Source: a virus
Taxonomy: Duplodnaviria; Heunggongvirae; Uroviricota; Caudoviricetes
Length of the DNA stretch: 64,000 bases
Virus record (IMG/VR): IMGVR_UViG_3300036944_000513
Span: 37,644 to 101,643 of that record
Reading direction: 5' to 3' (one strand)
Shown here piece after piece: positions 1 through 64,000 of the stretch (its first letter is position 1; the number at the start of each line of letters is the position of its first letter). Both the position numbers and the translations under genes were made by a program. The notes beneath the pieces are model-generated. The model searched no databases and was not told the origin of the DNA. It worked only from the letters and a program-made list of their open reading frames with translations.

Positions 1-683
1 ACGTCATCCATTCGTAAAACTCTAACTTCACCACCACCAGCACTTGTGGCAGCAACACGACTCATCCATTGTTCCAGATATTTAATCTTCTGAGTCAATG
101 CATTAATTTCTAACTTAGTAGTATCAAGTTCTTCTTCTACGTTATCATCTGCTCTGTCCGCAATAAACTTAGAAGCAACATCAACTAAAGTATCAATCTT
201 CTCAGGTACAACAGGCTCTACAATTTCTTCTACGGTATCAACAATAACTTCTTCTACGGGTAAACTAGTAAAGAACTCAGTTAATTCCTCTAATGAAGGC
301 GGTGTAGGATAAGAAATCTCTTTAGTTTCAACCAGAGGTACAATAACATCTTCAAATTCTAAATTAACAACATCACTTAAAGATGGTGGTTTTGGATAAG
401 AAGCCTTAGTTTCTTCTATAATCTGCACACGTTTAGCAGCAGTACCAAAGTCTTTAGAGAAATTGGAACGAATAGAAGATTTAAGTTTTTCTTGAATACT
501 ATTATAACGATCAATCTCAGCAACAATTTTAGGATCAGGAACTTCACCAAATTGCTTTGCTAGATTAACTAGTAGTATTTTTTCTTTGATGTTATCTTTA
601 ATGGACACGATGTAAAGGGAATTAGAATTAATTCTATATTTATTAGAATAGAAAACTCTAGAATCATCCTTTACACACCACAT
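1..683 (-). CDS. hypothetical protein, 3' end truncated by the window edge (acidic, PP/E-rich repeats)
   Basis: Open minus-strand frame from the ATG at 683 to position 1 with no stop. It has protein-like composition but is absent from the ORF track because it is incomplete. Confidence 0.45.
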   Translation of the reverse strand, partial: MWCVKDDSRVFYSNKYRINSNSLYIVSIKDNIKEKILLVNLAKQFGEVPDPKIVAEIDRYNSIQEKLKSSIRSNFSKDFGTAAKRVQIIEETKASYPKPPSLSDVVNLEFEDVIVPLVETKEISYPTPPSLEELTEFFTSLPVEEVIVDTVEEIVEPVVPEKIDTLVDVASKFIADRADDNVEEELDTTKLEINALTQKIKYLEQWMSRVAATSAGGGEVRVLRMDD

Positions 684-847
684 AGCGAATTTAACACAGG
701 TGTCAATACAAGTCAATACATAAAGCCCCATTGTCTTTCTATTTCATATAAAGCCTTTTTTTGACGATTTTTTTGGCGGGAAATTTTTTCCAGAAAATCG
801 AGTCCACCTCTTTTTTCAGATTTAAGGGGTAGGGTGCTAAATAAAGA

Positions 848-1441
848 ATGATTAAAACTGACCCTATAGCATACTCCGCATACCCACAGGATTGCCACCT
901 GTATAATAAACTAGCACTGTCACGCATCCTTGGCTATACATGTGGCACAGGACATATTCCTTATAGCGGAACATGGATTGTACGCCCAATAATCAATCTA
1001 GATGGAATGGGACTTGGTGCTGTTATAAAACACTATGAGTATGGTGAAAGTATACCAGAAGGAATGTTCTACAGTGAAGTCTTTAAAGGTAGACATATCA
1101 CGATAGACTATGAGAGAAAAGGCAATGTATGGAAACAAACAGATACATTTGAAGGATTCAATACGCCAGATAATCTAATCCAGTTTAGTCACTGGAAGCG
1201 CGTAGAATTCCCATACCATTTGCCGCTGCTATTACGCTCAGTAGAAGCAAAGCATATCAACATAGAAATTATAGATGGAAATATAATTGAAGTGCATCTA
1301 CGTAGAAATCCAGATCCAGTAATGTATGATGAATTTTGGCCCATCTGGTTAGAAGATCAGAAGCCATTTGATGGATATAAGAGAATCGTAGACGTAGAAG
1401 ATCACATTGGGAGACTTGGATTCTACGTGCCAGCTTCTTAG
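848..1441 (+). CDS. ATP-grasp-like protein (putative)
   Basis: 197 aa; the motif IVRPIINLDGMGLG resembles the ATP-grasp KPxxGSxGxGV loop and IIEVHLRRNP resembles the ATP-grasp E-x-N motif. It is the only plus-strand gene in the region and lies immediately upstream of the iteron array. Confidence 0.45.
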   Translation: MIKTDPIAYSAYPQDCHLYNKLALSRILGYTCGTGHIPYSGTWIVRPIINLDGMGLGAVIKHYEYGESIPEGMFYSEVFKGRHITIDYERKGNVWKQTDTFEGFNTPDNLIQFSHWKRVEFPYHLPLLLRSVEAKHINIEIIDGNIIEVHLRRNPDPVMYDEFWPIWLEDQKPFDGYKRIVDVEDHIGRLGFYVPAS

Positions 1442-1522
1442 AATTACTATGGTATTGGAGAGAAATTTACTATGGTATAGCAGAAAAGGGTGATGGGGAT
1501 AGACTTAGAAGCACCATAGGAT

Positions 1523-1600
1523 GGGCGTAGAGAAGGCGTAGAAGAGCCGCAGTATAGACGTAGAATTGACGTAGAATTGACGTAGAAGGTTTAGAAGTAT
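1523..1600. repeat. iteron-like array: seven 11-bp-periodic copies of (A/G)CGTAGAA
   Basis: gcgtagagaag gcgtagaagag ccgcagtatag acgtagaattg acgtagaattg acgtagaaggt ttagaagtata, in a 250-bp non-coding stretch. Confidence 0.7.
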
Positions 1601-1808
1601 AAAGGTTAAAAGATGTTAAAAATAGGGTGGCACTAAACCCGCCAAAAACGACCCCACCCCGAAATTTCAAAAATGCAGGAGGGTTGTCTTTTTGGCAACT
1701 ATTACCACAATAAAAACCCCACGACCTGTGGGGCTTCTACGTCTCTTTTTTACAACAAAATATATATTTTTTTCTGTTGTATTTTCACCACAGTTCTACG
1801 TTGTATTT

Positions 1809-2048
1809 TTACAACATAGCCTTGAGTTCAGCCTTAACGCGCCGCGCAGTCTCCCCACGGTACGTCCCAGCGTTACCCAGAAAATACGACACCACGGAGC
1901 GCCCAGAATCAAGGCCGTAGGCGTCACTGATGGACTCTAGCCCCATCATGGCATCAAGGTAGGGCTTGGCACTGTAGTGTACCTTAGCGCCCCAATCACG
2001 GCGAATCTCACGGGCAATCGTAGAAATGGTTCGGGAAATGGTTTGCAT
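1809..2048 (-). CDS. hypothetical protein (GC-rich)
   Basis: 79-aa ORF with ATG and an AGGAAC SD; local GC is clearly above the window average. Confidence 0.45.
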   Translation of the reverse strand: MQTISRTISTIAREIRRDWGAKVHYSAKPYLDAMMGLESISDAYGLDSGRSVVSYFLGNAGTYRGETARRVKAELKAML

Positions 2049-2087
2049 TTTATCGTTCCTAATATGGTTGTGAATATGGATTATCGT

Positions 2088-2396
2088 TTAGGCGCGAACA
2101 GTTTGCATATTGATAACTGAATTAAATTCGTTCATGAATGGTGTGTCATCAGTGGCCGACACTGTTTCATCATTCTCGCAGCCGAATGGTATAACCAAAG
2201 CCAACCCCACAGTTTTGCCCGCTGCGTCACGTATGGTCAATCCAGCTTCTTCTACGCTCTCAATGGCTTCAATGATGGCCTTGTAGTCGCTGCTACGCTT
2301 TGCGGCGTAGGCTTCGCCGTCATACACAGAAATGGTGAAATTACGCTCCAGAGCCATGTTGACCAGAGTGATGTAGGATTTTGGGAAGAATTTCAT
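2088..2396 (-). CDS. hypothetical protein (GC-rich)
   Basis: In-frame ATG at 2396 preceded by a PeSL-variant leader; 103 aa. Confidence 0.45.
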   Translation of the reverse strand: MKFFPKSYITLVNMALERNFTISVYDGEAYAAKRSSDYKAIIEAIESVEEAGLTIRDAAGKTVGLALVIPFGCENDETVSATDDTPFMNEFNSVINMQTVRA

Positions 2397-2475
2397 TTTG
2401 TAGTCCTTAGTGAGTAGAAGTCTAGTATAAGCGAAAAGCGATTCTTTGTGTAAATTATTTTGCAGTGTGTTGTAT

Positions 2476-2694
2476 TTACGCAACACACTCAGTGCGACGA
2501 TCAATATACCCTGCACCCTTACGAATCTCAGCAGCCCAGTCGCTGTTAAAAACAATGTCGCGGATTACAACCGAGTAGCCAGCAATTTTATGGTTGCAAT
2601 ATGCGTCAAATGCTTGATCGTAAGTATCAAATTCCATGATGCCGTTTTCAAGGGTTTCAACGCAGGCATAAGAGAGAAAGTAGTTGCAGATCAT
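2476..2694 (-). CDS. hypothetical protein
   Basis: 72-aa ORF with an ATG start downstream of a PeSL-variant cassette. Confidence 0.4.
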   Translation of the reverse strand: MICNYFLSYACVETLENGIMEFDTYDQAFDAYCNHKIAGYSVVIRDIVFNSDWAAEIRKGAGYIDRRTECVA

Positions 2695-2792
2695 TTTAGA
2701 GTTCCTTGTTGGTAGGACTCTAGTATATCAAAAAACAGCCCTTCTACGTAGAAATTTACAAATATATTTGCACTGTTGTTTCTACGTCACAC

Positions 2793-2996
2793 TCAAAAAT
2801 ATTCATTGACATTTGCCGAACGATCCCGTAACTTCTCAGCCTGCTTGATTCTACGTTTAAGCGCATCAATCTCAAAGTCAATACGTTTGTCTTTTTGGCG
2901 AATCTCATCACGTTGGTCAATGAGTGCATTCAGTTCGTCGTACAGTTCTTCAATGTTTTTCATAATGTTAATCGTTGTCAAGGTTGATAAGGTCAT
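2793..2996 (-). CDS. hypothetical coiled-coil protein
   Basis: 67 aa with charged heptad-like sequence. Confidence 0.35.
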   Translation of the reverse strand: MTLSTLTTINIMKNIEELYDELNALIDQRDEIRQKDKRIDFEIDALKRRIKQAEKLRDRSANVNEYF

Positions 2997-3348
2997 CTTT
3001 TGGTTCTACGTATGCAACAGGCTGATTCCACAGCAATTGCACAATGTTATCAGAATGTATACTATTTTGCGTACAGAAATCAATGGCAAGTTGTCTACGT
3101 ATAAACAAATGGGGAACAAAGTCACCCTGATGATTCCTAACAGTATAACCAGCAAATTTAATCATAGTATAAAACGTAGAAACCCATGGAATAATCCAGT
3201 GATAAAACCAGTGAATGCCACAAGTATAATTAGATCAGTGAATGACATAGTTACCATAAGTATAATATTAGAGTTTCTCATTATCGCCCACATGGCGATT
3301 ATTACATAGAGTCAATAGAATGTCAATAGAATCTTTGTAGTGTTGTAT

Positions 3349-3558
3349 TTACGCAACAGAGTCAATTTCGTATACTTCTTCGTCCTCGCAGCCAATCCAC
3401 GTAGAATTAATTGAAGGCCCACCAAAGCCGTGAACGTACTCAGTGGTGACATTGTATTCAGATTCGCCAGTACCAGCGAGTTCCATTGCTTCATGCTTAG
3501 AATCAGCTTCGACTTCGATTTCTACGACGAAATACTGACGAACAATATAAGTAGCCAT
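3349..3558 (-). CDS. hypothetical protein, MATY(I/Y)V...VEVEA(D/E)SK family
   Basis: In-frame ATG at 3558 (MATYIVRQYF...); paralogous to 9755..9946; preceded by a PeSL-variant leader. Confidence 0.5.
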   Translation of the reverse strand: MATYIVRQYFVVEIEVEADSKHEAMELAGTGESEYNVTTEYVHGFGGPSINSTWIGCEDEEVYEIDSVA

Positions 3559-3827
3559 TTTGATATCCTTTGTTGGTAGAATTACAGTATAACACAAAAG
3601 TCAATATTCAGCGTTGTTTTCGCGCAACATTTACGTAGAATAACCTGTCAAGCATTTCGTGGTATAAAAGAGACACATTGACGTAGAATCTTATATAAGT
3701 AATGGCTTATTCAATTGTTTAGTTAAATAGTTAAATAGTTTAATAAGCAAAGACTTATACTTCAAAAACGCCTTATTTATACTACTAAATTCTAGGCCCA
3801 TTTGCACAATTTACCACTTTCACCCAC

Positions 3828-4115
3828 TTATTCTACGTTATTGCCCCGAGTTTTCTTTTTACGAATATTTTCATATAATTTCCATAGTATCGCCCATAAT
3901 GGTAATTGCTTTTCTTTTTCTACGTAGTATTTTCCCTCAATGCCGCATGGATTCTGTGGTATTCTATACCCAAAAACATTTTCCCTATGGTCTGAGCACT
4001 TATAATATACTTTATTACCATTAACCGGATTAGAATACATTGCAGTATACTTGCATATTTCAGTACCGCCACTCATGGAATAATAATACTTACAGTTTAT
4101 ACAGAATTTGCTCAT
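3828..4115 (-). CDS. hypothetical Cys-rich protein
   Basis: 95 aa with multiple CxxC pairs; ATGA stop/start overlap with the upstream gene. Confidence 0.45.
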   Translation of the reverse strand: MSKFCINCKYYYSMSGGTEICKYTAMYSNPVNGNKVYYKCSDHRENVFGYRIPQNPCGIEGKYYVEKEKQLPLWAILWKLYENIRKKKTRGNNVE

Positions 4116-4714
4116 TTTATTCCCTTATAAAATACGTGTGCCCCAGCCGTTGCTACTAATGCGGTTTTATCCCCCCATTTTGGTTGCACGTATGTTGCAT
4201 GATAATGTAGTATTTTAGTTGATGCCAATGGTTCTACGCGCATACCTTCACGCATCATGCCTGTTGCAATGGTCATATAATAGTCTTGCTGCTTTGCTGA
4301 CCAATTGACCACTTTCTTTTCCAGTGTCCAAGAGAATTGTGCCTTAGCAAACACCACTTTGCACATGCTAGAACCCCAATTCCCGGCCTTTAAACGGTTG
4401 ATGTGTACCTGACCCACTGCATACTGGTCTTGGGGCTTCTGGTTGCCTGCTTCCCTGAATATAGAGTATGCCAGACACTTTACATCTTTATTTGTTTGTC
4501 CCTTGATTGGAGTATATCCGGGCTGTATATCATCATCAGTTATACTATGCAGTTTAGCTTTAACTGGTTTTTGTACCGGCTTTTTAAACATTGCATCTAA
4601 TTTGGCTGTGATATCTTTTGATAATGCAAATTCTTTTGCGGTTTCTGTCCACATAGCATTTGCTGTTGTGCATACTAATGCAGATAATAATACTGTTAAT
4701 TTAATAGTTATCAT
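4112..4714 (-). CDS. secreted SleB/CwlJ-like cell-wall hydrolase
   Basis: N-terminal signal peptide (MITIKLTVLLSALVCTTANA); motifs CLAYSIFREAG and GQVHINR are typical of the SleB (Hydrolase_2) family. Confidence 0.6.
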   Translation of the reverse strand: MITIKLTVLLSALVCTTANAMWTETAKEFALSKDITAKLDAMFKKPVQKPVKAKLHSITDDDIQPGYTPIKGQTNKDVKCLAYSIFREAGNQKPQDQYAVGQVHINRLKAGNWGSSMCKVVFAKAQFSWTLEKKVVNWSAKQQDYYMTIATGMMREGMRVEPLASTKILHYHATYVQPKWGDKTALVATAGAHVFYKGIK

Positions 4715-4952
4715 GGTTTTTTACCGCTTTATCCATATCATCATAGATTCGGTCATAATCTTCTTGAGTTATCTTTTTTTCTAACCACTTCGCTGGCTTT
4801 CCCTTTGTGGTCAGCACTTCAAAAGTATTATCATTGATATAGTCGCCGAATGAAGTAATCTCAATGATGCAGGGAATTCCTTGGATTTTAGAATCAAACG
4901 GTATCATTTGGTTATACTTTGAAAAACGATTTAATCTGATCTGATGCGGCAT
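4701..4952 (-). CDS. hypothetical protein
   Basis: 83-aa ORF. Confidence 0.4.
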   Translation of the reverse strand: MPHQIRLNRFSKYNQMIPFDSKIQGIPCIIEITSFGDYINDNTFEVLTTKGKPAKWLEKKITQEDYDRIYDDMDKAVKNHDNY

Positions 4953-5166
4953 TTAATACTGCACTATCGCCGCCTTCTACATCTTCCAAATTAGTATTGC
5001 GGACAATAGACGCGCATTGGGCAATGATTAACTCAGCGAATTTCTGAATTTGCTCTAATTGCGCTTGTTCTGTTTGAGTTAACGCATTAACCGTGCCATA
5101 GTGGTTCAGCGCGATGACTGACCCAAATTTGGCTTGTAGAGCAAGTTGTTTGATTTGCTGGTTCAT
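4912..5166 (-). CDS. MNxRIKELAEQAG / FAELIVKEC / FGVEE family small protein (paralog)
   Basis: In-frame ATG at 5166 directly after the PeSL leader ...CACTTCAAG-ATG; sequence MNQQIKQLALQAKFG...KFAELIIAQCA...SFFKV. Confidence 0.55.
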   Translation of the reverse strand: MNQQIKQLALQAKFGSVIALNHYGTVNALTQTEQAQLEQIQKFAELIIAQCASIVRNTNLEDVEGGDSAVLNAASDQIKSFFKV

Positions 5167-5257
5167 CTTGAAGTGTCTTTTCGTTGCGATAACTGATTGT
5201 AACCGATTTTCTGGGTGAAACACCAAAATATTTTTTAGTGTCTCTTTTTTACAACAG
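5167..5257 (-). promoter_or_regulatory. PeSL-like early promoter cassette
   Basis: Conserved TTGTTGCGATAACTGATTGTAACCGAT (plus strand; equals -10 TACAAT plus leader on the minus strand) and a TGTTGTAAAAAAGAGACAC box at the upstream stop codon. Confidence 0.6.
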
Positions 5258-5482
5258 TTATACTCCGAAAAACTCTTTGATTTTGTTTTGTACCTGAGTT
5301 GCTGCCGCATACGTCAATTCCGAATCTTCATCACGCAATACGTCCCTGACGCATTCAGTGGCGTGATTTATAATTAACTCAGCGAATTTATTACTGTCAA
5401 AGCCTGATGTAAGTAATTCACCGTTGATGCCGTGAATTTCAATCTGACATTGGTCAGCGAGTTCTTGGATTCTATTTTGCAT
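5258..5482 (-). CDS. MNxRIKELAEQAG / FAELIVKEC / FGVEE family small protein (paralog)
   Basis: MQNRIQELADQCQ...KFAELIINHATEC...EFFGV. Confidence 0.55.
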   Translation of the reverse strand: MQNRIQELADQCQIEIHGINGELLTSGFDSNKFAELIINHATECVRDVLRDEDSELTYAAATQVQNKIKEFFGV

Positions 5483-5483
5483 A

Positions 5484-5927
5484 TTAGTCCACGTAGAATT
5501 TAAATACTGCCAGAATGCGTGTGCCCGCTTTCATGCGTCCGGTATCAACTAATTGACCATTTTCGACTACCGTAGCATGACCGCGCACAATCACGATAAA
5601 CTTACCAAAAGGATTAGCTTCCATGAACGATTTGATGGTCATACTTTTGTCATGGAATACACCGCTGATTTTGCGATACTTTGCCCAAATCACAGTTTTT
5701 GCGCCGTAGAATTCGGTGCTGATTGCGCCGTTACGCTTATAGCATTCGATCACGTTTTCTATGGTCATACCGCGATTTTTGGTGCGGTATTTCATGGTAG
5801 CTTTGTGCGCTTCTGGGTACTCGATTTCCAGAGCATTTGCCAATGCACGAACTGTGCAGTCACGGGTTTCGCTGATGCCGTGAGAGGAAGGATTTTCACC
5901 GCGAGAGACTGGAGCAATGTAGGCCAT
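5484..5927 (-). CDS. hypothetical protein (GC-rich island)
   Basis: 147 aa; start directly after a PeSL cassette. Confidence 0.5.
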   Translation of the reverse strand: MAYIAPVSRGENPSSHGISETRDCTVRALANALEIEYPEAHKATMKYRTKNRGMTIENVIECYKRNGAISTEFYGAKTVIWAKYRKISGVFHDKSMTIKSFMEANPFGKFIVIVRGHATVVENGQLVDTGRMKAGTRILAVFKFYVD

Positions 5928-6019
5928 AATTCAGTACCGTTTTTTGTTGCGATAAGGTATTGTAACCGATTTTCGGGGTCTTTTTACAGTTTCCCCGAAA
6001 ATATTTCTAACCGTTGTTT
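5928..6019 (-). promoter_or_regulatory. PeSL-like early promoter cassette
   Basis: Box GTTGCTTAAAAACAAC overlaps the upstream stop codon; a 10-bp-stem hairpin ATTTTCGGGG/CCCCGAAAAT carries TGTAAAAA in its loop; -10 TACAAT; leader TTATCGCAACAAAAAAC. Confidence 0.65.
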
Positions 6020-6850
6020 TTAAGCAACTTCTGCAACTTCCACTTGCTTTTTGTACGATAAGCGAGTAATGATGGTCTGATTCACGCCATCATAGACATT
6101 GTGTTCTTTAACGCTGAATGAAGCGGTCTCAAATGCCTCATACGCGGGTTCGCCGTTAGTGGTGTACCAAGTCAACACATTGCCCTCTGCGGTCTCCAAT
6201 TTGACCACATAGCGCGTCAGAAAGGGGTAGAAATCAGTCTTACCAATTGCAAAGCAGGCGGTCACGCGAACCTGAGCATCTTTAACACGTTTGCCAATTT
6301 GACCAACGTGTTTGCTGTTGGCGCGTTGGGCTTCGATGCGCTCAGTGGCTGCAAAGCTGGACGCTACGGCGCTGGCGTGGCGGTCAGTCAATCGCCCCCA
6401 CAATGCCAAGCTGGCTTGCGAATCGAGCAAGAACTGATTGATGCCATTGTATGCGCGTAAACGCGCCACTAATGCCGCATTCCCATTGCGCCATTGCTCG
6501 GTGGCTTCCAAGCGAGTGTGCAGGCGCTCAAGGCGTTCTGCTGCCACTTTTGCAGCGCGTTGCTCACGGCGTACAACTGCACCAGCTTCGCGGCGGGATT
6601 TGATGTTGGCTTTGCGAACCGTATCAAAATCTTCAATCATTCCCGTTTTTTCTACGCAGTCGCAGCCAACATGAAAATGTGCGCCATCAGTGGATTTGAT
6701 TTGATACGCCCAGCGAATTCCAGTACCGCAATACTGACAAGCGCCACCGGCCTTAGATTCACCACCGGGCATAGTGAACACCATTTCTTCTACGCCAATG
6801 CACCGAAAAGGTGCTTTACCGAGACCAGCTTTTTCAAAGGGGTGTGTCAT
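6020..6850 (-). CDS. hypothetical Cys/His-rich (zinc-binding?) protein (GC-rich island)
   Basis: 276 aa with CQYCGTG...HFHVGCDC and an Arg/Ala-rich coiled middle; elevated GC. Confidence 0.5.
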   Translation of the reverse strand: MTHPFEKAGLGKAPFRCIGVEEMVFTMPGGESKAGGACQYCGTGIRWAYQIKSTDGAHFHVGCDCVEKTGMIEDFDTVRKANIKSRREAGAVVRREQRAAKVAAERLERLHTRLEATEQWRNGNAALVARLRAYNGINQFLLDSQASLALWGRLTDRHASAVASSFAATERIEAQRANSKHVGQIGKRVKDAQVRVTACFAIGKTDFYPFLTRYVVKLETAEGNVLTWYTTNGEPAYEAFETASFSVKEHNVYDGVNQTIITRLSYKKQVEVAEVA

Positions 6851-6924
6851 AATGTCAGTACCAATTTTGTTGCGATAAAGAATTGTAACCGATAAATCAG
6901 AGTAAAAGTGCAGTTGTAGTAAAT
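6851..6924 (-). promoter_or_regulatory. PeSL-like early promoter cassette
   Basis: AATTTTGTTGCGATAAAGAATTGTAACCGATAAATCAGAG...AAATTTACAACAA. Confidence 0.6.
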
Positions 6925-7227
6925 TTACAACAATTCTGCTGGAATATCAACTTCTTCGCCCAGCTTGGACGCTACGTAGCAGCGCATTGCTGCAATCAGG
7001 GGTGTGGGGCCGTCCTCTTGATACAGCGGTGTGTCAAGGTCTGTCGAGTCTTGCGTTGTAGCTGTCCAGCAGTCGTGCTTGGGGTGCGTCAGCACAATGA
7101 TCTCCCTTTCAATGATCGGGCCGCCGTGTGACCAATTGGTGGAGGGACTGAAATAGCCCCAAACATTCGCTTCGATCTTTGCCACCGCCCAGTCAAGGGC
7201 AATGTCTGTTAGTTCTGATGTTTTCAT
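6925..7227 (-). CDS. hypothetical protein (GC-rich island)
   Basis: 100-aa ORF. Confidence 0.5.
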   Translation of the reverse strand: MKTSELTDIALDWAVAKIEANVWGYFSPSTNWSHGGPIIEREIIVLTHPKHDCWTATTQDSTDLDTPLYQEDGPTPLIAAMRCYVASKLGEEVDIPAELL

Positions 7228-7328
7228 AATGTCAGTACCAATTTTGTTGCGATAACTGATTGTAAGCGATTTCCGAGACTTTTTTAACTTTTTTACAGAA
7301 ATATTTTTTCTGTTGTTTTTTTGCTACT
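7228..7328 (-). promoter_or_regulatory. PeSL-like early promoter cassette
   Basis: The same conserved core is present, with a G in place of C in the TTGTAACCGAT element (TTGTAAGCGAT). Confidence 0.6.
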
Positions 7329-7637
7329 TTAGAAATTGTAGTCGTAGAATCGGCGTGGAGCATCAGCAAGACCGAATTTGCGACCATTGGCGTCTTTCCA
7401 AGTACCAGCTTTATTCAAACGAATACGAACAACCGGATTATTTTCATTTTGGGAAATAACCCACTTTTGCTCATTCTGATTAGTACAATGACCAGCAAAG
7501 CCGCCAACAACCCAATTCAATTCTACGCTTGCGTCTTTTTCGGCGTCCATTTCACGCACTTCAACGCATTTGTCGCTGATCTTGCGAACTACTTCGTAAG
7601 GATAAACATCAGAGTAACCGTATTGATTTGCGTACAT
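7329..7637 (-). CDS. hypothetical protein
   Basis: 102-aa ORF; leader ...ACTTCAAA-ATG. Confidence 0.5.
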   Translation of the reverse strand: MYANQYGYSDVYPYEVVRKISDKCVEVREMDAEKDASVELNWVVGGFAGHCTNQNEQKWVISQNENNPVVRIRLNKAGTWKDANGRKFGLADAPRRFYDYNF

Positions 7638-7740
7638 TTTGAAGTCCAGTTTTGTTGCGATAACTGATTCTAGTTGATTTTCAACTCTTTTTTACAAAAA
7701 AATAAAAAATAATTTATTCTGTTGTATTTTTACAACAACC
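7638..7740 (-). promoter_or_regulatory. PeSL-like early promoter cassette
   Basis: TTGAAGTCCAGTTTTGTTGCGATAACTGATTCTAGTTGA...TGTTGTATTTTTACAACAA. Confidence 0.6.
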
Positions 7741-7850
7741 ATAAAAAAACACACTGTAAGAATTGCACCCCCCAAGTTCCTACGCTTGGTTACGTCTAGG
7801 GGTTACAGACCGATTCGGCAGTCCTGCAAGAAATGTGTTTTTGTATGTAA

Positions 7851-7883
7851 AGACCCCACGCCATGCAGGGTCTTTGTTTTTGT
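7851..7883. terminator. hairpin terminator (GC stem agaccc/gggtct plus T-run)
   Basis: agaccccacgccatgcagggtct followed by ttgtttttgtg, just downstream of the end of 7885..8151. Confidence 0.4.
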
Positions 7884-7884
7884 G

Positions 7885-8151
7885 TTATACAATCACTGCG
7901 AGTTGATTTTCCATTGCTACCGAAATGATAGCATCACGATCAATTGCGCGATAGCCTTTTTTGGTCATGTCGTAAACGATAACGAATTTGTCAGCGTCCA
8001 ATGTAGACTGACCACCACGCAAATCTTTTGTCACACCAGTGCGGCAATTCATTTTGCGAATGCTACCGTCTTTTTTAACGAAATTCACTGTGAGAAATTT
8101 GCCCTTAGAGTTAGCAATTGCGGATGCGAGAGAGCGGGATACTGCGTTCAT
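7885..8151 (-). CDS. hypothetical protein
   Basis: 88-aa ORF; PeSL leader upstream. Confidence 0.5.
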   Translation of the reverse strand: MNAVSRSLASAIANSKGKFLTVNFVKKDGSIRKMNCRTGVTKDLRGGQSTLDADKFVIVYDMTKKGYRAIDRDAIISVAMENQLAVIV

Positions 8152-8242
8152 TTTGAAGTCCTGTTTTGTTGTCGATAAGTAATTATAAGCGATTTCGGGG
8201 TCTTTTTACCGATTTCCCGAAAATAAATTTCTTTTGTTGTTT
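8152..8242 (-). promoter_or_regulatory. PeSL-like early promoter cassette
   Basis: TTGAAGTCCTGTTTTGTTGTCGATAAGTAATTATAAGCGAT...TTGTTGTTTTTAAGCAAC. Confidence 0.6.
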
Positions 8243-8440
8243 TTAAGCAACAGTCTCTTTGATAGTCACTTCTACGTCTTGTTTCAGTGCGCGAATCATG
8301 CAGTCCATTGCCACTCTGCCCGGAATTGCGTCGAGTTTACGATCAAATTGTCCGCTGTTAAGTTTGAGTTCGTCCACAATTCCAAATAAAATAGTCATTG
8401 CTTTGTGGGCTTCGATCAAGTCAAGTGAAGAAATTTTCAT
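8243..8440 (-). CDS. hypothetical protein
   Basis: In-frame ATG placed after the stop of the upstream gene; the longer track ORF overlaps 8451..8633. Confidence 0.3.
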   Translation of the reverse strand: MKISSLDLIEAHKAMTILFGIVDELKLNSGQFDRKLDAIPGRVAMDCMIRALKQDVEVTIKETVA

Positions 8441-8450
8441 TTTAGTCCAA

Positions 8451-8633
8451 TCAGCAAACTTGATGCAGTTTTTGGACTTCATCAAAATAAAAATCATACA
8501 GTTTAATGGCACTGCCCCAAACTGCCAGCTTCTTCGAATCATATTCGAATTGGTTGTTCCAAGTTTCCTCGTCATCCCACGTTGTGAGATCAACAACCTT
8601 GCCTTCGCGTAGATAGATGATGTAGTATTTCAT
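8451..8633 (-). CDS. hypothetical protein
   Basis: Canonical PeSL leader GGACTTCAAA-ATG at 8633; 60 aa. Confidence 0.5.
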   Translation of the reverse strand: MKYYIIYLREGKVVDLTTWDDEETWNNQFEYDSKKLAVWGSAIKLYDFYFDEVQKLHQVC

Positions 8634-8723
8634 TTTGAAGTCCTGTTTTGCCGTCGATAAGTAATTATAAGCGATTTTCAGGGAATTTTTAGAGTTCCCC
8701 GAAAATAAATTTAACTGTTGTTT
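8634..8723 (-). promoter_or_regulatory. PeSL-like early promoter cassette
   Basis: Conserved core plus hairpin CAGGGAA/TTCCCCG. Confidence 0.6.
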
Positions 8724-8987
8724 TTATGCAACTTCGTACATATAATTTTTAACGCTTGGGTCAAGTGCGATCAATTCTTTTACTGCGCCCATCAAAGCCT
8801 TATAATTCGCATTCACTTGGCTTGCAGACAATTCGCCGTCACAAGTGAGATTCTCAGGGCTCAAATCTGAATCAAGAGATTGTGCAATAGATTTGCGATC
8901 ATCCGCATTTTGAATACTAAGTTGCTTGGAACCAACCAATTTGGCAAATGCGTTCTTGCGGTCTACGTAGGCGGTGAGTTTAGACAT
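8724..8987 (-). CDS. hypothetical protein
   Basis: 87-aa ORF. Confidence 0.5.
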   Translation of the reverse strand: MSKLTAYVDRKNAFAKLVGSKQLSIQNADDRKSIAQSLDSDLSPENLTCDGELSASQVNANYKALMGAVKELIALDPSVKNYMYEVA

Positions 8988-9078
8988 TTTGCGAATCCGT
9001 TTTTTGTTGCGATAATGTATTCTAGTTGATTTTCAGGGAATTTTTACAGTTCCCCGAAAATAAATATTTCTGTTGTTT
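8988..9078 (-). promoter_or_regulatory. PeSL-like early promoter cassette
   Basis: Conserved core plus hairpin. Confidence 0.6.
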
Positions 9079-9486
9079 TTACGCCACAAGTTCGTATGGC
9101 TTGTCCCATTTGCCAATGTTTACGCCAACATACCAACCCACATCAAAGTAATCAGATTGAATGTCAGAACGATTATGATTGCCAACATTCATTGCTTGCA
9201 ATACTTCATTCAAAAACGCCACAGCTTCGCCATCAAACTGCTCATGATACCAGTAAGGATTAACGCCGATATATTTTATATCTTTATTATTGTGATAATT
9301 ATACTCAGGACGCTTTGATGTGACATTGACAAAGCTATTGATAAAGTCAATACTTCCAGCTTTGACATTCAATTGCAAGCTAGAATGATTGTCGATTGAC
9401 AACGTAGCCTTCACGCCGTACTTGGCGCAAATTGGCTTGATGACTGCTGCAATTTGCTTCTTTTTGATTTGGTCAATGTATGCCAT
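9079..9486 (-). CDS. hypothetical protein
   Basis: 135-aa ORF. Confidence 0.5.
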   Translation of the reverse strand: MAYIDQIKKKQIAAVIKPICAKYGVKATLSIDNHSSLQLNVKAGSIDFINSFVNVTSKRPEYNYHNNKDIKYIGVNPYWYHEQFDGEAVAFLNEVLQAMNVGNHNRSDIQSDYFDVGWYVGVNIGKWDKPYELVA

Positions 9487-9572
9487 TTTAAAGTTCCAGT
9501 TTTTGTTGCGATAAAGAATTATAACCGATAAATCAGAATAAAAACGCCATTGTGGCGAAAATACAACAAATC
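9487..9572 (-). promoter_or_regulatory. PeSL-like cassette with terminator hairpin followed by a TATAAT -10
   Basis: Minus-strand reading: GCCACAATGGC hairpin, then TTTTTATT, then GGTTATAAT, then leader TTATCGCAACAAAAACTGGAACTTTAAA-ATG. Confidence 0.6.
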
Positions 9573-9754
9573 TGTTTATGCGTCAAAAGTGTGGTAGCGT
9601 TTCTGTGTGTCATTGACCAAACGCTCATGTTCTGCTTTTTCCAATGATGATTTCAATTGTTTGAACAATTCCCGATTGAAGTAACTCATTTCTGCCAAAA
9701 AAGTATCCATTTCTTTTTTTGACAAGTTATTCAATTTGCGAATGATTTCTTCCA

Positions 9755-9946
9755 TTAGATTACATCCATATTAGAATTGACAACGATTGGGTCATCATAC
9801 TCATTGAGTTCCATTTGTGCGCCTGAATCACTATCATCAACGAAATCATATTCAATATCAAGAGCTTTATCAATTGCTTCTGCTTTTGATTCTGCTTCCA
9901 CTTCAACCCAAACCGTATAGGTGCGACCCACATAATATGTTGCCAT
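9755..9946 (-). CDS. hypothetical protein, MATY family paralog
   Basis: In-frame ATG (MATYYVGRTYTVWVEVEAESKAEA); paralog of 3349..3558. Confidence 0.45.
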   Translation of the reverse strand: MATYYVGRTYTVWVEVEAESKAEAIDKALDIEYDFVDDSDSGAQMELNEYDDPIVVNSNMDVI

Positions 9947-9965
9947 TTTTATATCTTTCAGTAAA

Positions 9966-10160
9966 TTAGCAAACTTCGCACATATCAATGGAAACTTCTT
10001 CCATGATATAACCTTTGGCAATGATTCTAGCGTCTGCTATGCTATCAGCGCAGCCAATCCAAGTAGTACCCCTAGCATCAGAATAAATCTCATACACCCA
10101 TGCAACATCATCATAGCTGCAATAGATTTGATAACCATCTAAATCAAGTAGTAAGAACAT
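9966..10160 (-). CDS. hypothetical protein
   Basis: 64 aa; PeSL leader upstream; shares a TWIGC motif with 3349..3558. Confidence 0.45.
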   Translation of the reverse strand: MFLLLDLDGYQIYCSYDDVAWVYEIYSDARGTTWIGCADSIADARIIAKGYIMEEVSIDMCEVC

Positions 10161-10234
10161 TTTGAAGTTCCAGTTTTTGTTGCGATAAGCTATTGTAACC
10201 GATAAATCAGGGTAAAAACGCTACTGTGGTAAAT
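10161..10234 (-). promoter_or_regulatory. PeSL-like early promoter cassette
   Basis: Conserved core. Confidence 0.6.
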
Positions 10235-10423
10235 TTACAACACCGTCAGAATTACTTCATCATTCAATTCAAATGGGCAATCCATTTCAGTTTGGAAAGC
10301 ATTGCCACCAGTTATAAAGATTGCTGTGGTATCGCCCGTCTTTTCAAAGTATTCACCAGAAAAGGGGTCAAAGAAAGTGTCACCCGTATTGAGTGTTTGG
10401 AATTGGGTCAGTGTATCGGTCAT
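10235..10423 (-). CDS. hypothetical protein
   Basis: In-frame ATG with an AGGGGG SD, placed after the stop of 10434..10688. Confidence 0.45.
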   Translation of the reverse strand: MTDTLTQFQTLNTGDTFFDPFSGEYFEKTGDTTAIFITGGNAFQTEMDCPFELNDEVILTVL

Positions 10424-10433
10424 GTGTTCCCCC

Positions 10434-10688
10434 TTAAATTTTGATGCCCGAATAGCTGAATACACGGCGCATTTCTGCGACTGTTTCGGCTTGCGCAATA
10501 CTTCCCAAAAGAGAATTCATATATCCGGTCATGTAGGCAAATTTATCTGATGGCTGACTTGTTGGGTGTGCTGCATCATACTCTTGCATTTTAGCTGCAA
10601 TGGCAGCGTTAACAATTTCACGGCGCTTTTGGGCGCGATCAATGGATTTGTTCAGTTTGTCATTGGTGGAGAATGCTGCTTTGGACAT
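10434..10688 (-). CDS. hypothetical protein
   Basis: 84-aa ORF after a PeSL cassette. Confidence 0.5.
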   Translation of the reverse strand: MSKAAFSTNDKLNKSIDRAQKRREIVNAAIAAKMQEYDAAHPTSQPSDKFAYMTGYMNSLLGSIAQAETVAEMRRVFSYSGIKI

Positions 10689-10792
10689 TTTAAACTTTCG
10701 TTTTTTGTTGCGATAACTGATTGTAACCGACTTCCAATGCTTTTTTCCAAAAAAACTAAAAATAACTTTCTTTGTTGTTTTTATGCAACAAG
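10689..10792 (-). promoter_or_regulatory. PeSL-like early promoter cassette
   Basis: Conserved core. Confidence 0.6.
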
Positions 10793-11134
10793 TTACGCAA
10801 AATTATAGTAAGCGAATTTTGTATTAACTACTTGCCCAATACCTTCAACGATTCGATTATAAACTTCCTTTTTGCTCATGTAATAAGCATAATCAGAATC
10901 AGATGGATTAAAATTCTGCCATTGATTATATCGTTGATTTTGGAGAATATCACGCACAAGTGAATGAGTATCGTAATAATCAATGAAACCATTAAGGTTA
11001 TAGTGAGCAATAAACCCACTTGCCAAATTGATAAATTTGTAACCCGTAGAATTCAGTTTTGTAATATCCTGCACAGCCTTGAGGACATTTGACACAATAA
11101 GGTCTTGCTGGCGCTGAGAGAGAGGTTCAATCAT
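10793..11134 (-). CDS. hypothetical protein
   Basis: 113-aa ORF. Confidence 0.5.
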   Translation of the reverse strand: MIEPLSQRQQDLIVSNVLKAVQDITKLNSTGYKFINLASGFIAHYNLNGFIDYYDTHSLVRDILQNQRYNQWQNFNPSDSDYAYYMSKKEVYNRIVEGIGQVVNTKFAYYNFA

Positions 11135-11219
11135 GATAAAGATTCCGTTTTGTTGTCGATAAAGTATTGTAACCGACTCTCAGCACTTTTTGTAAAAAAT
11201 CTTCTACGCTGTTGTTTTT
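11135..11219 (-). promoter_or_regulatory. PeSL-like early promoter cassette
   Basis: Conserved core (TTGTTGTCGATAAAGTATTGTAACCGAC). Confidence 0.6.
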
Positions 11220-11495
11220 TTACAACTGCACAGCAGCGTAATAATCGGCCAATGCTGCGTCCATACCAATGCCTTCTTCCCCTTCCCATACCCACACGAT
11301 ATCGGCGTCAGGTTCGGCGTTTAAACACTGTTCTTCGGCGTGATCTACATCTTCCGCCCAGCACTGAAACCCAAATGGAGAATCAGTTGCACACATAATG
11401 GATTCAATACGAAAGAGTACGATATAATTTTGCATTTGATTTTCCTGTTGCAGTTGATCTTGTTTGAATTGACGTTTTGAATTAAATCCGGTCAT
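11220..11495 (-). CDS. hypothetical acidic protein
   Basis: 91-aa ORF. Confidence 0.45.
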   Translation of the reverse strand: MTGFNSKRQFKQDQLQQENQMQNYIVLFRIESIMCATDSPFGFQCWAEDVDHAEEQCLNAEPDADIVWVWEGEEGIGMDAALADYYAAVQL

Positions 11496-11645
11496 TTACT
11501 TTTTTCCAATCTACTCATTGCAGTTTGTAATTGCTGCTCATACTTTTCAAGGTTTTCACCTAGTTGCAATATTGCACTCTGAGTTTCTTCGATGCACATT
11601 TTCCAATGTGCAATCTCTGCGTTTAGAATATCTGCGTCCATTATA

Positions 11646-12086
11646 TCACCAAGACGCCTGATACTCAAAATCGAATCCTTTGAGCAATGGATTATTAATT
11701 AGCGCAGTCAATTCATTTTTGGTGCGCTCCAATTCTTCAAAATAATAATCATCATACTCAGTTGAACCAAAAAAGAATCCTGAGCCAGTTGGTAGAATTT
11801 CTTCTGCTTTGCCTCGGTTTTCCAATACAGTTGCAATATCATTAATCAATTGCTCAATATTTTCTTGACTAACATTATATGGCGCACAATTATCTTCACC
11901 ATCTTGAACATTTTCCACAAACCAATTATGGATTGCGTTTGCCTTGCGCCAGTACATAGCGCGGACACTAATTTCTTTTACATCAAGTCCACCAAAAATT
12001 TCGCATACTGCTACGCGCTTTTCTGCGACTGCATCATCATATTCAGACAAATATTTCTTTGCGGTCAAGTACATATCCAAACCCAT
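11646..12086 (-). CDS. hypothetical protein
   Basis: 146-aa ORF. Confidence 0.5.
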   Translation of the reverse strand: MGLDMYLTAKKYLSEYDDAVAEKRVAVCEIFGGLDVKEISVRAMYWRKANAIHNWFVENVQDGEDNCAPYNVSQENIEQLINDIATVLENRGKAEEILPTGSGFFFGSTEYDDYYFEELERTKNELTALINNPLLKGFDFEYQASW

Positions 12087-12110
12087 AATATTCTCCTAGT
12101 TAAAATAAAA

Positions 12111-12377
12111 TTATACTGCTTTGTAGCTGTTATAGCTACGAATTTTGCTGCTTTTGTTGCTAGATTTCTCAACAAATTTTACACCAATGTTTCGCGTAGT
12201 CAACTCACGCGCCAACAATCCCAAATCACAATCTTCTTCCAAGTATACATGATTTTTGCGCTCATAACTGTAACGGCTGATTTTATTTGCAATGCCAAGA
12301 AAATCAATCACGCTGCGTTCAACTTTGCCCCATGCGTGGGCTGGGTCTTGGTATACTGTGATGGTCAAATTTTTCAT
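12111..12377 (-). CDS. hypothetical protein
   Basis: 88 aa; PeSL leader ACTTAAAA-ATG. Confidence 0.5.
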   Translation of the reverse strand: MKNLTITVYQDPAHAWGKVERSVIDFLGIANKISRYSYERKNHVYLEEDCDLGLLARELTTRNIGVKFVEKSSNKSSKIRSYNSYKAV

Positions 12378-12445
12378 TTTTAAGTCCAGTTTTTGTTGCG
12401 ATAACGTATTGTAACCGACTTCCGAAACTTTTTGTAGAAAATCTT
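12378..12445 (-). promoter_or_regulatory. PeSL-like early promoter cassette
   Basis: Conserved core. Confidence 0.6.
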
Positions 12446-12787
12446 TTAATCGTTGTTTTTACGCAACGCCACACGCTCTTTGAGTTCTTCGAGTTCAATT
12501 TCCAGCGCAGCATTTAGCATTTCGACAAATATTTTCAATTCCGTTTTTTTCATACATGCAACAACAACTTCCCCCATCATATCGGTGACTTTAATAGCAA
12601 CGCCATAATTTTCTTTTGTCCATGACGCTTCGATAATGCCATCACCCTCGGAATCTGTGATATAAACCCTTCGCTGAGTATTATCAGAATAATCTTCATC
12701 AATTTCATCTGTCATATCACAATATGATGTAAATCCCATTTCATCAGTAATAATCAATGGTGAAATCATTTCAATTAATTTTCTCAT
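12446..12787 (-). CDS. hypothetical protein
   Basis: 113 aa; ATGA overlap with the upstream family gene. Confidence 0.5.
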   Translation of the reverse strand: MRKLIEMISPLIITDEMGFTSYCDMTDEIDEDYSDNTQRRVYITDSEGDGIIEASWTKENYGVAIKVTDMMGEVVVACMKKTELKIFVEMLNAALEIELEELKERVALRKNND

Positions 12788-12993
12788 TCTTCAACTCCAA
12801 AATGTTCTAAAATACCACGGGGGCCGTCATATGCAAGTGTGGCGCATTCTTTAACAATCAATTCGGCAAACTTTTGATCATAAACATGAAGGAAAGTATA
12901 ATCTATTTCTCCGCCATCATCAAAAAAACTACCAAATTTTTCTTCGGTGTCATCCCACGCCTGTTCAGCAAGTTCTTTAATTCGTTCGTTCAT
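12784..12993 (-). CDS. MNERIKELAEQAG / FAELIVKEC / HFGVEE family small protein (paralog)
   Basis: MNERIKELAEQAWDD...KFAELIVKECATLAY...EHFGVEE. Confidence 0.6.
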   Translation of the reverse strand: MNERIKELAEQAWDDTEEKFGSFFDDGGEIDYTFLHVYDQKFAELIVKECATLAYDGPRGILEHFGVEE

Positions 12994-13002
12994 GCGCTTC
13001 CC

Positions 13003-13233
13003 CTAGTTTTTAACGGTGCGGCGCACAGTACAAAGACGATCATGCACAGTCTTTTCCACTTTTGCATCATTGACCATCATAAACCCGATAAACCCCGCCA
13101 AATAGCCAAGAGTCATTTCTGCAATATCATGATTGCTGGTCTCTGGACTACGATTCTTTTCGCGTTCTTTGAGGGTTTTAATCAACTCGGATGCCATTTG
13201 CAGACATTTATCGTCGTGGGACATTGTGGTCAT
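13003..13233 (-). CDS. hypothetical protein
   Basis: 76-aa ORF. Confidence 0.4.
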   Translation of the reverse strand: MTTMSHDDKCLQMASELIKTLKEREKNRSPETSNHDIAEMTLGYLAGFIGFMMVNDAKVEKTVHDRLCTVRRTVKN

Positions 13234-13234
13234 A

Positions 13235-13417
13235 TTAAGTATTCCATTCAGTTACTAGGGATTCTTTGAAGTCATCAAACAACTCATGGTTTTCCATTGC
13301 ATTGATGAGCATTGTACCATTTCCGATACTCATGTGTTCCATGATATACTCGGCATATTGGTCATCGAGTTCATATCGGTCATACATATCTTCAAATTGA
13401 TCTTCTGTCATGGTCAT
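13235..13417 (-). CDS. hypothetical acidic protein
   Basis: 60-aa ORF. Confidence 0.4.
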   Translation of the reverse strand: MTMTEDQFEDMYDRYELDDQYAEYIMEHMSIGNGTMLINAMENHELFDDFKESLVTEWNT

Positions 13418-13488
13418 CCTTTGTTGCTATGAAAGTATTGTAACCGATTTTTAGACTTTGTGCGCGTTTGTTGCGAATTTACAACAAC
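13418..13488 (-). promoter_or_regulatory. PeSL-like early promoter cassette (degenerate)
   Basis: GAAAGTATTGTAACCGATTTTTAG...GAATTTACAACAA. Confidence 0.5.
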
Positions 13489-13677
13489 TTAAATATATCC
13501 AATGTGGCGCTGAAATACCATGTCGTATACTTCAATGCACCGCTTATTGGTGATTTCATCATATGCAACATCTAAAATATATTCTTCGCAAGTATCTTTA
13601 TCAACCTTATCAATAAACTTATTTGCCAAATCAATAGTGGCAAAAAATGTAGTTGGGTGTGGCTTTACTTTAATCAT
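13489..13677 (-). CDS. hypothetical protein
   Basis: 62-aa ORF. Confidence 0.4.
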   Translation of the reverse strand: MIKVKPHPTTFFATIDLANKFIDKVDKDTCEEYILDVAYDEITNKRCIEVYDMVFQRHIGYI

Positions 13678-13830
13678 ATTCTGCTGGTGCGTAGTGGTCT
13701 TGAATATAATCCATTAGGTGGATAATACCATCAATCAATTCTACATTTGCCAATTGACCAGCAGGTGGATTGTCTGCCAATGATACAAGATATTGCTTTT
13801 GTACTTTAAACATTTCCCAATCAATATTCA

Positions 13831-14016
13831 TCATACAACTGCCCCATAATTTAGTGGATTAACATTATATGCAATTGCTTTATGAATTGCATTATTTAAA
13901 ACTTGATAAGTTCCAATTGCTTCACTGCATTCTGGATAATTGTCAAAAAGAGAAGTTGCTTCAATGCAAGCCGCCAGCAACTCGGATGCAATTTCTTCAA
14001 TGGTTGGAGTTTTCAT
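13831..14016 (-). CDS. hypothetical protein
   Basis: 61-aa ORF. Confidence 0.35.
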   Translation of the reverse strand: MKTPTIEEIASELLAACIEATSLFDNYPECSEAIGTYQVLNNAIHKAIAYNVNPLNYGAVV

Positions 14017-14309
14017 GTAATTATCTCTACTGTTTTTGGGTTGCCAGTCTCGCCGTCAAAGGTGATTTTGAGATTGTGTTCGTTGTATTGTTCTTCGCAA
14101 AAGCGCAGCCATTTGCCTTCATGGGCATAAGCATAAGAAACAATATCAGGTTTCGGCTCGGGCTTGATGCGGTAGTCTTGATATTCTTCCCATGTTGGTG
14201 CGGAACCTCCACATTCAACCCACTGTGCGCCGTATTTTTCCCAATATTCAATTTCAGCGCCATCTGCCCATGCTTTGATGAGGGCTGCGTGTTTGTGTGG
14301 TGTTTTCAT
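14013..14309 (-). CDS. hypothetical protein
   Basis: 98 aa; ATGA overlaps. Confidence 0.45.
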   Translation of the reverse strand: MKTPHKHAALIKAWADGAEIEYWEKYGAQWVECGGSAPTWEEYQDYRIKPEPKPDIVSYAYAHEGKWLRFCEEQYNEHNLKITFDGETGNPKTVEIIT

Positions 14310-14310
14310 A

Positions 14311-14571
14311 TTAATGTTGATTCAGTTGAATTTGATGTTGTGACCAAGTTCCTGCAATTCCGACTGTGCATTGATCTGCAATCCCCGCGCCGCCCTTGCT
14401 GTTTTCAAGCGCAGCCAATGCTTGCTGAATGCCAAGATTAACACTTGTAAAATCACCTACGCCATCACGAATTGCTTTTGCAGTAGTGTAAAAAGACACA
14501 CCATTGATAACTACCCGAAATTTTTGTGTTTGCTTAAATTTCATAACAGTCCTTCGTTGTTGATGTGTCAA
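14311..14571 (-). CDS. hypothetical protein
   Basis: 86-aa ORF. Confidence 0.4.
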   Translation of the reverse strand: MTHQQRRTVMKFKQTQKFRVVINGVSFYTTAKAIRDGVGDFTSVNLGIQQALAALENSKGGAGIADQCTVGIAGTWSQHQIQLNQH

Positions 14572-14622
14572 GTATACACGACTTTTTACTAAAAAACTGG
14601 CTTGTGGTAAAAATACAACAAA

Positions 14623-15549
14623 TTATGCACCAGCAGTCAAGACGTATTTTGCCAAGTTTTTCCAGTCGCCACCATCATCTTCTGCGCGAATTTTTACAGT
14701 AGAAATCAGTGAGCGCAAAGAAAGATTGTCAATTTTATCAGCAACTGATGTAATAAAATCTAGTGCGTCCATCTTGCATTCTAGCGAATACTCGGGCATA
14801 AAATCATCATCCAGCAAAATAGATTCCATGCGCTCAATTTTTTGTGCATCCGTCATGCCCACATCAACGCACATTGCCCGACTGCGAACAGCTTGGTCAA
14901 TTTGCTCGGGCATCATGTTACTGATAAAAATAACCGACCCAGTAAACAAAAAACTACGTGGCAAATCTTCATCTTTCATGTCGGCATTCCATGAAATGTA
15001 ACGCTCACCATAAGAGTCAAGCGCACCCTTCAATAGATTGAGTGCCTTAGAATCTTCCAATACGCTATCGCAGTCATCAAAGATCAAAGTCATTCCATTG
15101 CCCTCAAAAAGAGTGCGATACAATCCTTTTGCAGAACTATAACCCTTAATGAAACGATAACTATTTGAACTTTGAAGTTTGGTTCCTTCTTCAAATTTTG
15201 ATAGATCGCTAACATCTACCATGTTTTGTTTCTTTAACGCTTTGGTAACAGTATGCGTCTTGCCAAGTCCACCCTGACCAGTAATGATTGCTGATGCAAT
15301 AGTTTTCTTTGAAACCATTGTAACCATTTTGGAAACGAACTCGAATCGTTGCGTAATTGAAAACTCTGAGTTTACTTTTTCAGGGGCAACTTTTGTTTGC
15401 ATTTGATCGGCTGGAATGCTTGCACCCAGAGACAATACTTTGCTTTCTACGTGCTGGCGTGATGCCGACCACGATACAATTTTGCCATTAATAAAACCAT
15501 CGTAACGACCTTTTGCGTCATTATAAACTACTGTGCCATTCAATTGCAT
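14623..15549 (-). CDS. P-loop NTPase (AAA-type ATPase) with an N-terminal extra domain
   Basis: Walker A GQGGLGKTH and Walker B LIFDDCD; 308 aa. Confidence 0.6.
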   Translation of the reverse strand: MQLNGTVVYNDAKGRYDGFINGKIVSWSASRQHVESKVLSLGASIPADQMQTKVAPEKVNSEFSITQRFEFVSKMVTMVSKKTIASAIITGQGGLGKTHTVTKALKKQNMVDVSDLSKFEEGTKLQSSNSYRFIKGYSSAKGLYRTLFEGNGMTLIFDDCDSVLEDSKALNLLKGALDSYGERYISWNADMKDEDLPRSFLFTGSVIFISNMMPEQIDQAVRSRAMCVDVGMTDAQKIERMESILLDDDFMPEYSLECKMDALDFITSVADKIDNLSLRSLISTVKIRAEDDGGDWKNLAKYVLTAGA

Positions 15550-15782
15550 ACGATTCCTAAGTTGTTATGGATGAAGTATAACAGAAAAACAATAACCCTT
15601 TACTTAAAGGGGTCATAGGGAATAATGTTGTGTTTGCCTTTATATTTTGTAGCTGCTTTGATCTTCAATGCTTCGATGTGCTTGATGTTGTCTGCGTATG
15701 CGACTTTCTTTGCGCCAGCCAAAATTGCAATCATGTTTTCCCAAGGGGTCATTTTAAATCTCCAGTTGTTGATGATGAACGA

Positions 15783-15812
15783 ATTGTATCAGACTTCTAA
15801 TACCCAAGTCAA
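15783..15812 (-). promoter_or_regulatory. sigma70-type promoter (-35 TTGACT, 18 bp, -10 TACAAT)
   Basis: Read on the minus strand, immediately downstream of a terminator; it drives a 49-aa ORF and the ATPase gene. Confidence 0.5.
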
Positions 15813-15832
15813 GCGTAGGGGCATTACAAACA

Positions 15833-15868
15833 AAAAAGCCCAACTACGTGTGCGTTGGGCTTTTTCAT
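15833..15868. terminator. bidirectional rho-independent terminator
   Basis: aaaaaagcccaac-tacgtgtgcg-ttgggcttttt: an 8-bp GC stem flanked by an A-run and a T-run. Confidence 0.6.
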
Positions 15869-15881
15869 GGGCATACACTAA

Positions 15882-16082
15882 TCAATAGGTATCGTCGTAG
15901 TCATCCGAGTAGCTATCGGTATCCTCTGCCATTTCAGGGATAAAGTCATTGGACGCAAGCATATCTTGCACATCAGCAAGTGACATATACTTTAGACACG
16001 CCGTAAGCATATCTTCTGCGCTCACAATACCATCATTGACCAGTTCATGTGCCAAGTCGCGGGAATGTTGATTTTTTGCCAT
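15882..16082 (-). CDS. hypothetical acidic protein
   Basis: 66 aa; GGAG SD. Confidence 0.45.
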   Translation of the reverse strand: MAKNQHSRDLAHELVNDGIVSAEDMLTACLKYMSLADVQDMLASNDFIPEMAEDTDSYSDDYDDTY

Positions 16083-16110
16083 ATAGTTAGCTCCGGTGGT
16101 TGAAAATTAA

Positions 16111-16139
16111 ATTTTAAGGGAAAATCAAATCGGTGTCAA
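16111..16139 (-). promoter_or_regulatory. sigma70-type promoter (-35 TTGACA, 17 bp, -10 TAAAAT)
   Basis: The -35 element overlaps the stop of the upstream gene, within the recurring AAAAATGCTTGAC motif. Confidence 0.5.
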
Positions 16140-16486
16140 GCATTTTTGAAAGAAAGAATTTTTTCTGGCGACACTTCAATAAATTTGTAGTCATCAATTG
16201 ATTCTTCAAATTCAACTTCTTTTTCGGTACACTCTTTCATGTATGCTTCAACGAAATCGGGGGAAATCCAGCGAAATTGTTGACCATTAATCCATGCTTG
16301 CATTTCATAGACAAATTGCGTTTTCTTATCAAAAACGATTGTAAAAATTCGTTCATCGCTAAAATGGCTACCATTCCAAGAATCCAATGAATAAGCATTT
16401 GGGCCATATGAATTCCAATGATACTCACTTCCTTCGGTAATTTTGTAATCAATTGATTCAAACCAGTCTTTTAGCGTGGGGGTCAT
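16136..16486 (-). CDS. hypothetical protein
   Basis: 116-aa ORF. Confidence 0.5.
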   Translation of the reverse strand: MTPTLKDWFESIDYKITEGSEYHWNSYGPNAYSLDSWNGSHFSDERIFTIVFDKKTQFVYEMQAWINGQQFRWISPDFVEAYMKECTEKEVEFEESIDDYKFIEVSPEKILSFKNA

Positions 16487-16776
16487 TTCAAATTTCCTTT
16501 AATATTGTTAATTACATCATTTGCATCGGATAAATCGGAATAAAATACTGATTCATCCTGCAACTCTCCGAGAGAATTTTCATAGCGTCTTAGCAACTCC
16601 TGTGCATAGATAATATCGTCTGCATCTGCCTGAGCATACCATCGCTTAATTGTATCCGTGCTTGATTCAATGAGGAACTTTAAATTATCTGCATCGCGTG
16701 GATTCAAAATATGGTTCCTTAAAATATCGTTTTCCGAAATATTGTTTTTGAAAGTCAACGAAATATGGGTTATCAT
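16483..16776 (-). CDS. hypothetical protein
   Basis: 97-aa ORF. Confidence 0.5.
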   Translation of the reverse strand: MITHISLTFKNNISENDILRNHILNPRDADNLKFLIESSTDTIKRWYAQADADDIIYAQELLRRYENSLGELQDESVFYSDLSDANDVINNIKGNLK

Positions 16777-17002
16777 TTCTGATTACCGGTAATATCCGAC
16801 TTAAACAGCAATCCACACAAAAACATAATACCCCATGCTTGCAGCCACTCAATTTCATGAATGGATGGAATTGCGGGAACAAGACAGGCATTCCATAGCA
16901 GCATAATTGGATATGACATAATCAATCCAAGTACAACCATCAGCACAAGAATACCAAATAATTTTAAGAATAATTTCCATGATTTCTCCAGTTAAAAAAT
17001 AC

Positions 17003-17032
17003 AGTTTACCAAAATATCGTTTCGTTGTCAAG
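17003..17032 (-). promoter_or_regulatory. sigma70-type promoter (-35 TTGACA, 17 bp, -10 TAAACT)
   Basis: Immediately downstream of the macro-domain gene stop; followed by a GGAGA SD and an ATG. Confidence 0.5.
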
Positions 17033-17495
17033 CAAATTCTACGACAGTTACACTTCCAAAAAAATTACTTTCAATTTTTTCAGAAAATGATTCAAGTAGT
17101 GCCATGATTTTTTCTGAATCGCCGCCAGCCAATCCCATTCCAATCATTGGAAATCCAATCTTTTTATCGTTATAGCGAACAATAAGTTTATTGAGAATTT
17201 TTTCAAATGAATCATATTCAAAAAGGTCTTTCATATCATCGCCACGATTCATGCCATATTGAGTATATGCGTTAACGATAACCAAGTCATGCCAATTACC
17301 AATAGTATAGCAGCCAAGTTTATCGGTATCGCCCCATACACTATGCTGATCTGCTAACCAAGCATCGGGAAAATGCTCTTTAATTTGACGCGCAATGCCA
17401 CCGCCCATTGTATTAAAACAATTTGCGCCATGCACGATAACATCGAATCTACCCTCTTTTGCGAGAGCAATCAAATCACCTTTAATTTTATTCAT
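17028..17495 (-). CDS. macro-domain protein (ADP-ribose / ADP-ribose-1''-phosphate processing)
   Basis: GDLIALAKEGRFDVIVHGANCFNTMGGGIA matches the macro-domain GD...NAAN...GGGV signature. The in-frame ATG at 17495 was used, because the track start is TTG. Confidence 0.65.
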   Translation of the reverse strand: MNKIKGDLIALAKEGRFDVIVHGANCFNTMGGGIARQIKEHFPDAWLADQHSVWGDTDKLGCYTIGNWHDLVIVNAYTQYGMNRGDDMKDLFEYDSFEKILNKLIVRYNDKKIGFPMIGMGLAGGDSEKIMALLESFSEKIESNFFGSVTVVEFA

Positions 17496-17691
17496 CTTTA
17501 AGCTCAAATATTGATTTAATTAAATCCACGCATTCTTGTGGAGTTCCATCTGCAATTTTTACAACATTGCAAGCTATTATTGCATGATCTAAAATATTAA
17601 GTGCAAAATATTCAAGTTCTTCTACTTTAATCCATTTTCCACTGGTATCAGTAGGAACCAGTGAAATGTATTCTTTCAATTGTTTATTCAT
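17488..17691 (-). CDS. hypothetical protein
   Basis: 67-aa ORF. Confidence 0.4.
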   Translation of the reverse strand: MNKQLKEYISLVPTDTSGKWIKVEELEYFALNILDHAIIACNVVKIADGTPQECVDLIKSIFELKDE

Positions 17692-17698
17692 AATATCC

Positions 17699-18163
17699 TT
17701 AATTAATTATAATAATTTCTGAGTAACCTTCATCGGTGGTTGGCATCTGAAATTGAGAAATCATTGAGTCTACCACATTTTTTGGAATATGCTTTCCTGC
17801 CCGACCAGACAATCGTACATCCAATTCATCACGCCTTGGAGTAGGAAATACTACTGCAATATGAGTATATCGTTTCAACATATTGAATTTCTTTTTGCGA
17901 CTGGCAATTGTCGTAGAAGTTTGATCCCAAATAATATCTTTCCCTGTAATGCGCGCATTGATAACATCATCCATCATCAAATCAATTGCAGTTGGCATAT
18001 ATTCAGCAAACACTTCATTATAGGTAAGATCAAGTTTTTTTGCTTGGGCTTCAATATGATGGTCAGTTGAAATATAAACGTAATCCTTCGTGAGAGTTTG
18101 ATTCTTAACCCACGTAGATTTACCAGCAGCAGGGACACCAACTAACACGTATACTTTCAACAT
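17699..18163 (-). CDS. P-loop kinase (polynucleotide-kinase-like / AAA_33)
   Basis: VLVGVPAAGKST Walker A close to the N-terminus; 154 aa. Its size and position next to a phosphoesterase and an RNA ligase suggest a Pnk kinase-domain analogue. Confidence 0.55.
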   Translation of the reverse strand: MLKVYVLVGVPAAGKSTWVKNQTLTKDYVYISTDHHIEAQAKKLDLTYNEVFAEYMPTAIDLMMDDVINARITGKDIIWDQTSTTIASRKKKFNMLKRYTHIAVVFPTPRRDELDVRLSGRAGKHIPKNVVDSMISQFQMPTTDEGYSEIIIIN

Positions 18164-18171
18164 ACTTTCCT

Positions 18172-18717
18172 TTAATGATTATGACGTTTAATTTCGCCCT
18201 TTAATGCCATATCAATCGCCGTACTTAATTGAATTGGATAGCAATTATGATTATCCATACCAACATCAATGCAACGATATTGTTCCATTCCACTTTTGCC
18301 GCCATGCAAATGTCCATGAAAATGAACAGACCCACGATGCATCTGATCCCATTCGCATATGGGGTAATGAAACATTATAACTTTAGTTTTATCAATTGTC
18401 AACGAATAATAATCTTGAATTGCATCAAACTCATTGCAAAATGCTCTGTCGTTTATCAGTTTAACATCATGATTGCCACGAATCAAGGTTTTATTACCAT
18501 TGAGCCGCTTCAAATATCGTACTGCTTTTTCTGCATTACAAAAAGCCACATCACCCAAAATATAGGTATGGTCATTGGGCTGAACTACTGAGTTCCATCG
18601 CCGAATAATTTCTTCATCCATTTTATCCGCATCACCTTCGCCAAATGCCCGTGATACAGGACAAAAGCTCATGATGTTTTTATGCGAAAAATGAATATCG
18701 CTTGTAATAAAATCCAT
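18172..18717 (-). CDS. calcineurin-like metallophosphoesterase
   Basis: Motifs DIHFSH, GDVAF, GNHD and HGHLH. Confidence 0.65.
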   Translation of the reverse strand: MDFITSDIHFSHKNIMSFCPVSRAFGEGDADKMDEEIIRRWNSVVQPNDHTYILGDVAFCNAEKAVRYLKRLNGNKTLIRGNHDVKLINDRAFCNEFDAIQDYYSLTIDKTKVIMFHYPICEWDQMHRGSVHFHGHLHGGKSGMEQYRCIDVGMDNHNCYPIQLSTAIDMALKGEIKRHNH

Positions 18718-18728
18718 AACTATCTTTC

Positions 18729-19097
18729 TTATTTTTGCTCTAATGCCTTAAAAAGCATTTCCCATTTTTCGGCTGGAGTAATTGTACCCATTGCCATTTC
18801 CTTTAATACTTCTTTCATTTCTTCTGGATGTTTAAAGTAAATGTTTGCATAGGTGCAATCAAAATCATCATCATCATCGTAATCATACAAAGGATGCTCT
18901 GACATTTCATCAAAAACATCTTCATAATCCTCGCGGTTTCCACCGCCATTGCGGGTATGAATAACGATATGAGTATCGGTAACATAGGCATCACGATAAC
19001 GACCAAAGTCTCCTTGGGTCTTGCCAAGCAATTCAAGGAGAAATTGAGAATGGTCAAAATTCTCACCAAACAACATATTATACAAACTCATTTTCAA
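18729..19097 (-). CDS. hypothetical acidic protein
   Basis: 122-aa ORF. Confidence 0.45.
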   Translation of the reverse strand: MKMSLYNMLFGENFDHSQFLLELLGKTQGDFGRYRDAYVTDTHIVIHTRNGGGNREDYEDVFDEMSEHPLYDYDDDDDFDCTYANIYFKHPEEMKEVLKEMAMGTITPAEKWEMLFKALEQK

Positions 19098-19145
19098 TCC
19101 TCCAAAAAGTTACGAACCCAAGATAAACGCGAAAATTGCATTTTA

Positions 19146-19153
19146 TATAAATA
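19146..19153 (+). promoter_or_regulatory. T4-type late promoter box TATAAATA
   Basis: Exact TATAAATA about 95 nt upstream of the plus-strand homing endonuclease gene. Confidence 0.4.
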
Positions 19154-19247
19154 AGTATAGCACAACATTTTGTGCGTGTCAACAAAAATGTCCATCGCCG
19201 TACTGGTAATACGCATGGACTCTAACAGTTTAAAAGGAACTATCAGC

Positions 19248-19919
19248 ATGACTATTTATTGCGTCTATCTAACCATATACCGAGGAATAAGACTTCCCCC
19301 ATTTTACATTGGTTCAAGTTCAGTAGAAAAAGTTCAAACCGGCTATCATGGATCAGTATGTTCCAACGAGTATAAGTCTATTTGGAAATCGGAACTTAGA
19401 TTTAACTCTAACTTATTTGAAACAAAAATAATTTCCATTCATTCGAACAGAAAAGAAGCAACTCTTAAAGAACATACGCTTCAAAAGAAAGTCGATGCTG
19501 TTAAAAATCCTCTTTATATTAATAAATCATTTGCTGTATATGATGGTTTTACAGATATGGATCAGTCTGGCAAAAATAACCCAATGTATGGCACCTCCCG
19601 CACCGGAGAAGCAAATCCGTTTTATGGGCAAAAACACACAGAAGAAGCTATTGCTAAGATGAGAGGAAGAAAATGTTCAGATAAAAACAAAAGGTTATAT
19701 AGCAAACTCAAATCGGGCATTACTGACTCTGCGGAAACTAAACAAAAAAAGAGTATATCCAAAAAAGGGAAGCCGCCAAACAGTTCCAAAGTTCTCAACT
19801 TGATATTAAAACAGAAGTTTATCTGTATGCTTGATACTAAGAAAGAATATACCTATGTAAATGCTTGTCAACGGCTCCCTGAGATTAAACATCTTTTTTG
19901 GAAAAAAAAGTTAGTTTAA
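19248..19919 (+). CDS. GIY-YIG homing endonuclease (Seg-like, with NUMOD3 repeats)
   Basis: TIYCVYL...FYIGSS is a GIY-YIG signature; two NUMOD3-like NPMYG / NPFYGQKHTEE motifs. It is on the opposite strand to its neighbours, with an AAAGGAA SD before the ATG at 19248. Confidence 0.7.
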   Translation: MTIYCVYLTIYRGIRLPPFYIGSSSVEKVQTGYHGSVCSNEYKSIWKSELRFNSNLFETKIISIHSNRKEATLKEHTLQKKVDAVKNPLYINKSFAVYDGFTDMDQSGKNNPMYGTSRTGEANPFYGQKHTEEAIAKMRGRKCSDKNKRLYSKLKSGITDSAETKQKKSISKKGKPPNSSKVLNLILKQKFICMLDTKKEYTYVNACQRLPEIKHLFWKKKLV

Positions 19920-20810
19920 AAACTCTCGAACCCACTTCAATTTTTCTTGTTCAGTCTTTGTGGTGTATGCGTCAATATTTTCACGAATCGCAGAAAGCAA
20001 CGGGTAATATTCCTCATCAATTTGTTCTTTAAACTCCTTGGTGAGCAATTTTTCAGTTTTAGGATTGCGTGCTACCCATTTACTTACTAAATAGTAAGGG
20101 CTTTTAATTTTAAAAGACTGACTATCTTCTGTGTATGCAATGAATCCTTCGTGCTTAACCTTCTTTGATTCAGCAATCAATTCACCCACGGTCATACGAT
20201 AAGATTCTACCGGATGACATTTAATTGTATCCTCAGAAAATATCTTCCATACTACATCACAAACAAAGCCGTTAACCTTAGACTCCCATGAGTTTTCACG
20301 CCAGCCAAGAAAATACATTCCTGCTTTTTCTGGGACAATGTGTGGGTCACTTGGATGCACACATTCAAACATGAAAGTATGACCTTCATTGCTGGCAATA
20401 TTGATAACCCAATCCTCCCAGCACATATGCTTTAACATCATTTCTTTTGCATAGTCAACGTAATCGTTGGCAGTGCTTCCAGTGGTGGATATTAAAATAT
20501 CGTTATTGTGCCAAGTCATCGCAATCATAAAGCCATTAACTTTACGATATGCAATTACCGGAGTATCATCCGATAAAATAGGAGATTTATCTTCTACGCC
20601 ATAATTATAGATTTTCGTGAATGGGCGTGATATTACATTGAAATCTTTATCAATGATTGTACCACGACATTCCTCAAGAAAATCGTTCCATAAATTATCA
20701 TAAAATACTTTTTTAGAATATTTTAGTACAAAAATTCCATCACCGGCTGGCTTCATTGAAACCAGAGTTGGATTAGATTCTACGAAATGTTTTAGTGCAG
20801 CTTTGTTCAT
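19911..20810 (-). CDS. RNA ligase 1 (T4 RnlA-like)
   Basis: ECRGTIID / SRPFTKIYN / YRKVNGFM (motif I KxNG) / TTGS align with T4 Rnl1 ECRGIMF / SRPMEKFFN / KEDGSL / SKGS; HEGFIAY (motif IV) and FKIKSP (motif V). Confidence 0.6.
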   Translation of the reverse strand: MNKAALKHFVESNPTLVSMKPAGDGIFVLKYSKKVFYDNLWNDFLEECRGTIIDKDFNVISRPFTKIYNYGVEDKSPILSDDTPVIAYRKVNGFMIAMTWHNNDILISTTGSTANDYVDYAKEMMLKHMCWEDWVINIASNEGHTFMFECVHPSDPHIVPEKAGMYFLGWRENSWESKVNGFVCDVVWKIFSEDTIKCHPVESYRMTVGELIAESKKVKHEGFIAYTEDSQSFKIKSPYYLVSKWVARNPKTEKLLTKEFKEQIDEEYYPLLSAIRENIDAYTTKTEQEKLKWVREFLN

Positions 20811-20816
20811 GGATGC

Positions 20817-20845
20817 AGTATAACGTAGACTTTACTATGCGTCAA
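20817..20845 (-). promoter_or_regulatory. sigma70-type promoter (-35 TTGACG, 17 bp, -10 TATACT), near-leaderless
   Basis: The -35 overlaps the TGA stop of the upstream gene; the ATG of the ligase gene lies 6 nt after the -10. Confidence 0.45.
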
Positions 20846-21324
20846 GCATTTTTTGATTTTAGTTTGGCTTCGATGGCTCGGGCACGGCCCTCTGCTGTGA
20901 GGTAGCTATCTAAAATTTCATCGCGTTCCTCATCCGTCAGCCCTACCCACGGGCGCGGTTGTGGGGTGGTGTAGAGTTTGGTTCCCACAGGCAAATCCTT
21001 GAACAACATACCTTCATTTGGTCGATCCTCACCGACGTACTCAACGACGGCCACCGGCTCCTGCGCTGACCTCAATTCGTGGGGCGCATGTTGTTCAAGC
21101 CAAGCAGTGCCTAGCAGCGCCATTGCCTTAGCCTGTTCTATTGTGGTTGGCATTGAAATGCGGGCGACTGGCTGTGATAGCCCATCGGGGCGGTAGGCCA
21201 TATCACTGGATTTCCACTCTTGGCGCATACGCTGCTCCATTTCAATGCGGGTAAACTCATCATCTTCATCGTCTTTAGTCATTTTAAATCCAATATTAAA
21301 ATTTGTCAATCTGTCATTTATCAA
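20842..21324 (-). CDS. hypothetical protein (GC-rich island)
   Basis: 160 aa with clearly elevated GC. Confidence 0.45.
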   Translation of the reverse strand: MINDRLTNFNIGFKMTKDDEDDEFTRIEMEQRMRQEWKSSDMAYRPDGLSQPVARISMPTTIEQAKAMALLGTAWLEQHAPHELRSAQEPVAVVEYVGEDRPNEGMLFKDLPVGTKLYTTPQPRPWVGLTDEERDEILDSYLTAEGRARAIEAKLKSKNA

Positions 21325-21520
21325 ACTCGTCTGCTGGATAGTAACGACCCATCTTCAAGTCATCAATATCAACTTCCATGCGCAAAACATTTTCATGGCT
21401 AGATTCGTACATACACAGCAGCCATTCTACGCGCTCAACTACGCTTCCCTCGCGCCAGTCTTTGCTATCCTCAAATAGCTCAGTTGGCAGCAGTTTTTTG
21501 ATTCGGTCTAGTTCGTTCAT
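21314..21520 (-). CDS. hypothetical protein
   Basis: 68-aa ORF. Confidence 0.4.
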   Translation of the reverse strand: MNELDRIKKLLPTELFEDSKDWREGSVVERVEWLLCMYESSHENVLRMEVDIDDLKMGRYYPADEFDK

Positions 21521-21936
21521 TTTAAAAAAGAATTTCTAATTGCAACTGCATCATGGAGAGCATTATGTGGGATTCTTGACTCATATTCAATAGCAAGATT
21601 CAACTCAAAATTAATTTTTGTGGGCATCAAAATTCGTTCACCCGGCCCCGTAATCAAAGACTCACAGAAATATTTAATATCATCGGGCCAATCCGCAACA
21701 ATGGTGCATTTATTGAACATGAAAAGATAGGATGATAGTTTGGATTGGAACTCACCCCTTGAAAGTGGAACATGAAACATATGCGGCACGACATTATCCC
21801 GAACCCAAGGGTCAAGTTGATCTGTCATTTCCAACTCACAATAAAATACTGGAATATTTACATCTTCTGGCACAAGCGCCATAGACATTAGTTTACCACC
21901 AAATCCATTAAATTCTGTATCTAAAAATAGTTTCAT
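21517..21936 (-). CDS. DEDD-family 3'-5' exonuclease (DnaQ/RNase T-like)
   Basis: Exo I LDTEFNG and Exo III HNALHDA motifs. Confidence 0.6.
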   Translation of the reverse strand: MKLFLDTEFNGFGGKLMSMALVPEDVNIPVFYCELEMTDQLDPWVRDNVVPHMFHVPLSRGEFQSKLSSYLFMFNKCTIVADWPDDIKYFCESLITGPGERILMPTKINFELNLAIEYESRIPHNALHDAVAIRNSFLK

Positions 21937-22268
21937 TTTTCTATCCTATCATATTTAAATTTTTCATGCAACATAATAATATAATTTGCTTTAGCAAAAA
22001 CCCATGGATTTCGATGCGGAAGATGGTTTCCGGTTGCGCCAGTCCAATCTTTAAATTCCCAATCGTAAAAATCAATATTACAATCCTTTGGATTTTCTTT
22101 CTGCAAAGTTTCTAATTCATCTGCCCATTTTTGCCATAAGTGGTCACTCACTATTTCCGTATTCAGTTCATAGTAGATACATGAATGAATAAGCATTTGT
22201 GCCCTTCGCTGCCGTATCTTATCTTTAATGCTTTGCTGCATACTCATTTCAAAAATATCGACTATCAA
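21933..22268 (-). CDS. hypothetical protein
   Basis: 111-aa ORF. Confidence 0.45.
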   Translation of the reverse strand: MIVDIFEMSMQQSIKDKIRQRRAQMLIHSCIYYELNTEIVSDHLWQKWADELETLQKENPKDCNIDFYDWEFKDWTGATGNHLPHRNPWVFAKANYIIMLHEKFKYDRIEK

Positions 22269-22655
22269 TTAGTAAGACATATTTCCCATGCGATCAAATG
22301 CAGTTTCACCTTTAGTCTTTGCATTCAAAATATAAATATTTTTTACATTGTACCGCTTTTCGTTAACATCGTCAAGATAGACGTATGGATTAAGTTCCCA
22401 TTTACAGACTTTATTATAGTTTTTCTTTAGATCAGCGAGTTCTTCTGGGGGGAGTTGATAGTCCCAATCTTTACGATCAATGCATTGTTCTAAGCGACAT
22501 GATTCCAGCCAATATTTCTCAGTCATTTTTACAAGGTCAGATTCAGCCAACTCTGGGTTAATATCCATCCAGTCTCCAACCATGCCATTCCATAGTTTGA
22601 TTTCTGGGTCTCCTTTTAAGGAATTCAATATTTCAATCAATTTAGATTTCTTCAT
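22269..22655 (-). CDS. hypothetical protein
   Basis: 128-aa ORF. Confidence 0.45.
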   Translation of the reverse strand: MKKSKLIEILNSLKGDPEIKLWNGMVGDWMDINPELAESDLVKMTEKYWLESCRLEQCIDRKDWDYQLPPEELADLKKNYNKVCKWELNPYVYLDDVNEKRYNVKNIYILNAKTKGETAFDRMGNMSY

Positions 22656-22879
22656 TCTTCAACTCCGAAATGTTTATCAACCTCATCAAAGATATCATCA
22701 ATGTCTCGTTCAGGGTCATGAGGATTCATTTCCTCAATAACGCTTAAACATTCCTTCACAATCAACTCGGCGAATCTAACTTCTTTTGGCATATACGTCA
22801 GCATATCAAAATCATCAAGATTGCCCTGCCCATAAATCATACCTGCTTCTTTAGCAAGTTCTAAGATTCGTTTGTTCAT
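22652..22879 (-). CDS. MNxRIKELAEQAG / FAELIVKEC / HFGVEE family small protein (paralog)
   Basis: MNKRILELAKEAG...RFAELIVKECLS...KHFGVEE. Confidence 0.6.
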   Translation of the reverse strand: MNKRILELAKEAGMIYGQGNLDDFDMLTYMPKEVRFAELIVKECLSVIEEMNPHDPERDIDDIFDEVDKHFGVEE

Positions 22880-23385
22880 TTTTCAACTCCAATATATCGT
22901 TTAGCTTCTGCCATGAGAGTTGCATCGCCCTTAGTTAATACTTCAAGGAGCAATCTTTTTTCTTCAAGATATACAACTGCAAAGTTTGGGTCATACTGCA
23001 TAATACTTTTCGTATTACTAATCAAGTCTGCAAGTTTAACTGTTTGCGCTTCTGCTGGAGCATTGAAAATATACTCTCTGTCCATGCGCTTGCGAAATTC
23101 TCTGTTACCATATTCTGGTTTAGAGATATCGGTCAACCAACCAACCAATCCAGCAATAATACTGCCAAATTCTTGGGTAATAATTTCGTTGGTAACTTTA
23201 GTATCTTCTACAACATCATGCAGCCATGCAGCAGCAATCATATCAGGAGTGCCACCCACACGTTTTACGATGCTGGCAACTTCTGCTGGATGGACGATAT
23301 AAGGCGCACCAGTGTATTTCCTGCGCTGGTCAACGGCTGCGTGTGCAGCGGTGGCAAAAATCCTTGCCTTTTCCACTTTGTCCAT
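22876..23385 (-). CDS. HD-domain (p)ppGpp hydrolase-like protein (small alarmone hydrolase, RelA/SpoT HD family)
   Basis: ATAAHAAVDQRRKYTGAPYIVHP...AAWLHDVVEDT matches the SpoT/Mesh1 HD hydrolase signature. Confidence 0.65.
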   Translation of the reverse strand: MDKVEKARIFATAAHAAVDQRRKYTGAPYIVHPAEVASIVKRVGGTPDMIAAAWLHDVVEDTKVTNEIITQEFGSIIAGLVGWLTDISKPEYGNREFRKRMDREYIFNAPAEAQTVKLADLISNTKSIMQYDPNFAVVYLEEKRLLLEVLTKGDATLMAEAKRYIGVEK

Positions 23386-23416
23386 TACTATTCTCCATAT
23401 GAATGTCTATAAACGT

Positions 23417-23446
23417 AGTTTACAACAACATTGGAGTCTATGTCAA
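23417..23446 (-). promoter_or_regulatory. sigma70-type promoter (-35 TTGACA, 18 bp, -10 TAAACT)
   Basis: Upstream of the HD hydrolase gene; GGAGAA SD. Confidence 0.45.
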
Positions 23447-23568
23447 GCATTTCTTCTGGTGTTCTATAAGAAAATGCTTTATTTTGACTTTTCCACCACA
23501 ATTCTATTAAAGCATTGCTGCCAAGTAATGCTAATAGATACGGTTGCAATTTTTCTTTAATTGCAATA

Positions 23569-23814
23569 TTATTTCTGAGTATATTCTTTGCCATCAATAA
23601 TAACTGAGGTGGTGCGAGCTTTATTGCCCATTTGTACCGTAGTTGAACTTTCTGGGCAGCGACCAACGGTAATGCGGGAACCGGTGCCGTTGACTATCTC
23701 ATAAAACTTACAATCCTTTAGCTCATCAGGTACGGCAGGAAAGTTTATTTGTGTTGCGCTTGGTGTACATCCAACCAATAATGCTAGGGTTGATACTAAG
23801 ATAAATCGTTTCAT
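23569..23814 (-). CDS. lipoprotein (signal peptide with lipobox LVGC)
   Basis: MKRFILVSTLALLVGCTPS. Confidence 0.55.
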   Translation of the reverse strand: MKRFILVSTLALLVGCTPSATQINFPAVPDELKDCKFYEIVNGTGSRITVGRCPESSTTVQMGNKARTTSVIIDGKEYTQK

Positions 23815-23817
23815 TCT

Positions 23818-23940
23818 TCAACTCCAAAACATTTTTTTAACAAAACTAAAGATAATCATAAAAATTGTAAAGTAAGCAGCAACACCTATCATCAATAAAA
23901 ATAAAGTAGCCAACCAACCTGCTTTATCGCCTTCACTCAT
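23818..23940 (-). CDS. small membrane protein (40 aa, single TM)
   Basis: MSEGDKAGWLATLFLLMIGVAAYFTIFMIIFSFVKKMFWS; ATGA overlaps at both ends. Confidence 0.4.
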   Translation of the reverse strand: MSEGDKAGWLATLFLLMIGVAAYFTIFMIIFSFVKKMFWS

Positions 23941-24197
23941 TCTTCAACTCCGAAATGTTCTTTAATCCGATATGCTGACCAATTTGCCCCATGACCAAAC
24001 TCTGGACTACCATCTAACTCATCGCTTATATGAGCATGGCCTATTTCACTGCAAATTTTAGCACATTCTTTAACAATCAACTCGGCGAAATTTGCAATTT
24101 GATTCTCGCCCCAGAGCACATTTTCAGGCATACCATAACCTAGCGAACACTCTCTCATTCCAGCCTGTTCAGCCAGTTGTTTAATTCGTTCGTTCAT
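23937..24197 (-). CDS. MNERIKELAEQAG / FAELIVKEC / HFGVEE family small protein (paralog)
   Basis: MNERIKQLAEQAG...NFAELIVKECAKIC...EHFGVEE. Confidence 0.6.
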   Translation of the reverse strand: MNERIKQLAEQAGMRECSLGYGMPENVLWGENQIANFAELIVKECAKICSEIGHAHISDELDGSPEFGHGANWSAYRIKEHFGVEE

Positions 24198-24394
24198 ACC
24201 TTCGCCACCTGTTCAGGAAATTTCAAACATTCATCGGCAGAATAAGACCAACATTTATTAGTAAGTTTTATCTTCACCTTCATCGGCGTAAATCCAATAA
24301 TGACTCCCATTGACAACTCGTGTGTATAACCATTTTGCGGAATCAACACGATCTTGTCGCCTACTGCCAATTCTTTACCGGTTACGTCTTTCAT
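24194..24394 (-). CDS. hypothetical protein
   Basis: In-frame ATG at 24394 with an ATGA overlap to the upstream 57-aa ORF; the track start is TTG. Confidence 0.45.
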   Translation of the reverse strand: MKDVTGKELAVGDKIVLIPQNGYTHELSMGVIIGFTPMKVKIKLTNKCWSYSADECLKFPEQVAKV

Positions 24395-24564
24395 TCTTTT
24401 ACTCCCGTTTCCCAAAGACCATTACTAATCATCAAGCGCAACCAGTATGTAAACTTACGATTGCCAAACTTTCGGCGATACTTGTTTAGCATGGCCTTGG
24501 CTTCAACATACTCATTGCTATTGATAGCGTCCGCAATTCTTTCAACTGCTGTTTTGACTTTCAT
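24391..24564 (-). CDS. hypothetical small protein (57 aa)
   Basis: MKVKTAVERIADAINSNEYVEAKAML...; below the track's size cut-off; ATGA coupling at both ends. Confidence 0.4.
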   Translation of the reverse strand: MKVKTAVERIADAINSNEYVEAKAMLNKYRRKFGNRKFTYWLRLMISNGLWETGVKE

Positions 24565-24836
24565 TCTTCAACTCCGAAATGTTGTTTCATTTTGAATCGC
24601 AATATGTCACAAGCCGCTTCACCCTCTGTATAGATTTTCTTCATCTTAAGGTCTGTTTGTTCTTTTCGATTATTAAAGTATTGTGCTTCCAGTTCGGTTG
24701 CCATTCCCATACATTCTTTCACAATCAACTCGGCGAACTTTTCAGCAAAGTCTTTACTGTATGGAATAGTCACAGGATATCCATCAGGACTTTGATGTGA
24801 AGCCTGTTCAGCCAGTTCTAGAATTCGTTCATTCAT
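24561..24836 (-). CDS. MNERIKELAEQAG / FAELIVKEC / HFGVEE family small protein (paralog)
   Basis: MNERILELAEQAS...KFAELIVKECMG...QHFGVEE. Confidence 0.6.
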   Translation of the reverse strand: MNERILELAEQASHQSPDGYPVTIPYSKDFAEKFAELIVKECMGMATELEAQYFNNRKEQTDLKMKKIYTEGEAACDILRFKMKQHFGVEE

Positions 24837-24999
24837 TCTTCAACTCCGAAATGTTGTTTCAAGACCAACTTAAATTCAATCTCCGGCGTGAGCATTGGAT
24901 GCTCAACTTTGTCTTGGATTAGTTGGTGTCGCCCTTCGGTATTTGATCTACCAAGCAACACACCATTATAGTATACTTCCCACTCATAATTTTCGTAAA

Positions 25000-25239
25000 T
25001 CATTCCTCAACTCCGAAATGTTCTTTTACTCGTCTTGCCGCATTTTGAACAGCATTGGCGCTTTCAAATTCATCTTTATCCCAGTACCACTTTGATTCTT
25101 TAAGAATAGTGGTCATACATTCTGCCACAATCAACTCGGCGAACTTTTCTAATTCATTGTTACGAAATACAAGCCCGCTAATGCCTGCCCTTCGTCCAGC
25201 GCCAGCCTGTTCGGCAAGTTCTTGTATTCGTTCGTTCAT
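25000..25239 (-). CDS. MNERIKELAEQAG / FAELIVKEC / HFGVEE family small protein (paralog)
   Basis: MNERIQELAEQAGAG...KFAELIVAECMT...EHFGVEE. Confidence 0.6.
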   Translation of the reverse strand: MNERIQELAEQAGAGRRAGISGLVFRNNELEKFAELIVAECMTTILKESKWYWDKDEFESANAVQNAARRVKEHFGVEE

Positions 25240-25721
25240 TCAATCCGTTCCTCATATACAGTTGTTGGCGTATATGGGAATTCTACTGCAACTCGGCTCT
25301 CTCTGCAAGTAAAATGTGATTTACTTTTTACGCCTGTTTCTGGGTCGGTATACCAATCCCAAAAAACTTTACCGTCAATATCATATGCGCTGCCATCGGC
25401 ATCTTTAAAAACCCTACTGGCGCGTTTATTTTGATAGTGAGGTGTGCCATCGCCATACCCTGAAACATCTACCCATTCGTCATCTTCACCAGTAAGTGGG
25501 GTCAATGGATCAAATCTAAGGAGTTTTTCAAGCACATTAACAGCATAACTTGCAGAGAATCCAGAAAATCCAGAATTACTAAATACTAATATGATATTCA
25601 AAATAGATTCCCGCATCATGCGATTTATTTCATCGGGAGAATCTTCGGTCATTCCAATAATATCCAACTCTCGCTTACTAAATTCAATCATAAAACTATG
25701 CCCCATATAAAAATTAAACAT
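25236..25721 (-). CDS. hypothetical protein
   Basis: 161-aa ORF. Confidence 0.45.
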   Translation of the reverse strand: MFNFYMGHSFMIEFSKRELDIIGMTEDSPDEINRMMRESILNIILVFSNSGFSGFSASYAVNVLEKLLRFDPLTPLTGEDDEWVDVSGYGDGTPHYQNKRASRVFKDADGSAYDIDGKVFWDWYTDPETGVKSKSHFTCRESRVAVEFPYTPTTVYEERIE

Positions 25722-26642
25722 ACTTGCACGGATAGAACACCATATACCTATTTAATTGGCTGGTCAAACATGAATATATATTATTATGGTAGACGAACCG
25801 CAAAAAATTGTCATCCCAGTGATCTATTTGTGACTTATTATACATCATCAAAATATGTCTGTCAACATATAAAAGACCACGGAATCCCCGATATTATTAA
25901 AATTAGAAAAACATTTAATTCAATAAAAAAATGCATTCGTTGGGAAGAAAAAGTTTTAAAAAAATTAGATGCAAAAAATCATAAGCAATTTTTGAATCAC
26001 TCAAATGGGCCAAATGATTTTCATAGCACCAATAAAGTAGCAGTTAAAGATATGAATGGAAATATATTTTTTGTATATACAAATGATCCAAAATTTATAT
26101 CAAAAGAATACGTTGCACTATCAAAGGGAAGAAAATATTCTAAAGAAATTAATTCAAAAAAGGCGTGTGCAATTGGAAAGGTTGCGGTTAAAGATAAGGA
26201 TAATAATTATTTTCAAGTGTTAAAGACCGATCCCCGATATATTTCAGGAGAATTAATCCCAGTTGCAACTGGAAATAAAAGGACTAAAGATCAAAATAAA
26301 AATTGTGGAAAACATATGGTTGGATTTCTTCTTGCAAAAGATTTAAATGGGGATACACTAAAAGTAAAAAAAGATGATCCATTAATTATTTCCGGAGGTT
26401 TAATTCCAATTGGAACTAATATGCCAATGGCAAAAGATTTAAATGGAAAAATATTTAGAACTACGCGAGATGACCCAAGGTGGCTCACTGGAGAAATAAT
26501 AAACCCAAATACAGGAAAAAGTTTTAATAAGGGCATATCAAAACCAAAATTATTATGCCCACACTGCGATAAATTAATTGCAATTAATATGTTCAATAGG
26601 TATCACGGGGATGCATGCAAATTAAAATCAATATTTGAATAA
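25698..26642 (+). CDS. repeat protein, possible degenerate GIY-YIG-type homing endonuclease with five ~35-aa tandem repeats
   Basis: N-terminal YTYLIGWSNMNIYYYGRR (GIY...YIG-like spacing); five repeats of KD(L/M)NG......DP(R/K)(Y/F)ISGELIP..TG; opposite strand to its neighbours. Confidence 0.4.
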   Translation: MPHIKIKHTCTDRTPYTYLIGWSNMNIYYYGRRTAKNCHPSDLFVTYYTSSKYVCQHIKDHGIPDIIKIRKTFNSIKKCIRWEEKVLKKLDAKNHKQFLNHSNGPNDFHSTNKVAVKDMNGNIFFVYTNDPKFISKEYVALSKGRKYSKEINSKKACAIGKVAVKDKDNNYFQVLKTDPRYISGELIPVATGNKRTKDQNKNCGKHMVGFLLAKDLNGDTLKVKKDDPLIISGGLIPIGTNMPMAKDLNGKIFRTTRDDPRWLTGEIINPNTGKSFNKGISKPKLLCPHCDKLIAINMFNRYHGDACKLKSIFE

Positions 26643-26939
26643 TTATCCTTTTCTTTCATTCATATTGATTATATCAAGGTCTAAGTTTGGATGGACTTCA
26701 AACGAATCTTGAATATATTGTTCCAGTCTTTGAATCTCATTAGCAGCTTCTTCAAGCAAATCTGAAATACGATCAGGCTTACCTTCTTCTACGCTTTTAC
26801 GACTTTGAATCTGTCTGCGTATCTCTGCGCGTTTACGCAGACGAAATACTAGGCTTTGTTCTGAAACTGGCAAATGACTCTCATCTTTTAAAATATCGTT
26901 TGCCATATGTTCTTCAAAGCGATCAAATTCTTCCTTCAT
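26643..26939 (-). CDS. hypothetical protein
   Basis: 98-aa ORF. Confidence 0.4.
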   Translation of the reverse strand: MKEEFDRFEEHMANDILKDESHLPVSEQSLVFRLRKRAEIRRQIQSRKSVEEGKPDRISDLLEEAANEIQRLEQYIQDSFEVHPNLDLDIINMNERKG

Positions 26940-27138
26940 CTTTTTTCGCTAAAGAGTGGAGAAAGTGTTCATATACGCTACGTAAAATGAGATAAAGCAT
27001 TCCAATTAGTAGACCAAATATAATAAAATTGACTCCAAAATATTGAATTGCAGAACCAATCACCAATGAAAGCAAAAGCATCCCAAAAAACACCAGTGCA
27101 GTAAAAAACGCAGCAGTGAGTTTATCATTTTTAAACAT
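26923..27138 (-). CDS. small membrane protein
   Basis: 71 aa with two hydrophobic segments. Confidence 0.4.
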   Translation of the reverse strand: MFKNDKLTAAFFTALVFFGMLLLSLVIGSAIQYFGVNFIIFGLLIGMLYLILRSVYEHFLHSLAKKDEGRI

Positions 27139-27157
27139 AAAATATCCTTTATAAAAA

Positions 27158-27532
27158 TTAATCTAGGGTAACGTCAAACATTTTCTTTTCCATCGCATGC
27201 AACTGAACTCGCGCAGTTTCAACATCACTATCATATAGACTACGTTCAATATTTCGGAAGTCTTCCCTAAACTCTCCAAATATGGCTTCAATTACTTGGC
27301 GCTTGGTGCGCTGAACCGCCAACTCAATCGCATTATCATTTCTTATTATTGCAAGGTCATCAACCCAACATTGTGAACCTAGAGTAATTCCAATCCTATA
27401 TTGCGTCTGAGTCATGGCTTGCACTTCTGCAATATCTTCTCTTACAGAAAATACATCTTGAAATAGCCTTGTTTGTTTAAGTCGGCGGCGATCACCTTTA
27501 ATTGCCGTGATTGCGTTTACTACTTGGCTCAT
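27158..27532 (-). CDS. hypothetical protein
   Basis: 124-aa ORF. Confidence 0.45.
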   Translation of the reverse strand: MSQVVNAITAIKGDRRRLKQTRLFQDVFSVREDIAEVQAMTQTQYRIGITLGSQCWVDDLAIIRNDNAIELAVQRTKRQVIEAIFGEFREDFRNIERSLYDSDVETARVQLHAMEKKMFDVTLD

Positions 27533-27795
27533 ACTTTATCTTTCTCTTGAGTGAATACAATATCCCACATCTTATACTTGTCAATACAATCATTCAAATC
27601 AACATCAATAATAGTTGCATCTTGTTTCAAGATTTTATTGATATAACCAGCAGGTTCTCTGCTCATGTAGCAGTCATCATATTCGCGTTCATAAACGACA
27701 ACTTTACCAACCATATCCCGATACCACATGAGTGAATCGGAACACTGTTTGATTAGGATTGCTTTAATGAAAGATGAGTAGTTGTGAGTGGTCAT
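27529..27795 (-). CDS. hypothetical protein (leaderless mRNA predicted)
   Basis: The second ATG, at 27795, lies 6 nt downstream of the TACAAT -10; the first track ATG overlaps the -10 itself. Confidence 0.45.
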   Translation of the reverse strand: MTTHNYSSFIKAILIKQCSDSLMWYRDMVGKVVVYEREYDDCYMSREPAGYINKILKQDATIIDVDLNDCIDKYKMWDIVFTQEKDKV

Positions 27796-27801
27796 AATAT
27801 G

Positions 27802-27830
27802 ATTGTACCTCAAATATCGTTCTGTGTCAA
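27802..27830 (-). promoter_or_regulatory. sigma70-type promoter (-35 TTGACA, 17 bp, -10 TACAAT)
   Basis: Read on the minus strand. Confidence 0.5.
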
Positions 27831-28087
27831 GGAGTTTTTACCCAAGTGCAGCCAAGGCAAATTTTCATCATCCAGCGAATGAACCAGTTTGGTACTTTGC
27901 CTTCAACTGGCTGATATGTAATGCCGTTAGTGCCATCGCTGCCAAACAGGTGACACTTCCAGTTAGCGTGTTTTGGGGTTTCAAAGAAAGAATATTTGGC
28001 ATTTGATGGATCAATATAATGATCTGGGTAATGATCTGGGGTTTTAATATCTGCTGTAAAAAATTCGGGGGGTATACCAGTGGTCAT
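27827..28087 (-). CDS. hypothetical protein
   Basis: 86-aa ORF. Confidence 0.4.
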   Translation of the reverse strand: MTTGIPPEFFTADIKTPDHYPDHYIDPSNAKYSFFETPKHANWKCHLFGSDGTNGITYQPVEGKVPNWFIRWMMKICLGCTWVKTP

Positions 28088-28356
28088 AATTTTAATTCTG
28101 GGTTATCGTTCACCAACGCCAAAATTGCATGTGATGCAAACGTGACTTGTTCATGAGACAATTTTAGATTATATGCCATATCAATGATGTGCAATACTTC
28201 ATGATACAGTGCTAGGTTTTGAGATTGTTGAGTAATCTCCAAGTTAATGGAAATCTCTTGTTTATTGAAATCTGCTAAACCAAGAGTGCCATTCATTTCA
28301 GCGGAAGATTTATAAACAATATCATAAATCATTCCGCATATTTTTATATTTTTCAT
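28084..28356 (-). CDS. hypothetical protein
   Basis: 90-aa ORF. Confidence 0.4.
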   Translation of the reverse strand: MKNIKICGMIYDIVYKSSAEMNGTLGLADFNKQEISINLEITQQSQNLALYHEVLHIIDMAYNLKLSHEQVTFASHAILALVNDNPELKL

Positions 28357-28571
28357 AGTCTATCAAATTTAGTTGTTGCTCCATGATATAAATCATATTC
28401 TTTAATTGGAACCCATTCTTCAATTGGTTGTTTTCCATGAACATTGAGCAACAAGAATTTATGATTAGTTAAATCGGCATCTATCTTTTTTTTAATAGAT
28501 ACTTCTATCGTAATCGGATTTCCTTCGTTATCGGTTCTTGGGCCGAGCATTACAATATATTCAGTTGTCAT
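28353..28571 (-). CDS. hypothetical protein
   Basis: 72-aa ORF. Confidence 0.4.
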   Translation of the reverse strand: MTTEYIVMLGPRTDNEGNPITIEVSIKKKIDADLTNHKFLLLNVHGKQPIEEWVPIKEYDLYHGATTKFDRL

Positions 28572-28786
28572 TCTGTTATTCCGAAATTCTTTTTAATCAT
28601 AAACTTAGCAAAGTCAATATCACCATCTTCCATATATGACATACATTCTTTCACAATCAACTCGGCGAACTTTTCTTGAAAATCATCATCAAAAGAATAT
28701 TCATAATCTTCATCATCGCCTTCATTGGATTTATCCAAAGCATATTGTACAGCCTGTTTAGCATGTTCTTGAATTCGTGCGTTCAT
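28568..28786 (-). CDS. MNxRIKELAEQAG / FAELIVKEC family small protein (paralog, divergent C-terminus NFGITE)
   Basis: MNARIQEHAKQAV...KFAELIVKECMSYM. Confidence 0.55.
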   Translation of the reverse strand: MNARIQEHAKQAVQYALDKSNEGDDEDYEYSFDDDFQEKFAELIVKECMSYMEDGDIDFAKFMIKKNFGITE

Positions 28787-29049
28787 AGGTTTACTCCAAG
28801 TCGTTGCTGAATGCGTTTGTTGATGGCGTGTGCAGTGTTAATTGGTTCCGCTGTGTTAGTGTTTGCTCGACCTACCCATGTGGCGCAACTCATGCATTCC
28901 TGAACAATCAACTCGGCGAACTTTTCTAAGGCATCTTCGGTAAACTCAACTCCCATCTTGCCACTCTCATATTCTATGGTATATACACCCGGCATTAAAA
29001 GGGCAGTTTTATCGGCTAAAGATTTAATTCGTTTGTTCAATTGTATCAC
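28783..29049 (-). CDS. MNxRIKELAEQAG / FAELIVKEC family small protein (divergent paralog)
   Basis: LNKRIKSLADKTA...KFAELIVQECMS...RLGVNL. Confidence 0.5.
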   Translation of the reverse strand: MIQLNKRIKSLADKTALLMPGVYTIEYESGKMGVEFTEDALEKFAELIVQECMSCATWVGRANTNTAEPINTAHAINKRIQQRLGVNL

Positions 29050-29236
29050 CCCACGCTTTCTGGTATTTTTCCATCACATACTCTCGTTCCCAAAGACCAG
29101 CATACTTTTTTAGCAGCAACAGATATGCCTTCGTTTCTTCAACAGATAGGTATTGTTTCATATTTGTAAGCTGATACTCAATCTCCATCAGTACCACTTG
29201 CTCACGTTGATAATGTGATAATTGTAGTTCAAACAT
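29024..29236 (-). CDS. hypothetical protein
   Basis: 70-aa ORF. Confidence 0.35.
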   Translation of the reverse strand: MFELQLSHYQREQVVLMEIEYQLTNMKQYLSVEETKAYLLLLKKYAGLWEREYVMEKYQKAWGDTIEQTN

Positions 29237-29490
29237 TATTCTATATCTTCCAACTGATTACTGACCAACTCAAGCTGTGCAATTAAATCTTTGCAGAGCT
29301 GCTTGCTCATTGTGAATGTTGTATGGCCAAGATTGAGTGTCATATGCGTATCGATATCAGTTCTACCAATACTATACCATACTTCTGGCTCTTTTAGTTC
29401 TGGTTTAATATACTCAGTTGGTTCAGGCAAGTTATACTCGCGTCTATTGAAGAAATTCATCATTCGTTCTTTCATCTGGGTCTTTCTCAT
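29236..29490 (-). CDS. hypothetical protein
   Basis: 84-aa ORF. Confidence 0.4.
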   Translation of the reverse strand: MRKTQMKERMMNFFNRREYNLPEPTEYIKPELKEPEVWYSIGRTDIDTHMTLNLGHTTFTMSKQLCKDLIAQLELVSNQLEDIE

Positions 29491-29662
29491 AACAAGTTAA
29501 ACATACTGCATCATAACATGGGCCACCCATAGATGCAATAGCTCCACGACAATATTTGCATAAAATAAATGCCGCAGTTACAATATAACCGCGAGGTATT
29601 TCATATAAAGGATAAAATCCTTCTTCTCGCTCAGTATACCCGATTAGTTTGCGTTCGCTCAT
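29444..29662 (-). CDS. hypothetical Cys-rich protein
   Basis: 72 aa; CKYC...C...CLTC. Confidence 0.4.
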   Translation of the reverse strand: MSERKLIGYTEREEGFYPLYEIPRGYIVTAAFILCKYCRGAIASMGGPCYDAVCLTCYEKDPDERTNDEFLQ

Positions 29663-29830
29663 CGCAATTCTTCCAATGCTTTCTTTACATGCTTCTTTTT
29701 GTAGTGTGAAAAATATTTTATGATATCCTCATCAAACAGATAGTGAGGATTGCTAAGATTGTGCTCTCCAATAAACTCTTCTATCTCATCTTTTAGTTTA
29801 TCGAATTTCTCTTGCCTCATACTTCAATCC

Positions 29831-30151
29831 TTAAAAAGGGATGTCATCATCCATCATATCAACAAACACCACTGGCTCACGTTTAGGTGCAACATAGTCA
29901 ACATTATCAAAATTATTGAACACCTCTTGATATTCACCACGCAACCTATCTTGATTGTCTGACAGAATCTCTACTCGATCAAGTGAACTGAAGTCGCCCC
30001 CCGGTGCTCCGTAGATTGTGATCCATCCATCAATGTACTTGCCTTTCCAAGCACCATTGACGACCCAGAATTCAAATATGTCAAGATCAAAGTCTTCGGA
30101 TACATCGACCAACAGACTTGGATTGTCTTTGGTGCCTAGCATAAGTCTCAT
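29831..30151 (-). CDS. hypothetical protein
   Basis: 106-aa ORF. Confidence 0.45.
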   Translation of the reverse strand: MRLMLGTKDNPSLLVDVSEDFDLDIFEFWVVNGAWKGKYIDGWITIYGAPGGDFSSLDRVEILSDNQDRLRGEYQEVFNNFDNVDYVAPKREPVVFVDMMDDDIPF

Positions 30152-30387
30152 ACTTCATGCTCCCAGTATAATGGTTCTTGTTTTATAATTTTCCATTGAA
30201 GATTCCGGCGATAATATCCATCGCCATAATTCGTGGGAATATTTTTGTACTCTTCGGTTATTTCATAAGTCTCAAGCCAAACATAATACAATTCAGTGTC
30301 GATATAGAAATGCACTGGTAGCCAAGCGAACTTACGGCGAACTCGAATAGTGCCTTCTTTTTTATTTGATTCTGCTTTCCATTTCAT
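30148..30387 (-). CDS. hypothetical protein
   Basis: 79-aa ORF. Confidence 0.4.
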   Translation of the reverse strand: MKWKAESNKKEGTIRVRRKFAWLPVHFYIDTELYYVWLETYEITEEYKNIPTNYGDGYYRRNLQWKIIKQEPLYWEHEV

Positions 30388-30587
30388 CCCTCAACTCCAA
30401 AGTGCTTCTTGGCAGCATTCCAGCCGGTTTGGAAGGCATCCCATTCAACTTCATCATAACCAACCGCACCACTATGATGCCTTTGCCTATCGTAGAAGTC
30501 AGCCGTTAGCTTAGTCCACTCATCAAATGCATTACATTGTTCTTCGGTATCATAATCATCATTCTGATTTATCATGTTCAACCTCAA
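30384..30587 (-). CDS. hypothetical protein sharing only the family's C-terminal KHFGVEG tail
   Basis: The C-terminus KKHFGVEG resembles the HFGVEE tail, but the N-terminal and FAELIV motifs are absent. Confidence 0.4.
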   Translation of the reverse strand: MRLNMINQNDDYDTEEQCNAFDEWTKLTADFYDRQRHHSGAVGYDEVEWDAFQTGWNAAKKHFGVEG

Positions 30588-30753
30588 TCACTTCTGACCA
30601 AAATATATAAGATTCCGATTTACCAAACAGACCAAATTTGCCAAAATCAGATTGTAGTTTGGCGTGATCTTCACAATATGGCTGGCTTCCCTCAAGCTCA
30701 GTGAATCGAATGTGTTTAGCGGGTTTGGCGCATTCTACGCATACTATTACCAT
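30559..30753 (-). CDS. hypothetical zinc-ribbon protein
   Basis: CVEC...C.DH. Confidence 0.4.
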   Translation of the reverse strand: MVIVCVECAKPAKHIRFTELEGSQPYCEDHAKLQSDFGKFGLFGKSESYIFWSEVIEVEHDKSE

Positions 30754-30947
30754 GATGATTCATCCACAATGATTTTACTAATGGTCACTTCATCCCCATT
30801 TAGTTCAGTGGAAATATTGGCTTTAATAATAGAACCAATTCCAGAGGATGAATCAGTAGTAATTTCAACATAACTTACATGCGGATACTTATCCATGAAA
30901 CGTATAATTTCAATTAAGGCATCTTTTCTCAACGTAACTTCTTGCAT
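30747..30947 (-). CDS. hypothetical protein
   Basis: 66-aa ORF. Confidence 0.4.
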   Translation of the reverse strand: MQEVTLRKDALIEIIRFMDKYPHVSYVEITTDSSSGIGSIIKANISTELNGDEVTISKIIVDESSW

Positions 30948-30950
30948 ATA

Positions 30951-31235
30951 TTATTCCTGTGTTTCAGTTTTATATTTCTCATCTAATTGTTTAATATTGG
31001 TGAATCCAACTTTAAACAAAAAACTTTCGACTATTGTAAGCCAATGTGGAGTACCGTCGGAGCAAATTAATAGAGGGCCGTCAACATGATACCAATTGAT
31101 ATGTGGTTCACCATCTTCTGGATAACTAAACATTATTTGACCTAATCTTACGCCATACGATCTGAAATGTATCTGCTTTAAACAGCACTTCCCATCCAGC
31201 GGGAATATGTTCTGGAAAAAGACTACGAGTACCAT
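30951..31235 (-). CDS. hypothetical protein
   Basis: 94-aa ORF. Confidence 0.4.
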   Translation of the reverse strand: MVLVVFFQNIFPLDGKCCLKQIHFRSYGVRLGQIMFSYPEDGEPHINWYHVDGPLLICSDGTPHWLTIVESFLFKVGFTNIKQLDEKYKTETQE

Positions 31236-31253
31236 TACTATGTGTATATAATT

Positions 31254-31475
31254 TCATTTTCTATCCAATCCATTCCAACAGTTAATCAATTGCGCTTGGG
31301 CATTACGTATATTCCAGAAGTCAGCATTAAGGCACAAATCCATTCCGCAGTTCTCATCTTTCTCTTTAGTACATTCAATATAAAGAGTTTGCCAATCATG
31401 ATGAGCTTCCATTGTACCAGTTGCATCTAAAATTGCAGGCGACCCACACATCGGGCATGGCAATATTGAGTGCAT
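31254..31475 (-). CDS. Lar-like restriction-alleviation family protein (putative)
   Basis: An N-terminal LPCPMCGSPAIL resembling the CPFCG signature of Lar-family proteins, plus further Cys/His residues; 73 aa. Confidence 0.4.
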   Translation of the reverse strand: MHSILPCPMCGSPAILDATGTMEAHHDWQTLYIECTKEKDENCGMDLCLNADFWNIRNAQAQLINCWNGLDRK

Positions 31476-31699
31476 TATTTTACTTTGAACTGTTTTTTTA
31501 ATTCTTTAACATACACATCATACTGTTCGCCATTATCAATAGACCAGTATATACGGGCACATTTTCGTATAATCAACTCGGCGAACGTTTCCAAATCTTC
31601 TCCCCATGCTTCAACAAACACTCTCGTTGGTGTTTCAGTTGGGTCATAAGTAAATTCTAGTCCAGCTTGTTTAGCAAGTTCTTTAATTTGTTTGTTCAT
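31475..31699 (-). CDS. MNxRIKELAEQAG / FAELIVKEC family small protein (paralog)
   Basis: In-frame ATG at 31699 with an ATGA overlap to the upstream paralog; MNKQIKELAKQAGLEF...TFAELIIRKCARIY. Confidence 0.55.
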   Translation of the reverse strand: MNKQIKELAKQAGLEFTYDPTETPTRVFVEAWGEDLETFAELIIRKCARIYWSIDNGEQYDVYVKELKKQFKVK

Positions 31700-31899
31700 T
31701 CTTTGACTCCGAAATGTTCTACCAATGCAATATATGCCGTAGGACTTGCACACTTTTTAGCAACAACATCCATACATTCACCCACAATCAACTCAGCAAA
31801 CTTTTCAATTGCTGCGCGATCATATGCGTCCATTGTATCCCAACAACCGGCTGCTGTCAACCCCGCGTGATACATTAAATCTTCAATTTTTTTGTTCAT
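31696..31899 (-). CDS. MNxRIKELAEQAG / FAELIVKEC / HFGVKE family small protein (paralog)
   Basis: MNKKIEDLMYHAG...KFAELIVGECMD...EHFGVKE. Confidence 0.55.
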   Translation of the reverse strand: MNKKIEDLMYHAGLTAAGCWDTMDAYDRAAIEKFAELIVGECMDVVAKKCASPTAYIALVEHFGVKE

Positions 31900-32039
31900 C
31901 TTTCACGCTCATCATAAATAAAATTGCCAGCAGATATGTCCACATACTCCAATTGTAATTAATTACAACATAAGTAGTTCCTGCAACTATTGCAAAATTA
32001 TATAGTAAAACTCCGATAATTTCAACACTTTTCATAATA

Positions 32040-32507
32040 TTATTTTAGTTTAGATATTGGTAAATTGTAGCAATTACTTTTTACTTTAAAATTATTTGAT
32101 GGGTCAACTTGACCCTTGATTAAATATGTCGCATCACGATAATAGTTATCTTTTTTATAGACGCCCAGAAACCATCCGACATTGCGTTCTACGTTTACTC
32201 GAACAAATGCGTAATAATCGCAATCTTGTTTGGTATTAAGTTCTGCAACACTGCATTCATAATGTGGTAACGGCGCAACTGTTGTGCGCTTAGTTTTAAC
32301 ATCTACCTTGAATCCGGTTTTGCTAACTAAATCATAATCATATGTGTTAGTTATTTTGCCACCGATTATACTTAATGCAATTTCTTCACCTATGAATCCA
32401 GCAAGGTTGCCTTCGCCATCGGTAATACTATTTCGCAGAGTTCCCATTTCAAATGCCTTTGCCTTGGCATTTGAAATCATATTTGGGGTAATGGATACTT
32501 CAATCAT
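32040..32507 (-). CDS. hypothetical protein
   Basis: 155-aa ORF. Confidence 0.5.
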   Translation of the reverse strand: MIEVSITPNMISNAKAKAFEMGTLRNSITDGEGNLAGFIGEEIALSIIGGKITNTYDYDLVSKTGFKVDVKTKRTTVAPLPHYECSVAELNTKQDCDYYAFVRVNVERNVGWFLGVYKKDNYYRDATYLIKGQVDPSNNFKVKSNCYNLPISKLK

Positions 32508-32573
32508 TGGGTTATCGAAACGGACTTATTGACATTGCCGTTACGCACACCGCAGGGATTTATTGTGACAATC

Positions 32574-33371
32574 TTACTTGTTCATCATCAAAGCATTGAA
32601 GTTTGATGGCACAACAATTGTTTGTACTTTACCAGTCTTAATACCTTCTGAGATATTCAACATAGCTTGGGCTTGCATGAATGCAATTGAAGAACCGGAG
32701 TTGTTAGCTAGTGCAGCCATACGACGAGATTCGGCTTCGGCAGTTTTAACTTCAACTTCCTTTTGTTTCAGTTCGTTCTTAGCCTTCACCAATTCGTTAG
32801 CACTTGCTACAACTGAATCTGCGGGCACTACATTACGAATCAAAACCTGACTGATAGTGATAGAACCATCCAGCTTTTCTTCGGTGAGGTTACGGACAAT
32901 TTCTTCCTTGATAAAGTTTTCCATATCGGAACGAGCATCTGCCATATCCAAGGCTTCGTATTTACGCGCTGCCTTGTAAATGGAGTTACGAGCATTTTGT
33001 ACAATGTAGTTATACATCACATAGGTATCACCTTTGGCTTCGGCATGGAAGCTCTTGTTCTTGGTGGAGTAAAGTTCAGCCACTTGTTGTGGGTTGATAT
33101 TATAAACAACCACCGCATCAAAGTCTTTCATGGTGGAGTTGTCTTTAGCAACCGGAGTCATGTTCTCCAAAACTACATTAACATCTTTGATAGGGAAAGT
33201 TAGCACATTACCAATCAATTCTTGATTAAAAGACCCCGGCAAGAGTTCACCACTTTGAACTTGCTTATCAAAACCAACACGAACACCAACTTGGCCGGTT
33301 TCAATACGAGTACATGCGGAAGTCAAAGCAACGGCAGCAACAACCAAAAACAATTTTACAAAACGATTCAT
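32574..33371 (-). CDS. SPFH/band-7 domain lipoprotein (HflK/C-prohibitin-like)
   Basis: Signal peptide with lipobox LTSAC, an SPFH-domain-like region, and a C-terminal coiled coil (KAKNELKQKEVEVKTAEAESRR). Confidence 0.55.
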   Translation of the reverse strand: MNRFVKLFLVVAAVALTSACTRIETGQVGVRVGFDKQVQSGELLPGSFNQELIGNVLTFPIKDVNVVLENMTPVAKDNSTMKDFDAVVVYNINPQQVAELYSTKNKSFHAEAKGDTYVMYNYIVQNARNSIYKAARKYEALDMADARSDMENFIKEEIVRNLTEEKLDGSITISQVLIRNVVPADSVVASANELVKAKNELKQKEVEVKTAEAESRRMAALANNSGSSIAFMQAQAMLNISEGIKTGKVQTIVVPSNFNALMMNK

Positions 33372-33383
33372 TTCAAATTTCCT

Positions 33384-33560
33384 TTAGAATAAATTAACAA
33401 TAACAAACAAAATTACAAACGCAATGGATGCGAACACAGTAGCTTTAAACAGTGCTATTAAAACAAAAGCACGTTCTTCCTTACCTGCTTGCGACCACAT
33501 ATTATATGTGAAAGCAATAACCACGATCAACACTGAAAAAATAAAAGCCATACCAATCAT
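33384..33560 (-). CDS. small two-TM membrane protein (NfeD/YqiJ-like partner of the SPFH protein?)
   Basis: 58 aa: MIGMAFIFSVLIVVIAFTYNMW...FVILFVIVNLF; GGAGAA SD; located immediately upstream of the SPFH gene. Confidence 0.4.
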   Translation of the reverse strand: MIGMAFIFSVLIVVIAFTYNMWSQAGKEERAFVLIALFKATVFASIAFVILFVIVNLF

Positions 33561-33561
33561 A

Positions 33562-34101
33562 TTACTTTTCTCCTTTTGCTAAAATTAGATTTTTACCAGT
33601 CTGCCAAATGCATTCTTCCAGAATTAAACCTTGTTTTACCGTTCCATCACATAAAATATGATATAAAGATTGAACAGTAATTTCAAATTCAACTCCCCGT
33701 GGATCTAAAATTTTAAACAATTTATTTCCACGATAACGATTCACTGTGTCAATCAATTTAAATCCACTGAGAGGAACATTATCCCATATTCGGGGAGCAT
33801 AGTCAAGCTCAATTGGTCTATCAAACTTAATTTCATTGCGTTGGCGAGTAACGGAGTCATATGCAAATGTTGATCCCCTTTCCCACCATTCGTTTCCATT
33901 TTTATATGCAGTTCCAGTATAAGCCCAATGCATTTGCGTTTCTTTACGCGCAGCATCGGTTTTTTTATTTGGTTCATGTGGATGAAGAAACCCAAAATTA
34001 TGGGATTCTTCATTATATGTATTCCAATCACCTTTAATTGGATAACTACGCTCAGAACGATTCTTTGAAACTACAAATATTTTATCTGGAATTTTAGTCA
34101 T
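33562..34101 (-). CDS. hypothetical protein
   Basis: 179 aa; ATGA overlap with the ligase gene. Confidence 0.5.
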   Translation of the reverse strand: MTKIPDKIFVVSKNRSERSYPIKGDWNTYNEESHNFGFLHPHEPNKKTDAARKETQMHWAYTGTAYKNGNEWWERGSTFAYDSVTRQRNEIKFDRPIELDYAPRIWDNVPLSGFKLIDTVNRYRGNKLFKILDPRGVEFEITVQSLYHILCDGTVKQGLILEECIWQTGKNLILAKGEK

Positions 34102-35144
34102 TGCGTTTCTCCAAGCAAATATTTGTTGCTGATGCTTTTAAAAGTCATTCCCCCCGCAACATGCTTAAACACAATACCTTCACGCTCCACACTAGGATTC
34201 AGTTTAGACTTATCCTCCGCCCATTGTAGAATTTCTTCCACTGAACCAACGCCAAGGTCTTTATCTACAAACAATACGGGGACATGAAGTAGTTCAAGAG
34301 AATCTACAAAATGACGCCTTACTGCTGGCTCAAAATATTTGCCGCTATTGATATGGTAGCAATCAAATACGCGAAACTCTGGCTTAGATAGCTTATAGAT
34401 ATTACCCTGAATTCCGGGGCCAATCAATTCACCTTGAATAGCAATATCATATGGCAAAGACATAATCTTTTCCTTAATATTGTTTTCAATTGCAGCTTTC
34501 CAGAATGCGTTATTCTCATCTTCCTTCAAGTCAAGATTGCGTGAGCATACACCAAATGTATCACCAATCTTATATACAGTCATCGAAGAGCCTTCCAGCT
34601 TTTCAGTGACTTCAAAGTGCATAGTCTTACATGCTGCAATTTCTTTGGTAAGATTTTGGGCACGTTCTTGATCGGTCTTAGGAATCAGTGATGGGAAGTT
34701 ACCCTTTGCCATGCCAGCCAACTGAGCATTCATAGGCTTTTCCCACTTTTGAATGCCAAGCAGTTCAGATACATCTTGCTCCATAGTAACTGTCCATTTG
34801 TGCGGGCTACCGTTGGCGTCAATGCCATGGATGAAGTTGCCAACTGATGTTTGATAAACCGGTAGCAACAGACCCTGAGACAATTGACCGCGCAACTTTA
34901 CAGTACGCAGACGTTCGCCTTTCACTCCATCGTATTCCCGTGGTTCTTTGCCTTTGCTAAGAAAAGGCGCCAACGCTGTAGGCACCCATGAATCGATCTC
35001 CAAATAAACTGCAAGCTCTCCAACATTATATTCGCCTTTTTTAACAACAACTTTCCAACCACCCACGGTTGCGCATTCAATAGCATCTGCACCCTCGATA
35101 GGATTCAGTGCATCAATCTTTCTAATAGTAGCTAATTTTCTCAT
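34098..35144 (-). CDS. RNA ligase, Rnl2/DraRnl-type (second RNA ligase)
   Basis: N-terminal MRKLATIRKIDALNPIEGADAIECATVGGWKVVVKKGE resembles the N-domain of DraRnl-type ligases; motif-I-like EVTEKLEGSSM (KxxG[ST]). Confidence 0.5.
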   Translation of the reverse strand: MRKLATIRKIDALNPIEGADAIECATVGGWKVVVKKGEYNVGELAVYLEIDSWVPTALAPFLSKGKEPREYDGVKGERLRTVKLRGQLSQGLLLPVYQTSVGNFIHGIDANGSPHKWTVTMEQDVSELLGIQKWEKPMNAQLAGMAKGNFPSLIPKTDQERAQNLTKEIAACKTMHFEVTEKLEGSSMTVYKIGDTFGVCSRNLDLKEDENNAFWKAAIENNIKEKIMSLPYDIAIQGELIGPGIQGNIYKLSKPEFRVFDCYHINSGKYFEPAVRRHFVDSLELLHVPVLFVDKDLGVGSVEEILQWAEDKSKLNPSVEREGIVFKHVAGGMTFKSISNKYLLGETQ

Positions 35145-35351
35145 AATATAATCCTCAATAACAAATCATGATGCAAGTATAACACATTCAATAAAAAAAG
35201 CAACTGGCTTGTTGCATTTATACCACACTAAAATGGTGCATCTTCTAATTCATTCCAGTTAATAGGTTCTGGCTTATCTGGAAAATATGGTACATGCTCA
35301 AGTTTTTCTGGCAACTTAGACGGAAAAGGCCATGTAACTTTTTTCGGAACT

Positions 35352-35579
35352 TCATTCATATTTGACTCCCAATGTAGCTGGATTGTGATCTAACAACAAT
35401 GTTTCTCCATCTTCATAGAGAGTTGCATCTTCATCATCAATTGTAACATACAAATCAGAGTGAAGCAACTCATAATCCTTGAAGCTAAAAGTTTTTTCGG
35501 TATAAACACGAAAGAAATATTTACCGCCCATTGTGCGAATTAAATGACCGGAAACGCCATTTGCCGATTTAATTTTCAT
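35352..35579 (-). CDS. hypothetical protein
   Basis: In-frame ATG at 35579; the track start is GTG. Confidence 0.4.
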   Translation of the reverse strand: MKIKSANGVSGHLIRTMGGKYFFRVYTEKTFSFKDYELLHSDLYVTIDDEDATLYEDGETLLLDHNPATLGVKYE

Positions 35580-35745
35580 CTGGTTGTTCCTCACTGAACC
35601 AGAAAACTATACGGGCAAATGCTGCCGTGATAGAAACATAGCAAAATGCTTCAAAAAATAAAGCTGGATTATGCCATGCATAGTTTCCACTGAAAATGAA
35701 TAATATTACTGCGGAAAGCCATACGCTAATTGGGATACTTTTCAT
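35569..35745 (-). CDS. small membrane protein (58 aa)
   Basis: MKSIPISVWLSAVILFIFSGNYAWHNPALFFEAFCYVSITAAFARIVFWF; below the track cut-off. Confidence 0.4.
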   Translation of the reverse strand: MKSIPISVWLSAVILFIFSGNYAWHNPALFFEAFCYVSITAAFARIVFWFSEEQPDEN

Positions 35746-35748
35746 AAT

Positions 35749-36168
35749 TTAATTCCTGTTAAGATAATCAACTGCCTTCATCACGCCTTCAAGTGTATCA
35801 CCAAGAGACCCAATAGATTTATTACAATCATCGCATAACCAGCCCCTGAATGTTTTAGTAATCGGGTCATGATCTAGAACAAGTCCCCGTATTCTTCTAT
35901 TCGGATTTGCATTTGGGCCACTGTTTGGGGCTTTGCCACAACACTCGCACACACTTGTTTTTGGTGGCGCGGTTAGTCTAATTTTCTCTACTTCTTTACT
36001 TCGCGTTTTAATGCATACCCGGCATCGAGTATCATGCCCATCGGAAATATGTGAATGCTTTGGAAAATCAGTTAACGGCTTATCTTCTTTACAGTATATG
36101 CAGGATTTGGTTGTAACTTCATGTTCTCCAAATACTGTATTAACTTTCAACTGCGCCACCAATAACAT
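35749..36168 (-). CDS. endonuclease VII-family protein (T4 gp49-like Holliday-junction resolvase)
   Basis: LVLDHDPITKTFRGWLCDDCNKSIGSLGD matches the EndoVII signature (LDHDH...RGLLC..CN...G), with an N-terminal Cys cluster. Confidence 0.6.
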   Translation of the reverse strand: MLLVAQLKVNTVFGEHEVTTKSCIYCKEDKPLTDFPKHSHISDGHDTRCRVCIKTRSKEVEKIRLTAPPKTSVCECCGKAPNSGPNANPNRRIRGLVLDHDPITKTFRGWLCDDCNKSIGSLGDTLEGVMKAVDYLNRN

Positions 36169-36649
36169 GATATTTCAACTTAGCTGCTTGATATGCTTCA
36201 CTGGCTAGTTCTGGGGTTTCATAGTGACCAAGGCAAATATCCTTGCCATTCAACATAATTCGTGCCCGCCAAGAACGAGATTTATATTTAGACACACCCA
36301 AATATCCAGATTTTGCTAAAATCTTGTTGATATTAAATTGATTTTCCTGATTGGTAACATCCCGCAAATTACTGAGTTTATTATTTGATCTATTTCCGTC
36401 AATATGATCAATATGATTGGTAGGCCATTTTCCATAAGTAAATAGCCAAGCCAAACGATGGGCGCGATAACTTTTAAAATTAAACTTAATACCAATATAC
36501 CCACGGCTTAAACTACCAATAATATCACCCACTTTAGATTTAGATTTCAATTTAACTTTAATCCAAGTAAAATGACCCGTCTCTGGGTCATAAGACAAAT
36601 ATTGTTTCATTTCTTCCAACAGAGCCGTAACATCATCAACTTTATCCAT
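36140..36649 (-). CDS. HNH homing endonuclease with an AP2 DNA-binding domain
   Basis: HRLAWLFTYGKWPTNHIDHIDGNRSNNKLSNLR (HNH) and GYLGVSKYKSRSWRARI (AP2-like). The in-frame ATG at 36649 has a GGGGGA SD. Confidence 0.6.
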   Translation of the reverse strand: MDKVDDVTALLEEMKQYLSYDPETGHFTWIKVKLKSKSKVGDIIGSLSRGYIGIKFNFKSYRAHRLAWLFTYGKWPTNHIDHIDGNRSNNKLSNLRDVTNQENQFNINKILAKSGYLGVSKYKSRSWRARIMLNGKDICLGHYETPELASEAYQAAKLKYHVIGGAVES

Positions 36650-36712
36650 GCGTCCCCCAATTTTATAAGATTCCAAAGTGTATACTAATTTTACCCGATT
36701 GTCAACTACTTT

Positions 36713-37075
36713 TTAGAAATCGTTATCAACTTCCCATATGCTTCCATCTGCAACATAGGTTGATGGTTCAACATCATAGCCAAGTTCCGGTAACATAAAA
36801 AAATCTTCCGCTGTAATTTCTTCCGCATCAAGTTCAGGATTCAGCCCAAATAATCTTTCGTTTTTAATTATCTGTGTCACTTTCCATTTATGCAATTCAA
36901 CTTCTGGCGTATCCTTTGCCATGTATTCAGTCTGCTTCTTTGAAAAATTAGCTTTCTGTTCATCTGACCAAGTTCTTGAAGCATTGGAGCAAGATTTTGA
37001 ACAAAATGGCCCACGCTGACGGTGCATCAGACTACAAGTAGGACAAGGTTTTTCTAATTTTTTTCTGCGGCCCAT
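36713..37075 (-). CDS. hypothetical zinc-finger protein
   Basis: CPTC...C.KSCSN. Confidence 0.45.
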   Translation of the reverse strand: MGRRKKLEKPCPTCSLMHRQRGPFCSKSCSNASRTWSDEQKANFSKKQTEYMAKDTPEVELHKWKVTQIIKNERLFGLNPELDAEEITAEDFFMLPELGYDVEPSTYVADGSIWEVDNDF

Positions 37076-37292
37076 ATTATTTCTCTATGCAAAAAGCGCC
37101 GAGTGGCGCTTTGTTTTATTCCTCTGTTTCAATTATTCCTTCATCCTCAAGATATTCTATCGTATCTTGAACTCCCTTTACGTGACCAGCTTTGTAACAT
37201 GCATAACATGCTCCGAGCATTAGAAAAATTTGGCCCATATCTAACCAAGAAAAGACATTTTGTGACATTGGTATATTCCTTATATTTTTTTA

Positions 37293-37934
37293 TTATCTTG
37301 CATGGGGCAACCACTTGGTTACTTGTTCTAGCAAGTTTGGCTTTACTGCACTCCACCCTTCCTTTTTAAAAGATTGTTTGTAATAGTTATATGAATTGAG
37401 TTTTCGCTTTTTATCTATGTTATTTAACACTTCATACGGGTCTTGGTTTTTATAATAAAATTTTATCTCCATTGCAATATCATGTCCACGCGCATCCATT
37501 TCATCTGGGTCAATTAAGTATTCAAGCGTATCTTTTTCAGATACTTCATAATTTAAATATAGCTTCTTAAAATTGATTTTCTGAATTGGTTCTCTGCGTT
37601 TAACTCTTTTCCATTGGTCTGAGTGTATTGTTTCATGTTGTATTGTCTGGGATATAGAAAAATGAAACTCTTTAAATTTAGTTGGGGGTAATCTAAGATC
37701 ATCTACATGTTCTGAAAAAAATAAAACTACATGTCTAATGTTTCTATAAGAATCATATACTCCCCCAACTGCATATTCATCTGGGGGAAGATTTATCTTT
37801 TGGAAATTAAACTTCAATGTTTCACTGCCCAATTCAGACTTGAGTAGTTTAACTATTTTTTTATATGAATTTGTCCCAATTAATTCTGGTTTAATATTAC
37901 GAATTCCTTCGTTTATTTTATCAGCAAAATGCAT
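37293..37934 (-). CDS. hypothetical protein
   Basis: 213-aa ORF. Confidence 0.5.
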   Translation of the reverse strand: MHFADKINEGIRNIKPELIGTNSYKKIVKLLKSELGSETLKFNFQKINLPPDEYAVGGVYDSYRNIRHVVLFFSEHVDDLRLPPTKFKEFHFSISQTIQHETIHSDQWKRVKRREPIQKINFKKLYLNYEVSEKDTLEYLIDPDEMDARGHDIAMEIKFYYKNQDPYEVLNNIDKKRKLNSYNYYKQSFKKEGWSAVKPNLLEQVTKWLPHAR

Positions 37935-37988
37935 ATAGTTCTCCCAAACTTTATAAACTTATTTATCGCTTATAAAGTTTAGGAGAAT

Positions 37989-39392
37989 TTAAAACTTAAT
38001 CCCAGAGAAATCTGCCGCTGGTTTGCGACCAAAATCTAATTGACTATTGTGTTCCTTTGCAATTGGCTTTTCTGGCAGTGGTTGCCCAGAATCGGTCAAT
38101 CCTTTTTGTGCATCCGGCTCCAGATCATACAATTTCATTTTTGCTCTATCAATCCCAAGAACAAATCGCTTATAACTATTTGGATCACCATAACGATTTT
38201 TCAATTGCTTAACCATAATCTGATTCATTGCATCCAATTCCTCTGATGCAATCAATGCAAACATCAAGTCAGCAGTAGCAGGGAGTCCAAACGATTCTGA
38301 GGTATCAGTCAATTCAACATCGGTGTTACCATAGCCACCACGAGTAGTTTGTGTAGCACTTAGAATTGGGACATTCATTTCAACCGCAAGTCCCCGCAAT
38401 TCTTCTGCAATGGATTTAATAATGGTGTAACTGTTTACGTTTGATCCACCTTTAAATCTAGAACTGGTACAAATGTTCAAATAGTCAACAATAATAATAT
38501 CTGGCTTAAATGATCGCTTCATGGACAATTCTGTTAGAAGACCTTTGAAGTGTCCAACGTGAGCACCAGCAGTTGGATATTCCTTGATAATCAATCTGCC
38601 TTCGGTTTTATTGCGAATCTTCTCAATTCTACTATCAAATACTTCCCGTGGAATTTCTCTCAACTGATCTAATGTAATATTCATTAGATTGGCATCAATA
38701 CGTTCTGCAATGCGTTCCTCTGCCATTTCAAGGGTAATGTATAGAACATTTCTTCCTTGCGTCAAACAGGCTGCTGCTTGGTGACACATGAATAGAGATT
38801 TTCCTGCACCAGTTCCAGCAAGAATAATATTAAGGGTTTTGTTTGGCATTCCCCCGTTAGTAATCTTGTTCAACAACTCCAAGTCAAATGGAATTCTGGT
38901 TGTTAACTTGTGGTAGAAATCGTAACGACTTTCGGCATTATCAATATAATCGTGTCCAATATTTGTATCAAAGCAAACACTGAGTGCAGCTTGTAGAATT
39001 GATGGAATTCCATCTTTAGATGCAGTGGAATTCTTTTCGTCAATGAGACTAATTGATTCTAAAATTGCATTGTATAATGCCTTATCTTTGCAGAATTTTT
39101 CGCTCTCGACAATCAACCACTCCAAATTATTATCAGTTGGCTCCAGTTGATGAATGATATCCACTACTTGCGCATATTGCATCTCTGCAATCTTTTTATC
39201 ATTTTGAACTGAAATAATCAACGCATCTTGGTCAGGCAATGCATTATATTGATTTATAAAATGAACAATTTTATCAAACACTACCTTCTCATTACTATCA
39301 CTAAAATACTCCCGTGTTAAAAATGGGAGTACCTTTCTCATGTAAATTTCGTTATTAACTAGATTCGCTAAAATTACCTGTTCGATTTTCAT
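37989..39392 (-). CDS. 41: replicative DNA helicase gp41 (DnaB-like)
   Basis: N-terminus MKIEQVILANLVNNEIYMRKVLPFL aligns with T4 gp41 MVEIILSHLIFDQAYFSKVWPYM; Walker A AGTGAGKS; length 467 aa. Confidence 0.9.
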   Translation of the reverse strand: MKIEQVILANLVNNEIYMRKVLPFLTREYFSDSNEKVVFDKIVHFINQYNALPDQDALIISVQNDKKIAEMQYAQVVDIIHQLEPTDNNLEWLIVESEKFCKDKALYNAILESISLIDEKNSTASKDGIPSILQAALSVCFDTNIGHDYIDNAESRYDFYHKLTTRIPFDLELLNKITNGGMPNKTLNIILAGTGAGKSLFMCHQAAACLTQGRNVLYITLEMAEERIAERIDANLMNITLDQLREIPREVFDSRIEKIRNKTEGRLIIKEYPTAGAHVGHFKGLLTELSMKRSFKPDIIIVDYLNICTSSRFKGGSNVNSYTIIKSIAEELRGLAVEMNVPILSATQTTRGGYGNTDVELTDTSESFGLPATADLMFALIASEELDAMNQIMVKQLKNRYGDPNSYKRFVLGIDRAKMKLYDLEPDAQKGLTDSGQPLPEKPIAKEHNSQLDFGRKPAADFSGIKF

Positions 39393-39672
39393 GCTCTTTA
39401 ACTACCTCTTTAATCAGTGTTGCAACTATGTCTTGTAAGATATATTGGAATTCAGTATCAGCATAAATGCTTTCATCAATTCCTTCTGGCTTGTTTACAA
39501 CATGGTAGTTTAGTTGCACTTCATTATCATCGCCAAAGTCAAGTTGTTGAATTTGGATAATTGTTCCATTAAATTTACCCGCAGCCGTTAAAGTTACTCC
39601 CCAATCAGTTTCGCTTACATACCACGGCTCAAAGTTTTCAGACATTTTTAAGTTCATCATCCAGTTCCTCAT
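39355..39672 (-). CDS. hypothetical protein at the T4 gene-40 position
   Basis: 105-aa ORF between gene 41 and uvsX; the start is probably the internal MSENF (39645); no recognisable similarity. Confidence 0.4.
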   Translation of the reverse strand: MRNWMMNLKMSENFEPWYVSETDWGVTLTAAGKFNGTIIQIQQLDFGDDNEVQLNYHVVNKPEGIDESIYADTEFQYILQDIVATLIKEVVKEHENRTGNFSESS

Positions 39673-40729
39673 CGGTCATAGTTCCACCACTTTCAATTTC
39701 TTCATTAATCATCAATCCGCCGTTACTTAGCTGGTATTTTTGTTTAACAAACTCATTAAATCTTTTATCAGCAAGGATAGAAGTCCAGAAATCAGATGTG
39801 TTCGTATCTGCTTCACGATATTTCTTTGCTTCCATTTCTCCGGTTTCCAAATCTACTTTTGAATACCAACCATTGCTTGGCTTTATGACATGCTTTGATT
39901 CAAGAGCAATGTCAAGTAAGCCAGACCACTTGCTGATGCCACCATTATAAGATAGAGAGACAGGTATTTTAGATTTTTCTTTAACATAGCGAGATTTTTC
40001 TACATTGATAATAAAATTGTAACCAGTAACTTCTGTGCCATCTTTTTCTTGCTGGCGACCAAGAATAAAAATATTGTCTGCGCTGTAATAACTTCCAGTG
40101 CCACCACCAACAACATCTTTTGCATATAGCTCAAGAGTTTTATAGGTATGGTTCACCACAATCATTGGAATATCCTTCAATGATAGATGCGGAGTTATCA
40201 TGCGAAACAATGACTTAACTTGTTTTGCTCGGGACATGTCTGCAACAGATTTCCCATCCATTGCATCATCAACTTCCTTCTTGGATGCAAGATTGCCAAT
40301 AGAGTCGATGACAATGATTAGATTATCTCCGCGCTGAACTTCACTTAGCTGCTTCATGATATCAAACTTCAACTGTTCAATGTCGGTGAGCGGCGTATGC
40401 AAAACCCTGCTTGTATCAATTCCAAATGCATCAAAATAACTTTGTGGAGTTCCAAACTCCGAATCATAGAATAGCAATGCTGCTTCTGGGTACTTGTCCA
40501 AATAAGACTTTGCCATCAACAACGAGAACCCGGTCTTAAAGTGTTTTGATGGGCCAGCCCACATAGTAAGTCCCGGAGTCAATCCACCATCCAATTTACC
40601 AGACAATGCAACATTGATGATTGGAATTGATGTTGGAATCATATCCTTCTGATTGAAGAACTTTGACTTTGATAGAATGGCAGAATCCTTGATGCTGCTA
40701 TTCTTTTTAATTTTATCTAGTATGCTCAT
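39638..40729 (-). CDS. uvsX: UvsX recombinase (RecA-like)
   Basis: Close alignment to T4 UvsX throughout, for example VNHTYETQE / GGGTG / FIINVEKSR. Confidence 0.9.
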   Translation of the reverse strand: MSILDKIKKNSSIKDSAILSKSKFFNQKDMIPTSIPIINVALSGKLDGGLTPGLTMWAGPSKHFKTGFSLLMAKSYLDKYPEAALLFYDSEFGTPQSYFDAFGIDTSRVLHTPLTDIEQLKFDIMKQLSEVQRGDNLIIVIDSIGNLASKKEVDDAMDGKSVADMSRAKQVKSLFRMITPHLSLKDIPMIVVNHTYKTLELYAKDVVGGGTGSYYSADNIFILGRQQEKDGTEVTGYNFIINVEKSRYVKEKSKIPVSLSYNGGISKWSGLLDIALESKHVIKPSNGWYSKVDLETGEMEAKKYREADTNTSDFWTSILADKRFNEFVKQKYQLSNGGLMINEEIESGGTMTDEELDDELKNV

Positions 40730-40780
40730 AATTTTCCTATAAAGCTGAATTCTAACTGACTATTATAAAAAATGCAATAC

Positions 40781-41221
40781 TTAATCGCACCAGCTTTTCT
40801 TCGCATCGCCATAATATTCTCTAGCATATCCTTTTTTGATTAGCATTTCGCGTAGACTTTTTCCATCAAGAAAAACATCACCTAAAACTCTGCCGCCGTA
40901 CTTATCCCAATCAATAATGACAATCTCGGTTTTTTTACTATCACGGATAGTTTGCTTGGTAAACTCAGTCGCAGTTTGCCCCAATGTATTTTCCTTTGGA
41001 CACTTTGCTCTAAATCCTTTTTCTGGTGTATCGACACCAAATACTCGAATAGATAATTCTTTCTTCAATGGCTCTGGTAGAAAGTTTGCTTGAAATGCAA
41101 CAGTATCCCCATCAATTACGCGGGTCAAAGGATAGTCATATGTTACTCCATCTTTTTGCTTTTGTGCAAATGCAGATGTTGCCAATACGGCAAGTAAGAT
41201 AAATGTTAGTAATTTTTTCAT
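40781..41221 (-). CDS. secreted thermonuclease (staphylococcal-nuclease/SNase-like)
   Basis: Signal peptide MKKLLTFILLAVLATSAFA; SNase-like RVIDGDTV...VFGVDTPE...YGRVLGDV. Confidence 0.6.
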   Translation of the reverse strand: MKKLLTFILLAVLATSAFAQKQKDGVTYDYPLTRVIDGDTVAFQANFLPEPLKKELSIRVFGVDTPEKGFRAKCPKENTLGQTATEFTKQTIRDSKKTEIVIIDWDKYGGRVLGDVFLDGKSLREMLIKKGYAREYYGDAKKSWCD

Positions 41222-41409
41222 TCTGATAATCCTTTAATTAAATTTTGTATTTCTTCTTGGGTTAGATAGTATTTTTGTACCGTAGGTGCATCTTTTAATC
41301 CCAAATTTTCAGAGATTAATTTAACCTCTTTAATATTGAATTTTGGTATTTCACTGACTACCATTGTAAAACGGTATGCTGGGGTTTCACTGATAATAAA
41401 ATGTTTCAT
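41218..41409 (-). CDS. hypothetical protein
   Basis: 63-aa ORF coupled to its neighbours. Confidence 0.4.
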   Translation of the reverse strand: MKHFIISETPAYRFTMVVSEIPKFNIKEVKLISENLGLKDAPTVQKYYLTQEEIQNLIKGLSE

Positions 41410-43898
41410 GTAAATAATCCTTCAAGGGTTGCTTTGGGTTTGGCTGACCATTTGATGCCTTCCAAAATGGTGTTCAATGGTTCAATGAATGATTTTTCAA
41501 ACATCAAATCATAATCAATATATTTGTGAATATCGAATTCTGCGGGTATGTTATTTATAAATGCAATGCAGTTTTCTCCAATAGTATTTGGCTCTCTCAA
41601 GTAAATAAACTTAACTTTACTCCCTTCTTTAATTTCCTCATAAGTCATATCTAGCTTATGCTTCTTTAGATGGAAATTATAAAGCAATGATCCCCTTACA
41701 TGAATCGGAGTTGCTTTTTTGTATATCATTGAAGAATCGGTATACTTCATCAATCCATTAACGCCACGGGGAAATGCAATATTCTCAGGAGTCATTTTCA
41801 TATACTCAGCTTCAAACTTGGAGATATATTTCTGCAATTCGCTTTCGGTGGATGTTAAAGCCAGATTAACTGCCTTTTTTAACCCTTTACGGATTGGCTC
41901 AGGCGTAGACGATCTAACAATCTCCAATCCCATGACCTTCAATTTTGGTTCAGCGTATTGCACACCTTCATTGTTATAAACATTTAATGCGTATCGTTTC
42001 TTTGCTACCCAAATTCCTCTATCCGCAATTGCTTCGCGCTTAAAGAAAATCTTATTCTCAAATGCATTAGTATTATTTGCAAGTTTCTGACATGCAATAT
42101 TCAATTGCTTCTCAATCTTTTCTTTGCAAATCTTATCAAGAATTTCAATGATCTTTTCTTTGCTGGCATCTTTATAATACTTATCAACCAATGGGCCAAA
42201 TGTTACATAGCATGAATCGGTGTCTGAGTAGAATACATAATCGAACCCAACAGTACCACAGACACCATTCAAATAGTCATTCAATGCCGCAGCAACTTCA
42301 CGAATGATATATTGCCCAGTCATTGTAATACCTTCTGCGATATATGAATCATAGAATCTAAAGTATTCATTGGAGAATGCCCCGAACAATGAGTTAAGCA
42401 AAATCTTGTATGCCATTTGCTTATTATTGAACTTGGAAATCTCATTCAAATACTTTTTGTCCTTAGTATCCTCATACTTAGTCTGTGACGCAAGCATCAG
42501 CTTCTTTGCAGTCTGCCTATTACCAAATAGCTTTGCAGTAATCTCTGGAAACAATCCTTGCTTATCTCTGGAATAGCATCGACCATTTGACGCCATTGCA
42601 TAATCAACTTCTGTTAAGTCACTTAGATCAACATTATTTTTCAATAGCTGTTCAACGGTAATATCAAAGTGTTTAGTATAATTAGGAATTAATGTCTCGG
42701 GAGACATATTATATTGCATAATAATACTTGGATACAAACTTGTTGCATCAAATGATACTACCCAATCATACTGACCGGGAACTGGAGTCTGAACATATGC
42801 ACCAACAATGCTGCGAGAAGGCTTGTGATCCTTCTGCGGAATCATGATATTCTGTTTCCATAGGTGATTATATAAAATACAATCCCACGTTCTAACCGCA
42901 GAAAAGATATCCACGAAATTGCACTTGGCATCATATGCCATAGTCATAATCAAGTCAATAAGACGCATCTTATCTTCAAGTTGATCGACTCGTTCAACGT
43001 CAACAATATTGTATTCTACGAATAGATTCCAATCTTTTGTATAGAATTCCTTGAATGTGGAATATGGATTTTCAAGTTTACCTGCCCCCAATTCAAGTTT
43101 TGCAATATGATCTAGCTTATAACTTTCTTGCACGTTATAAGTAAACTTCTTATACAATTGCAGATAGTCTAGAATAGAAATGCCAAAAATATCATAAACG
43201 ATATCAATGGATTTTCCGCGTTCTATTTCTCTACGATTAACATTTTTCCACGGTGACAATCTATTAAGAAAATCTTTTCCAAGCATCTTCTCAATTCTGG
43301 CACATAAATAGCCAATGTCAAATAGTTCAACATTCCAGCCAGTGACAATATGCGGATAATCTCCCTCAAAGAACTCAATGACGCGCTTCAATAAACCAAT
43401 TTCACTGTGGCAGTTAATATATGTTTTATTCGGGTGAGTTTGCTCATATGGCTTTATGCCAAATGTAGTAATAGCCTTGGATACATTATCCTGAATAGAT
43501 ACCAGAATAACTTCTTCCATGGGGTCGGAAACATCGGGAAACCCATGCTCGACAGTAGTTTCAATATCGAGTGTCCAGATTTTCATCTGTGACGAATCAT
43601 ATTCTATTTCTTCGGGGAAAGTCTCGGTGATGTACTGATATGCGTAATTAGTATTCCCAAAGACTGGGAAGTTAGAAACTTCGCTGTACGTTTTCACATA
43701 TTCTTTGGCATCATTGATATCCGTAAACTTAATAGAATCAAGAGTATCGCCAAAAAGTGATTTGTATTTTGTTTGTTCTTTTGTTTTAACAAACAGGCTT
43801 GGGCGAAAGCCTACCTTTTCATGGACTTGCTTTCCTTCATTGATTCCGCGAACAAGAATCTTGTTTCCATACTGTATGACTGACGTATAAAATCGCAT
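41406..43898 (-). CDS. 43: DNA polymerase gp43 (family B, with 3'-5' exonuclease domain)
   Basis: Exo I DIETT; polymerase motifs DFTSLYPSI and YGDTDS-like (YSDTDSCYV); N- and C-termini align to T4 gp43. The start was moved to MRFY (AAGGA SD) at 43898. Confidence 0.9.
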   Translation of the reverse strand: MRFYTSVIQYGNKILVRGINEGKQVHEKVGFRPSLFVKTKEQTKYKSLFGDTLDSIKFTDINDAKEYVKTYSEVSNFPVFGNTNYAYQYITETFPEEIEYDSSQMKIWTLDIETTVEHGFPDVSDPMEEVILVSIQDNVSKAITTFGIKPYEQTHPNKTYINCHSEIGLLKRVIEFFEGDYPHIVTGWNVELFDIGYLCARIEKMLGKDFLNRLSPWKNVNRREIERGKSIDIVYDIFGISILDYLQLYKKFTYNVQESYKLDHIAKLELGAGKLENPYSTFKEFYTKDWNLFVEYNIVDVERVDQLEDKMRLIDLIMTMAYDAKCNFVDIFSAVRTWDCILYNHLWKQNIMIPQKDHKPSRSIVGAYVQTPVPGQYDWVVSFDATSLYPSIIMQYNMSPETLIPNYTKHFDITVEQLLKNNVDLSDLTEVDYAMASNGRCYSRDKQGLFPEITAKLFGNRQTAKKLMLASQTKYEDTKDKKYLNEISKFNNKQMAYKILLNSLFGAFSNEYFRFYDSYIAEGITMTGQYIIREVAAALNDYLNGVCGTVGFDYVFYSDTDSCYVTFGPLVDKYYKDASKEKIIEILDKICKEKIEKQLNIACQKLANNTNAFENKIFFKREAIADRGIWVAKKRYALNVYNNEGVQYAEPKLKVMGLEIVRSSTPEPIRKGLKKAVNLALTSTESELQKYISKFEAEYMKMTPENIAFPRGVNGLMKYTDSSMIYKKATPIHVRGSLLYNFHLKKHKLDMTYEEIKEGSKVKFIYLREPNTIGENCIAFINNIPAEFDIHKYIDYDLMFEKSFIEPLNTILEGIKWSAKPKATLEGLFT

Positions 43899-43946
43899 AA
43901 TATCCTTAGACTCAAATTCATATCTTACCACACCCCAACACGAATG

Positions 43947-44774
43947 TCAACTGATCGCACATGGAAATACCAATTCCTGAACAATTTCTTCTGCGGAGTA
44001 GCTGCTATAATAGCCCAAGTTTTTAAGTTTAGAATTATCCATGTACATTGACTTCACCTGTACAATTTTATGGAAGTCTGCCTGCGGAATATTCTTGATC
44101 TGAGATGTTGACAATGATATTTTTTTAGCATATCTAATAATATCACCAAAGTTCACTGGAATCCCATTGCCAACATTATAAATTGTATTATACTCGCCAA
44201 CAGTTACAATCATGTTGATTGCTCTACACAAGTCTGATACATGAATATAATCACGATAAAAATCACCGTTATCGTATAATTCAATATCTCTATTTGCGCT
44301 AATTTCATTAACAAGATATGTTAATGCATTTTTCTTTTTCGATACTTTTTTATCGTTTCCACCAACTACATTTGCAAATCTCAAAATGCGATACTTTATA
44401 TTAAAGGTTTCGCAGTATGAGATAAGCAACTGTTCAGCGGTGCGTTTGGTGATGGAATAAAATCCTTTTGGATTACATGGTGATGTTTCTTTTGCTGGCA
44501 ATTCGGTATCACCATAAACAAACCATGAACTAACAAAATTGAAAACTGTGTCAGGATTATCCTTACACTTTTCTAATACTCGCATGAGAGTTGTTAGATT
44601 AGTTTCAATATCTATAAAAGGATTTGTTGAAACCGAATAGTTATCAACTGTAGAAATCATGTATAAAATATCATTTAACTTTGGGGTCAAATCATTTCTA
44701 TCATTGACGATGCACATATACTTAGAAGCATATGCTGAACCAACATACCCCTTTCCACCAAACACATTAATCAT
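43947..44774 (-). CDS. NAD(P)-dependent SDR epimerase/reductase (nucleotide-sugar modifying)
   Basis: GGKGYVG Rossmann motif and a YSITK catalytic YxxxK. Confidence 0.55.
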   Translation of the reverse strand: MINVFGGKGYVGSAYASKYMCIVNDRNDLTPKLNDILYMISTVDNYSVSTNPFIDIETNLTTLMRVLEKCKDNPDTVFNFVSSWFVYGDTELPAKETSPCNPKGFYSITKRTAEQLLISYCETFNIKYRILRFANVVGGNDKKVSKKKNALTYLVNEISANRDIELYDNGDFYRDYIHVSDLCRAINMIVTVGEYNTIYNVGNGIPVNFGDIIRYAKKISLSTSQIKNIPQADFHKIVQVKSMYMDNSKLKNLGYYSSYSAEEIVQELVFPCAIS

Positions 44775-44783
44775 AATAAAATC

Positions 44784-45038
44784 TTATTGGTTAATAAATT
44801 CCATAAATGCAGTTTTAGTCATTCCACCAATCTTACGATGAGTCTCGACTCCATTTTCATCAAGTAAAACCAATGCAGGAATACTTCTGATATTGAATTT
44901 ATTTGCCATTTCAGTATTTTCGTCAATGTCAATATTTTCAAGTTCTACTGGCAACTCTTGAGAAATTCCGGCAATAGTATCTGACAACATTTTACATGGT
45001 TGGCACCATGTTGCATGGAACTTTAAAACTTTTTTCAT
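44784..45038 (-). CDS. thioredoxin-like protein
   Basis: WCQPCK active site; in-frame ATG with an ATGA overlap to the upstream gene. Confidence 0.65.
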   Translation of the reverse strand: MKKVLKFHATWCQPCKMLSDTIAGISQELPVELENIDIDENTEMANKFNIRSIPALVLLDENGVETHRKIGGMTKTAFMEFINQ

Positions 45039-45481
45039 ATCTTTTCCTCTATAATTTTTACATAATCGCTGCAAATAGCATAGCAATTGGTGGGTAACTT
45101 TTTAAATTCTGGATCATTCCATTCGGGTAAAACTGCAATGCTTTTTTGTGTCAACTCTTTATTTGGATATGCCCATATCCATTTATGGCTGGTTATAACA
45201 TAATCGTCATTTTGATGCCAAAAATAATTGTAGGAAGTATCGGTTAGCCAACGTAATGCGCCCAAGTTTTTTGCATGTATCCAAAATCCAATATCGTTTA
45301 AAAACTCCATTGATATTGGATATGTTGGTTCATCATGCCCCAAATAAAGTTCGGAGTGTATTACCCATAAATCTATTTCACAATCAAACCCAAGTTTTCT
45401 TGCTAACAAAATTTGTGCTGGGCTATTTTCTATGGCGGGATTTGGGCCATCAATTAAGCCACGATGGGCAATCAATTTCAT
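45035..45481 (-). CDS. glycerophosphodiester phosphodiesterase-like (GDPD) protein
   Basis: N-terminal IAHRG...EN...E.D..., characteristic of GP-PDE. Confidence 0.5.
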   Translation of the reverse strand: MKLIAHRGLIDGPNPAIENSPAQILLARKLGFDCEIDLWVIHSELYLGHDEPTYPISMEFLNDIGFWIHAKNLGALRWLTDTSYNYFWHQNDDYVITSHKWIWAYPNKELTQKSIAVLPEWNDPEFKKLPTNCYAICSDYVKIIEEKI

Positions 45482-46845
45482 TTTGTATTATTTAAGAAAT
45501 AATTCAAATCCTCTGGAGTACCAATTCCCCACATATTTTCAATTTCTTTGATTCTAATCTTTTTATTATCTTCAATTGCTTCATTGAAAACTGGACACAC
45601 ATAAAATTCATTGTTGACCCGAATATTTTTCTCGATCATTTTTTCCGCATATTTTACATAATCCGAGCCCTTAGACCAATAATATACCCCAACGGTTGCA
45701 TTATCGGAGATTGGTTTTTTCTCTGCAACTTCTGCGACAAACCCATCATCGCCAAGTCTTGCATAACTCCATTTTGGATGAGTGGATTTAAATGTTAACA
45801 TACCAGCATCTATTCCATCTGCTTTAAATGCATACATTACATTGTTGCTGTTCCATTCAATATACTGGTCACTGTTTGCAATGACAAGTGGATCATCGTT
45901 ATCAATCAAATCCTTTGCCAACAAAGTAGTACACGCTGCACCCTCAGTTATCCCATCCAATTGAACAATTTTACAATTTGGAGCAATTAGATTAAGCAAA
46001 TATTGCAAATTATACTTTTCATAATGTGATTTTTGAACTAAGAAAATATAGTTTGCTTGGATATTGAGATTCTCAACAACCACCTGAATCATCGGCTTAC
46101 CTCTAACATCAATTAAAGGCTTTGGAAATGTGTAGCCCTGAGTCTGGAATCTAGAGCCAGCCCCCGCCATAGGAATTAGCACATTTAACTTACTATCTTT
46201 CCATGGAATGGAAGTATTAACAGAATTTTTCATATCATTTATTTTATTAAATATTTTCTCAAATGTAACATCATGGCTATTTTCAACTGCCAATAAATTA
46301 GCGCCGCTATTTAATGCGCCTTCTCTTCCAATGTGACTATCTTCTACGATAATAGTATCTTTGGGCAATACATGCAATGCAGTCATACATTTCCAGTACA
46401 TTTCTGGATATGGTTTTGGGTGTTTAACGTCCTGATTACTTACAAAATAATCAACATACTCAATTACACCAATTTTTAGTAAACTTAATTTTACTGTTTC
46501 TCTGATGCTATTACTTGCAACGGCAATTAAATATCCGGCACTTTTAGCATACTTAAATATATCAATTAATTTTTTATCTATTGGAAAATTAGAAATCAAT
46601 TCCAATGTTGCAGATTGCTTCATTTCCCAAATTAAATTGTGGGAAGAGCTTGGCAATCCTTTTAACTTTGTTAAAATTTCTAATTTTTTAGTAGTATTTA
46701 ATCCATCATATGTAGAAAGATGTTCTTCTCTAGTAATTATATACTTCTCATCAATTTTAGCCAATGACATATTGAGTGTTTGGTAATGTAATTCTCTGCT
46801 TTCGATTAGAACTCCATCCAAATCAAATATTATAAGTTTATTCAT
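45478..46845 (-). CDS. bifunctional HAD-family phosphatase / sugar-phosphate nucleotidyltransferase
   Basis: N-terminal FDLDGVLIES (HAD motif I, beta-PGM-like); C-terminal LIPMAGAGSRF...PKPLIDVRGKPMI (NTP-transferase G-x-G-x-R motif). Confidence 0.6.
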   Translation of the reverse strand: MNKLIIFDLDGVLIESRELHYQTLNMSLAKIDEKYIITREEHLSTYDGLNTTKKLEILTKLKGLPSSSHNLIWEMKQSATLELISNFPIDKKLIDIFKYAKSAGYLIAVASNSIRETVKLSLLKIGVIEYVDYFVSNQDVKHPKPYPEMYWKCMTALHVLPKDTIIVEDSHIGREGALNSGANLLAVENSHDVTFEKIFNKINDMKNSVNTSIPWKDSKLNVLIPMAGAGSRFQTQGYTFPKPLIDVRGKPMIQVVVENLNIQANYIFLVQKSHYEKYNLQYLLNLIAPNCKIVQLDGITEGAACTTLLAKDLIDNDDPLVIANSDQYIEWNSNNVMYAFKADGIDAGMLTFKSTHPKWSYARLGDDGFVAEVAEKKPISDNATVGVYYWSKGSDYVKYAEKMIEKNIRVNNEFYVCPVFNEAIEDNKKIRIKEIENMWGIGTPEDLNYFLNNTK

Positions 46846-46851
46846 AATTAA

Positions 46852-47595
46852 TTATCTATGTAATGCCAATAGACGCATAGGATATCCAATAATATTATCG
46901 GTAGCGAATCTTTTAGCAAAAGTTGCAAATTTATATTTCTCTGGAATTGGGTCATCAATATCTTTATAAACATGATTTACATCATCAAACATATTGCTAG
47001 TCCATTCAAGGTATTTAGGATTAAATACTAATAGATTATCATCAAATGTTTTTCCATCAAAATCTACTCGTTGAGTATATAATTTATTCGGGTCAATTGT
47101 ATTTAAATTGGGAAGATCCCAAATCTGTGAATCATATCGTGTCATAACAACCGCATCATATTTAACCGAATTTTCAATTGAATATTTTTCAACTAGTTTT
47201 GATGCCTGCGAAATAGAATATAGTTGAGATAAAACATTACTATGATTAACTGTCCCAGCAGTCCACCACAAAGTTTTTGTTAAATTTTCATCGTGATATT
47301 TTTTAATCTCAGTATCATATTCAAATATTCTAGGCGGTTCAATCGTTAATATTTTAGGACGAAATACACTATTCAATACTAAAATTGAATCAGATAATTC
47401 GACTGGAACTTTTGAAATCTGTGACCAAGTAGAATTGACATATGTTTTATTCTTTCCAGACCACCATACATGCCCAAACACATCAGTATTATATTTTGAT
47501 AATATCTCATGATGCAATGTATTAACTACACTCCCATATTCAGGAGTATTGCTAACATGTCTAGCTTGCCCATAAAATAGTAGAGCAACTCTCAT
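46852..47595 (-). CDS. hypothetical protein (associated with the sugar locus)
   Basis: 247-aa ORF. Confidence 0.45.
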   Translation of the reverse strand: MRVALLFYGQARHVSNTPEYGSVVNTLHHEILSKYNTDVFGHVWWSGKNKTYVNSTWSQISKVPVELSDSILVLNSVFRPKILTIEPPRIFEYDTEIKKYHDENLTKTLWWTAGTVNHSNVLSQLYSISQASKLVEKYSIENSVKYDAVVMTRYDSQIWDLPNLNTIDPNKLYTQRVDFDGKTFDDNLLVFNPKYLEWTSNMFDDVNHVYKDIDDPIPEKYKFATFAKRFATDNIIGYPMRLLALHR

Positions 47596-47598
47596 ATG

Positions 47599-47892
47599 TT
47601 AGAGTTTACCGCCAACGATCTGAATGCCAGAACCAAAAATTCCGTTATATTGATTGTAAATTTCTTCGATGATATCGCCTTGCCAAATCACATGATTGGC
47701 TGAGATTTCAATTGAGTGGTCTTTGGTATATGGGCCATATGGAACCATTCCCATTGCTTGCTGTCCCGGCTGATCGCGGGATGGTACATATGCTAATGCG
47801 ACTGGCTTATCAATTCGCATTCTGTTATCTGGCAATGGAGTAACATCACCGATAATTTCTTCGCCGCTAATCAATTTAGTAATTTTAATCAT
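47599..47892 (-). CDS. hypothetical protein
   Basis: 97-aa ORF. Confidence 0.45.
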   Translation of the reverse strand: MIKITKLISGEEIIGDVTPLPDNRMRIDKPVALAYVPSRDQPGQQAMGMVPYGPYTKDHSIEISANHVIWQGDIIEEIYNQYNGIFGSGIQIVGGKL

Positions 47893-48101
47893 TTCATCAA
47901 TTCCTCTAATAATTCAAACGCTACATCTTCATTGTAGCACATTTTAAACATAATAATATTGCTATTACTATCTACGCATAACACTAATACTTGATCGCCA
48001 TAGGTGCTAACTTTTAAAATCCGAGAGCCATATCTAATAGCCCTCAGATCACAAAATTCTATGTGCTCACGCGCATTAGTCTTTTTTGGATACAAATCCA
48101 T
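47889..48101 (-). CDS. hypothetical protein
   Basis: 70-aa ORF. Confidence 0.4.
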   Translation of the reverse strand: MDLYPKKTNAREHIEFCDLRAIRYGSRILKVSTYGDQVLVLCVDSNSNIIMFKMCYNEDVAFELLEELMK

Positions 48102-48312
48102 ACATTTCTGTGGCTTTTTTAGTCAACTCATCAATTGAATATTGTGCTGGCGTAAAATCTTTCCATGTTTCAGCGGTGACTTTTCCGGCACTCAATGCAA
48201 CATCATATGCACGTTGTGCAAATTGCATATTGATTTCTTGTTGACGATCCATATAATCTTTAGCCATTGCCAAGATATCGGTACGAATTTCGAATGGGTT
48301 TTTATTTGACAT
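48076..48312 (-). CDS. hypothetical protein
   Basis: 78-aa ORF. Confidence 0.4.
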   Translation of the reverse strand: MSNKNPFEIRTDILAMAKDYMDRQQEINMQFAQRAYDVALSAGKVTAETWKDFTPAQYSIDELTKKATEMYGFVSKKD

Positions 48313-48555
48313 ATTTTTCCTTGTGTAGTGTGTTGTGATTATAGACCAAATTGTCTATTATGTCGATTCTTTTCATATTGATTTATCCAATATTCCACTT
48401 CATGAGTGGTAGTTGGATGCTTACTCGCAATGTATAGCTCAAGGTTATACTGTGAGTTCTGGTCTGGAAATATTTTATTGAATAATTCCGATAGATATTT
48501 TAACATGGTAATGTTTCTTTCTGTGATGTGTGTGTGATGTGTACGACATAGATAT

Positions 48556-49023
48556 TTATGCCTTAGTGGATTCAGTCAACAACTGTTTTTTAGATGTTGG
48601 CTTATAGTCACTAACTCCAATAGAAATTTTGCGTGGCTTCTTTTCTTCTGGTATAATCTTCTCGACATTGATTACGAGAATACCATTAGTCAATTCAGCA
48701 CTATTCACGACTACATGTTCTGCTAGTCTGAATGAACGCGAAAATTTGCGGGAAGAAATCCCTCTATGGGCATATGTTCTAGTATCTTCTTTTTCACCTG
48801 ATACAACCAAAGAATCATTTTCAACCTGAATGGTTAAATCTGATTCGGCAAATCCAGCAACAGCTAATTCAATAGCAAATTGGTTTTCACCAAGTTCTAT
48901 GATATTGTGTGGGGGATATGTTTCTTTTGCTGCGGTTGCAGATGATATTCGTTCAATTTCTTGGAACAATTGTTCAAAGCCGACGAATGAAGAACGTGGA
49001 ACGTAAAAATGATCTCTAGTCAT
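48556..49023 (-). CDS. small heat-shock protein (Hsp20/alpha-crystallin family)
   Basis: Alpha-crystallin-domain pattern FAIELAVAGF...L.I..........V.GE; 155 aa. Confidence 0.65.
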   Translation of the reverse strand: MTRDHFYVPRSSFVGFEQLFQEIERISSATAAKETYPPHNIIELGENQFAIELAVAGFAESDLTIQVENDSLVVSGEKEDTRTYAHRGISSRKFSRSFRLAEHVVVNSAELTNGILVINVEKIIPEEKKPRKISIGVSDYKPTSKKQLLTESTKA

Positions 49024-49120
49024 GAGAATCTCCTTAAAAGCAAGATTAAAAATGCCACCCCGAAGGCATGGCGGTAAATTCCAGCTTACTGTATACTGGG
49101 ATAGATATAAATTATACCCA

Positions 49121-49723
49121 TCAGATATGCTGAATTGTTCTTTTCAGCATTTTATTTATATTGACATAATCATCAATATAAAGATTTTTTCTCTGCGTAT
49201 TATTTACGCCTTCATCTAAATTAACTAACCAACCACCAAATGATACTAATCCAAATATATCAATGAGTTTTGATTCTAGACATAATGCTTCTTTTTCGGT
49301 AAGAGATGTTTTTAATATTTTTATTTGAATCTCTTTGCCGGATTTTTCTATCATTTGTCGCTTTTTACGATGACCATCATTGCGATTTATATTGTATGCC
49401 CGATCACCTTCGCCTTTACCGACATAAAATGGCAAATGCTCTATTCCCAATGTTGAAGCAAATGCAATTTTACCATTGGCATCTGCTTTCAATTTAAAAA
49501 ATGGATCGCAATGAACATAAACATAAAATTTTCTTTCATCAGACGATTCAATATCATTATAAAGATGAGCTATATCATATTCATGGATATAATTACATGA
49601 ATCAAAAACAGATGAATGCATTTTTTTCTGCACTTTATCTACTACTATTAATTGATTTAGCCGTCGATCTATTTTAGATCGCAGCGCCTTTAAATGTTCT
49701 ATCGAATCCCAATCTATATGCAT
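49121..49723 (-). CDS. GIY-YIG homing endonuclease (free-standing)
   Basis: FYVYVHCDP...PFYVGKGEGDR is a GIY-YIG signature; conserved E and N residues occur downstream. Confidence 0.6.
   Translation of the reverse strand: MHIDWDSIEHLKALRSKIDRRLNQLIVVDKVQKKMHSSVFDSCNYIHEYDIAHLYNDIESSDERKFYVYVHCDPFFKLKADANGKIAFASTLGIEHLPFYVGKGEGDRAYNINRNDGHRKKRQMIEKSGKEIQIKILKTSLTEKEALCLESKLIDIFGLVSFGGWLVNLDEGVNNTQRKNLYIDDYVNINKMLKRTIQHI
49153..49160 (-). promoter_or_regulatory. T4-type late promoter box TATAAATA (minus strand)
   Basis: Exact box about 130 nt upstream of the sHSP start, embedded in the 3' end of the endonuclease gene. Confidence 0.35.
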
Positions 49724-49985
49724 ACAGCTTCCTTTAAGAAACCGGTTACAAATCCGGTGATGCCTTATCGGAGCATCTGCTCGATTTTCCCGCTATATGT
49801 TAATCAAGTGGCGTTGATATTTTTTTACGTTACATATAGTACAACGGACGCCTGAAATTGCCATTGCTGGCAGCTTCTAACCGTTAGCATCAAACGGCCC
49901 CAAGGTAGGGTGAATCGGCACCGCTGGATAATTTTACTAGCCTTCAACGGTATGCTAGTTCCCATCCCTGAGAATATTTAACTAT

Positions 49986-50273
49986 TTAGCAATTCCACTT
50001 TTTCAGTGCCAATGCTTTGCGGGTCGGTTTCCCGTTTTCATCCTTCATTGGCCCATCTACGCCACTCATACGGGCACAAAAGGATTTACGGCGATTATAT
50101 GCCTTACTTCCTTTTTTCAACTCCGACGGCGGTGTAGTAACTGCCATTTTTAAATTTCCACCAGTTTCTCTATTATAAGCATCAACGCCTTTTTGCGTCA
50201 ACCCACCCTCAGAGGACTTATGCCCCTTAGAGTCGATTGCATATTCTGTAATGAATTCTTTAAAACTTTGCAT
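49986..50273 (-). CDS. hypothetical basic protein
   Basis: 95-aa ORF between regA and the endonuclease. Confidence 0.45.
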   Translation of the reverse strand: MQSFKEFITEYAIDSKGHKSSEGGLTQKGVDAYNRETGGNLKMAVTTPPSELKKGSKAYNRRKSFCARMSGVDGPMKDENGKPTRKALALKKWNC

Positions 50274-50283
50274 AGTGGATTAT

Positions 50284-50721
50284 TTATACTGAATCTTGTT
50301 TCTTTTTACCAATATTATATTTAGTTTCAAGTGTCCAATCATATTTTTCTTTGAAAGAAATAACTTTGATCTGGGATAATGGAGCAGTATCTTCAAAATC
50401 CTTTGCATCAATAATGGTGATTAATCCCCAATCAACGAGCAATTTTGCAATTGTATTTCTACGTTGAATGTCATTCTCAGCCAAATCAGCAACTTTTCCA
50501 TCAAGCGCAAAAAGTTCTTTAAAGTGAACAATAAAGTAGCGACCTTGTTTATGTAAAATATGGCAAGACTGAAATAAAGTCTTATCCTTACGAGAAGCTA
50601 CACCAATTCTAGTAAGCGTTTCACGCACCTTTAAGAAATCATCTGGTTCTTTTAATACTATTTCCAACGGCTTATAGCCGGGGAAATTAATGTGAAATAC
50701 ATCATCTGCCATTACGTCCAC
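50284..50721 (-). CDS. regA: RegA translational repressor
   Basis: LKEPDDFLKVRETLTRIGVASRKDKTLFQSCHILHKQGRYFIVHFKE aligns closely with T4 RegA. Confidence 0.9.
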   Translation of the reverse strand: MDVMADDVFHINFPGYKPLEIVLKEPDDFLKVRETLTRIGVASRKDKTLFQSCHILHKQGRYFIVHFKELFALDGKVADLAENDIQRRNTIAKLLVDWGLITIIDAKDFEDTAPLSQIKVISFKEKYDWTLETKYNIGKKKQDSV

Positions 50722-51151
50722 CCTTTATTGTTTTTATTCTCAAATTATCTAATTCTTGGTCATTGAATAATGGCAAAATTTGGCGAGCTTTTTCAGTGCT
50801 ATAACCATAATATTCCTTTATCACATCAATTCCATCTAGTTTTTCAGCCTTGATCCATTTGTTGAATCTTTTCTTAGCTCTCAAACTATTTATAAGAAAT
50901 AGAAATTTGAATTTATTATCAATATGGGGACGAGAATTCATCTCATTTGCATAAATTACAGTGTCATTTCCAAACGACAATCCTCGATTAACCAAGTAAG
51001 AATTGTACTGTTTTTCTGACCAGTCATCTACAATTAAGTTTTCCTTTGTAAAATGGATTGCATTAATGAAATCAAATGGGCTGATTGCTACTTCTTTTAC
51101 CTTTTCTACGGTATATTCTTTAACGGGCAATTCCCCAAATAAGGTATTCAT
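50702..51151 (-). CDS. 62: clamp-loader small subunit gp62
   Basis: Position between gene 44 and regA; RAKKRFNKWIK...LRIKTIKGG aligns with T4 gp62 PRGKRYGKWAK...LVLKELKG. Confidence 0.75.
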   Translation of the reverse strand: MNTLFGELPVKEYTVEKVKEVAISPFDFINAIHFTKENLIVDDWSEKQYNSYLVNRGLSFGNDTVIYANEMNSRPHIDNKFKFLFLINSLRAKKRFNKWIKAEKLDGIDVIKEYYGYSTEKARQILPLFNDQELDNLRIKTIKGGRNGR

Positions 51152-52092
51152 TTTTTAAACGAGCATCTAGCCATAATTTCAGTTAAACATGCGACCAAGT
51201 TAATTTCTTGATCTGATACGAATGCACTTTTATATGAGTAATCTGCCAGTATAAGAATTAGCTGTGGAATCTCTGCGACTTCTGTTGTGAGGGTATCATA
51301 CAACTTTCTAAAAATTGCGGATGGCTCACTGTCGATATTATTAACTACCCACCCACGCATCTTTTTCCAGTCCTTTTCCCGCAGAGAAGCAATCAATTCA
51401 TTGATATTTGTATCTGCCATATTAACAAGGATTCCCTCATCAATAACGCCAGATGAAGAATATCGTTGCAACTCATTAAGAATTCGACGATAATCTGGGA
51501 AATGCTTCTCAACGACCTTCGCAACTACCTTTTGGTCAAATTGAATTCCTTGGTGAGTTAGAATGCCACATGCACGTTTAAAGAATTGACCGGCAATCTT
51601 TGGCTTATCTTCTTTTAGTAATTTAAACTCAATTACTGCACAGCGAGAATGCAATGCAGGAATGATTCTGTGTTTGTAATTACAAGTTAAAATAAAGCGG
51701 CAGTTTGACGAGAATTCTTCAATAAATGCACGTAGTGCTGGCTGAAATGAATTGGGATTCAGATAGTCAGCTTCATCTAAAATTACGACCTTTGGATTTC
51801 CACTGAATGATACAGTGGATGCAAACTGCTTAATTTTTGTACGTAGAACATCAATGCCAGATTCCTCTGATCCATTGATAATCATGTAGTCAGTATTCAA
51901 TTCTTCACATAATGCACGAGCAACAGTGGTTTTACCCATTCCTGCACCGCCACACAAGAGCATATTCTGAATCTCGCCCTTCTCCAGCATTTCCTTAAAG
52001 ATATGCTTTTGATCTGCTGGCAAAACGCAGTCATCAATTGTGCGTGGACGAAATTTCTCTACCCACAAAAACTCTTCTTCACGAATATCCAT
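51148..52092 (-). CDS. 44: clamp-loader ATPase gp44 (RFC-like AAA+)
   Basis: GGAGMGKTT Walker A; DEAD-like VVILDEAD; SRC-like motif; conserved gene order. Confidence 0.9.
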   Translation of the reverse strand: MDIREEEFLWVEKFRPRTIDDCVLPADQKHIFKEMLEKGEIQNMLLCGGAGMGKTTVARALCEELNTDYMIINGSEESGIDVLRTKIKQFASTVSFSGNPKVVILDEADYLNPNSFQPALRAFIEEFSSNCRFILTCNYKHRIIPALHSRCAVIEFKLLKEDKPKIAGQFFKRACGILTHQGIQFDQKVVAKVVEKHFPDYRRILNELQRYSSSGVIDEGILVNMADTNINELIASLREKDWKKMRGWVVNNIDSEPSAIFRKLYDTLTTEVAEIPQLILILADYSYKSAFVSDQEINLVACLTEIMARCSFKK

Positions 52093-52110
52093 AATAATAT
52101 AATTTCCAAA

Positions 52111-52767
52111 TTAGATTGAAGAATCGGGTTCCATCGCAATAAAGTATTCAAGTTCCTTTGCAGAATTTTTAAAGTGCAGTAGTTTCTTTTTGGATACAGT
52201 CACAGTATATGCACCGGGAATAATCTTAAAGTTCTCAACTGCAACATGGCACTCAAAGTCGTTTTCTGCATCGCCAATAGTTTTGCGATATGTATTTGCA
52301 GTGTCGTTCTTTTTGTCGCCAACAACCAATACAACTTTTTCATCGCTGGACACGATGGAAATTGTTGGTGCTGCTGTAATTGCAGCCGCTTTCATAAGCA
52401 TATTAACTTCTTCTGCCGACAACTTAAATTCAAAGTAAGAATCCAATTCAATGGTCTTATCTGGTGCAGCAACAATAACATTCAAGTTAGAGTAGAAATA
52501 TTCAAATTTGCCATTATCTTTGGAGATAGTCAATGATTTTGCACCGAAGTCTACGTTTTGATTTTCCATCAATGTAAGCAAAGCAAGCAATGAATTAAGA
52601 TCATAGATTGCGACTTCCATTGGAAAATCTTCTGCAACAGTTGCTTTAGCAAAGATGTTTTTAGCAGTGCTAATTGTGGAAAGGGATTTGCCCTTACGGA
52701 TAAGAATGTTACCATTGATGGAGGCAAAATTCTTTAGGATTTGGATTGTTTCAGTGCTGATTTGCAT
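52111..52767 (-). CDS. 45: sliding clamp gp45
   Basis: Size (218 aa), position and the N-terminal MQISTETIQILKNFASING resemble T4 gp45. Confidence 0.8.
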   Translation of the reverse strand: MQISTETIQILKNFASINGNILIRKGKSLSTISTAKNIFAKATVAEDFPMEVAIYDLNSLLALLTLMENQNVDFGAKSLTISKDNGKFEYFYSNLNVIVAAPDKTIELDSYFEFKLSAEEVNMLMKAAAITAAPTISIVSSDEKVVLVVGDKKNDTANTYRKTIGDAENDFECHVAVENFKIIPGAYTVTVSKKKLLHFKNSAKELEYFIAMEPDSSI

Positions 52768-52783
52768 AATATAATTCTCTTAG

Positions 52784-53083
52784 TTAAACGGGGTGATAGT
52801 CTACGGTTTTTGTTTTGTGCTCTTCATCATGAACATGCAATAGCATGATTGCATAGTGTAACACCTTTAAAATGTCTTTTCTATTTGCACCTTCTTTTTT
52901 ACCATATCTTTGTGCATATTTCATGACATTACCAACAGTAAATCCAACTCCATGCCCAGAGTCAATGATAAACTCCGTTGCTTGAAATTTATCCTGTGAG
53001 TAATGTTCGCCATATGTTTTATCAATATATTCAGTCAATTCTTTGAGTAATTTGTCCTCATTGTATTTGTATTTTATAGCCAT
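52784..53083 (-). CDS. DUF3310-family phage protein
   Basis: GFTVGNVMKYAQRYGKKEG matches the DUF3310 signature. Confidence 0.5.
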   Translation of the reverse strand: MAIKYKYNEDKLLKELTEYIDKTYGEHYSQDKFQATEFIIDSGHGVGFTVGNVMKYAQRYGKKEGANRKDILKVLHYAIMLLHVHDEEHKTKTVDYHPV

Positions 53084-53096
53084 AATAAAAGTTCTT

Positions 53097-53792
53097 TCAA
53101 GTATTTAAAAGCGATTGGCATTTTTCATAAAAACGCTTTTGATTTCCGGGCATTCTGATTTGGAAATTATGATAAGACATTTCTCCAATAGAATCATTGC
53201 CATACGTTGTTCCAATGCCATATACTGGCATGCCATCGGCTAGGGGCCAATTGGGAGCTTCTCTGGGAGCAGCTTCAAATTTGATGGGCATAAACAACTC
53301 AATAGGTATATTACACTCTTCTGCCTTAAAAGTCAATTCTTCTGCCATATCTCCGCGATAAGTTTCTCTAAAAGATGGGCGACCAATTTTATTATAAGTT
53401 TCCATACTAAATGCAATCAAACTTGGAGCAGCAAATACGTGTTGATTATTTTGAATATGATTTGATCGTTGAGCATTACCAATTAAAATTCCTGATGCAG
53501 ATTGGGTGGCGAGGTAATCCAATGTTTTATCGGACAATGGAACACAATCAATATCAAGAATGATAATATTATCATATCCCATATCGTCTCTGGAATCATT
53601 AAGTTTAATAAATTCATCTACTCCATCTCCATTGTTATCAACCGTGGGCATTGGGCATTGCACCCGAATATGTGGAAATTTAGATACATTAAATTTTTCA
53701 ACCACCTGTCGTTGAGCCTCAACTGTTGCCTCATGAATGTTTGGCATAAAAAATGATACGATGCAAGTTCTCATGTGTTTTCTTCTTTCCAT
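53097..53792 (-). CDS. putative GT-A-fold glycosyltransferase (DxD motif)
   Basis: IIILDIDCVP is DxD-like; 231 aa. The start may instead be the second ATG, at 53774. Confidence 0.4.
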   Translation of the reverse strand: MERRKHMRTCIVSFFMPNIHEATVEAQRQVVEKFNVSKFPHIRVQCPMPTVDNNGDGVDEFIKLNDSRDDMGYDNIIILDIDCVPLSDKTLDYLATQSASGILIGNAQRSNHIQNNQHVFAAPSLIAFSMETYNKIGRPSFRETYRGDMAEELTFKAEECNIPIELFMPIKFEAAPREAPNWPLADGMPVYGIGTTYGNDSIGEMSYHNFQIRMPGNQKRFYEKCQSLLNT

Positions 53793-54619
53793 TGTTTAAT
53801 GTGTTCAATAACGTCAATTTTTGGGTTCCAGTTAGGAACATTATTCTTTGTACAAATTGTATCTTGCAACTCATACTTTCTATCCTCGATAAGCTGCAAT
53901 GGATGGGTAAATGCTCTAGCCAATTCCATAATAGATACATTTTTACCGGTTCCAAGATGATATGCATCTTCATAATCAGTAACATTAACTAAAATGTTCA
54001 ATGCGTCAACTGTATCTTCGACTGAGGTAAAATCGCGTTTACGAGTACCATCGCCAACAATTGTAAGTGGCTTATTTTCCAATACTAGCTGCTTGAATTT
54101 TCTAATGACGGTGGTATGTTCTCCGAGATCTTTTTCTCTCATTGAACCATATACGTTGTAGAATTTAACCAGACTATTTTGAATTTTGAATACTGTGCGA
54201 TAGAATTCTAATAGATAATCACACATATATTTTGAGAACGTATATGGATTATTGAATCTATCGGTAAATTCGGTAGTAGAAGATGACGCAAAGAATAAAT
54301 GACCTGAGCCAGTACGTCTAATATATTCACATAATGCAACAGTGCTGTTGTAATTATTTAATAGAGTTTCCTCTGTATATTCAAACGATCTAACAATTCT
54401 GGCACAGTTTGCAAGATGAAAAATCTTATCATACTTATAATCAAACTTGTGGCAAAACTCATCAACGCCCATTACAAAGGTTATGGCTTTATCATTTCTA
54501 TTTTCGAGTTTACCTGTGCTAATATTATCGACTACATGAACTTCATGTCCGCCATCAATAAATTTATCAACAAGATGACTTCCAACAAAGCCAAGCCCAC
54601 CTGTCACTAAAATTTTCAT
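53771..54619 (-). CDS. NAD-dependent sugar epimerase/dehydratase (SDR extended family)
   Basis: MKILVTGGLGFVGSHLV (GxxGxxG) and a YxxxK motif (YTFSK). Confidence 0.7.
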   Translation of the reverse strand: MKILVTGGLGFVGSHLVDKFIDGGHEVHVVDNISTGKLENRNDKAITFVMGVDEFCHKFDYKYDKIFHLANCARIVRSFEYTEETLLNNYNSTVALCEYIRRTGSGHLFFASSSTTEFTDRFNNPYTFSKYMCDYLLEFYRTVFKIQNSLVKFYNVYGSMREKDLGEHTTVIRKFKQLVLENKPLTIVGDGTRKRDFTSVEDTVDALNILVNVTDYEDAYHLGTGKNVSIMELARAFTHPLQLIEDRKYELQDTICTKNNVPNWNPKIDVIEHIKQWKEENT

Positions 54620-55368
54620 TATTTACTTTCTTTCACCCAAGGTAATTTGCCGTTTAAATAATTCGACATTACCTTATTACCATTTATAAAAAATTCTTTT
54701 TGCACAGAATTTGGAGTATTACCTGCTCGGTAATTAACTGAGTATTTATACGTAGAATCAAAATCCAGATACTTATTACTCAAGAAATTATAAATTGCCC
54801 TATCAATTTCCATGACTCCCGGCTGTCTAAATTTCCTATACCAAATTGGCGACATTTCTATTGCAATATTTTTTGGAATAATGTAACAATTTACATCAAC
54901 AAAAAAGTCATTTGAATTTATAACAGTATGCCATTGCCCAAGACTTTCACAGTTATCTTGGCACAAGAAATTGCTATCTGCATCAATGATGTTTCTAAGG
55001 GAATATGCCCATACATTAGGCTTCTTAGTCACTGCATGTACCATTGATGCTACGTGGCCTCTTTCTAACGTGTTATCGTCATCCAGATAGATGACATAAT
55101 CACCTTTCATTAGATAAGTACACGCACCATAAATTCGATGCCCATTGTATCCATCTTCGCCAACTGAATATGGCAAAATAATGAATTCAGTATTTGCGTT
55201 ACCATACTTATAGATAGCGCTCATGGCATCGCCTTGGCGGTGTTTACCATCAACTACTACCAGATGTTGTATGTTCTTATATGTTTGCTCTGCAACGCTT
55301 TTAAGAGTGTACTCCAGAAATTTGGAGCCAGTGGTCGCAGTTATAATTGTTACTAATGGTTCAGACAT
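54619..55368 (-). CDS. family 2 glycosyltransferase
   Basis: TIITATTGSKFLEYTLKSVAEQTY...VVVDG...YLDDDN (GT2 DxD). Confidence 0.65.
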   Translation of the reverse strand: MSEPLVTIITATTGSKFLEYTLKSVAEQTYKNIQHLVVVDGKHRQGDAMSAIYKYGNANTEFIILPYSVGEDGYNGHRIYGACTYLMKGDYVIYLDDDNTLERGHVASMVHAVTKKPNVWAYSLRNIIDADSNFLCQDNCESLGQWHTVINSNDFFVDVNCYIIPKNIAIEMSPIWYRKFRQPGVMEIDRAIYNFLSNKYLDFDSTYKYSVNYRAGNTPNSVQKEFFINGNKVMSNYLNGKLPWVKESK

Positions 55369-56074
55369 TTGATTTATATCCCTTTATCATTCTATCATCA
55401 AAGACCCAAAGATGGTCTATATCATATTTTTTTCTGTAATGCCAAATATCAGGCTCAGAAATTTCAAGTCGCGGCGTAACTGGTTTGGTATGCTTTACTG
55501 GATACTTATCAATGAATGCAACCCAGCCACCTAACTCAGTTCTACCAGTATAAGATTCTAGCACCCATTGCCAAGAATATTCTAATCCATATCCCATACT
55601 ATATGGAGCAGTATCAAAGTCAAATACGCAATTAGCAAATGCTTTTTGCGAGAAAAATGGACACATGATTTCAACAGTATTAGTTATCCTAAAATCATAT
55701 CCTTCATGTTTCAATGTCTGGGGATGCGATATGTAACTATCATGAGTCAAAGTTGGCTGGCATAAATCAAATTTATGATACTTTGCCATTTTAAAAATAT
55801 TGTCTATTGTTTCTGGCGTAGTTTCAATATCATCATCAATATTTCCAATAAACTCATACTTAGAATATATTTCAGGAGTTATATGACGCTTCATCAATGG
55901 GAATTTATATCCCTTGTCTTTTATTACCCACTTTGCTTTATTAATAACTTCGGGTGAGTAATCCGCATCATCATAAATCAATAAAAAAACATCAAAGTTG
56001 TATTGAGAATAATCTCCCCACTTTTGATGTAATGCATCTTTACCGCAACATATTACTAGTAAATTTGGCTTCAT
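55361..56074 (-). CDS. putative nucleotide-diphospho-sugar transferase-like protein
   Basis: LLIYDDAD and GNIDDD acidic motifs; 237 aa. Confidence 0.4.
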   Translation of the reverse strand: MKPNLLVICCGKDALHQKWGDYSQYNFDVFLLIYDDADYSPEVINKAKWVIKDKGYKFPLMKRHITPEIYSKYEFIGNIDDDIETTPETIDNIFKMAKYHKFDLCQPTLTHDSYISHPQTLKHEGYDFRITNTVEIMCPFFSQKAFANCVFDFDTAPYSMGYGLEYSWQWVLESYTGRTELGGWVAFIDKYPVKHTKPVTPRLEISEPDIWHYRKKYDIDHLWVFDDRMIKGYKSNV

Positions 56075-57069
56075 AAAAATACATCCTTAAATTTGCTCAT
56101 TACCAACTCAGGGGAGAATGATTTAACTCTTTTACTCCATTCAATATTAGTCATGCTAGGCAACTCTTGAATTTTATCAATTAAATTTGATTCTTCATAA
56201 AGAAGTCCAGAGTTATTTAACATCAAAAGATGATTTAAGTCATGTCCACCATTAAATGCTAATATCGGCTTATTTAAGTATAGAAATTCTGCAATGGATA
56301 GTCCAAAAGATTCGCCCCGCATTCTAGCATGAATTCCCGCATCGCATGAATTGATAATATCAGTTTTTAATTGAACATCATGAATCTCTTGCGTAAATTT
56401 TACATTTGGATGATTTATCCATGGAGCAGTGCCAATAAACAAGAATACAAATTTATCGGTTTTAGATACCAAATATTCAATTTGCTTTTTAACAAACTCA
56501 ATATCAAAAGTATAATATCCACCAATTCTACCAATTAAAAATTGATCAGGTCTTACGCCAAGCATATCTCTATAATTCTTGGTTGGCTCCGGCAACTTTA
56601 CAATATGTGGAACATATGGAACTTTTTGTTTTGTGATAGAATATACATGCCTAGATAGCCATTCTGAAATATATGCATACCTATCTCCATGCGGCTCAAA
56701 TTCTTGAAACACGCAATGCACAGCAGTCTTGGCAGTATTAATAACTTTCTCATCAAATGCATCATATGGAAGTTCTTGTGCTTTGCAACCAGCCTTAATA
56801 AAATATGCAAGATCGAGATTTTCTTTCTCGCATATGTTACTAACTTCTCTGAATGCATGATCGCCATTATAACCAATAACTTCAAATTCTTCTTTGAATT
56901 TATCTATTACTGCTTGCTCGTTGCCTTCATCTTTTACATATTTGTGATTAGAATTATATAAGATTACGCTTTCATTCCCCAATATTTCTTGGTTATATCT
57001 AGCGTAATCTCGTACTGCAACAGCAACACCTCTATAATTTAGAGTATGTGTATGAAACAGAACTTTCAT
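56071..57069 (-). CDS. GT-B glycosyltransferase (GT4-like)
   Basis: The C-terminal GESFGLSIAEFLYLNKPILA matches the GT4 E-x7-E region. Confidence 0.55.
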   Translation of the reverse strand: MKVLFHTHTLNYRGVAVAVRDYARYNQEILGNESVILYNSNHKYVKDEGNEQAVIDKFKEEFEVIGYNGDHAFREVSNICEKENLDLAYFIKAGCKAQELPYDAFDEKVINTAKTAVHCVFQEFEPHGDRYAYISEWLSRHVYSITKQKVPYVPHIVKLPEPTKNYRDMLGVRPDQFLIGRIGGYYTFDIEFVKKQIEYLVSKTDKFVFLFIGTAPWINHPNVKFTQEIHDVQLKTDIINSCDAGIHARMRGESFGLSIAEFLYLNKPILAFNGGHDLNHLLMLNNSGLLYEESNLIDKIQELPSMTNIEWSKRVKSFSPELVMSKFKDVFL

Positions 57070-58361
57070 CAGTTATCCCATTTTTCCAATACAGACTCGA
57101 TATATGAAAATACCGCATCATTATAATGAGGTGGGCAACCAACAAAGAATACATGACTCAATGCCCGATTTGCATTTGGATATTTTGTATAGTCATCTAG
57201 ATGTTTGTAACCGGGATGCATTAGAATATTGCCAGCAAAATAGTTGCGAGTTTGAATCTTATTTGCTTCTAAGTGTTTTTGCAAACGTTCTTTTTGAATT
57301 TGGCTACGGCAAATAATAGGAACTCCAAACCAACTTGGATCAGCTAGATCATGATGTGATGCAACACGAATTCCGTTGACATGATTAGTCAAAATACTTT
57401 GAAACTTAATTTTATTCTCTCGGCGAGACTTGTCAACAATTTCCATTTTGTCAAGTTGTGCCAATCCGATGGAACCTTGCATATCCAATGGCTTTAGATT
57501 GTATCCCATGTTTGTAAATAGATACTTGTGGTCAATGACGCCCTCATAGCCATCAAGCCACTTATCAAAGCGTTTGCCGCATGTGCCACATGGCAATAGA
57601 TTATTAGCACCTACGCAGTAGCAATCACGACCCCACCATGCAATGCTTCTAACAGTATTCATGAAATCTGCATCATTGGAGCAAATCATTCCACCTTCAC
57701 CCGTAGTAATATGATGAGCAGGATAGAACGAAGTTGTCCATGCAGTATAATATTCAGTTAGAAATTCACCATTCCAGCGTGAACCAAGACTATCGCAGTT
57801 ATCACCAATCAACATGATATCATGGTCAAATGCAAGTTGTTGCAAATAATCCATATCAGGAGGATTGCCCAATACTGGAGACACGAAAATAGCTACAGTT
57901 TTATCAGTAATCTTTTCTGCAATCTTTGTTACATCAAAGTTTAATGTATTGAGTTCAATATCAACGAATACTGGAGTAAGATTGTTTTGTGCAATTGGCG
58001 CAATTGTAGTTGGGAATCCAACGGGAGAAACAATAATCTCTGCACCATCTTCCCATTTATAGAATTTTTTAAGTGCAGTAATAAGCACTAGATTGGCTGA
58101 ACTGCCAGAGTTAACCATGTGTGCATGTTCGACATTGAACATGGTAGCAAACTTCTCTTGAAACTTCTGAACTTGTTCACCTGATGGCAACCATGCACCA
58201 GTTAGAAAAGTCTTCATTGCACCATAAATTTCATTATGATCCCACAATGGGCCAGCATAATAAACGGGACTTACTCCGGGAACAAATGTTTCTTGATTGT
58301 AGGTGTATGGAGGCTTAACAGTTTTGCTAATTTCCATGAGAATTTCATCTAGATTTTCCAT
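57069..58361 (-). CDS. DegT/DnrJ/EryC1-family PLP-dependent enzyme (CDP-4-keto-6-deoxyglucose 3-dehydrase DdhC/RfbH-like)
   Basis: 430 aa with N-terminal region and overall length typical of E1 dehydrases and sugar aminotransferases; SGSSANL. Confidence 0.6.
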   Translation of the reverse strand: MENLDEILMEISKTVKPPYTYNQETFVPGVSPVYYAGPLWDHNEIYGAMKTFLTGAWLPSGEQVQKFQEKFATMFNVEHAHMVNSGSSANLVLITALKKFYKWEDGAEIIVSPVGFPTTIAPIAQNNLTPVFVDIELNTLNFDVTKIAEKITDKTVAIFVSPVLGNPPDMDYLQQLAFDHDIMLIGDNCDSLGSRWNGEFLTEYYTAWTTSFYPAHHITTGEGGMICSNDADFMNTVRSIAWWGRDCYCVGANNLLPCGTCGKRFDKWLDGYEGVIDHKYLFTNMGYNLKPLDMQGSIGLAQLDKMEIVDKSRRENKIKFQSILTNHVNGIRVASHHDLADPSWFGVPIICRSQIQKERLQKHLEANKIQTRNYFAGNILMHPGYKHLDDYTKYPNANRALSHVFFVGCPPHYNDAVFSYIESVLEKWDN

Positions 58362-58439
58362 AATTTTTCATTCTGTAGTCAAAGGGGGTTAATGTAAGCG
58401 TCAATTATAATATAGCTTTAATATAATATCAATACATAT

Positions 58440-58634
58440 TTATATTCTTCCAAGTAGCCAATCTAACATTTCGTCTTCTTGGAGCGCGTAGCCTTGGTCT
58501 TGGTAATATTCTTTACAGTCTTTGCAGTAGTGACCGTATTTGGAGGTGCGATTTTTGTTTTCGTCGAACGATTTGATAGAGAGATAAAAGCCGCCCCCTT
58601 CTTTGATATCGTGACCACAGGTTCCAGTGAGCAT
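58440..58634 (-). CDS. hypothetical Cys-rich protein
   Basis: CGHD...YCKDCKEYY. Confidence 0.4.
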   Translation of the reverse strand: MLTGTCGHDIKEGGGFYLSIKSFDENKNRTSKYGHYCKDCKEYYQDQGYALQEDEMLDWLLGRI

Positions 58635-58819
58635 GAATGATAATCCTCGTATTCTTGTTTTGTTATTTTCTTATACGTGGTATTATTTATCCATTCTATG
58701 CTTTCATTAGTTCTTAGCATACTGGTCAACTCAAATCCTCTACAATAAAGATCATGGGTGAATCCATGTTTCCATACTGTAGTTAAACAAATATAATCGT
58801 CGCGGGTAACACTATCCAT
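58463..58819 (-). CDS. hypothetical protein (frame conflict with 58440..58634; possible frameshift)
   Basis: The in-frame ATG at 58819 avoids overlap with the tRNA. The N-terminal half looks protein-like, whereas the C-terminal half is low-complexity and overlaps the Cys-rich ORF in another frame. Confidence 0.3.
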   Translation of the reverse strand: MDSVTRDDYICLTTVWKHGFTHDLYCRGFELTSMLRTNESIEWINNTTYKKITKQEYEDYHSCSLEPVVTISKKGAAFISLSNRSTKTKIAPPNTVTTAKTVKNITKTKATRSKKTKC

Positions 58820-58837
58820 ATTATTTTTATTATATTT

Positions 58838-58912
58838 TGGTCCGGGATGACGGAATCGAACCGCCATTTAGGGAGTAGAAATCCCCTGTATTATCCATTA
58901 TACGAATCCCAG
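58838..58912 (-). tRNA. tRNA-Arg (anticodon UCU)
   Basis: 75-nt cloverleaf: 7-bp acceptor stem, GTAT/ATAC D-stem, anticodon loop TT-TCT-AC, T-arm GGCGG-TTCGATT-CCGTC, encoded CCA. Confidence 0.85.
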
Positions 58913-58967
58913 ATAATTTATTCCGCTTACGTTTATGCGGAAACACCTAAGTGTTCGTGGGGTCTAA

Positions 58968-59213
58968 TTACTTAGAAAATACGTCTGCACCAAACATTTT
59001 GTATGCCAATGCAACCGCAGTTGTGCTATCACCGAGTTGGTAAAAAGTTCCGGTCTTGGTTTTGGTGGTATAGATTGCGTGACCCTCTGAGCGGAGTTCG
59101 CTAATGCGACCATGAACGGAATGACTTCCACCCGCAGCAACCATCGATACCAATTTAGCAGCACTAACTTGTTTACCGCTCTTCAAGACTTTCAAAATTT
59201 TTGCTTTAAGCAT
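58968..59213 (-). CDS. hypothetical winged-helix-like DNA-binding protein
   Basis: 81 aa; an HTH-like segment AAKLVSMVAAGGSHSVHGRISELRSEGH. Confidence 0.4.
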   Translation of the reverse strand: MLKAKILKVLKSGKQVSAAKLVSMVAAGGSHSVHGRISELRSEGHAIYTTKTKTGTFYQLGDSTTAVALAYKMFGADVFSK

Positions 59214-59270
59214 AATATAACTCCATAAAATAAATTAAAAAATATGCAGTAGCTACCGCATGCTCACATT

Positions 59271-59477
59271 CTACAACAATTCATCTTCATTGTCAAGAGA
59301 AATTTTATCTAAAGTTGATTTTAATTTATCTCGGTAGTCCATCCCACCAGTTTTAATTTGTAATCTTATAGGATGCAATAACACATTTACTAACTTATTT
59401 GAAAAATCTTCTAACACAATGTTAGCATCTTTTCCGTTCTTTAATTGTATTATTGCCTTCTCTATATGATTACTCAT
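59271..59477 (-). CDS. hypothetical protein
   Basis: 68-aa ORF. Confidence 0.4.
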   Translation of the reverse strand: MSNHIEKAIIQLKNGKDANIVLEDFSNKLVNVLLHPIRLQIKTGGMDYRDKLKSTLDKISLDNEDELL

Positions 59478-59667
59478 TCAATAGAGTTTTATTTGCTGGG
59501 ATTGAATTTTCTGGCATAGTTTCAGTCAATGGCTTATATTGAGTATTGTCAATATATTCAACCATTACTTCTTTTCCAAAAATTTCATTCCATCGTGTAG
59601 CATATTCTAAATTAGAAACGCTAAATGGTCTAGGAGAACTGCCTTTTCCGCCGTCTGATGTTGCCAT
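59470..59667 (-). CDS. hypothetical protein
   Basis: 65-aa ORF. Confidence 0.4.
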   Translation of the reverse strand: MATSDGGKGSSPRPFSVSNLEYATRWNEIFGKEVMVEYIDNTQYKPLTETMPENSIPANKTLLNE

Positions 59668-59683
59668 ATAATTACCTTAAAAA

Positions 59684-59760
59684 TGGTGCGACTTGTTGGG
59701 CTCGAACCAACGACCAATCGATTATGAGTCGAATGCTCTGACCAACTGAGCTAAAGTCGC
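59684..59760 (-). tRNA. tRNA-Met (anticodon CAU; elongator-type, or a lysidine-modified tRNA-Ile2)
   Basis: 77-nt cloverleaf: acceptor GCGACTT/AAGTCGC, D-arm GCTC/GAGC, anticodon loop CT-CAT-AA, T-arm GTTGG-TTCGAGC-CCAAC, encoded CCA. Confidence 0.85.
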
Positions 59761-59805
59761 ATAGAGAACCAGTCCGTACCAAATGAGGCAGAGGGACTAG
59801 CCGTG

Positions 59806-60300
59806 TTAAACTGCTGCTTCTGCTTGCTCCTGTTCAGCCAGAATACGTTTCAATCTATCAGCACAGAAGCTGGCTGCGGGAGCATCTGGTTTAACCATTG
59901 GTGTCATGTTACATGTACCTTTGATATAACCAATTGCTTGCTGAACCACGCAAGAGCTTCCATGCTCATCGGATTTGTTCAAATCCAAATGAACTTCTAC
60001 GTGACGATCTTCAAGAACATCTTGCAATTCTTGGAACAATTCAGAAACTTTATAGACTTCTGACATTAAACGCAAAGCTGGCTTAGATTTTTTGTGGTCG
60101 TAGTCAATTTCACGTTGAACATAACCAAAAATCTTGCAACCATGTTTGCCATCAATATGAACAACTACCGCCAAAGCATAGTCCGCATACCAAACTCCAT
60201 CAATGCGGATTCTTTCCGAATCTGCCCCAAGATAGATTTTTGTTTCTGGCCCCTGTGCCAAGATGAACTCTTTAGTTTTAGCTATGTCGAAGGTTTTCAT
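59806..60300 (-). CDS. conserved hypothetical protein (possible RNase-H-like fold)
   Basis: In-frame ATG at 60300 (the track start is TTG); 165 aa; KIYLGADSERIRIDGVWYADYALAVVVHIDG. Confidence 0.45.
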   Translation of the reverse strand: MKTFDIAKTKEFILAQGPETKIYLGADSERIRIDGVWYADYALAVVVHIDGKHGCKIFGYVQREIDYDHKKSKPALRLMSEVYKVSELFQELQDVLEDRHVEVHLDLNKSDEHGSSCVVQQAIGYIKGTCNMTPMVKPDAPAASFCADRLKRILAEQEQAEAAV

Positions 60301-60331
60301 TTCATGTACCAATGTAGTTAATGTGTGACGG

Positions 60332-60360
60332 ATTGTACCATCGTTTTTCAATGTTGTCAA
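60332..60360 (-). promoter_or_regulatory. sigma70-type promoter (-35 TTGACA, 17 bp, -10 TACAAT)
   Basis: Read on the minus strand, upstream of 59806..60300. Confidence 0.45.
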
Positions 60361-60399
60361 GCATTACATGTATTTATACGACTTTGAAGATAAAAAACA

Positions 60400-60407
60400 T
60401 ATAAATA
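60400..60407 (+). promoter_or_regulatory. T4-type late promoter box TATAAATA
   Basis: Exact box in the divergent intergenic region, heading the plus-strand block 60495..64000. A second box lies on the minus strand at 60371..60378. Confidence 0.45.
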
Positions 60408-60494
60408 TAGGGAATAAGTAAAATTAAATTATAGTGATTGCAGATTTATACTATTGGTTGATTATATCATCTAATCCATTAAATCCGCCCTATA

Positions 60495-60713
60495 ATGTTT
60501 GCACATATTCTAGCATTTCAGCTTTCATCTGTCCACGTTTTACCATATGAAAATTATAATCATTGGTCAAAATTAAAGGAAGTCTGCGAAAGTAAATCGT
60601 CAATCAATGGTAAACCAGTAACCTATTCCGCAAATGAATATGTTAAATCTGGTAGTGGAAATTCGTTCGTTATTTGCAGATGGGCATTAGTGCCATTAAA
60701 GGATAAAAAATGA
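60495..60713 (+). CDS. hypothetical protein
   Basis: 72 aa; ATGA coupling to the next gene. Confidence 0.4.
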   Translation: MFAHILAFQLSSVHVLPYENYNHWSKLKEVCESKSSINGKPVTYSANEYVKSGSGNSFVICRWALVPLKDKK

Positions 60714-61201
60714 TAGATCCATTTACCGCTTTCGCTATGGCTCAGGGGGCAGTTAAAGGAATTAAGGCAGCAATTGCATTGGGCAAAGATGTTAAAGGTC
60801 TTATAGACGATTTTAGCAAGTTTTATTCAAGTGCAGATGCGGTGCATGCGGCAAGCACCAAAATGAAAATTGATAATATCGGGAAAACCGATGCCCAAAT
60901 AAGTTCAGATGCTTTAAAAATTGCAATGGCATCTAAAGCATTAAGAGAGCATGAGAAAGAATTAAAGGATATTTTATTTTGGTCAGGTAATGCGCCGGTA
61001 TGGGAAGAAATGATGGCAGAGCGCACACGTATGACCAAAGAACGTAATGCAGCAGAAAAAGCAATTGCTGATAAGAAGCAAAAAGATAGAGAAGCAATGT
61101 ACAATTTATTCATGAATATGTTAATTTTTATTGCATGCGTTGCACTCTCTGCGCCTATTATATGGCTAACTTTTTATGTAATAACGAATCGAGGATTTTA
61201 A
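60710..61201 (+). CDS. hypothetical protein with a C-terminal TM anchor
   Basis: AAGGA SD; C-terminal LIFIACVALSAPIIWLTFYVI. Confidence 0.5.
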   Translation: MIDPFTAFAMAQGAVKGIKAAIALGKDVKGLIDDFSKFYSSADAVHAASTKMKIDNIGKTDAQISSDALKIAMASKALREHEKELKDILFWSGNAPVWEEMMAERTRMTKERNAAEKAIADKKQKDREAMYNLFMNMLIFIACVALSAPIIWLTFYVITNRGF

Positions 61202-61202
61202 A

Positions 61203-61811
61203 GTGGCAATATATATGCAAATTGGTGCGGGGGCAGGGGACAGAGATTCTAGATTAGATTTCAGAGACGGATTTACTGAGTTAGTTAAAAAACAAGATAA
61301 AAGTACAATTGATAAAATAATTTTAATCGAGCCCAATTTAACAAATATTCCAGAATTAACCGTATGCTGGAAAGATTATCCACAGGCAGTTATTTATCAA
61401 ATTGGTATATGTCTAGAATCTGCAATGGAAAAGTCTATAACATTTTTTTATGTAGAAGAAGATGCGCCACATTTTCAAGTATTTTCCATGAATAAAGAAC
61501 ATGTCCAAAAACACTATCCAGATAAAGAAATTAAATCAAAAATTGTTCAATGCAAAACGTTAATAGAATTTTTAAATGAAAATTTAAATGGGGCGTCTAT
61601 TGATACATTGGCAATAGACATTGAAGGAATAGACGCCGAATTAGTTTTAGAAACAGATTGGACTAAAATAGATTGCAGATATATTTCCATTGAGCATTTA
61701 CATTTAGGAGATAATTCAGAAAAAGTAAAACAGAAATTGATAGATGCGGGATACAAATATAATGGAGATGGAATAGATCATAAAGGGTATGATTGGTCAT
61801 TTATAAAATAA
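61203..61811 (+). CDS. FkbM-family methyltransferase
   Basis: MQIGAGAGD (SAM-binding glycine loop) and AIDIEGIDAELVL (the FkbM DIEG.E motif); GTG start with a GAGGAT SD. Confidence 0.6.
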   Translation: MAIYMQIGAGAGDRDSRLDFRDGFTELVKKQDKSTIDKIILIEPNLTNIPELTVCWKDYPQAVIYQIGICLESAMEKSITFFYVEEDAPHFQVFSMNKEHVQKHYPDKEIKSKIVQCKTLIEFLNENLNGASIDTLAIDIEGIDAELVLETDWTKIDCRYISIEHLHLGDNSEKVKQKLIDAGYKYNGDGIDHKGYDWSFIK

Positions 61812-61829
61812 ATAATAAAGGATTTTAGA

Positions 61830-62624
61830 GTGAAAAAATATAAAACAATTTTTATATCGGATATCCATTTAGGAACGCGGGATTGTAAAGCAGATAAATT
61901 AATTAATTTCTTAAAAAATAATAGCTGTGAAACATTATATCTAGTCGGGGATATTATTGATGCTTGGAGAATACAGCAAAATAAATGGCAGTGGAAACAA
62001 AGTCACACCAATGTAGTTAGAAGTATACTTAATCATGCTAAAAAGGGAACTAAAATCATTTATGTGACAGGGAATCACGATGAGTTTCTAAGACCACTTA
62101 TTCCTTATAGCATTGGATTTGGTAATGTAGAGATATTAAATCAAGTCACACATGTGGGAGTGGATGGTAAAAAATATCTCGTAATACACGGTGATTTATT
62201 TGATGGCATTACTAAACTGGCTCCGTGGATATCTTTCCTTGGAGATAAAGCGTATGACTTTATTTTAGGAGTTAATAATAAATACAACTGGATTCGCCAT
62301 AAATTTGGATTTGGATATTTTAGTATCAGTCGATATCTAAAGCATAAAGTAAAAACTGCGGTTGATTTTATTTTTAAATTTGAAGAAAATCTTACTAAGT
62401 ATTGTAAGAAACGTGGATTTGATGGCGTGATTTGTGGGCATATTCATCATGCTGAAATAAAAGAAATCGATGGAATTGCTTATATGAATGATGGTGATTG
62501 GGTTGAATCTTGTACCGCTTTGGTAGAACACCATGACGGAAGATGGGAAATTATTACTTGGACATTGGAAAAAGATAATGAAAAGAATTCTAATAATAAC
62601 GGACAATCTACCGGGCCAAATTAA
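61830..62624 (+). CDS. LpxH-family metallophosphoesterase (UDP-2,3-diacylglucosamine pyrophosphatase-like)
   Basis: FISDIHLG, LYLVGDIIDAWRI, YVTGNHDEF, LVIHGDLFDG, ICGHIHHAEIKEI and DGDWVESCTALV track the E. coli LpxH motif order (FIADLHLC, LYILGDLFEAWIGDD, FIHGNRDFL, LIMHGDTL, LIHGHTHRPAVHEL, GAWHTEG). Confidence 0.6.
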   Translation: MKKYKTIFISDIHLGTRDCKADKLINFLKNNSCETLYLVGDIIDAWRIQQNKWQWKQSHTNVVRSILNHAKKGTKIIYVTGNHDEFLRPLIPYSIGFGNVEILNQVTHVGVDGKKYLVIHGDLFDGITKLAPWISFLGDKAYDFILGVNNKYNWIRHKFGFGYFSISRYLKHKVKTAVDFIFKFEENLTKYCKKRGFDGVICGHIHHAEIKEIDGIAYMNDGDWVESCTALVEHHDGRWEIITWTLEKDNEKNSNNNGQSTGPN

Positions 62625-63579
62625 TGGCGTAGTTACTACATTTAGCAATATTGAACGCATCGCTAAGGAAGATGGGTATGAATTTTTTTATATCAATCCT
62701 GAGCAATTTACATATATAAATGCATATGGATATCCAGAAGTAAAATTATCTTTCCCATGGAGAATTGGGAAGAAAATCAGGGAAATAAATCCAGATTATA
62801 TTCATATAGCAACTGAGGGGCCAATAGGTCTGGCTGCAAGTCTATGGTGCTGGAAATATGATTATAAGTTTAATACCAGCTATCACACAAAATTTCCCGA
62901 ATTTTTAAAAGAAGTTTATGGAATACCGACATGGATAACATATCGGTATGTCAAGTGGTTTCATAGACATTCTGGCAAAGTATTAACAACGACTCAGACA
63001 ATGGTCGATGATTTACATGCACATGGATTTAAAACAAATATAATCCCATGGACACGCGGAGTTGACAGAAATATATTTAGAAGCGAGTTACGAAACGTAG
63101 AGAAAGTACATCCACCCGTATTATTAAGTGTTGGCAGAATAAGTAAAGAAAAGGGGCTCGATGATTTTTGTGAATTGAAATATCCAAAGGCAAAAAAGAT
63201 TATAGTTGGTGATGGGCCATATCGCAATGAATTGCAAGAAAAGTATCCAGACATAGAATTTGTTGGAACTAAAACTGGCGTAGAACTTGCAACTTATTAC
63301 GCAAATGCTGATGTGTTTGTATTTACTAGTAAACATGATACATTTGGGATAGTGATGATAGAAGCATTGGCAGTCGGCACACCAGTGGCGGCATATCCTG
63401 TTGCTGGCCCAAAAGATATTATACAGAATAGAAAGACTGGATATATGCACAGTGATTTAAAGTATGCGGTGAAACAGTCTCTTAGTATAAATAGAAAATT
63501 GATTGAATCCGAAAGTTTAAAATGGTCTTGGGATAATTGCTGGAAAATATTTAAAGAAAATTTAATAAAGGTAAAATAA
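62578..63579 (+). CDS. GT4-family glycosyltransferase
   Basis: N-terminal KRILIITDNLPGQINGVVTTFSNI is typical of GT4 (SqdX- and glycolipid-synthase-like); the C-terminus has E-x7-E (TFGIVMIEALAVGTPV). Confidence 0.65.
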   Translation: MKRILIITDNLPGQINGVVTTFSNIERIAKEDGYEFFYINPEQFTYINAYGYPEVKLSFPWRIGKKIREINPDYIHIATEGPIGLAASLWCWKYDYKFNTSYHTKFPEFLKEVYGIPTWITYRYVKWFHRHSGKVLTTTQTMVDDLHAHGFKTNIIPWTRGVDRNIFRSELRNVEKVHPPVLLSVGRISKEKGLDDFCELKYPKAKKIIVGDGPYRNELQEKYPDIEFVGTKTGVELATYYANADVFVFTSKHDTFGIVMIEALAVGTPVAAYPVAGPKDIIQNRKTGYMHSDLKYAVKQSLSINRKLIESESLKWSWDNCWKIFKENLIKVK

Positions 63580-63932
63580 TGGCAGAAAAAACAGCAGAAT
63601 CAGCACACGAAAAAGGTGCATTTATAGAGAAATTATTATTTGCTCTATTACCATTGTTAGTAGGATCAGTTGGATATTTAATATCTGCACTGGGCGCATT
63701 ACAGCACGATGTAACTATTCTAAATCAAAAAGTAAGTCTTGTTGTCACAACAGATAACAAACAAGCTAGTAACACTGGTGCAGAACTTGCACGTGAAAAA
63801 TTACGTCAAGATTTAGAAAAAGAAATCCAAAAGAACCGCGATATGATTGGTGAAAATCGTCAGCACATTGCTATTTTAGAGGAAAAAATAGGTGCTTCGA
63901 AAAAAATAGGATCAATATCTAGTAAGGATTGA
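63579..63932 (+). CDS. membrane-anchored coiled-coil protein
   Basis: TM segment LLFALLPLLVGSVGYLISALGAL followed by coiled-coil sequence; TAATG overlap. Confidence 0.45.
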   Translation: MAEKTAESAHEKGAFIEKLLFALLPLLVGSVGYLISALGALQHDVTILNQKVSLVVTTDNKQASNTGAELAREKLRQDLEKEIQKNRDMIGENRQHIAILEEKIGASKKIGSISSKD

Positions 63933-63934
63933 GA

Positions 63935-64000
63935 ATGACAGAAGAAAAATTATCACGCAGCGAACGTGAAGCAAAGATCAAAGATAAAGCGGGATGGGTA
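63935..64000 (+). CDS. hypothetical protein (5' fragment, runs off the window end)
   Basis: ATG with an AAGGA SD; the frame stays open to the end of the window. Confidence 0.35.
   Translation, partial: MTEEKLSRSEREAKIKDKAGWV

What the first reader, a model, noticed from the sequence alone, without database searches (positions are those of the whole stretch)
12784..25239. The conserved FGVEE tail doubles as the Shine-Dalgarno sequence and start codon of the downstream gene
The tail HFGVEE-stop is encoded as CAT TTC GGA GTT GAA GAA TGA. The GGAG inside the Gly-Val codons sits 7 nt before an ATG that overlaps the TGA stop (GAATGA). The next gene therefore starts on ATGA, which fits stop/start translational coupling. 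The plus-strand string CATTCTTCAACTCC(G/A)AAATG recurs at each family-gene end. Part of the C-terminal conservation may therefore be a nucleotide-level constraint (RBS plus start codon) rather than a protein-level one. It also suggests these genes spread together with a fixed junction.
Basis: seen in the sequence. Interest (0 to 1): 0.5.

Follow-up and report, generated by a model that had tools for sequence, protein, structure and literature searches.

The report
Gene tail that doubles as ribosome-binding site
In an uncultivated T4-like phage, the last 21 bases of a many-copy family of tiny genes encode the protein's end and also the ribosome-binding site and start codon of the next gene; this dual use is real but is a known kind of arrangement, and the family also swaps its parts at conserved DNA blocks.

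Summary
CATTT(C/T)GGAGTTGAAGAATGA, on the minus strand, occurs 10 times in the window against 0.01 expected. Each copy ends one ORF and supplies GGAG, a 7-nt spacer and an ATG for the next ORF through an ATGA overlap.

The motif is the 3' end of an unannotated three-helix protein family: 11 paralogs in the window and hundreds in IMG/VR contigs.

The nucleotide-level reading is supported:
- GGA, GTT, GAA and GAA are used in 86-100% of tails (codon-usage background 21-74%).
- The four G-V-E-E codons show 7% minor synonymous codons, against 19-21% in the family's other conserved blocks.
- Single-base variants (GAATAATG) change the protein end but keep GGAG-7-ATG.
- A transmembrane ORF and its ortholog read the same string in another frame.
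- GGAG is less often kept in tails with no overlapping start.

- H and F are under protein-level constraint.
- All three conserved blocks are conserved in DNA well beyond codon bias, and they act as recombination joints. Clear chimeras switch partners inside the FAELIVKEC block.

Translational coupling itself is inferred, not shown. I class this as a new variant of known kinds, of moderate interest.

The parts
12784..12804 (-). Junction block CATTTTGGAGTTGAAGAATGA. It ends family gene 12784-12993 (..EHFGVEE*) and supplies GGAG, a 7-nt spacer and the ATG for ORF 12446-12787 (113 aa).
22652..22672 (-). Junction block. It ends family gene 22652-22879 (..KHFGVEE*) and starts ORF 22269-22655 (128 aa).
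22876..22896 (-). Variant block TATATTGGAGTTGAAAAATGA. It ends the non-family HD-domain gene 22876-23385 (..RYIGVEK*) and starts family gene 22652-22879.
   Evidence: Pfam HD_4
23811..23831 (-). The same string, TGTTTTGGAGTTGAAGAATGA, read in a different frame. The 40-aa transmembrane ORF 23818-23940 ends ..KKMFWS* on the TGA inside GTTGAA. The lipoprotein-like ORF 23569-23814 starts at the ATG.
   Evidence: The ortholog in L001 (67.5% identical) also ends MFWS* over ATGTTTTGGAGTTGA.
23937..23957 (-). Junction block. It ends family gene 23937-24197 and starts the transmembrane ORF 23818-23940.
24391..24405 (-). Looser variant GGAGTAAAAGAATGA. It ends the non-family 57-aa ORF 24391-24564 (..ETGVKE*) and starts ORF 24194-24394.
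24561..24581 (-). Junction block. It ends family gene 24561-24836 and starts ORF 24391-24564. The N-terminal variable module of this gene is about 92% identical in DNA to that of the L006 gene that starts at locus position 3374 (labelled 3373 in the scripts, which count from 0), whereas the C-terminal halves cannot be aligned.
24833..24853 (-). Junction block. It ends the 56-aa ORF 24833-25003 (..KQHFGVEE*), which resembles the family only in its last ~9 codons, and starts family gene 24561-24836. With the family's 5' block this makes one continuous conserved junction.
   Evidence: The ortholog in L071 keeps the tail.
25000..25020 (-). Junction block with GAG GAA. It ends family gene 25000-25239 and starts ORF 24833-25003.
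30384..30404 (-). Variant CACTTTGGAGTTGAGGGATGA. It ends ORF 30384-30575 (..KKHFGVEG*, not recognised as family) and starts ORF 30148-30387.
31696..31716 (-). Variant CATTTCGGAGTCAAAGAATGA. It ends family gene 31696-31899 (..EHFGVKE*) and starts family gene 31475-31699.
28568..29049 (-). Two tandem family genes with diverged tails: 28783-29049 (..RLGVNL*, CTTGGAGTAAACCTATGA) and 28568-28786 (..NFGITE*, TTCGGAATAACAGAATGA). Both still overlap the next start by ATGA.
4912..5482 (-). Two family genes whose tails are not coupled to the next gene: 5258-5482 (..EFFGV*, stop TAA) and 4912-5166 (..SFFKV*). F-G/K-V is kept, with no EE and no overlapping ATG.
22269..25865 (-). Putative early transcription unit that contains the main family array. 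It has a perfect sigma-70 consensus promoter (25865-25837), then a Tad3 homolog (25236-25721), then tightly packed ORFs, the first eight of them joined by 4-nt ATGA overlaps.

Best explanation
The 21-nt string is the 3'-terminal conserved block of a widespread, unannotated, multi-copy family of roughly 55-90-aa three-helix proteins. The family is found in uncultivated T4-like phages.

The block is read twice. As protein, CAT TTY closes helix 3 (His-Phe), and GGA GTT GAA GAA is a short unstructured tail. As mRNA signal, GGAG is the Shine-Dalgarno (SD) sequence, TTGAAGA is the 7-nt spacer, and the ATG of the ATGA overlap is the start codon of whatever cistron lies downstream. The family gene therefore carries the ribosome-binding site of its downstream neighbour.

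This dual use adds a nucleotide-level constraint to the last four codons (shown statistically). Downstream translation by termination-reinitiation or SD-assisted initiation is inferred from what is known of ATGA pairs.

A second process acts on top of this. All three conserved blocks of the family (5' ATGAACGAACGAATT.., middle AAGTTCGCCGAGTTGATTGT.., and the 3' tail) are kept nearly identical in DNA, and they serve as crossover points for homologous recombination. Recombination at the middle block and at the gene junction shuffles the two variable modules and whole genes between paralogs and between phages (shown by chimeras).

Because the 3' block ends in ATGA and the 5' block begins with ATGA, such an exchange leaves the neighbouring genes' stop codon, SD and start codon intact. 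Selective benefit from this is inferred.
For: Position and use as a ribosome-binding site:
- GGAG sits at -11 to -8, the same place as the G peak of 124 other genes in the window.
- The spacer is exactly 7 nt in 137/149 coupled tails.
- An ORF of at least 30 aa opens at the ATG in 157/162 motif instances with up to 1 mismatch and in 113/120 exact instances.
- Orthologs of downstream genes (clusters c25, c73, c43) align from that Met.

Nucleotide-level constraint:
- Tail codons are GGA 92% (background 21%), GTT 90% (38%), and GAA 96% and 100% (74%), with TGA 96%.
- The GVEE codons have 7.2% minor synonymous codons, against 19-21% in the other conserved blocks (odds ratio about 3, p about 1e-14, not corrected for relatedness). 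The result also holds in 170 genes that were not used to seed the search.
- HFGVE* variants read GGAGTTGAATAATG or ..GAATGATG. One base change alters the protein end but keeps GGAG-7-ATG.
- The motif is used in another frame by a transmembrane ORF and by its 67.5%-identical ortholog, and by frameshifted family tails (..HFRS*).
- GGAG is kept in 149/163 coupled tails against 10/16 uncoupled FG tails (p = 0.0036).

Protein-level part:
- F is present in 206/206 tails with free TTC/TTT choice.
- In the AlphaFold2 model (pLDDT 83), H74-F75 end helix 3 and G76-E79 are coil.

Recombination:
- The single family gene in L022 equals the N half of gene 1 in L037 plus the C half of gene 2, with the breakpoint inside the middle block.
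- 29 gene pairs share only the N module, 25 share only the C module, and 12 share both.
- DNA alignments switch from 92-99% identity to unalignable sequence at the middle block.

Link to the family: 108/120 exact 21-mers in IMG/VR loci end a family ORF.

Literature:
- ATGA pairs are translationally coupled, and the SD inside the upstream gene often matters (PMC6728339).
- T4-type recombination needs less than 50 bp of homology and shuffles genes at conserved repeats (PMC2839356).
Against: - No expression data exist, the host is unknown, and coupling is untested.
- The spacer TTGAAGA and the upstream AACATTT are as conserved as GGAG (0.86-0.95 per base). An SD/start model alone does not need this.
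- GGAG is still present in 10/16 tails without an overlapping start, and that sample is small.
- The statistics treat genes as independent although they are related. Frequent gene conversion could inflate the apparent constraint.
- About half of the other ATGA junctions in the window have no clear SD, so an SD is not obligatory for such junctions in this phage.
- Higher conservation of the tail could partly reflect a protein role for a free acidic C-terminus.
Confidence: 0.7

Rival explanations
1. Recombination linker only. The block is conserved in DNA solely because paralogs keep recombining or converting at it, as they do at the other two blocks. The GGAG-7-ATG arrangement would then be incidental, and downstream genes would be translated regardless of it.
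For: - The N-terminal and middle blocks show the same kind of atypical, fixed codons without any ribosome-binding role.
- Chimeras prove that recombination occurs at the blocks.
- GGAG persists in 10/16 uncoupled tails.
- Spacer and upstream bases are as conserved as GGAG.
Against: - Synonymous variability is about 3 times lower over the G-V-E-E codons than in the other blocks or in the adjacent H-F codons.
- GGAG sits at the genome-wide SD position.
- Single-base variants preserve the spacing while changing the protein end.
- The last codon is GAA in 119/119 cases and the stop is TGA in 96%, as an ATG requires.
- SD use drops when no start overlaps.
Confidence: 0.15
2. Protein-level constraint only. 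HFGVEE would be a functional C-terminal peptide, for example an interaction or stability motif. The codon uniformity would reflect recent common ancestry or codon bias.
For: - H, F, G and V are conserved as amino acids even in tails that end FGV* or lack an overlapping start (17/23).
- F is invariant with free codon choice.
Against: - GGA makes up 21% of Gly codons in the background but 92% here. GTT is 38% against 90%.
- The rest of each gene has diverged beyond alignment, so recent ancestry cannot explain fixed third positions.
- The string is used in another frame by an unrelated transmembrane ORF and by its ortholog.
- The model places GVEE outside the fold.
Confidence: 0.07
3. Some other nucleic-acid element: an RNA hairpin that gates initiation, a promoter or terminator, an endoribonuclease site of the RegB type (which cuts at GGAG), or a homing-endonuclease target.
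For: - GGAG is the T4 RegB cleavage motif (my own knowledge; not tested here).
- A small GIY-YIG nuclease gene directly precedes family arrays in 12 of 16 loci that contain it, and homing-endonuclease-like ORFs lie near the arrays in the window.
Against: - Seven junctions fold no better than shuffled sequence (z from -0.19 to +1.02).
- No promoter or terminator consensus lies in the motif.
- No RegB homolog was looked for, and no cleavage data exist.
- The nuclease association suffers from ascertainment bias, because the loci were chosen for containing the family.
Confidence: 0.05

Closest known systems
Translationally coupled overlapping gene pairs (ATGA / TGATG) with an intragenic Shine-Dalgarno, translated by termination-reinitiation (Huber et al. 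2019, PMC6728339)
   Same: Both have co-directional genes with a 4-nt ATGA overlap and an SD embedded in the last codons of the upstream gene at the normal distance. The upstream C-terminus is therefore constrained by the downstream ribosome-binding site.
   Different: Here the ribosome-binding site and start form a fixed 21-nt string that belongs to one gene family. It travels with that family in front of many unrelated downstream genes and recurs hundreds of times across phage metagenomes. Coupling has not been measured.
PeSL (promoter-early stem-loop) cassettes that mediate modular shuffling in T4-type phages (Arbiol et al. 2010, PMC2839356; Comeau et al. 2014, PMC4122927)
   Same: Both are short conserved repeats, in the hyperplastic early regions of T4-like genomes, that carry an expression signal and serve as homologous-recombination sites for inserting, deleting or swapping small ORFan genes.
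   Different: PeSLs are intergenic and consist of a sigma-70 promoter plus a GGGG..CCCC stem-loop. The blocks here lie inside coding sequence, carry a translation signal rather than a transcription signal, and have no secondary structure. True PeSL-like cassettes also exist in this window, at 2.4-12.4 kb.
T-even gp38 adhesins: hypervariable segments separated by conserved glycine-rich motifs, with recombination at the conserved motifs (Trojet et al. 2011, PMC3157838; Tetart et al. 1998 as cited there)
   Same: Both have a conserved structural scaffold alternating with variable segments. Exchanges happen within or next to the most conserved motifs and generate chimeras.
   Different: The protein, its size and its function are all different. 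The family here is a ~80-aa helical protein of unknown function present in many copies per genome, and one of its conserved motifs doubles as the next gene's ribosome-binding site.
Mosaic boundaries at gene junctions in lambdoid and other tailed phages (my own knowledge; not checked here)
   Same: Novel joints coincide with gene boundaries, so that modules stay functional.
   Different: In those phages the boundaries are usually explained by selection after illegitimate recombination. Here the boundary is itself a conserved repeat with a defined translational function.

Membership tests
Translationally coupled ATGA gene pair (termination-reinitiation) | Co-directional genes whose stop and start codons overlap (ATGA or TGATG) | tested here: met
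   All 10 instances in the window overlap by ATGA. So do 99/103 external FGVEE* tails. Of the full-length family tails, 156/202 overlap by ATGA and 16 more by TAATG.
Translationally coupled ATGA gene pair (termination-reinitiation) | SD-like motif inside the upstream gene at a functional distance from the downstream start | tested here: met
   GGAG with a 7-nt spacer is found in 137/149 coupled tails. This is the same position as the SD peak of other genes in the window.
Translationally coupled ATGA gene pair (termination-reinitiation) | Downstream translation depends on translation of the upstream gene | not testable with these tools
   This needs stop-codon-insertion reporters or ribosome profiling. 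No strong RNA structure that would block de novo initiation was predicted.
PeSL regulatory cassette of T4-type phages | Intergenic location with a sigma-70-like early promoter | tested here: not met
   The block lies entirely within coding sequence. No promoter consensus overlaps it.
PeSL regulatory cassette of T4-type phages | Stable stem-loop (often GGGG..CCCC) that acts as a terminator | tested here: not met
   Seven junctions have folding z-scores from -0.19 to +1.02.
PeSL regulatory cassette of T4-type phages | Recombination breakpoints fall in the repeats and shuffle the flanked ORFs | tested here: met
   There are breakpoints inside the middle block. Rearrangement joints fall at the ATGA of the 3' block. 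Family copy number differs between syntenic loci.
Any curated protein family (Pfam-A, PHROGs) | Significant profile match | tested here: not met
   There are no Pfam hits at E <= 1, and PHROG hits are all at E >= 0.011. There is no tblastn or blastn match in 50,697 cultured-phage records. The 561 metagenomic homologs are unnamed or called 'hypothetical protein', apart from one labelled peroxiredoxin. There is no structural match in the PDB.

The most novel reading that the evidence does not exclude
The family may be a built-in combinatorial diversification system. A three-helix scaffold would be encoded by three DNA-conserved linkers, between which two variable modules are freely reassorted within and between phage genomes. 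The 3' linker would have evolved as a portable translational adapter (own stop codon, plus SD and start codon for the neighbour), so that any insertion, deletion or swap of a cassette inside a polycistronic early operon is expression-neutral for the flanking genes. The arrays sit next to counter-defence genes (a Tad3 homolog) and nuclease genes. The variable modules could therefore be rapidly evolving host-takeover or anti-defence specificities, with nearby GIY-YIG endonucleases possibly stimulating the exchanges.
Probability: 0.3. Interest if true: 0.65.

Novelty: new variant of a known kind. Interest (0 to 1): 0.45.

Why it matters
This is a clean, statistically supported natural example of dual coding at a gene end. 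A protein family's 'conserved C-terminal motif' is in part the ribosome-binding site of the next gene. That is a caution for anyone who reads C-terminal motifs as functional peptides in densely packed phage genomes.

It also shows that gene shuffling in T4-like hyperplastic regions can use conserved blocks inside coding sequence that carry translation signals, and not only intergenic promoter/terminator cassettes.

The family itself is abundant in viral metagenomes, present in many copies per genome, mosaic and unannotated. It lies beside a Thoeris inhibitor homolog, which makes it a reasonable candidate for functional study.

For synthetic biology, the 21-mer is a ready-made seamless junction for coupling cistrons.

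Tried and rejected
- Cassette flanked by direct repeats of the motif: rejected. For 172 family genes not directly preceded by another family gene, most upstream sequences are diverse SDs. Only about 25 carry the motif. It is the 3' end of the family gene, not a 5' flank.
- Generic ribosome-binding consensus of the phage: rejected. Other genes use AGGA/GGAG with varied AT-rich spacers, and 108/120 exact 21-mers end a family ORF.
- RNA hairpin around the SD/AUG (CAUUU pairing with GAAUG): no support.
- Slippery A7 run before the MFWS* tail as a programmed frameshift into ..CFGVEE*: rejected. The L001 ortholog has no A-run and keeps the MFWS* frame.
- Search bias as the cause of codon uniformity: the tail was not a search pattern, and the result holds in non-seed genes.
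- Synteny search with the HD-domain neighbour in IMG/VR: no relatives found.
- Megablast, blastn and tblastn against cultured phages: no matches.
- Fold search for a function of the family: nothing below E = 1.
- In one search one of my four tblastn queries, the 31696-31833 ORF, was typed partly from memory and was wrong in the middle. I use only the true translation.

Full report
**Context.** The window is part of an uncultivated T4-like phage. ORFs for the DNA polymerase, helicase, clamp, clamp loader and a UvsX-like protein lie at 37-52 kb on the minus strand. GC content is 37%. The polymerase is only about 49% identical to those of T4-like cyanophages, and the region has no DNA match among 50,697 cultured-phage records. 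The finding lies in a block of small, tightly packed minus-strand genes.

**The observation.** The plus-strand string CATTCTTCAACTCCRAAATG has 10 matches with up to 3 mismatches, 5 of them exact, against 0.01 expected. The core GGAGTTGAAGAATG has 12 matches with up to 2 mismatches, against 0.71 expected. On the minus strand it reads CAT TT(C/T) GGA GTT GAA GAA TGA = HFGVEE-stop. GGAG lies 7 nt before an ATG that overlaps the TGA. In every case an ORF of 40-128 aa opens at that ATG.
- Copies and family members also lie outside 12784-25239, at 4912-5482, 28568-29049, 30384-30404 and 31475-31899.
- Only 6 of the 11 family members in the window carry the (near-)canonical tail. The others end NFGITE*, RLGVNL*, EFFGV*, SFFKV* and QFKVK*.
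- Several non-family ORFs end on the same string.

**What the genes are.** The carriers form one family. Its conserved parts are MN(E/K)RIxELAxQAG, a variable stretch, KFAELIVKEC, a second variable stretch, and (I/V)KxHFGVEE (alignment A1).
- Pfam and PHROGs do not know the family.
- It has no match in cultured phages.
- It is abundant in metagenomes: 561 homologs at E <= 0.001, which are unnamed or called 'hypothetical protein' apart from one labelled peroxiredoxin, and more than 386 loci in IMG/VR.
- An HMM search of ORFs in the 80 fetched loci plus the window found 247 members, often in tandem arrays.
- An AlphaFold2 model (pLDDT 83) gives three helices, at residues 3-12, 27-52 and 59-75. 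His74-Phe75 close helix 3, and Gly-Val-Glu-Glu is a coil tail.
- No solved structure resembles the model.

**Is the tail constrained at the nucleotide level?** Yes.
- Among 103 external FGVEE* tails the codons are GGA 102, GTT 97, GAA 102 and GAA 103, with TGA 99 and an ATGA overlap in 99. Background usage in 300 neighbouring ORFs is GGA 21%, GTT 38% and GAA 74%, and TAA is the commonest stop.
The G-V-E-E codons carry 7.2% minor synonymous codons. The figures for the other blocks are 20.7% (N-terminal), 19.2% (middle) and 25.1% (the adjacent H-F codons). The result holds in 170 genes that did not seed the search.
- Tails ending HFGVE* read GGAGTTGAATAATG or GGAGTTGAATGATG. One substitution moves the stop codon but leaves GGAG-7 nt-ATG intact. 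The spacer is exactly 7 nt in 137/149 coupled tails.
- In the window, the 40-aa transmembrane ORF 23818-23940 reads the same string in another frame (..ATG TTT TGG AGT TGA, giving MFWS*). Its 67.5%-identical ortholog in L001 does the same.
- Where no start overlaps the stop, GGAG is kept less often: 10/16 against 149/163, p = 0.0036.
- GGAG sits where the phage's other genes have their SD. The G peak is at -11 to -8, and GGAG spacers are 6-8 nt.
- ATGA is the commonest tight junction in the window, at 35 of 132 junctions.
- The junctions are unstructured. A perfect sigma-70 promoter at 25865-25837 can drive the main array as one transcript.

**What the ribosome-binding reading does not explain.**
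- Phe is invariant (206/206) while its codon floats (TTC 116, TTT 90), and His is strongly conserved. Both lie outside the SD and inside the predicted fold, so they are under protein-level constraint.
- F-G-[VI] persists in 17/23 tails with no coupled start.
- The two other conserved blocks also keep atypical codons across unrelated contigs: AAC 88%, CGA 84% (background 13%), CTT 74%, AAG 89%, GCC 80% (19%), GAG 81% (26%) and TTG 80% (26%). No ribosome-binding site is involved at these blocks.
- Within the tail, the spacer and the upstream AACATTT are as conserved as GGAG.

**Recombination at the blocks.**
- Syntenic loci differ in family copy number.
- L022 has one family gene where L037 has two. 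The L022 gene is the N half of L037 gene 1 joined to the C half of gene 2, with the junction inside AAGTTTGCCGAATTGATTGT.
- Across the data set, 29 gene pairs share only the N-terminal variable module, 25 share only the C-terminal module, and 12 share both.
- DNA alignments switch from 92-99% identity to unalignable sequence exactly at the middle block. One example involves window gene 24561-24836.
- Orthologous downstream genes begin at the same ATGA whether a family tail or another gene's tail precedes them.
- An extra, divergent family member in L073 sits between two genes that are adjacent in L022 and L037, and it hands its ATG to the downstream gene.
- T4-type recombination is known to need less than 50 bp of homology and to shuffle ORFans at conserved repeats (PMC2839356). 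gp38 adhesins recombine at their conserved motifs (PMC3157838).

**Synthesis.** The 21-mer belongs to the family: 108/120 exact copies in IMG/VR loci end a family ORF. It is used twice. It encodes the end of helix 3 plus a coil tail, and it provides the SD, spacer and start codon for the next cistron. Two forces keep it constant. One is a family-wide homogenisation of all three blocks that goes with recombination. The other is an additional translational constraint confined to GGAG..ATGA. Coupling by termination-reinitiation is the expected mechanism for ATGA pairs with an SD inside the upstream gene (PMC6728339), but it is inferred here.

The principle of an intragenic SD at overlapping genes is known, and so is recombination at short conserved repeats in T4-like phages. 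What appears to be new is their combination in a conserved coding block of an abundant, unannotated, mosaic gene family.

**Limits.**
- There are no expression data and the host is unknown.
- The statistics ignore relatedness between genes.
- The uncoupled sample is small.
- The function of the family is unknown.

Noticed in passing
window 2400-12500, minus strand (e.g. 6013-6028, 8236-8251, 8717-8732, 9072-9087, 10774-10789): Most of the small genes here are separated by a repeated intergenic cassette. Its parts are GTTGCNTAAAAACAAC (12 hits against 1.7 expected), a TTTTCGGGG..CCCCGAAAA stem-loop, a TACAAT/TATAAT -10-like box, and a CGCAACAAAA(A)C.G.. leader before the ATG. It looks like the PeSL promoter/terminator cassettes of T4-type phages. 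Its 5' edge overlaps the upstream gene, so many unrelated proteins end in ..VA*. This is a second case of a junction sequence shaping C-termini.
   Followed up: partly
window 25236-25721 (-): The gene directly upstream of the main family array matches Pfam PF25185 'Type I Thoeris inhibitor Tad3' (E = 6.6e-37). It follows a perfect sigma-70 consensus promoter at 25865-25837. The family array therefore sits in a likely early counter-defence operon.
   Followed up: partly
loci L005, L022, L026, L034, L037, L046, L052, L053, L061, L068, L073, L078 (cluster c2, e.g. L022:2612-3001); window 19170-19919 (+) and 25698-26642 (+): A 129-aa GIY-YIG nuclease gene (Pfam E = 9e-5) directly precedes family arrays in 12 of the 16 loci that contain it. 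It ends ..NTFGVK* over TTTGGAGTAAAGTAATG, which again gives GGAG-7-ATG. In the window, opposite-strand ORFs near the arrays look like free-standing homing endonucleases (one has a NUMOD3 motif, E = 3.8e-8). There may be a link between nucleases and recombination in the family. The loci were selected for containing the family, so the association is biased.
   Followed up: partly
window 29831-30151 (-); also L047 (a ..WDDDDIPF* ORF that stops ~15 nt before the family gene at 3001): A conserved 106-aa protein (cluster c43) ends in ..MMDDDIPF*. This resembles the C-terminal tip of bacterial SSB (..DDDIPF; my own knowledge). It may mimic the SSB tail.
   Followed up: no
L006/L007, family gene starting at 3374 (labelled 3373 in the scripts, which count from 0): A family member in which the stop is lost (GAAGAATGA > GAAGAATCT). 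HFGVEE becomes internal and the gene is fused to a Cys-rich downstream ORF (..SLGWVCSKCGTDRTKAVCPLG..).
   Followed up: no
family middle block, e.g. window 24716-24745 (-): The middle block ..GCCGAGTTGATTGTGAAAGAATGT resembles the tail GGAGTTGA-AGAATGA. Both share GAGTTGA and AAGAATG, separated by an extra TTGTGA in the middle block. The internal out-of-frame ATG opens only a few codons. This could be chance, an old internal duplication, or a substrate for unequal exchange. It is unexplained.
   Followed up: no
window 24833-25003 (-) and 30384-30575 (-): Two small ORFs are unrelated to the family except for their last ~9-12 codons (..LKQHFGVEE*, ..AAKKHFGVEG*). The first has a 70%-identical ortholog in L071 with the same tail. 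They look like chimeras that acquired the family's 3' block.
   Followed up: partly

What the first reader, a model, noticed from the sequence alone, without database searches (positions are those of the whole stretch)
17028..20810. Split RNA-repair module: RNA ligase 1, metallophosphoesterase and P-loop kinase, co-transcribed with a macro-domain protein
On the minus strand, in transcription order, lie an Rnl1-like ligase (19911..20810), a 122-aa ORF, a calcineurin-type phosphoesterase (18172..18717), a P-loop kinase (17699..18163), a 67-aa ORF and a macro domain (17028..17495). T4 repairs host-cleaved tRNA with Pnk (kinase plus HAD phosphatase) and Rnl1. Here the end-healing functions appear to be separate genes, and the phosphatase is of the metallophosphoesterase type, as in bacterial Pnkp, not the T4 HAD type. 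The adjacent macro domain is unexpected. Macro domains hydrolyse ADP-ribose-1''-phosphate, a by-product of 2'-phosphotransferase-dependent RNA ligation, and also reverse ADP-ribosylation of proteins and nucleic acids. Either role would make this an extended anti-defense or RNA-repair cassette. A second, Rnl2/DraRnl-like ligase lies at 34098..35144. A Seg-like GIY-YIG endonuclease is inserted on the opposite strand inside the module (19248..19919).
Basis: partly seen in the sequence, partly recalled or inferred. Interest (0 to 1): 0.7.

Follow-up and report, generated by a model that had tools for sequence, protein, structure and literature searches.

The report
Split phage RNA-repair cassette with macro neighbour
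An uncultured T4-like phage carries separate genes for an RNA ligase, a polynucleotide kinase and a metallophosphoesterase that most likely repair host-cut tRNA. This arrangement is common in related phages and has been predicted before, while the adjacent macro-domain gene is an ordinary T4 Tk.4-type gene that usually sits with NAD-salvage genes.

Summary
All six minus-strand ORFs and the opposite-strand homing endonuclease lie at the stated coordinates with the stated domains. The RNA-repair reading is well supported. A profile of the kinase family hits only polynucleotide/tRNA kinases strongly (Pnkp1 1.6e-12, T4 Pnk 9.5e-10). The kinase and phosphoesterase genes lie within 1.5 kb in 37 of 52 dereplicated relatives. 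An RNA ligase (Rnl1 or Rnl5) lies within 4 kb in 9 of 25 loci with adequate flanks. Two corrections follow. The phosphoesterase belongs to the uncharacterised aq_1665 clade, not the bacterial Pnkp clade. The second ligase is a true DraRnl/Rnl5. Two members were missed. The 122-aa ORF is a highly conserved dark protein that usually sits just upstream of the phosphoesterase. A SpoT-like HD hydrolase lies inside the cassette in relatives and 2 kb upstream here. The macro protein is a homolog of T4 Tk.4. It lacks the DarG/TARG1 catalytic lysine. In about 60% of clusters it is embedded in NAMPT/NMNAT NAD-salvage operons. Its adjacency to repair genes recurs but is not clearly above chance, and the window holds no Tpt1/KptA. 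Iyer et al. (2021, 2022) predicted similar neighbourhoods. Verdict: a new variant of a known kind, of moderate interest.

The parts
19911..20810 (-). Rnl1-like ATP-dependent RNA ligase (299 aa); lacks most of T4 Rnl1's C-terminal tRNA-specificity domain
   Evidence: Pfam RNA_lig_T4_1 1e-13 and phrog_562 4e-50. The alignment to T4 Rnl1 conserves motif I KxxG (KVNG vs KEDG), motif III (FMFE vs ANFE), motif IV (EGFIA vs EGYVA) and motif V (FKIKS in both). NCBIfam T4 RnlA equivalog scores 49.5 bits against a cutoff of 242. Only about 57 residues follow motif V, against about 125 in T4.
19133..19946 (.). 814-bp insertion carrying a free-standing homing endonuclease gene and a substitute 3' end for the ligase gene
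   Evidence: L085 positions 74-1011 match window 20884-19947, and L085 1012-4344 match window 19132-15800, at 86-88% identity. The stretch between is absent from L085.
19248..19919 (+). Homing endonuclease ORF (223 aa from this start; an upstream TTG at 19170 is possible), with a NUMOD3 motif and a GIY-YIG-like N-terminus by eye
   Evidence: Pfam NUMOD3 3e-8; phrog_10820 4e-29; phrog_314 3e-19. No solved-structure match.
19094..19132 (-). Remnant of the ancestral ligase 3' end (...RLSWVRNFLED*), displaced by the insertion
   Evidence: Near-identical to the L085 ligase 3' end. The window ligase now ends ...KLKWVREFLN* at 19911.
18729..19097 (-). orf122: highly conserved uncharacterised protein, a cassette member in relatives
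18172..18717 (-). Calcineurin-type dinuclear metallophosphoesterase of the aq_1665 clade; inferred 2',3'-cyclic phosphodiesterase / 3'-phosphatase
   Evidence: Metallophos 3e-6 and phrog_547 3e-53. Family profile hits 1XM7 at 1.5e-23, then GpdQ at 3e-3. Invariant DxH, GD, GNHD, H117 and GHxH. Within 1.5 kb of the kinase in 37 of 52 clusters.
17699..18163 (-). Standalone P-loop kinase of the polynucleotide 5'-kinase clade (154 aa)
   Evidence: AAA_33 6e-16. Family profile: Pnkp1 1.6e-12, T4 Pnk 9.5e-10, PSTK 2e-8, C. thermocellum Pnk 1.6e-7; small-molecule kinases at 1e-3 or weaker. K15/S16, D34 (T4 D35) and R121 (T4 R126) are conserved. The T4 R38 equivalent is not.
17488..17691 (-). orf67: lineage-specific small ORF between kinase and macro
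   Evidence: No family hit. Present as a 69-aa ORF only in the close relative L085. Not detected in other loci.
17028..17495 (-). Standalone macro-domain protein (155 aa from ATG 17495), homolog of T4 Tk.4; SCO6735/Poa1p-like
   Evidence: Pfam Macro 1e-4 and phrog_335 7e-45. AF2 pLDDT 88, with macro folds at TM about 0.7. Profile: Poa1p 1.5e-6, SCO6735 1.6e-5 over the full length, DarG 6.6e-5 with its catalytic Lys aligned to invariant Q79. T4 Tk.4 at 36.5% identity.
22876..23385 (-). SpoT/RelA-type HD hydrolase (small alarmone hydrolase-like); lies inside the cassette in relatives and 2 kb upstream of the ligase here
   Evidence: NCBIfam spoT_relA 1e-23 over the hydrolase region, and Pfam HD_4 2.5e-16. 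Lies between phosphoesterase/kinase and Rnl1 in 10 of 80 kinase-seeded and 22 of 80 orf122-seeded loci.
21933..22268 (-). Solo Nlig-Ia NAD+-binding domain protein (neighbour, not a demonstrated member)
   Evidence: Pfam PF22745 4e-26. Also found near the cassette in L173. Solo Nlig-Ia proteins in 81 phages are described in PMC9503650.
34098..35144 (-). Second RNA ligase, DraRnl/Rnl5 type (N-terminal OB domain plus nucleotidyltransferase)
   Evidence: PHA02142 OB 3e-30 and RNA_ligase 7e-27. NCBIfam RNA_lig_DRB0094 197.6 bits against a cutoff of 151. Homologs directly abut the kinase in L067, L074 and L082 and abut orf122 in L181.
20817..20845 (-). Promoter-like site immediately upstream of the ligase ATG
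   Evidence: TTGACG-17-TATACT, 10/12. A consensus match only.
18374..18402 (-). Perfect sigma-70 consensus inside the phosphoesterase gene, about 210 nt upstream of the kinase
   Evidence: TTGACA-17-TATAAT, 12/12. A consensus match only.
17003..17031 (-). Promoter-like site directly after the macro stop codon, marking the likely start of the next unit
   Evidence: TTGACA-17-TAAACT with TG, 10/12. A consensus match only.

Best explanation
The block is a phage RNA (most likely tRNA) end-healing and end-sealing cassette built from separate small genes.

Inferred pathway:
- The aq_1665-type metallophosphoesterase opens and removes the 2',3'-phosphate.
- The Pnk-clade kinase phosphorylates the 5'-OH.
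- The Rnl1-like ligase, or the Rnl5 ligase encoded 14 kb away, seals the break.

Shown here by computation: the domain identities, the clade of the kinase, intact catalytic motifs, and conserved same-strand linkage in many related phages. Inferred: the substrates and the order of the reactions.

Two further proteins belong to the cassette in relatives:
- orf122, a highly conserved protein of unknown fold-function. It probably acts as an accessory subunit or a new end-processing enzyme working with the phosphoesterase.
- A SpoT-like HD hydrolase. It may remove 3'-(pyro)phosphates, for example from tRNA CCA ends modified by toxSAS defences.

The macro protein is a Tk.4-family ADP-ribose-derivative hydrolase whose usual partners are NAD-salvage enzymes. 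In this lineage it lies at the 3' end of the same tightly packed unit. It is most likely a co-expressed but functionally separate early counter-defence or NAD-ADPr housekeeping enzyme, not a step in ligation.
For: - Domain calls.
- Kinase clade: the family profile hits Pnkp1 1.6e-12, T4 Pnk 9.5e-10, PSTK 2e-8 and CthPnk 1.6e-7, against 1e-3 or weaker for small-molecule kinases.
- Phosphoesterase: a complete dinuclear metal-site motif set is invariant.
- Ligase: nucleotidyltransferase motifs I, III, IV and V are conserved against T4 Rnl1.
- Kinase-seeded synteny: phosphoesterase in 67 of 80 loci, always on the same strand. After dereplication, 37 of 52 clusters have it within 1.5 kb. Of 25 clusters with at least 4 kb on both flanks, 19 have the phosphoesterase and 9 have a ligase within 4 kb.
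- The kinase abuts either Rnl1 or Rnl5 in different lineages.
- The same trio occurs in the cultured phages RSP15, Hena1 and rV5-like phages.
- orf122: an RNA-repair gene lies within 4 kb in 34 of 61 clusters, with canonical order orf122-MPE-HD-Rnl1.
- HD: SpoT hydrolase match 1e-23. SAH enzymes reverse tRNA CCA pyrophosphorylation (bioRxiv 10.1101/2021.04.30.441581), and a phage SAH neutralises toxSAS (PMC9712102).
- Macro contexts: 35 of 59 clusters have NAD-salvage genes only within 3 kb, and 5 have RNA-repair genes only.
- Macro homology: T4 Tk.4.
- Literature: Iyer et al. predicted comparable ligase-kinase-phosphoesterase neighbourhoods (PMC9503650 section 3.7.3; PMC7824862 section 3.4.9).
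Against: - No enzyme of this exact cassette has been assayed, so all substrates are inferred.
- The kinase family lacks the equivalent of T4 Pnk Arg38, an essential residue that contacts the substrate (alignment).
- The phosphoesterase clade has no characterised member, and MPEs also hydrolyse nucleotides and ADP-ribose derivatives.
- Only about a third of kinase loci with adequate flanks have a ligase nearby.
- The ligase lacks most of the T4 Rnl1 C-terminal domain that confers tRNA specificity.
- orf122 homologs in cultured distant phages (Geobacillus E3, Xanthomonas phiXF1, Microbacterium Merry) have no RNA-repair neighbours.
- Macro is joined to repair genes at 0-8 nt junctions in three lineages, which could reflect real coupling that this explanation underrates.
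Confidence: 0.6

Rival explanations
1. Extended cassette. The macro protein is a working part of RNA repair. It either disposes of ADP-ribose-1''-phosphate made by a 2'-phosphotransferase step, or strips ADP-ribose from RNA ends or bases so that they can be healed and sealed.
For: - Macro is the last gene of the same tightly packed unit (8-nt overlap with orf67), and this is conserved in L085.
- L067 has an ATGA overlap between macro and kinase. In L115 and L117 macro starts directly after the Rnl1 stop.
- Repair-adjacent macros occur at about seven separate places in the family tree.
- The best sequence match in the PDB is Poa1p, the yeast Appr-1''-p phosphatase.
- KptA-2H-Macro RNA repair is an established idea (PMC9503650).
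- Chained loci such as L121 link NAD salvage, macro, Rnl5, phosphoesterase, kinase and Rnl1.
Against: - No Tpt1/KptA, 2H or sirtuin is in the window.
- A metallophosphoesterase that removes the phosphate leaves no 2'-phosphate for a transferase to act on.
- Macro lies within 4 kb of the kinase in only 1 of 25 well-flanked kinase clusters and within 3 kb of repair genes in 6 of 59 macro clusters. This is roughly what random placement in a T4-like early region would give (my rough estimate).
- There is no repair-specific macro subclade.
- T4 Tk.4 is not next to rnlA or pseT.
Confidence: 0.17
2. The kinase, phosphoesterase, HD hydrolase, macro and Nlig-Ia genes form a nucleotide/ADP-ribose signal- and alarmone-degrading counter-defence cluster. 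It would act on cyclic nucleotides, (p)ppGpp/(p)ppApp and ADPr derivatives. The ligase is only a neighbour.
For: - The HD protein matches the SpoT hydrolase domain.
- MPEs include ADP-ribose and 2',3'-cNMP hydrolases (abstracts of PMC3407115 and PMC4334965).
- Macro, Nlig-Ia and NAD-salvage genes recur around the cassette.
- Iyer et al. argue that phage Macro and Nudix domains mainly target soluble ADPr derivatives (PMC9503650 section 3.7.4).
- Most kinase-phosphoesterase pairs have no ligase within 4 kb.
Against: - The kinase profile is specific for polynucleotide/tRNA kinases by many orders of magnitude.
- The kinase directly abuts Rnl1 or Rnl5 in several unrelated arrangements. A ligase within 4 kb in 9 of 25 clusters is well above what 1-2 ligase genes per genome of about 170 kb would give (my rough estimate).
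- A kinase has no obvious role in signal degradation.
Confidence: 0.12
3. DNA-end repair. The kinase and phosphoesterase heal 5'-OH/3'-phosphate DNA breaks, as mammalian PNKP does, in support of replication or recombination genes in the same region.
For: - T4 Pnk and Pnkp-family kinases also act on DNA (established knowledge).
- The window is the replication/recombination region, with polymerase, helicase and UvsX.
- In Hena1 and rV5-like phages an ATP-dependent DNA ligase lies a few genes downstream.
Against: - The linked ligases are RNA-ligase families (Rnl1, Rnl5), not DNA ligases.
- The best kinase match is the RNA-repair enzyme Pnkp1.
Confidence: 0.05
4. There is no functional unit. These are unrelated early accessory genes that happen to be neighbours in a hyperplastic region.
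For: - Gene order around the cassette is fluid.
- Homing endonucleases are frequent in the window.
- T4-like early regions pack unrelated small genes tightly (established knowledge).
Against: - Kinase-phosphoesterase linkage (37 of 52 clusters within 1.5 kb) and the recurrent orf122-MPE-HD-Rnl1 order are far beyond chance.
- The trio also recurs in taxonomically distant cultured myoviruses.
Confidence: 0.04

Closest known systems
Phage T4 Pnk (PseT) plus Rnl1 (RnlA) tRNA repair pathway
   Same: Same logic: 5'-kinase, 3'-end phosphoesterase and an Rnl1-family ligase encoded by a T4-like phage. The kinase profile matches the T4 Pnk kinase domain (9.5e-10) with K15, S16, D35 and R126 equivalents. 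The ligase keeps all the nucleotidyltransferase motifs of T4 Rnl1.
   Different: The kinase is a standalone 154-aa protein. The phosphatase is a separate metallophosphoesterase instead of the fused HAD (DxDxT) domain. The T4 R38 equivalent is missing. The ligase is 75 aa shorter, lacks most of the C-terminal tRNA-specificity domain, and scores far below the RnlA equivalog cutoff.
Bacterial Pnkp/Hen1 and Pnkp1-Rnl-Hen1 RNA repair systems
   Same: They use a Pnk-clade kinase (Pnkp1 is the best solved-structure match, 1.6e-12), a binuclear metallophosphoesterase for 2',3'-phosphate removal, and an ATP-dependent ligase. In Pnkp1-Rnl-Hen1 the ligase is a separate polypeptide.
   Different: The phosphoesterase belongs to a different MPE clade, with no detectable similarity to the Pnkp phosphatase. 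The ligase is Rnl1-type. No Hen1 methyltransferase was seen. All three activities are on separate proteins.
Sirtuin-centred phage RNA-repair neighbourhood, type 2 (Escherichia phage V5 / Proteus phage Mydo), predicted by Iyer et al. 2022
   Same: [quoted passage not shown] I saw the same trio in 'ime' (rV5-like), Hena1 and RSP15.
   Different: The window has no sirtuin, and no MazG or cREC was recognised. Its kinase is only 19-23% identical to the Hena1/RSP15 type. It adds orf122, a SpoT-like HD and a macro gene. Iyer et al. state that their sirtuin neighbourhoods are not coupled to Macro.
T4 Tk.4 / S. coelicolor SCO6735 / yeast Poa1p macro domains
   Same: The macro protein is 36.5% identical to T4 Tk.4. 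It aligns over its full length with SCO6735, sharing the Gln at the TARG1-lysine position and the P-x-IG-x-GLAGG loop. It shares the H-x-x-N-C...G-G-G-I-A N-terminal motif with Poa1p.
   Different: No member of the Tk.4 family has a reported activity in the papers I could search. The aromatic residue of the Poa1p G-I-F-G loop is Ala here. Unlike DarG2 and AdfM, there is no catalytic lysine and no toxin-binding domain.
Phage NAD+ reconstitution pathway 2 (NAMPT + NMNAT; KVP40 NadV/NatV)
   Same: About 60% of macro-family clusters sit between, or beside, an NMNAT-Nudix gene and NAMPT, sometimes with PRPP synthetase. The cultured Vibrio phage P018-4 is one example.
   Different: The window contains no NAMPT, NMNAT or PrsA. 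The NARP papers I read do not mention a macro gene.

Membership tests
Rnl1 (T4 RnlA) RNA ligase family | Covalent nucleotidyltransferase motifs I (KxxG), III, IV and V | tested here: met
   Alignment to T4 Rnl1: KVNG/KEDG, FMFE/ANFE, EGFIA/EGYVA, and FKIKS in both. Pfam RNA_lig_T4_1 at 52.1 bits against a cutoff of 28.3.
Rnl1 (T4 RnlA) RNA ligase family | C-terminal all-helical tRNA-specificity domain; equivalog-level similarity to T4 RnlA | tested here: not met
   The protein is 299 aa against 374 for T4. The alignment ends at residue 242. NCBIfam TIGR02308 scores 49.5 bits against a cutoff of 242.
Polynucleotide 5'-kinase clade (T4 Pnk / CthPnk / Pnkp1) | P-loop GxxGxGKS/T, catalytic Asp general base, lid RxxxR arginines; profile similarity to Pnk kinases over other P-loop kinases | tested here: met
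   Profile hits: Pnkp1 1.6e-12, T4 Pnk 9.5e-10, CthPnk 1.6e-7, against 1e-3 or weaker for small-molecule kinases. K15, S16, D34, R117 and R121 are conserved.
Polynucleotide 5'-kinase clade (T4 Pnk / CthPnk / Pnkp1) | Arg equivalent to T4 Pnk R38 / CthPnk R41, which contacts the acceptor nucleotide | tested here: not met
   The aligned position is Ile/Val in this family (alignment).
Polynucleotide 5'-kinase clade (T4 Pnk / CthPnk / Pnkp1) | 5'-OH polynucleotide kinase activity | not testable with these tools
   Requires a biochemical assay.
Bacterial Pnkp phosphatase / lambda-phosphatase MPE clade | Sequence membership in that MPE clade | tested here: not met
   The family profile hits only aq_1665 (1.5e-23) and GpdQ (3e-3). 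No Pnkp or lambda phosphatase chain appears at E<=0.1.
Calcineurin-like metallophosphoesterase superfamily | DxH, GD, GNH[DE], H and GHxH metal-binding motifs | tested here: met
   Invariant D7, H9, G55, D56, G81, N82, H83, D84, H117, G135, H136 and H138. Pfam Metallophos at 28.3 bits against a cutoff of 21.5.
DraRnl / Rnl5 RNA ligase family (second ligase) | N-terminal OB domain plus nucleotidyltransferase domain; equivalog score | tested here: met
   PHA02142 OB 3e-30 and RNA_ligase 7e-27. TIGR02306 at 197.6 bits against a cutoff of 151.
Macro domain superfamily | Macro fold with a GxG-containing ADP-ribose-binding loop | tested here: met
   AF2 pLDDT 88. Foldseek hits to BT1257, DarG, Poa1p and TARG1 at E about 1e-7 and TM 0.63-0.73. 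Invariant N25, G31, G33, G119, G121 and G125.
DarG2 / TARG1 / AdfM-type ADP-ribosyl glycohydrolases | Catalytic lysine (Taq DarG K80; TARG1 K84) | tested here: not met
   The DarG 'PTKK' lysine aligns with family-invariant Gln79 in 'NAYTQ'. NCBIfam DarG scores 20 bits against a cutoff of 250.
Poa1p-type ADP-ribose-1''-phosphate phosphatase in a Tpt1-dependent pathway | Co-occurring 2'-phosphotransferase (Tpt1/KptA) or 2H/cREC enzyme that generates the substrate | tested here: not met
   None was found among window ORFs of 130 aa or more by Pfam. The rest of the genome is unseen.
Poa1p-type ADP-ribose-1''-phosphate phosphatase in a Tpt1-dependent pathway | Poa1p-like active-site residues (His of the HxxNC motif) | tested here: inconclusive
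   His22 aligns with the Poa1p His in 'HSCNC'. Only residues 2-48 align well, and the loop aromatic residue is Ala.
Iyer et al. type-2 sirtuin RNA-repair neighbourhood | Sirtuin gene linked to the ligase, kinase and cREC genes | tested here: not met
   tblastn with Hena1 and 'ime' Sir2 proteins finds nothing in the window. No SIR2 Pfam hit. orf122 is not Rec-like.
RelA/SpoT-homolog small alarmone hydrolases (HD gene 22876-23385) | HD_4 / SpoT hydrolase domain | tested here: met
   TIGR00691 1e-23 over hydrolase positions 3-125. Pfam HD_4 at 60.2 bits against a cutoff of 27.2.
Phage NAD salvage operon (NARP2) accessory gene | Adjacency of the macro gene to NAMPT and NMNAT | tested here: not met
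   Met for the family (36 of 59 clusters within 3 kb), but no NAMPT, NMNAT or PrsA is in this window.

The most novel reading that the evidence does not exclude
The cassette is a multi-lesion tRNA restoration system whose core includes a previously unrecognised component. orf122 (about 120 aa, 1,590 clusters at 50% identity, with relatives in mimiviruses) would be a new RNA-end-processing enzyme or an obligatory subunit of the aq_1665-type phosphoesterase. The SpoT-like HD would remove toxSAS-installed 3'-pyrophosphates from tRNA CCA ends. The Tk.4-type macro would clear ADP-ribose from RNA or feed ADP-ribose derivatives back to NAD salvage. One early operon would then counter anticodon nucleases, tRNA pyrophosphorylation and NAD/ADP-ribose-based defences together.
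Probability: 0.2. Interest if true: 0.75.

Novelty: new variant of a known kind. Interest (0 to 1): 0.45.

Why it matters
Phage RNA repair has been studied biochemically almost only through the fused T4 Pnk and T4 Rnl1 enzymes. This work shows that a fully split version is widespread in uncultured T4-like phages. It consists of a standalone Pnk-clade kinase, an uncharacterised metallophosphoesterase clade and a short Rnl1, usually together with a SpoT-like hydrolase and a strongly conserved protein of unknown function.

This gives concrete, cheap targets for biochemistry:
- a possible new 2',3'-phosphate-removing enzyme family;
- a candidate accessory factor (orf122);
- a testable link between tRNA cleavage repair and reversal of tRNA pyrophosphorylation.

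Separately, the T4 Tk.4 macro family turns out to be a frequent third gene inside NAMPT/NMNAT operons. That suggests an untested ADP-ribose-recycling step in phage NAD reconstitution.

Tried and rejected
- Close DNA relatives in GenBank phages: none (megablast and blastn).
- A single-sequence macro scan of IMG/VR found nothing until an alignment was used.
- orf122 function from domain fusions: ten longer relatives have no Pfam domain.
- orf122 context in cultured distant phages: uninformative.
- orf122 as the cREC domain: rejected, because the model is beta-hairpin/helix and ferredoxin-like, not Rec-like.
- The HAD fusion at 45478-46845 as a T4-type Pnk phosphatase: rejected, because it is a beta-phosphoglucomutase-like HAD fused to a sugar-1-phosphate nucleotidyltransferase.
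- dNMP or small-molecule kinase identity for the kinase: rejected on profile evidence.
- DarG2/AdfM-type function for the macro: disfavoured by the missing catalytic lysine.
- GIY-YIG confirmation for the endonuclease: no Pfam or PDB support beyond NUMOD3.
- Burroughs & Aravind 2016 (NAR), likely the most relevant survey, is not held in the library.
- The terminator scan was not informative (3 found, 4.7 expected).

Full report
**1. Observation**

The window is part of an uncultured T4-like myovirus.
- Its DNA polymerase is at most about 49% identical to those of cyanomyoviruses.
- The region has no DNA-level relative among deposited phages.

- Ligase 19911-20810: RNA_lig_T4_1.
- Phosphoesterase 18172-18717: Metallophos.
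- Kinase 17699-18163: AAA_33.
- Macro 17028-17495: Macro.
- Opposite-strand ORF 19248-19919: a NUMOD3 homing endonuclease.
- Second ligase 34098-35144: PHA02142 OB domain plus RNA_ligase.

NCBIfam places the second ligase above the equivalog cutoff for DraRnl (197.6 bits against 151), so it is Rnl5 and not Rnl2. The first ligase is far below the T4 RnlA equivalog cutoff.

Genes are packed with gaps of 11, 8 and 7 nt and an 8-nt overlap.

**2. The endonuclease is an insertion**

A metagenomic contig (L085) carries a macro protein 86% identical to the window's. It has the order ligase, orf120, phosphoesterase, kinase, orf69, macro, with no endonuclease.

At the DNA level L085 is collinear with the window at 86-88% identity on both sides, and the window has 814 extra bases (19133-19946).
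- The insert brings a substitute 3' end for the ligase (…KLKWVREFLN*).
- The ancestral end (…RLSWVRNFLED*) survives as a remnant just upstream of orf122.
- The ligase reading frame is intact (299 aa against 300 aa in L085).

**3. What the enzymes are**

*Kinase.* A profile of the kinase family hits only polynucleotide/tRNA kinases strongly.
- Pnkp1 1.6e-12.
- T4 Pnk 9.5e-10.
- PSTK 2e-8.
- *C. thermocellum* Pnk 1.6e-7.
- Gluconate, shikimate and nicotinamide-riboside kinases appear only at 1e-3 or weaker, and a deoxynucleoside kinase at 0.03.

The P-loop Lys/Ser, the general-base Asp (D34, equivalent to T4 D35) and the lid Arg (R121, equivalent to T4 R126) are conserved. The equivalent of T4 R38 is not, which is a caveat.

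*Phosphoesterase.* It keeps every metal-binding motif. Its only relative among solved structures is the uncharacterised Aquifex aq_1665 (1.5e-23). It shows no similarity to the Pnkp phosphatase or to lambda phosphatase. 'As in bacterial Pnkp' is therefore true only at superfamily level.

*Ligase.* It conserves nucleotidyltransferase motifs I, III, IV and V. It has only about 57 residues after motif V, so most of the T4 Rnl1 tRNA-specificity domain is absent.

**4. Linkage**

I seeded 80 IMG/VR loci with the kinase and searched them with all window proteins.
- The phosphoesterase is present on the same strand in 67 of 80 loci.
- Rnl1 is present in 22.
- An HD gene is present in 10.
- orf122 is present in 9.
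- Rnl5 is directly beside the kinase in 3.
- Macro is present in 2.

After dereplication (52 kinase clusters at 95% identity) the phosphoesterase is within 1.5 kb in 37. Among the 25 clusters with at least 4 kb on both flanks, within 4 kb:
- 19 have the phosphoesterase.
- 9 have an RNA ligase.
- 1 has macro.

The same trio occurs in the cultured phages RSP15, Hena1 and rV5-like phages. The kinase-phosphoesterase pair is therefore the core, and it associates with either type of RNA ligase far more often than 1-2 ligase genes per genome of about 170 kb would predict (my rough estimate).

**5. Missed members**

*orf122.* It has 957 homologs, the best 120 of which are 63-94% identical. This is more conserved than the enzymes around it. 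It has no Pfam domain and no name, and it carries many invariant polar residues, including an H-T-R-x-G-G-G-N-R motif.

In 61 dereplicated orf122-seeded clusters, 34 have healing and/or ligase genes within 4 kb.
- The usual order is orf122, phosphoesterase, HD, Rnl1 (then kinase).
- orf122 often lies 20-40 nt upstream of the phosphoesterase.
- In L181 it lies 5 nt upstream of Rnl5.

Attempts to assign a function gave nothing.
- Its model (pLDDT 83) has only generic ferredoxin-like matches.
- Viral structure matches are uncharacterised proteins of Tupanvirus, Mimivirus (L792) and crAss-like phages.
- The family spans 1,590 clusters at 50% identity.
- Longer relatives carry no known domain.
- In cultured distant phages it has no RNA-repair neighbours, so the linkage claim is limited to the T4-like environmental clade.

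*HD gene.* The protein at 22876-23385 matches the SpoT/RelA hydrolase domain (1e-23). In relatives it lies between the phosphoesterase and Rnl1.
- Small alarmone hydrolases can reverse tRNA 3'-CCA pyrophosphorylation by toxSAS toxins. Their authors liken this to the 3'-phosphatase activity of T4 Pnk (bioRxiv 10.1101/2021.04.30.441581).
- A phage SAH neutralises toxSAS (PMC9712102).
- A tRNA 3'-end role for this gene is therefore a reasonable inference, not a demonstrated one.

**6. The macro gene**

The family has more than 2,500 homologs. It occurs in 2,665 deposited phage records, including T4, where it is Tk.4. In T4 it lies between *vs* and *tk* and is not near *rnlA* or *pseT*. tk.4 orthologs were noted as A1pp-domain proteins in 2006 (PMC1524935).

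Contexts in 80 macro-seeded loci:
- NAMPT is nearby in 50 and an NMNAT-Nudix gene in 46, typically in the order NMNAT-Nudix, macro, NAMPT.
- After dereplication (59 clusters), within 3 kb: 35 have NAD-salvage genes only, 5 have RNA-repair genes only, 1 has both, and 18 have neither.

Evidence that the repair adjacency recurs:
- A rough NJ tree without bootstrap support shows repair-adjacent macros at about seven separate places, interleaved with NAD-linked ones.
- Junctions of 0-8 nt to repair genes occur in three lineages.
- Some loci chain NAD salvage directly to the repair cassette, for example L121.

The adjacency therefore recurs, but its frequency is about what random placement within a T4-like early region would give (my rough estimate).

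Active-site evidence:
- The DarG/TARG1 catalytic lysine aligns with an invariant Gln.
- The only full-length PDB match is SCO6735, which lacks the TARG1 catalytic pair yet removes Glu-linked ADP-ribose in vitro (PMC8120803).
- Poa1p matches best, but only over the N-terminal motif.

The window contains no Tpt1/KptA, 2H, sirtuin, NAMPT or NMNAT.

**7. Literature**

- Iyer et al. [quoted passage not shown]
- The same paper notes that phage Macro genes may lie in early regions with RNA-repair functions. It reports Macro domains in about 41% of myoviruses.
- Iyer et al. 2021 (PMC7824862, section 3.4.9) note that calcineurin-like and HD-like phosphatases substitute for HAD phosphatases in a few jumbo phages.
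- The NARP papers I read do not mention a macro gene.
- I found no biochemical study of this split cassette, of the aq_1665 clade, of orf122 or of Tk.4.

**8. Verdict**

The RNA-repair interpretation is supported by the clade assignment of the kinase and by conserved synteny.

The 'extended cassette with an unexpected macro domain' reading is only weakly supported. The macro gene is ordinary, is mainly NAD-linked, and lacks the partner enzymes that the proposed chemistry needs.

The cassette is a new variant of a computationally known kind.

Noticed in passing
L087 6512-9862; L089; L090-L168 (e.g. L097 6962-9893); L248 3163-6075: The T4 Tk.4-type macro gene is a frequent third gene inside phage NAD-salvage operons, in the order NMNAT-Nudix, macro, NAMPT, sometimes with PRPP synthetase. 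It is found in about 60% of dereplicated macro clusters and in the cultured Vibrio phage P018-4. The NARP1/2/3 papers I read do not mention it.
   Followed up: partly
window 21933-22268 (-): A standalone Nlig-Ia NAD+-binding domain protein (PF22745, 4e-26) lies between the HD hydrolase and the ligase. A 70% identical copy lies near the cassette in L173. Solo Nlig-Ia proteins were proposed to be NAD+ sensors by Iyer et al. 2022.
   Followed up: partly
window 19094-19132 and 19911-19946 (-): The homing-endonuclease insert duplicated and diverged the last ~12 codons of the ligase gene. The functional gene uses the insert's copy, and the ancestral copy remains as a remnant. This would fit an endonuclease target site that has been altered in the invaded allele.
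   Followed up: partly
window 14623-15549 (-); L170 7115-7990; L171; L175; L216; L067 8147-9055; L077-L081: A 308-aa AAA-type ATPase of unknown function (phrog_1250) recurs near the kinase and, in several loci, immediately upstream of orf122. It may belong to the wider neighbourhood.
   Followed up: no
window 21517-21936 (-); L077-L081, L142, L148, L153: A 139-aa protein (phrog_2259, annotated 'RNase H'; no Pfam hit) recurs within about 1-2 kb of the kinase or within about 0.1-4 kb of the macro gene in several loci.
   Followed up: no
window 43947-46845 and 53771-63579: A large nucleotide-sugar and glycosyltransferase cluster in a T4-like phage. It holds two epimerase/dehydratases, a HAD plus sugar-1-phosphate nucleotidyltransferase fusion, a DegT aminotransferase, GT1, GT2 and GT4 transferases, DUF707 and an FkbM methyltransferase. 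The strand switch near 60.5 kb coincides with the change of GC-skew sign.
   Followed up: no
window 25698-26642 (+), 35749-36168 (-), 36140-36676 (-): Further mobile-nuclease genes: HNH endonucleases and an endonuclease VII-like gene. Two of them sit just upstream of the Rnl5 ligase region.
   Followed up: no
window 58838-58912 and 59684-59760 (-): Two phage tRNA genes, tRNA-Arg(TCT) and tRNA-Met(CAT). No larger tRNA array is present in this window.
   Followed up: no
window 18374-18402 (-): A perfect 12/12 sigma-70 consensus (TTGACA-17-TATAAT) lies inside the phosphoesterase coding sequence, about 210 nt upstream of the kinase start. It could be an internal early promoter for kinase, orf67 and macro.
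   Followed up: no
BFVD hits to the orf122 model: orf122 has uncharacterised relatives in giant viruses (Tupanvirus at 40% identity, Mimivirus L792 at 30%, Megavirus) and in crAss-like phages. One metagenomic protein (P0270, 773 aa) shows four separate matches to the orf122 profile.
   Followed up: partly
L178, L182, L184, L186, L198, L220, L231, L238; L086-L087: A DUF2828/DUF7788 protein of about 470-490 aa recurs a few kb from orf122 and from the NAD-salvage/macro genes in T4-like contigs. Its function is unknown to me.
   Followed up: no
window 61830-62624 (+): A second, unrelated calcineurin-like metallophosphoesterase (264 aa) lies on the plus strand within the glycosyltransferase region.
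   Followed up: no
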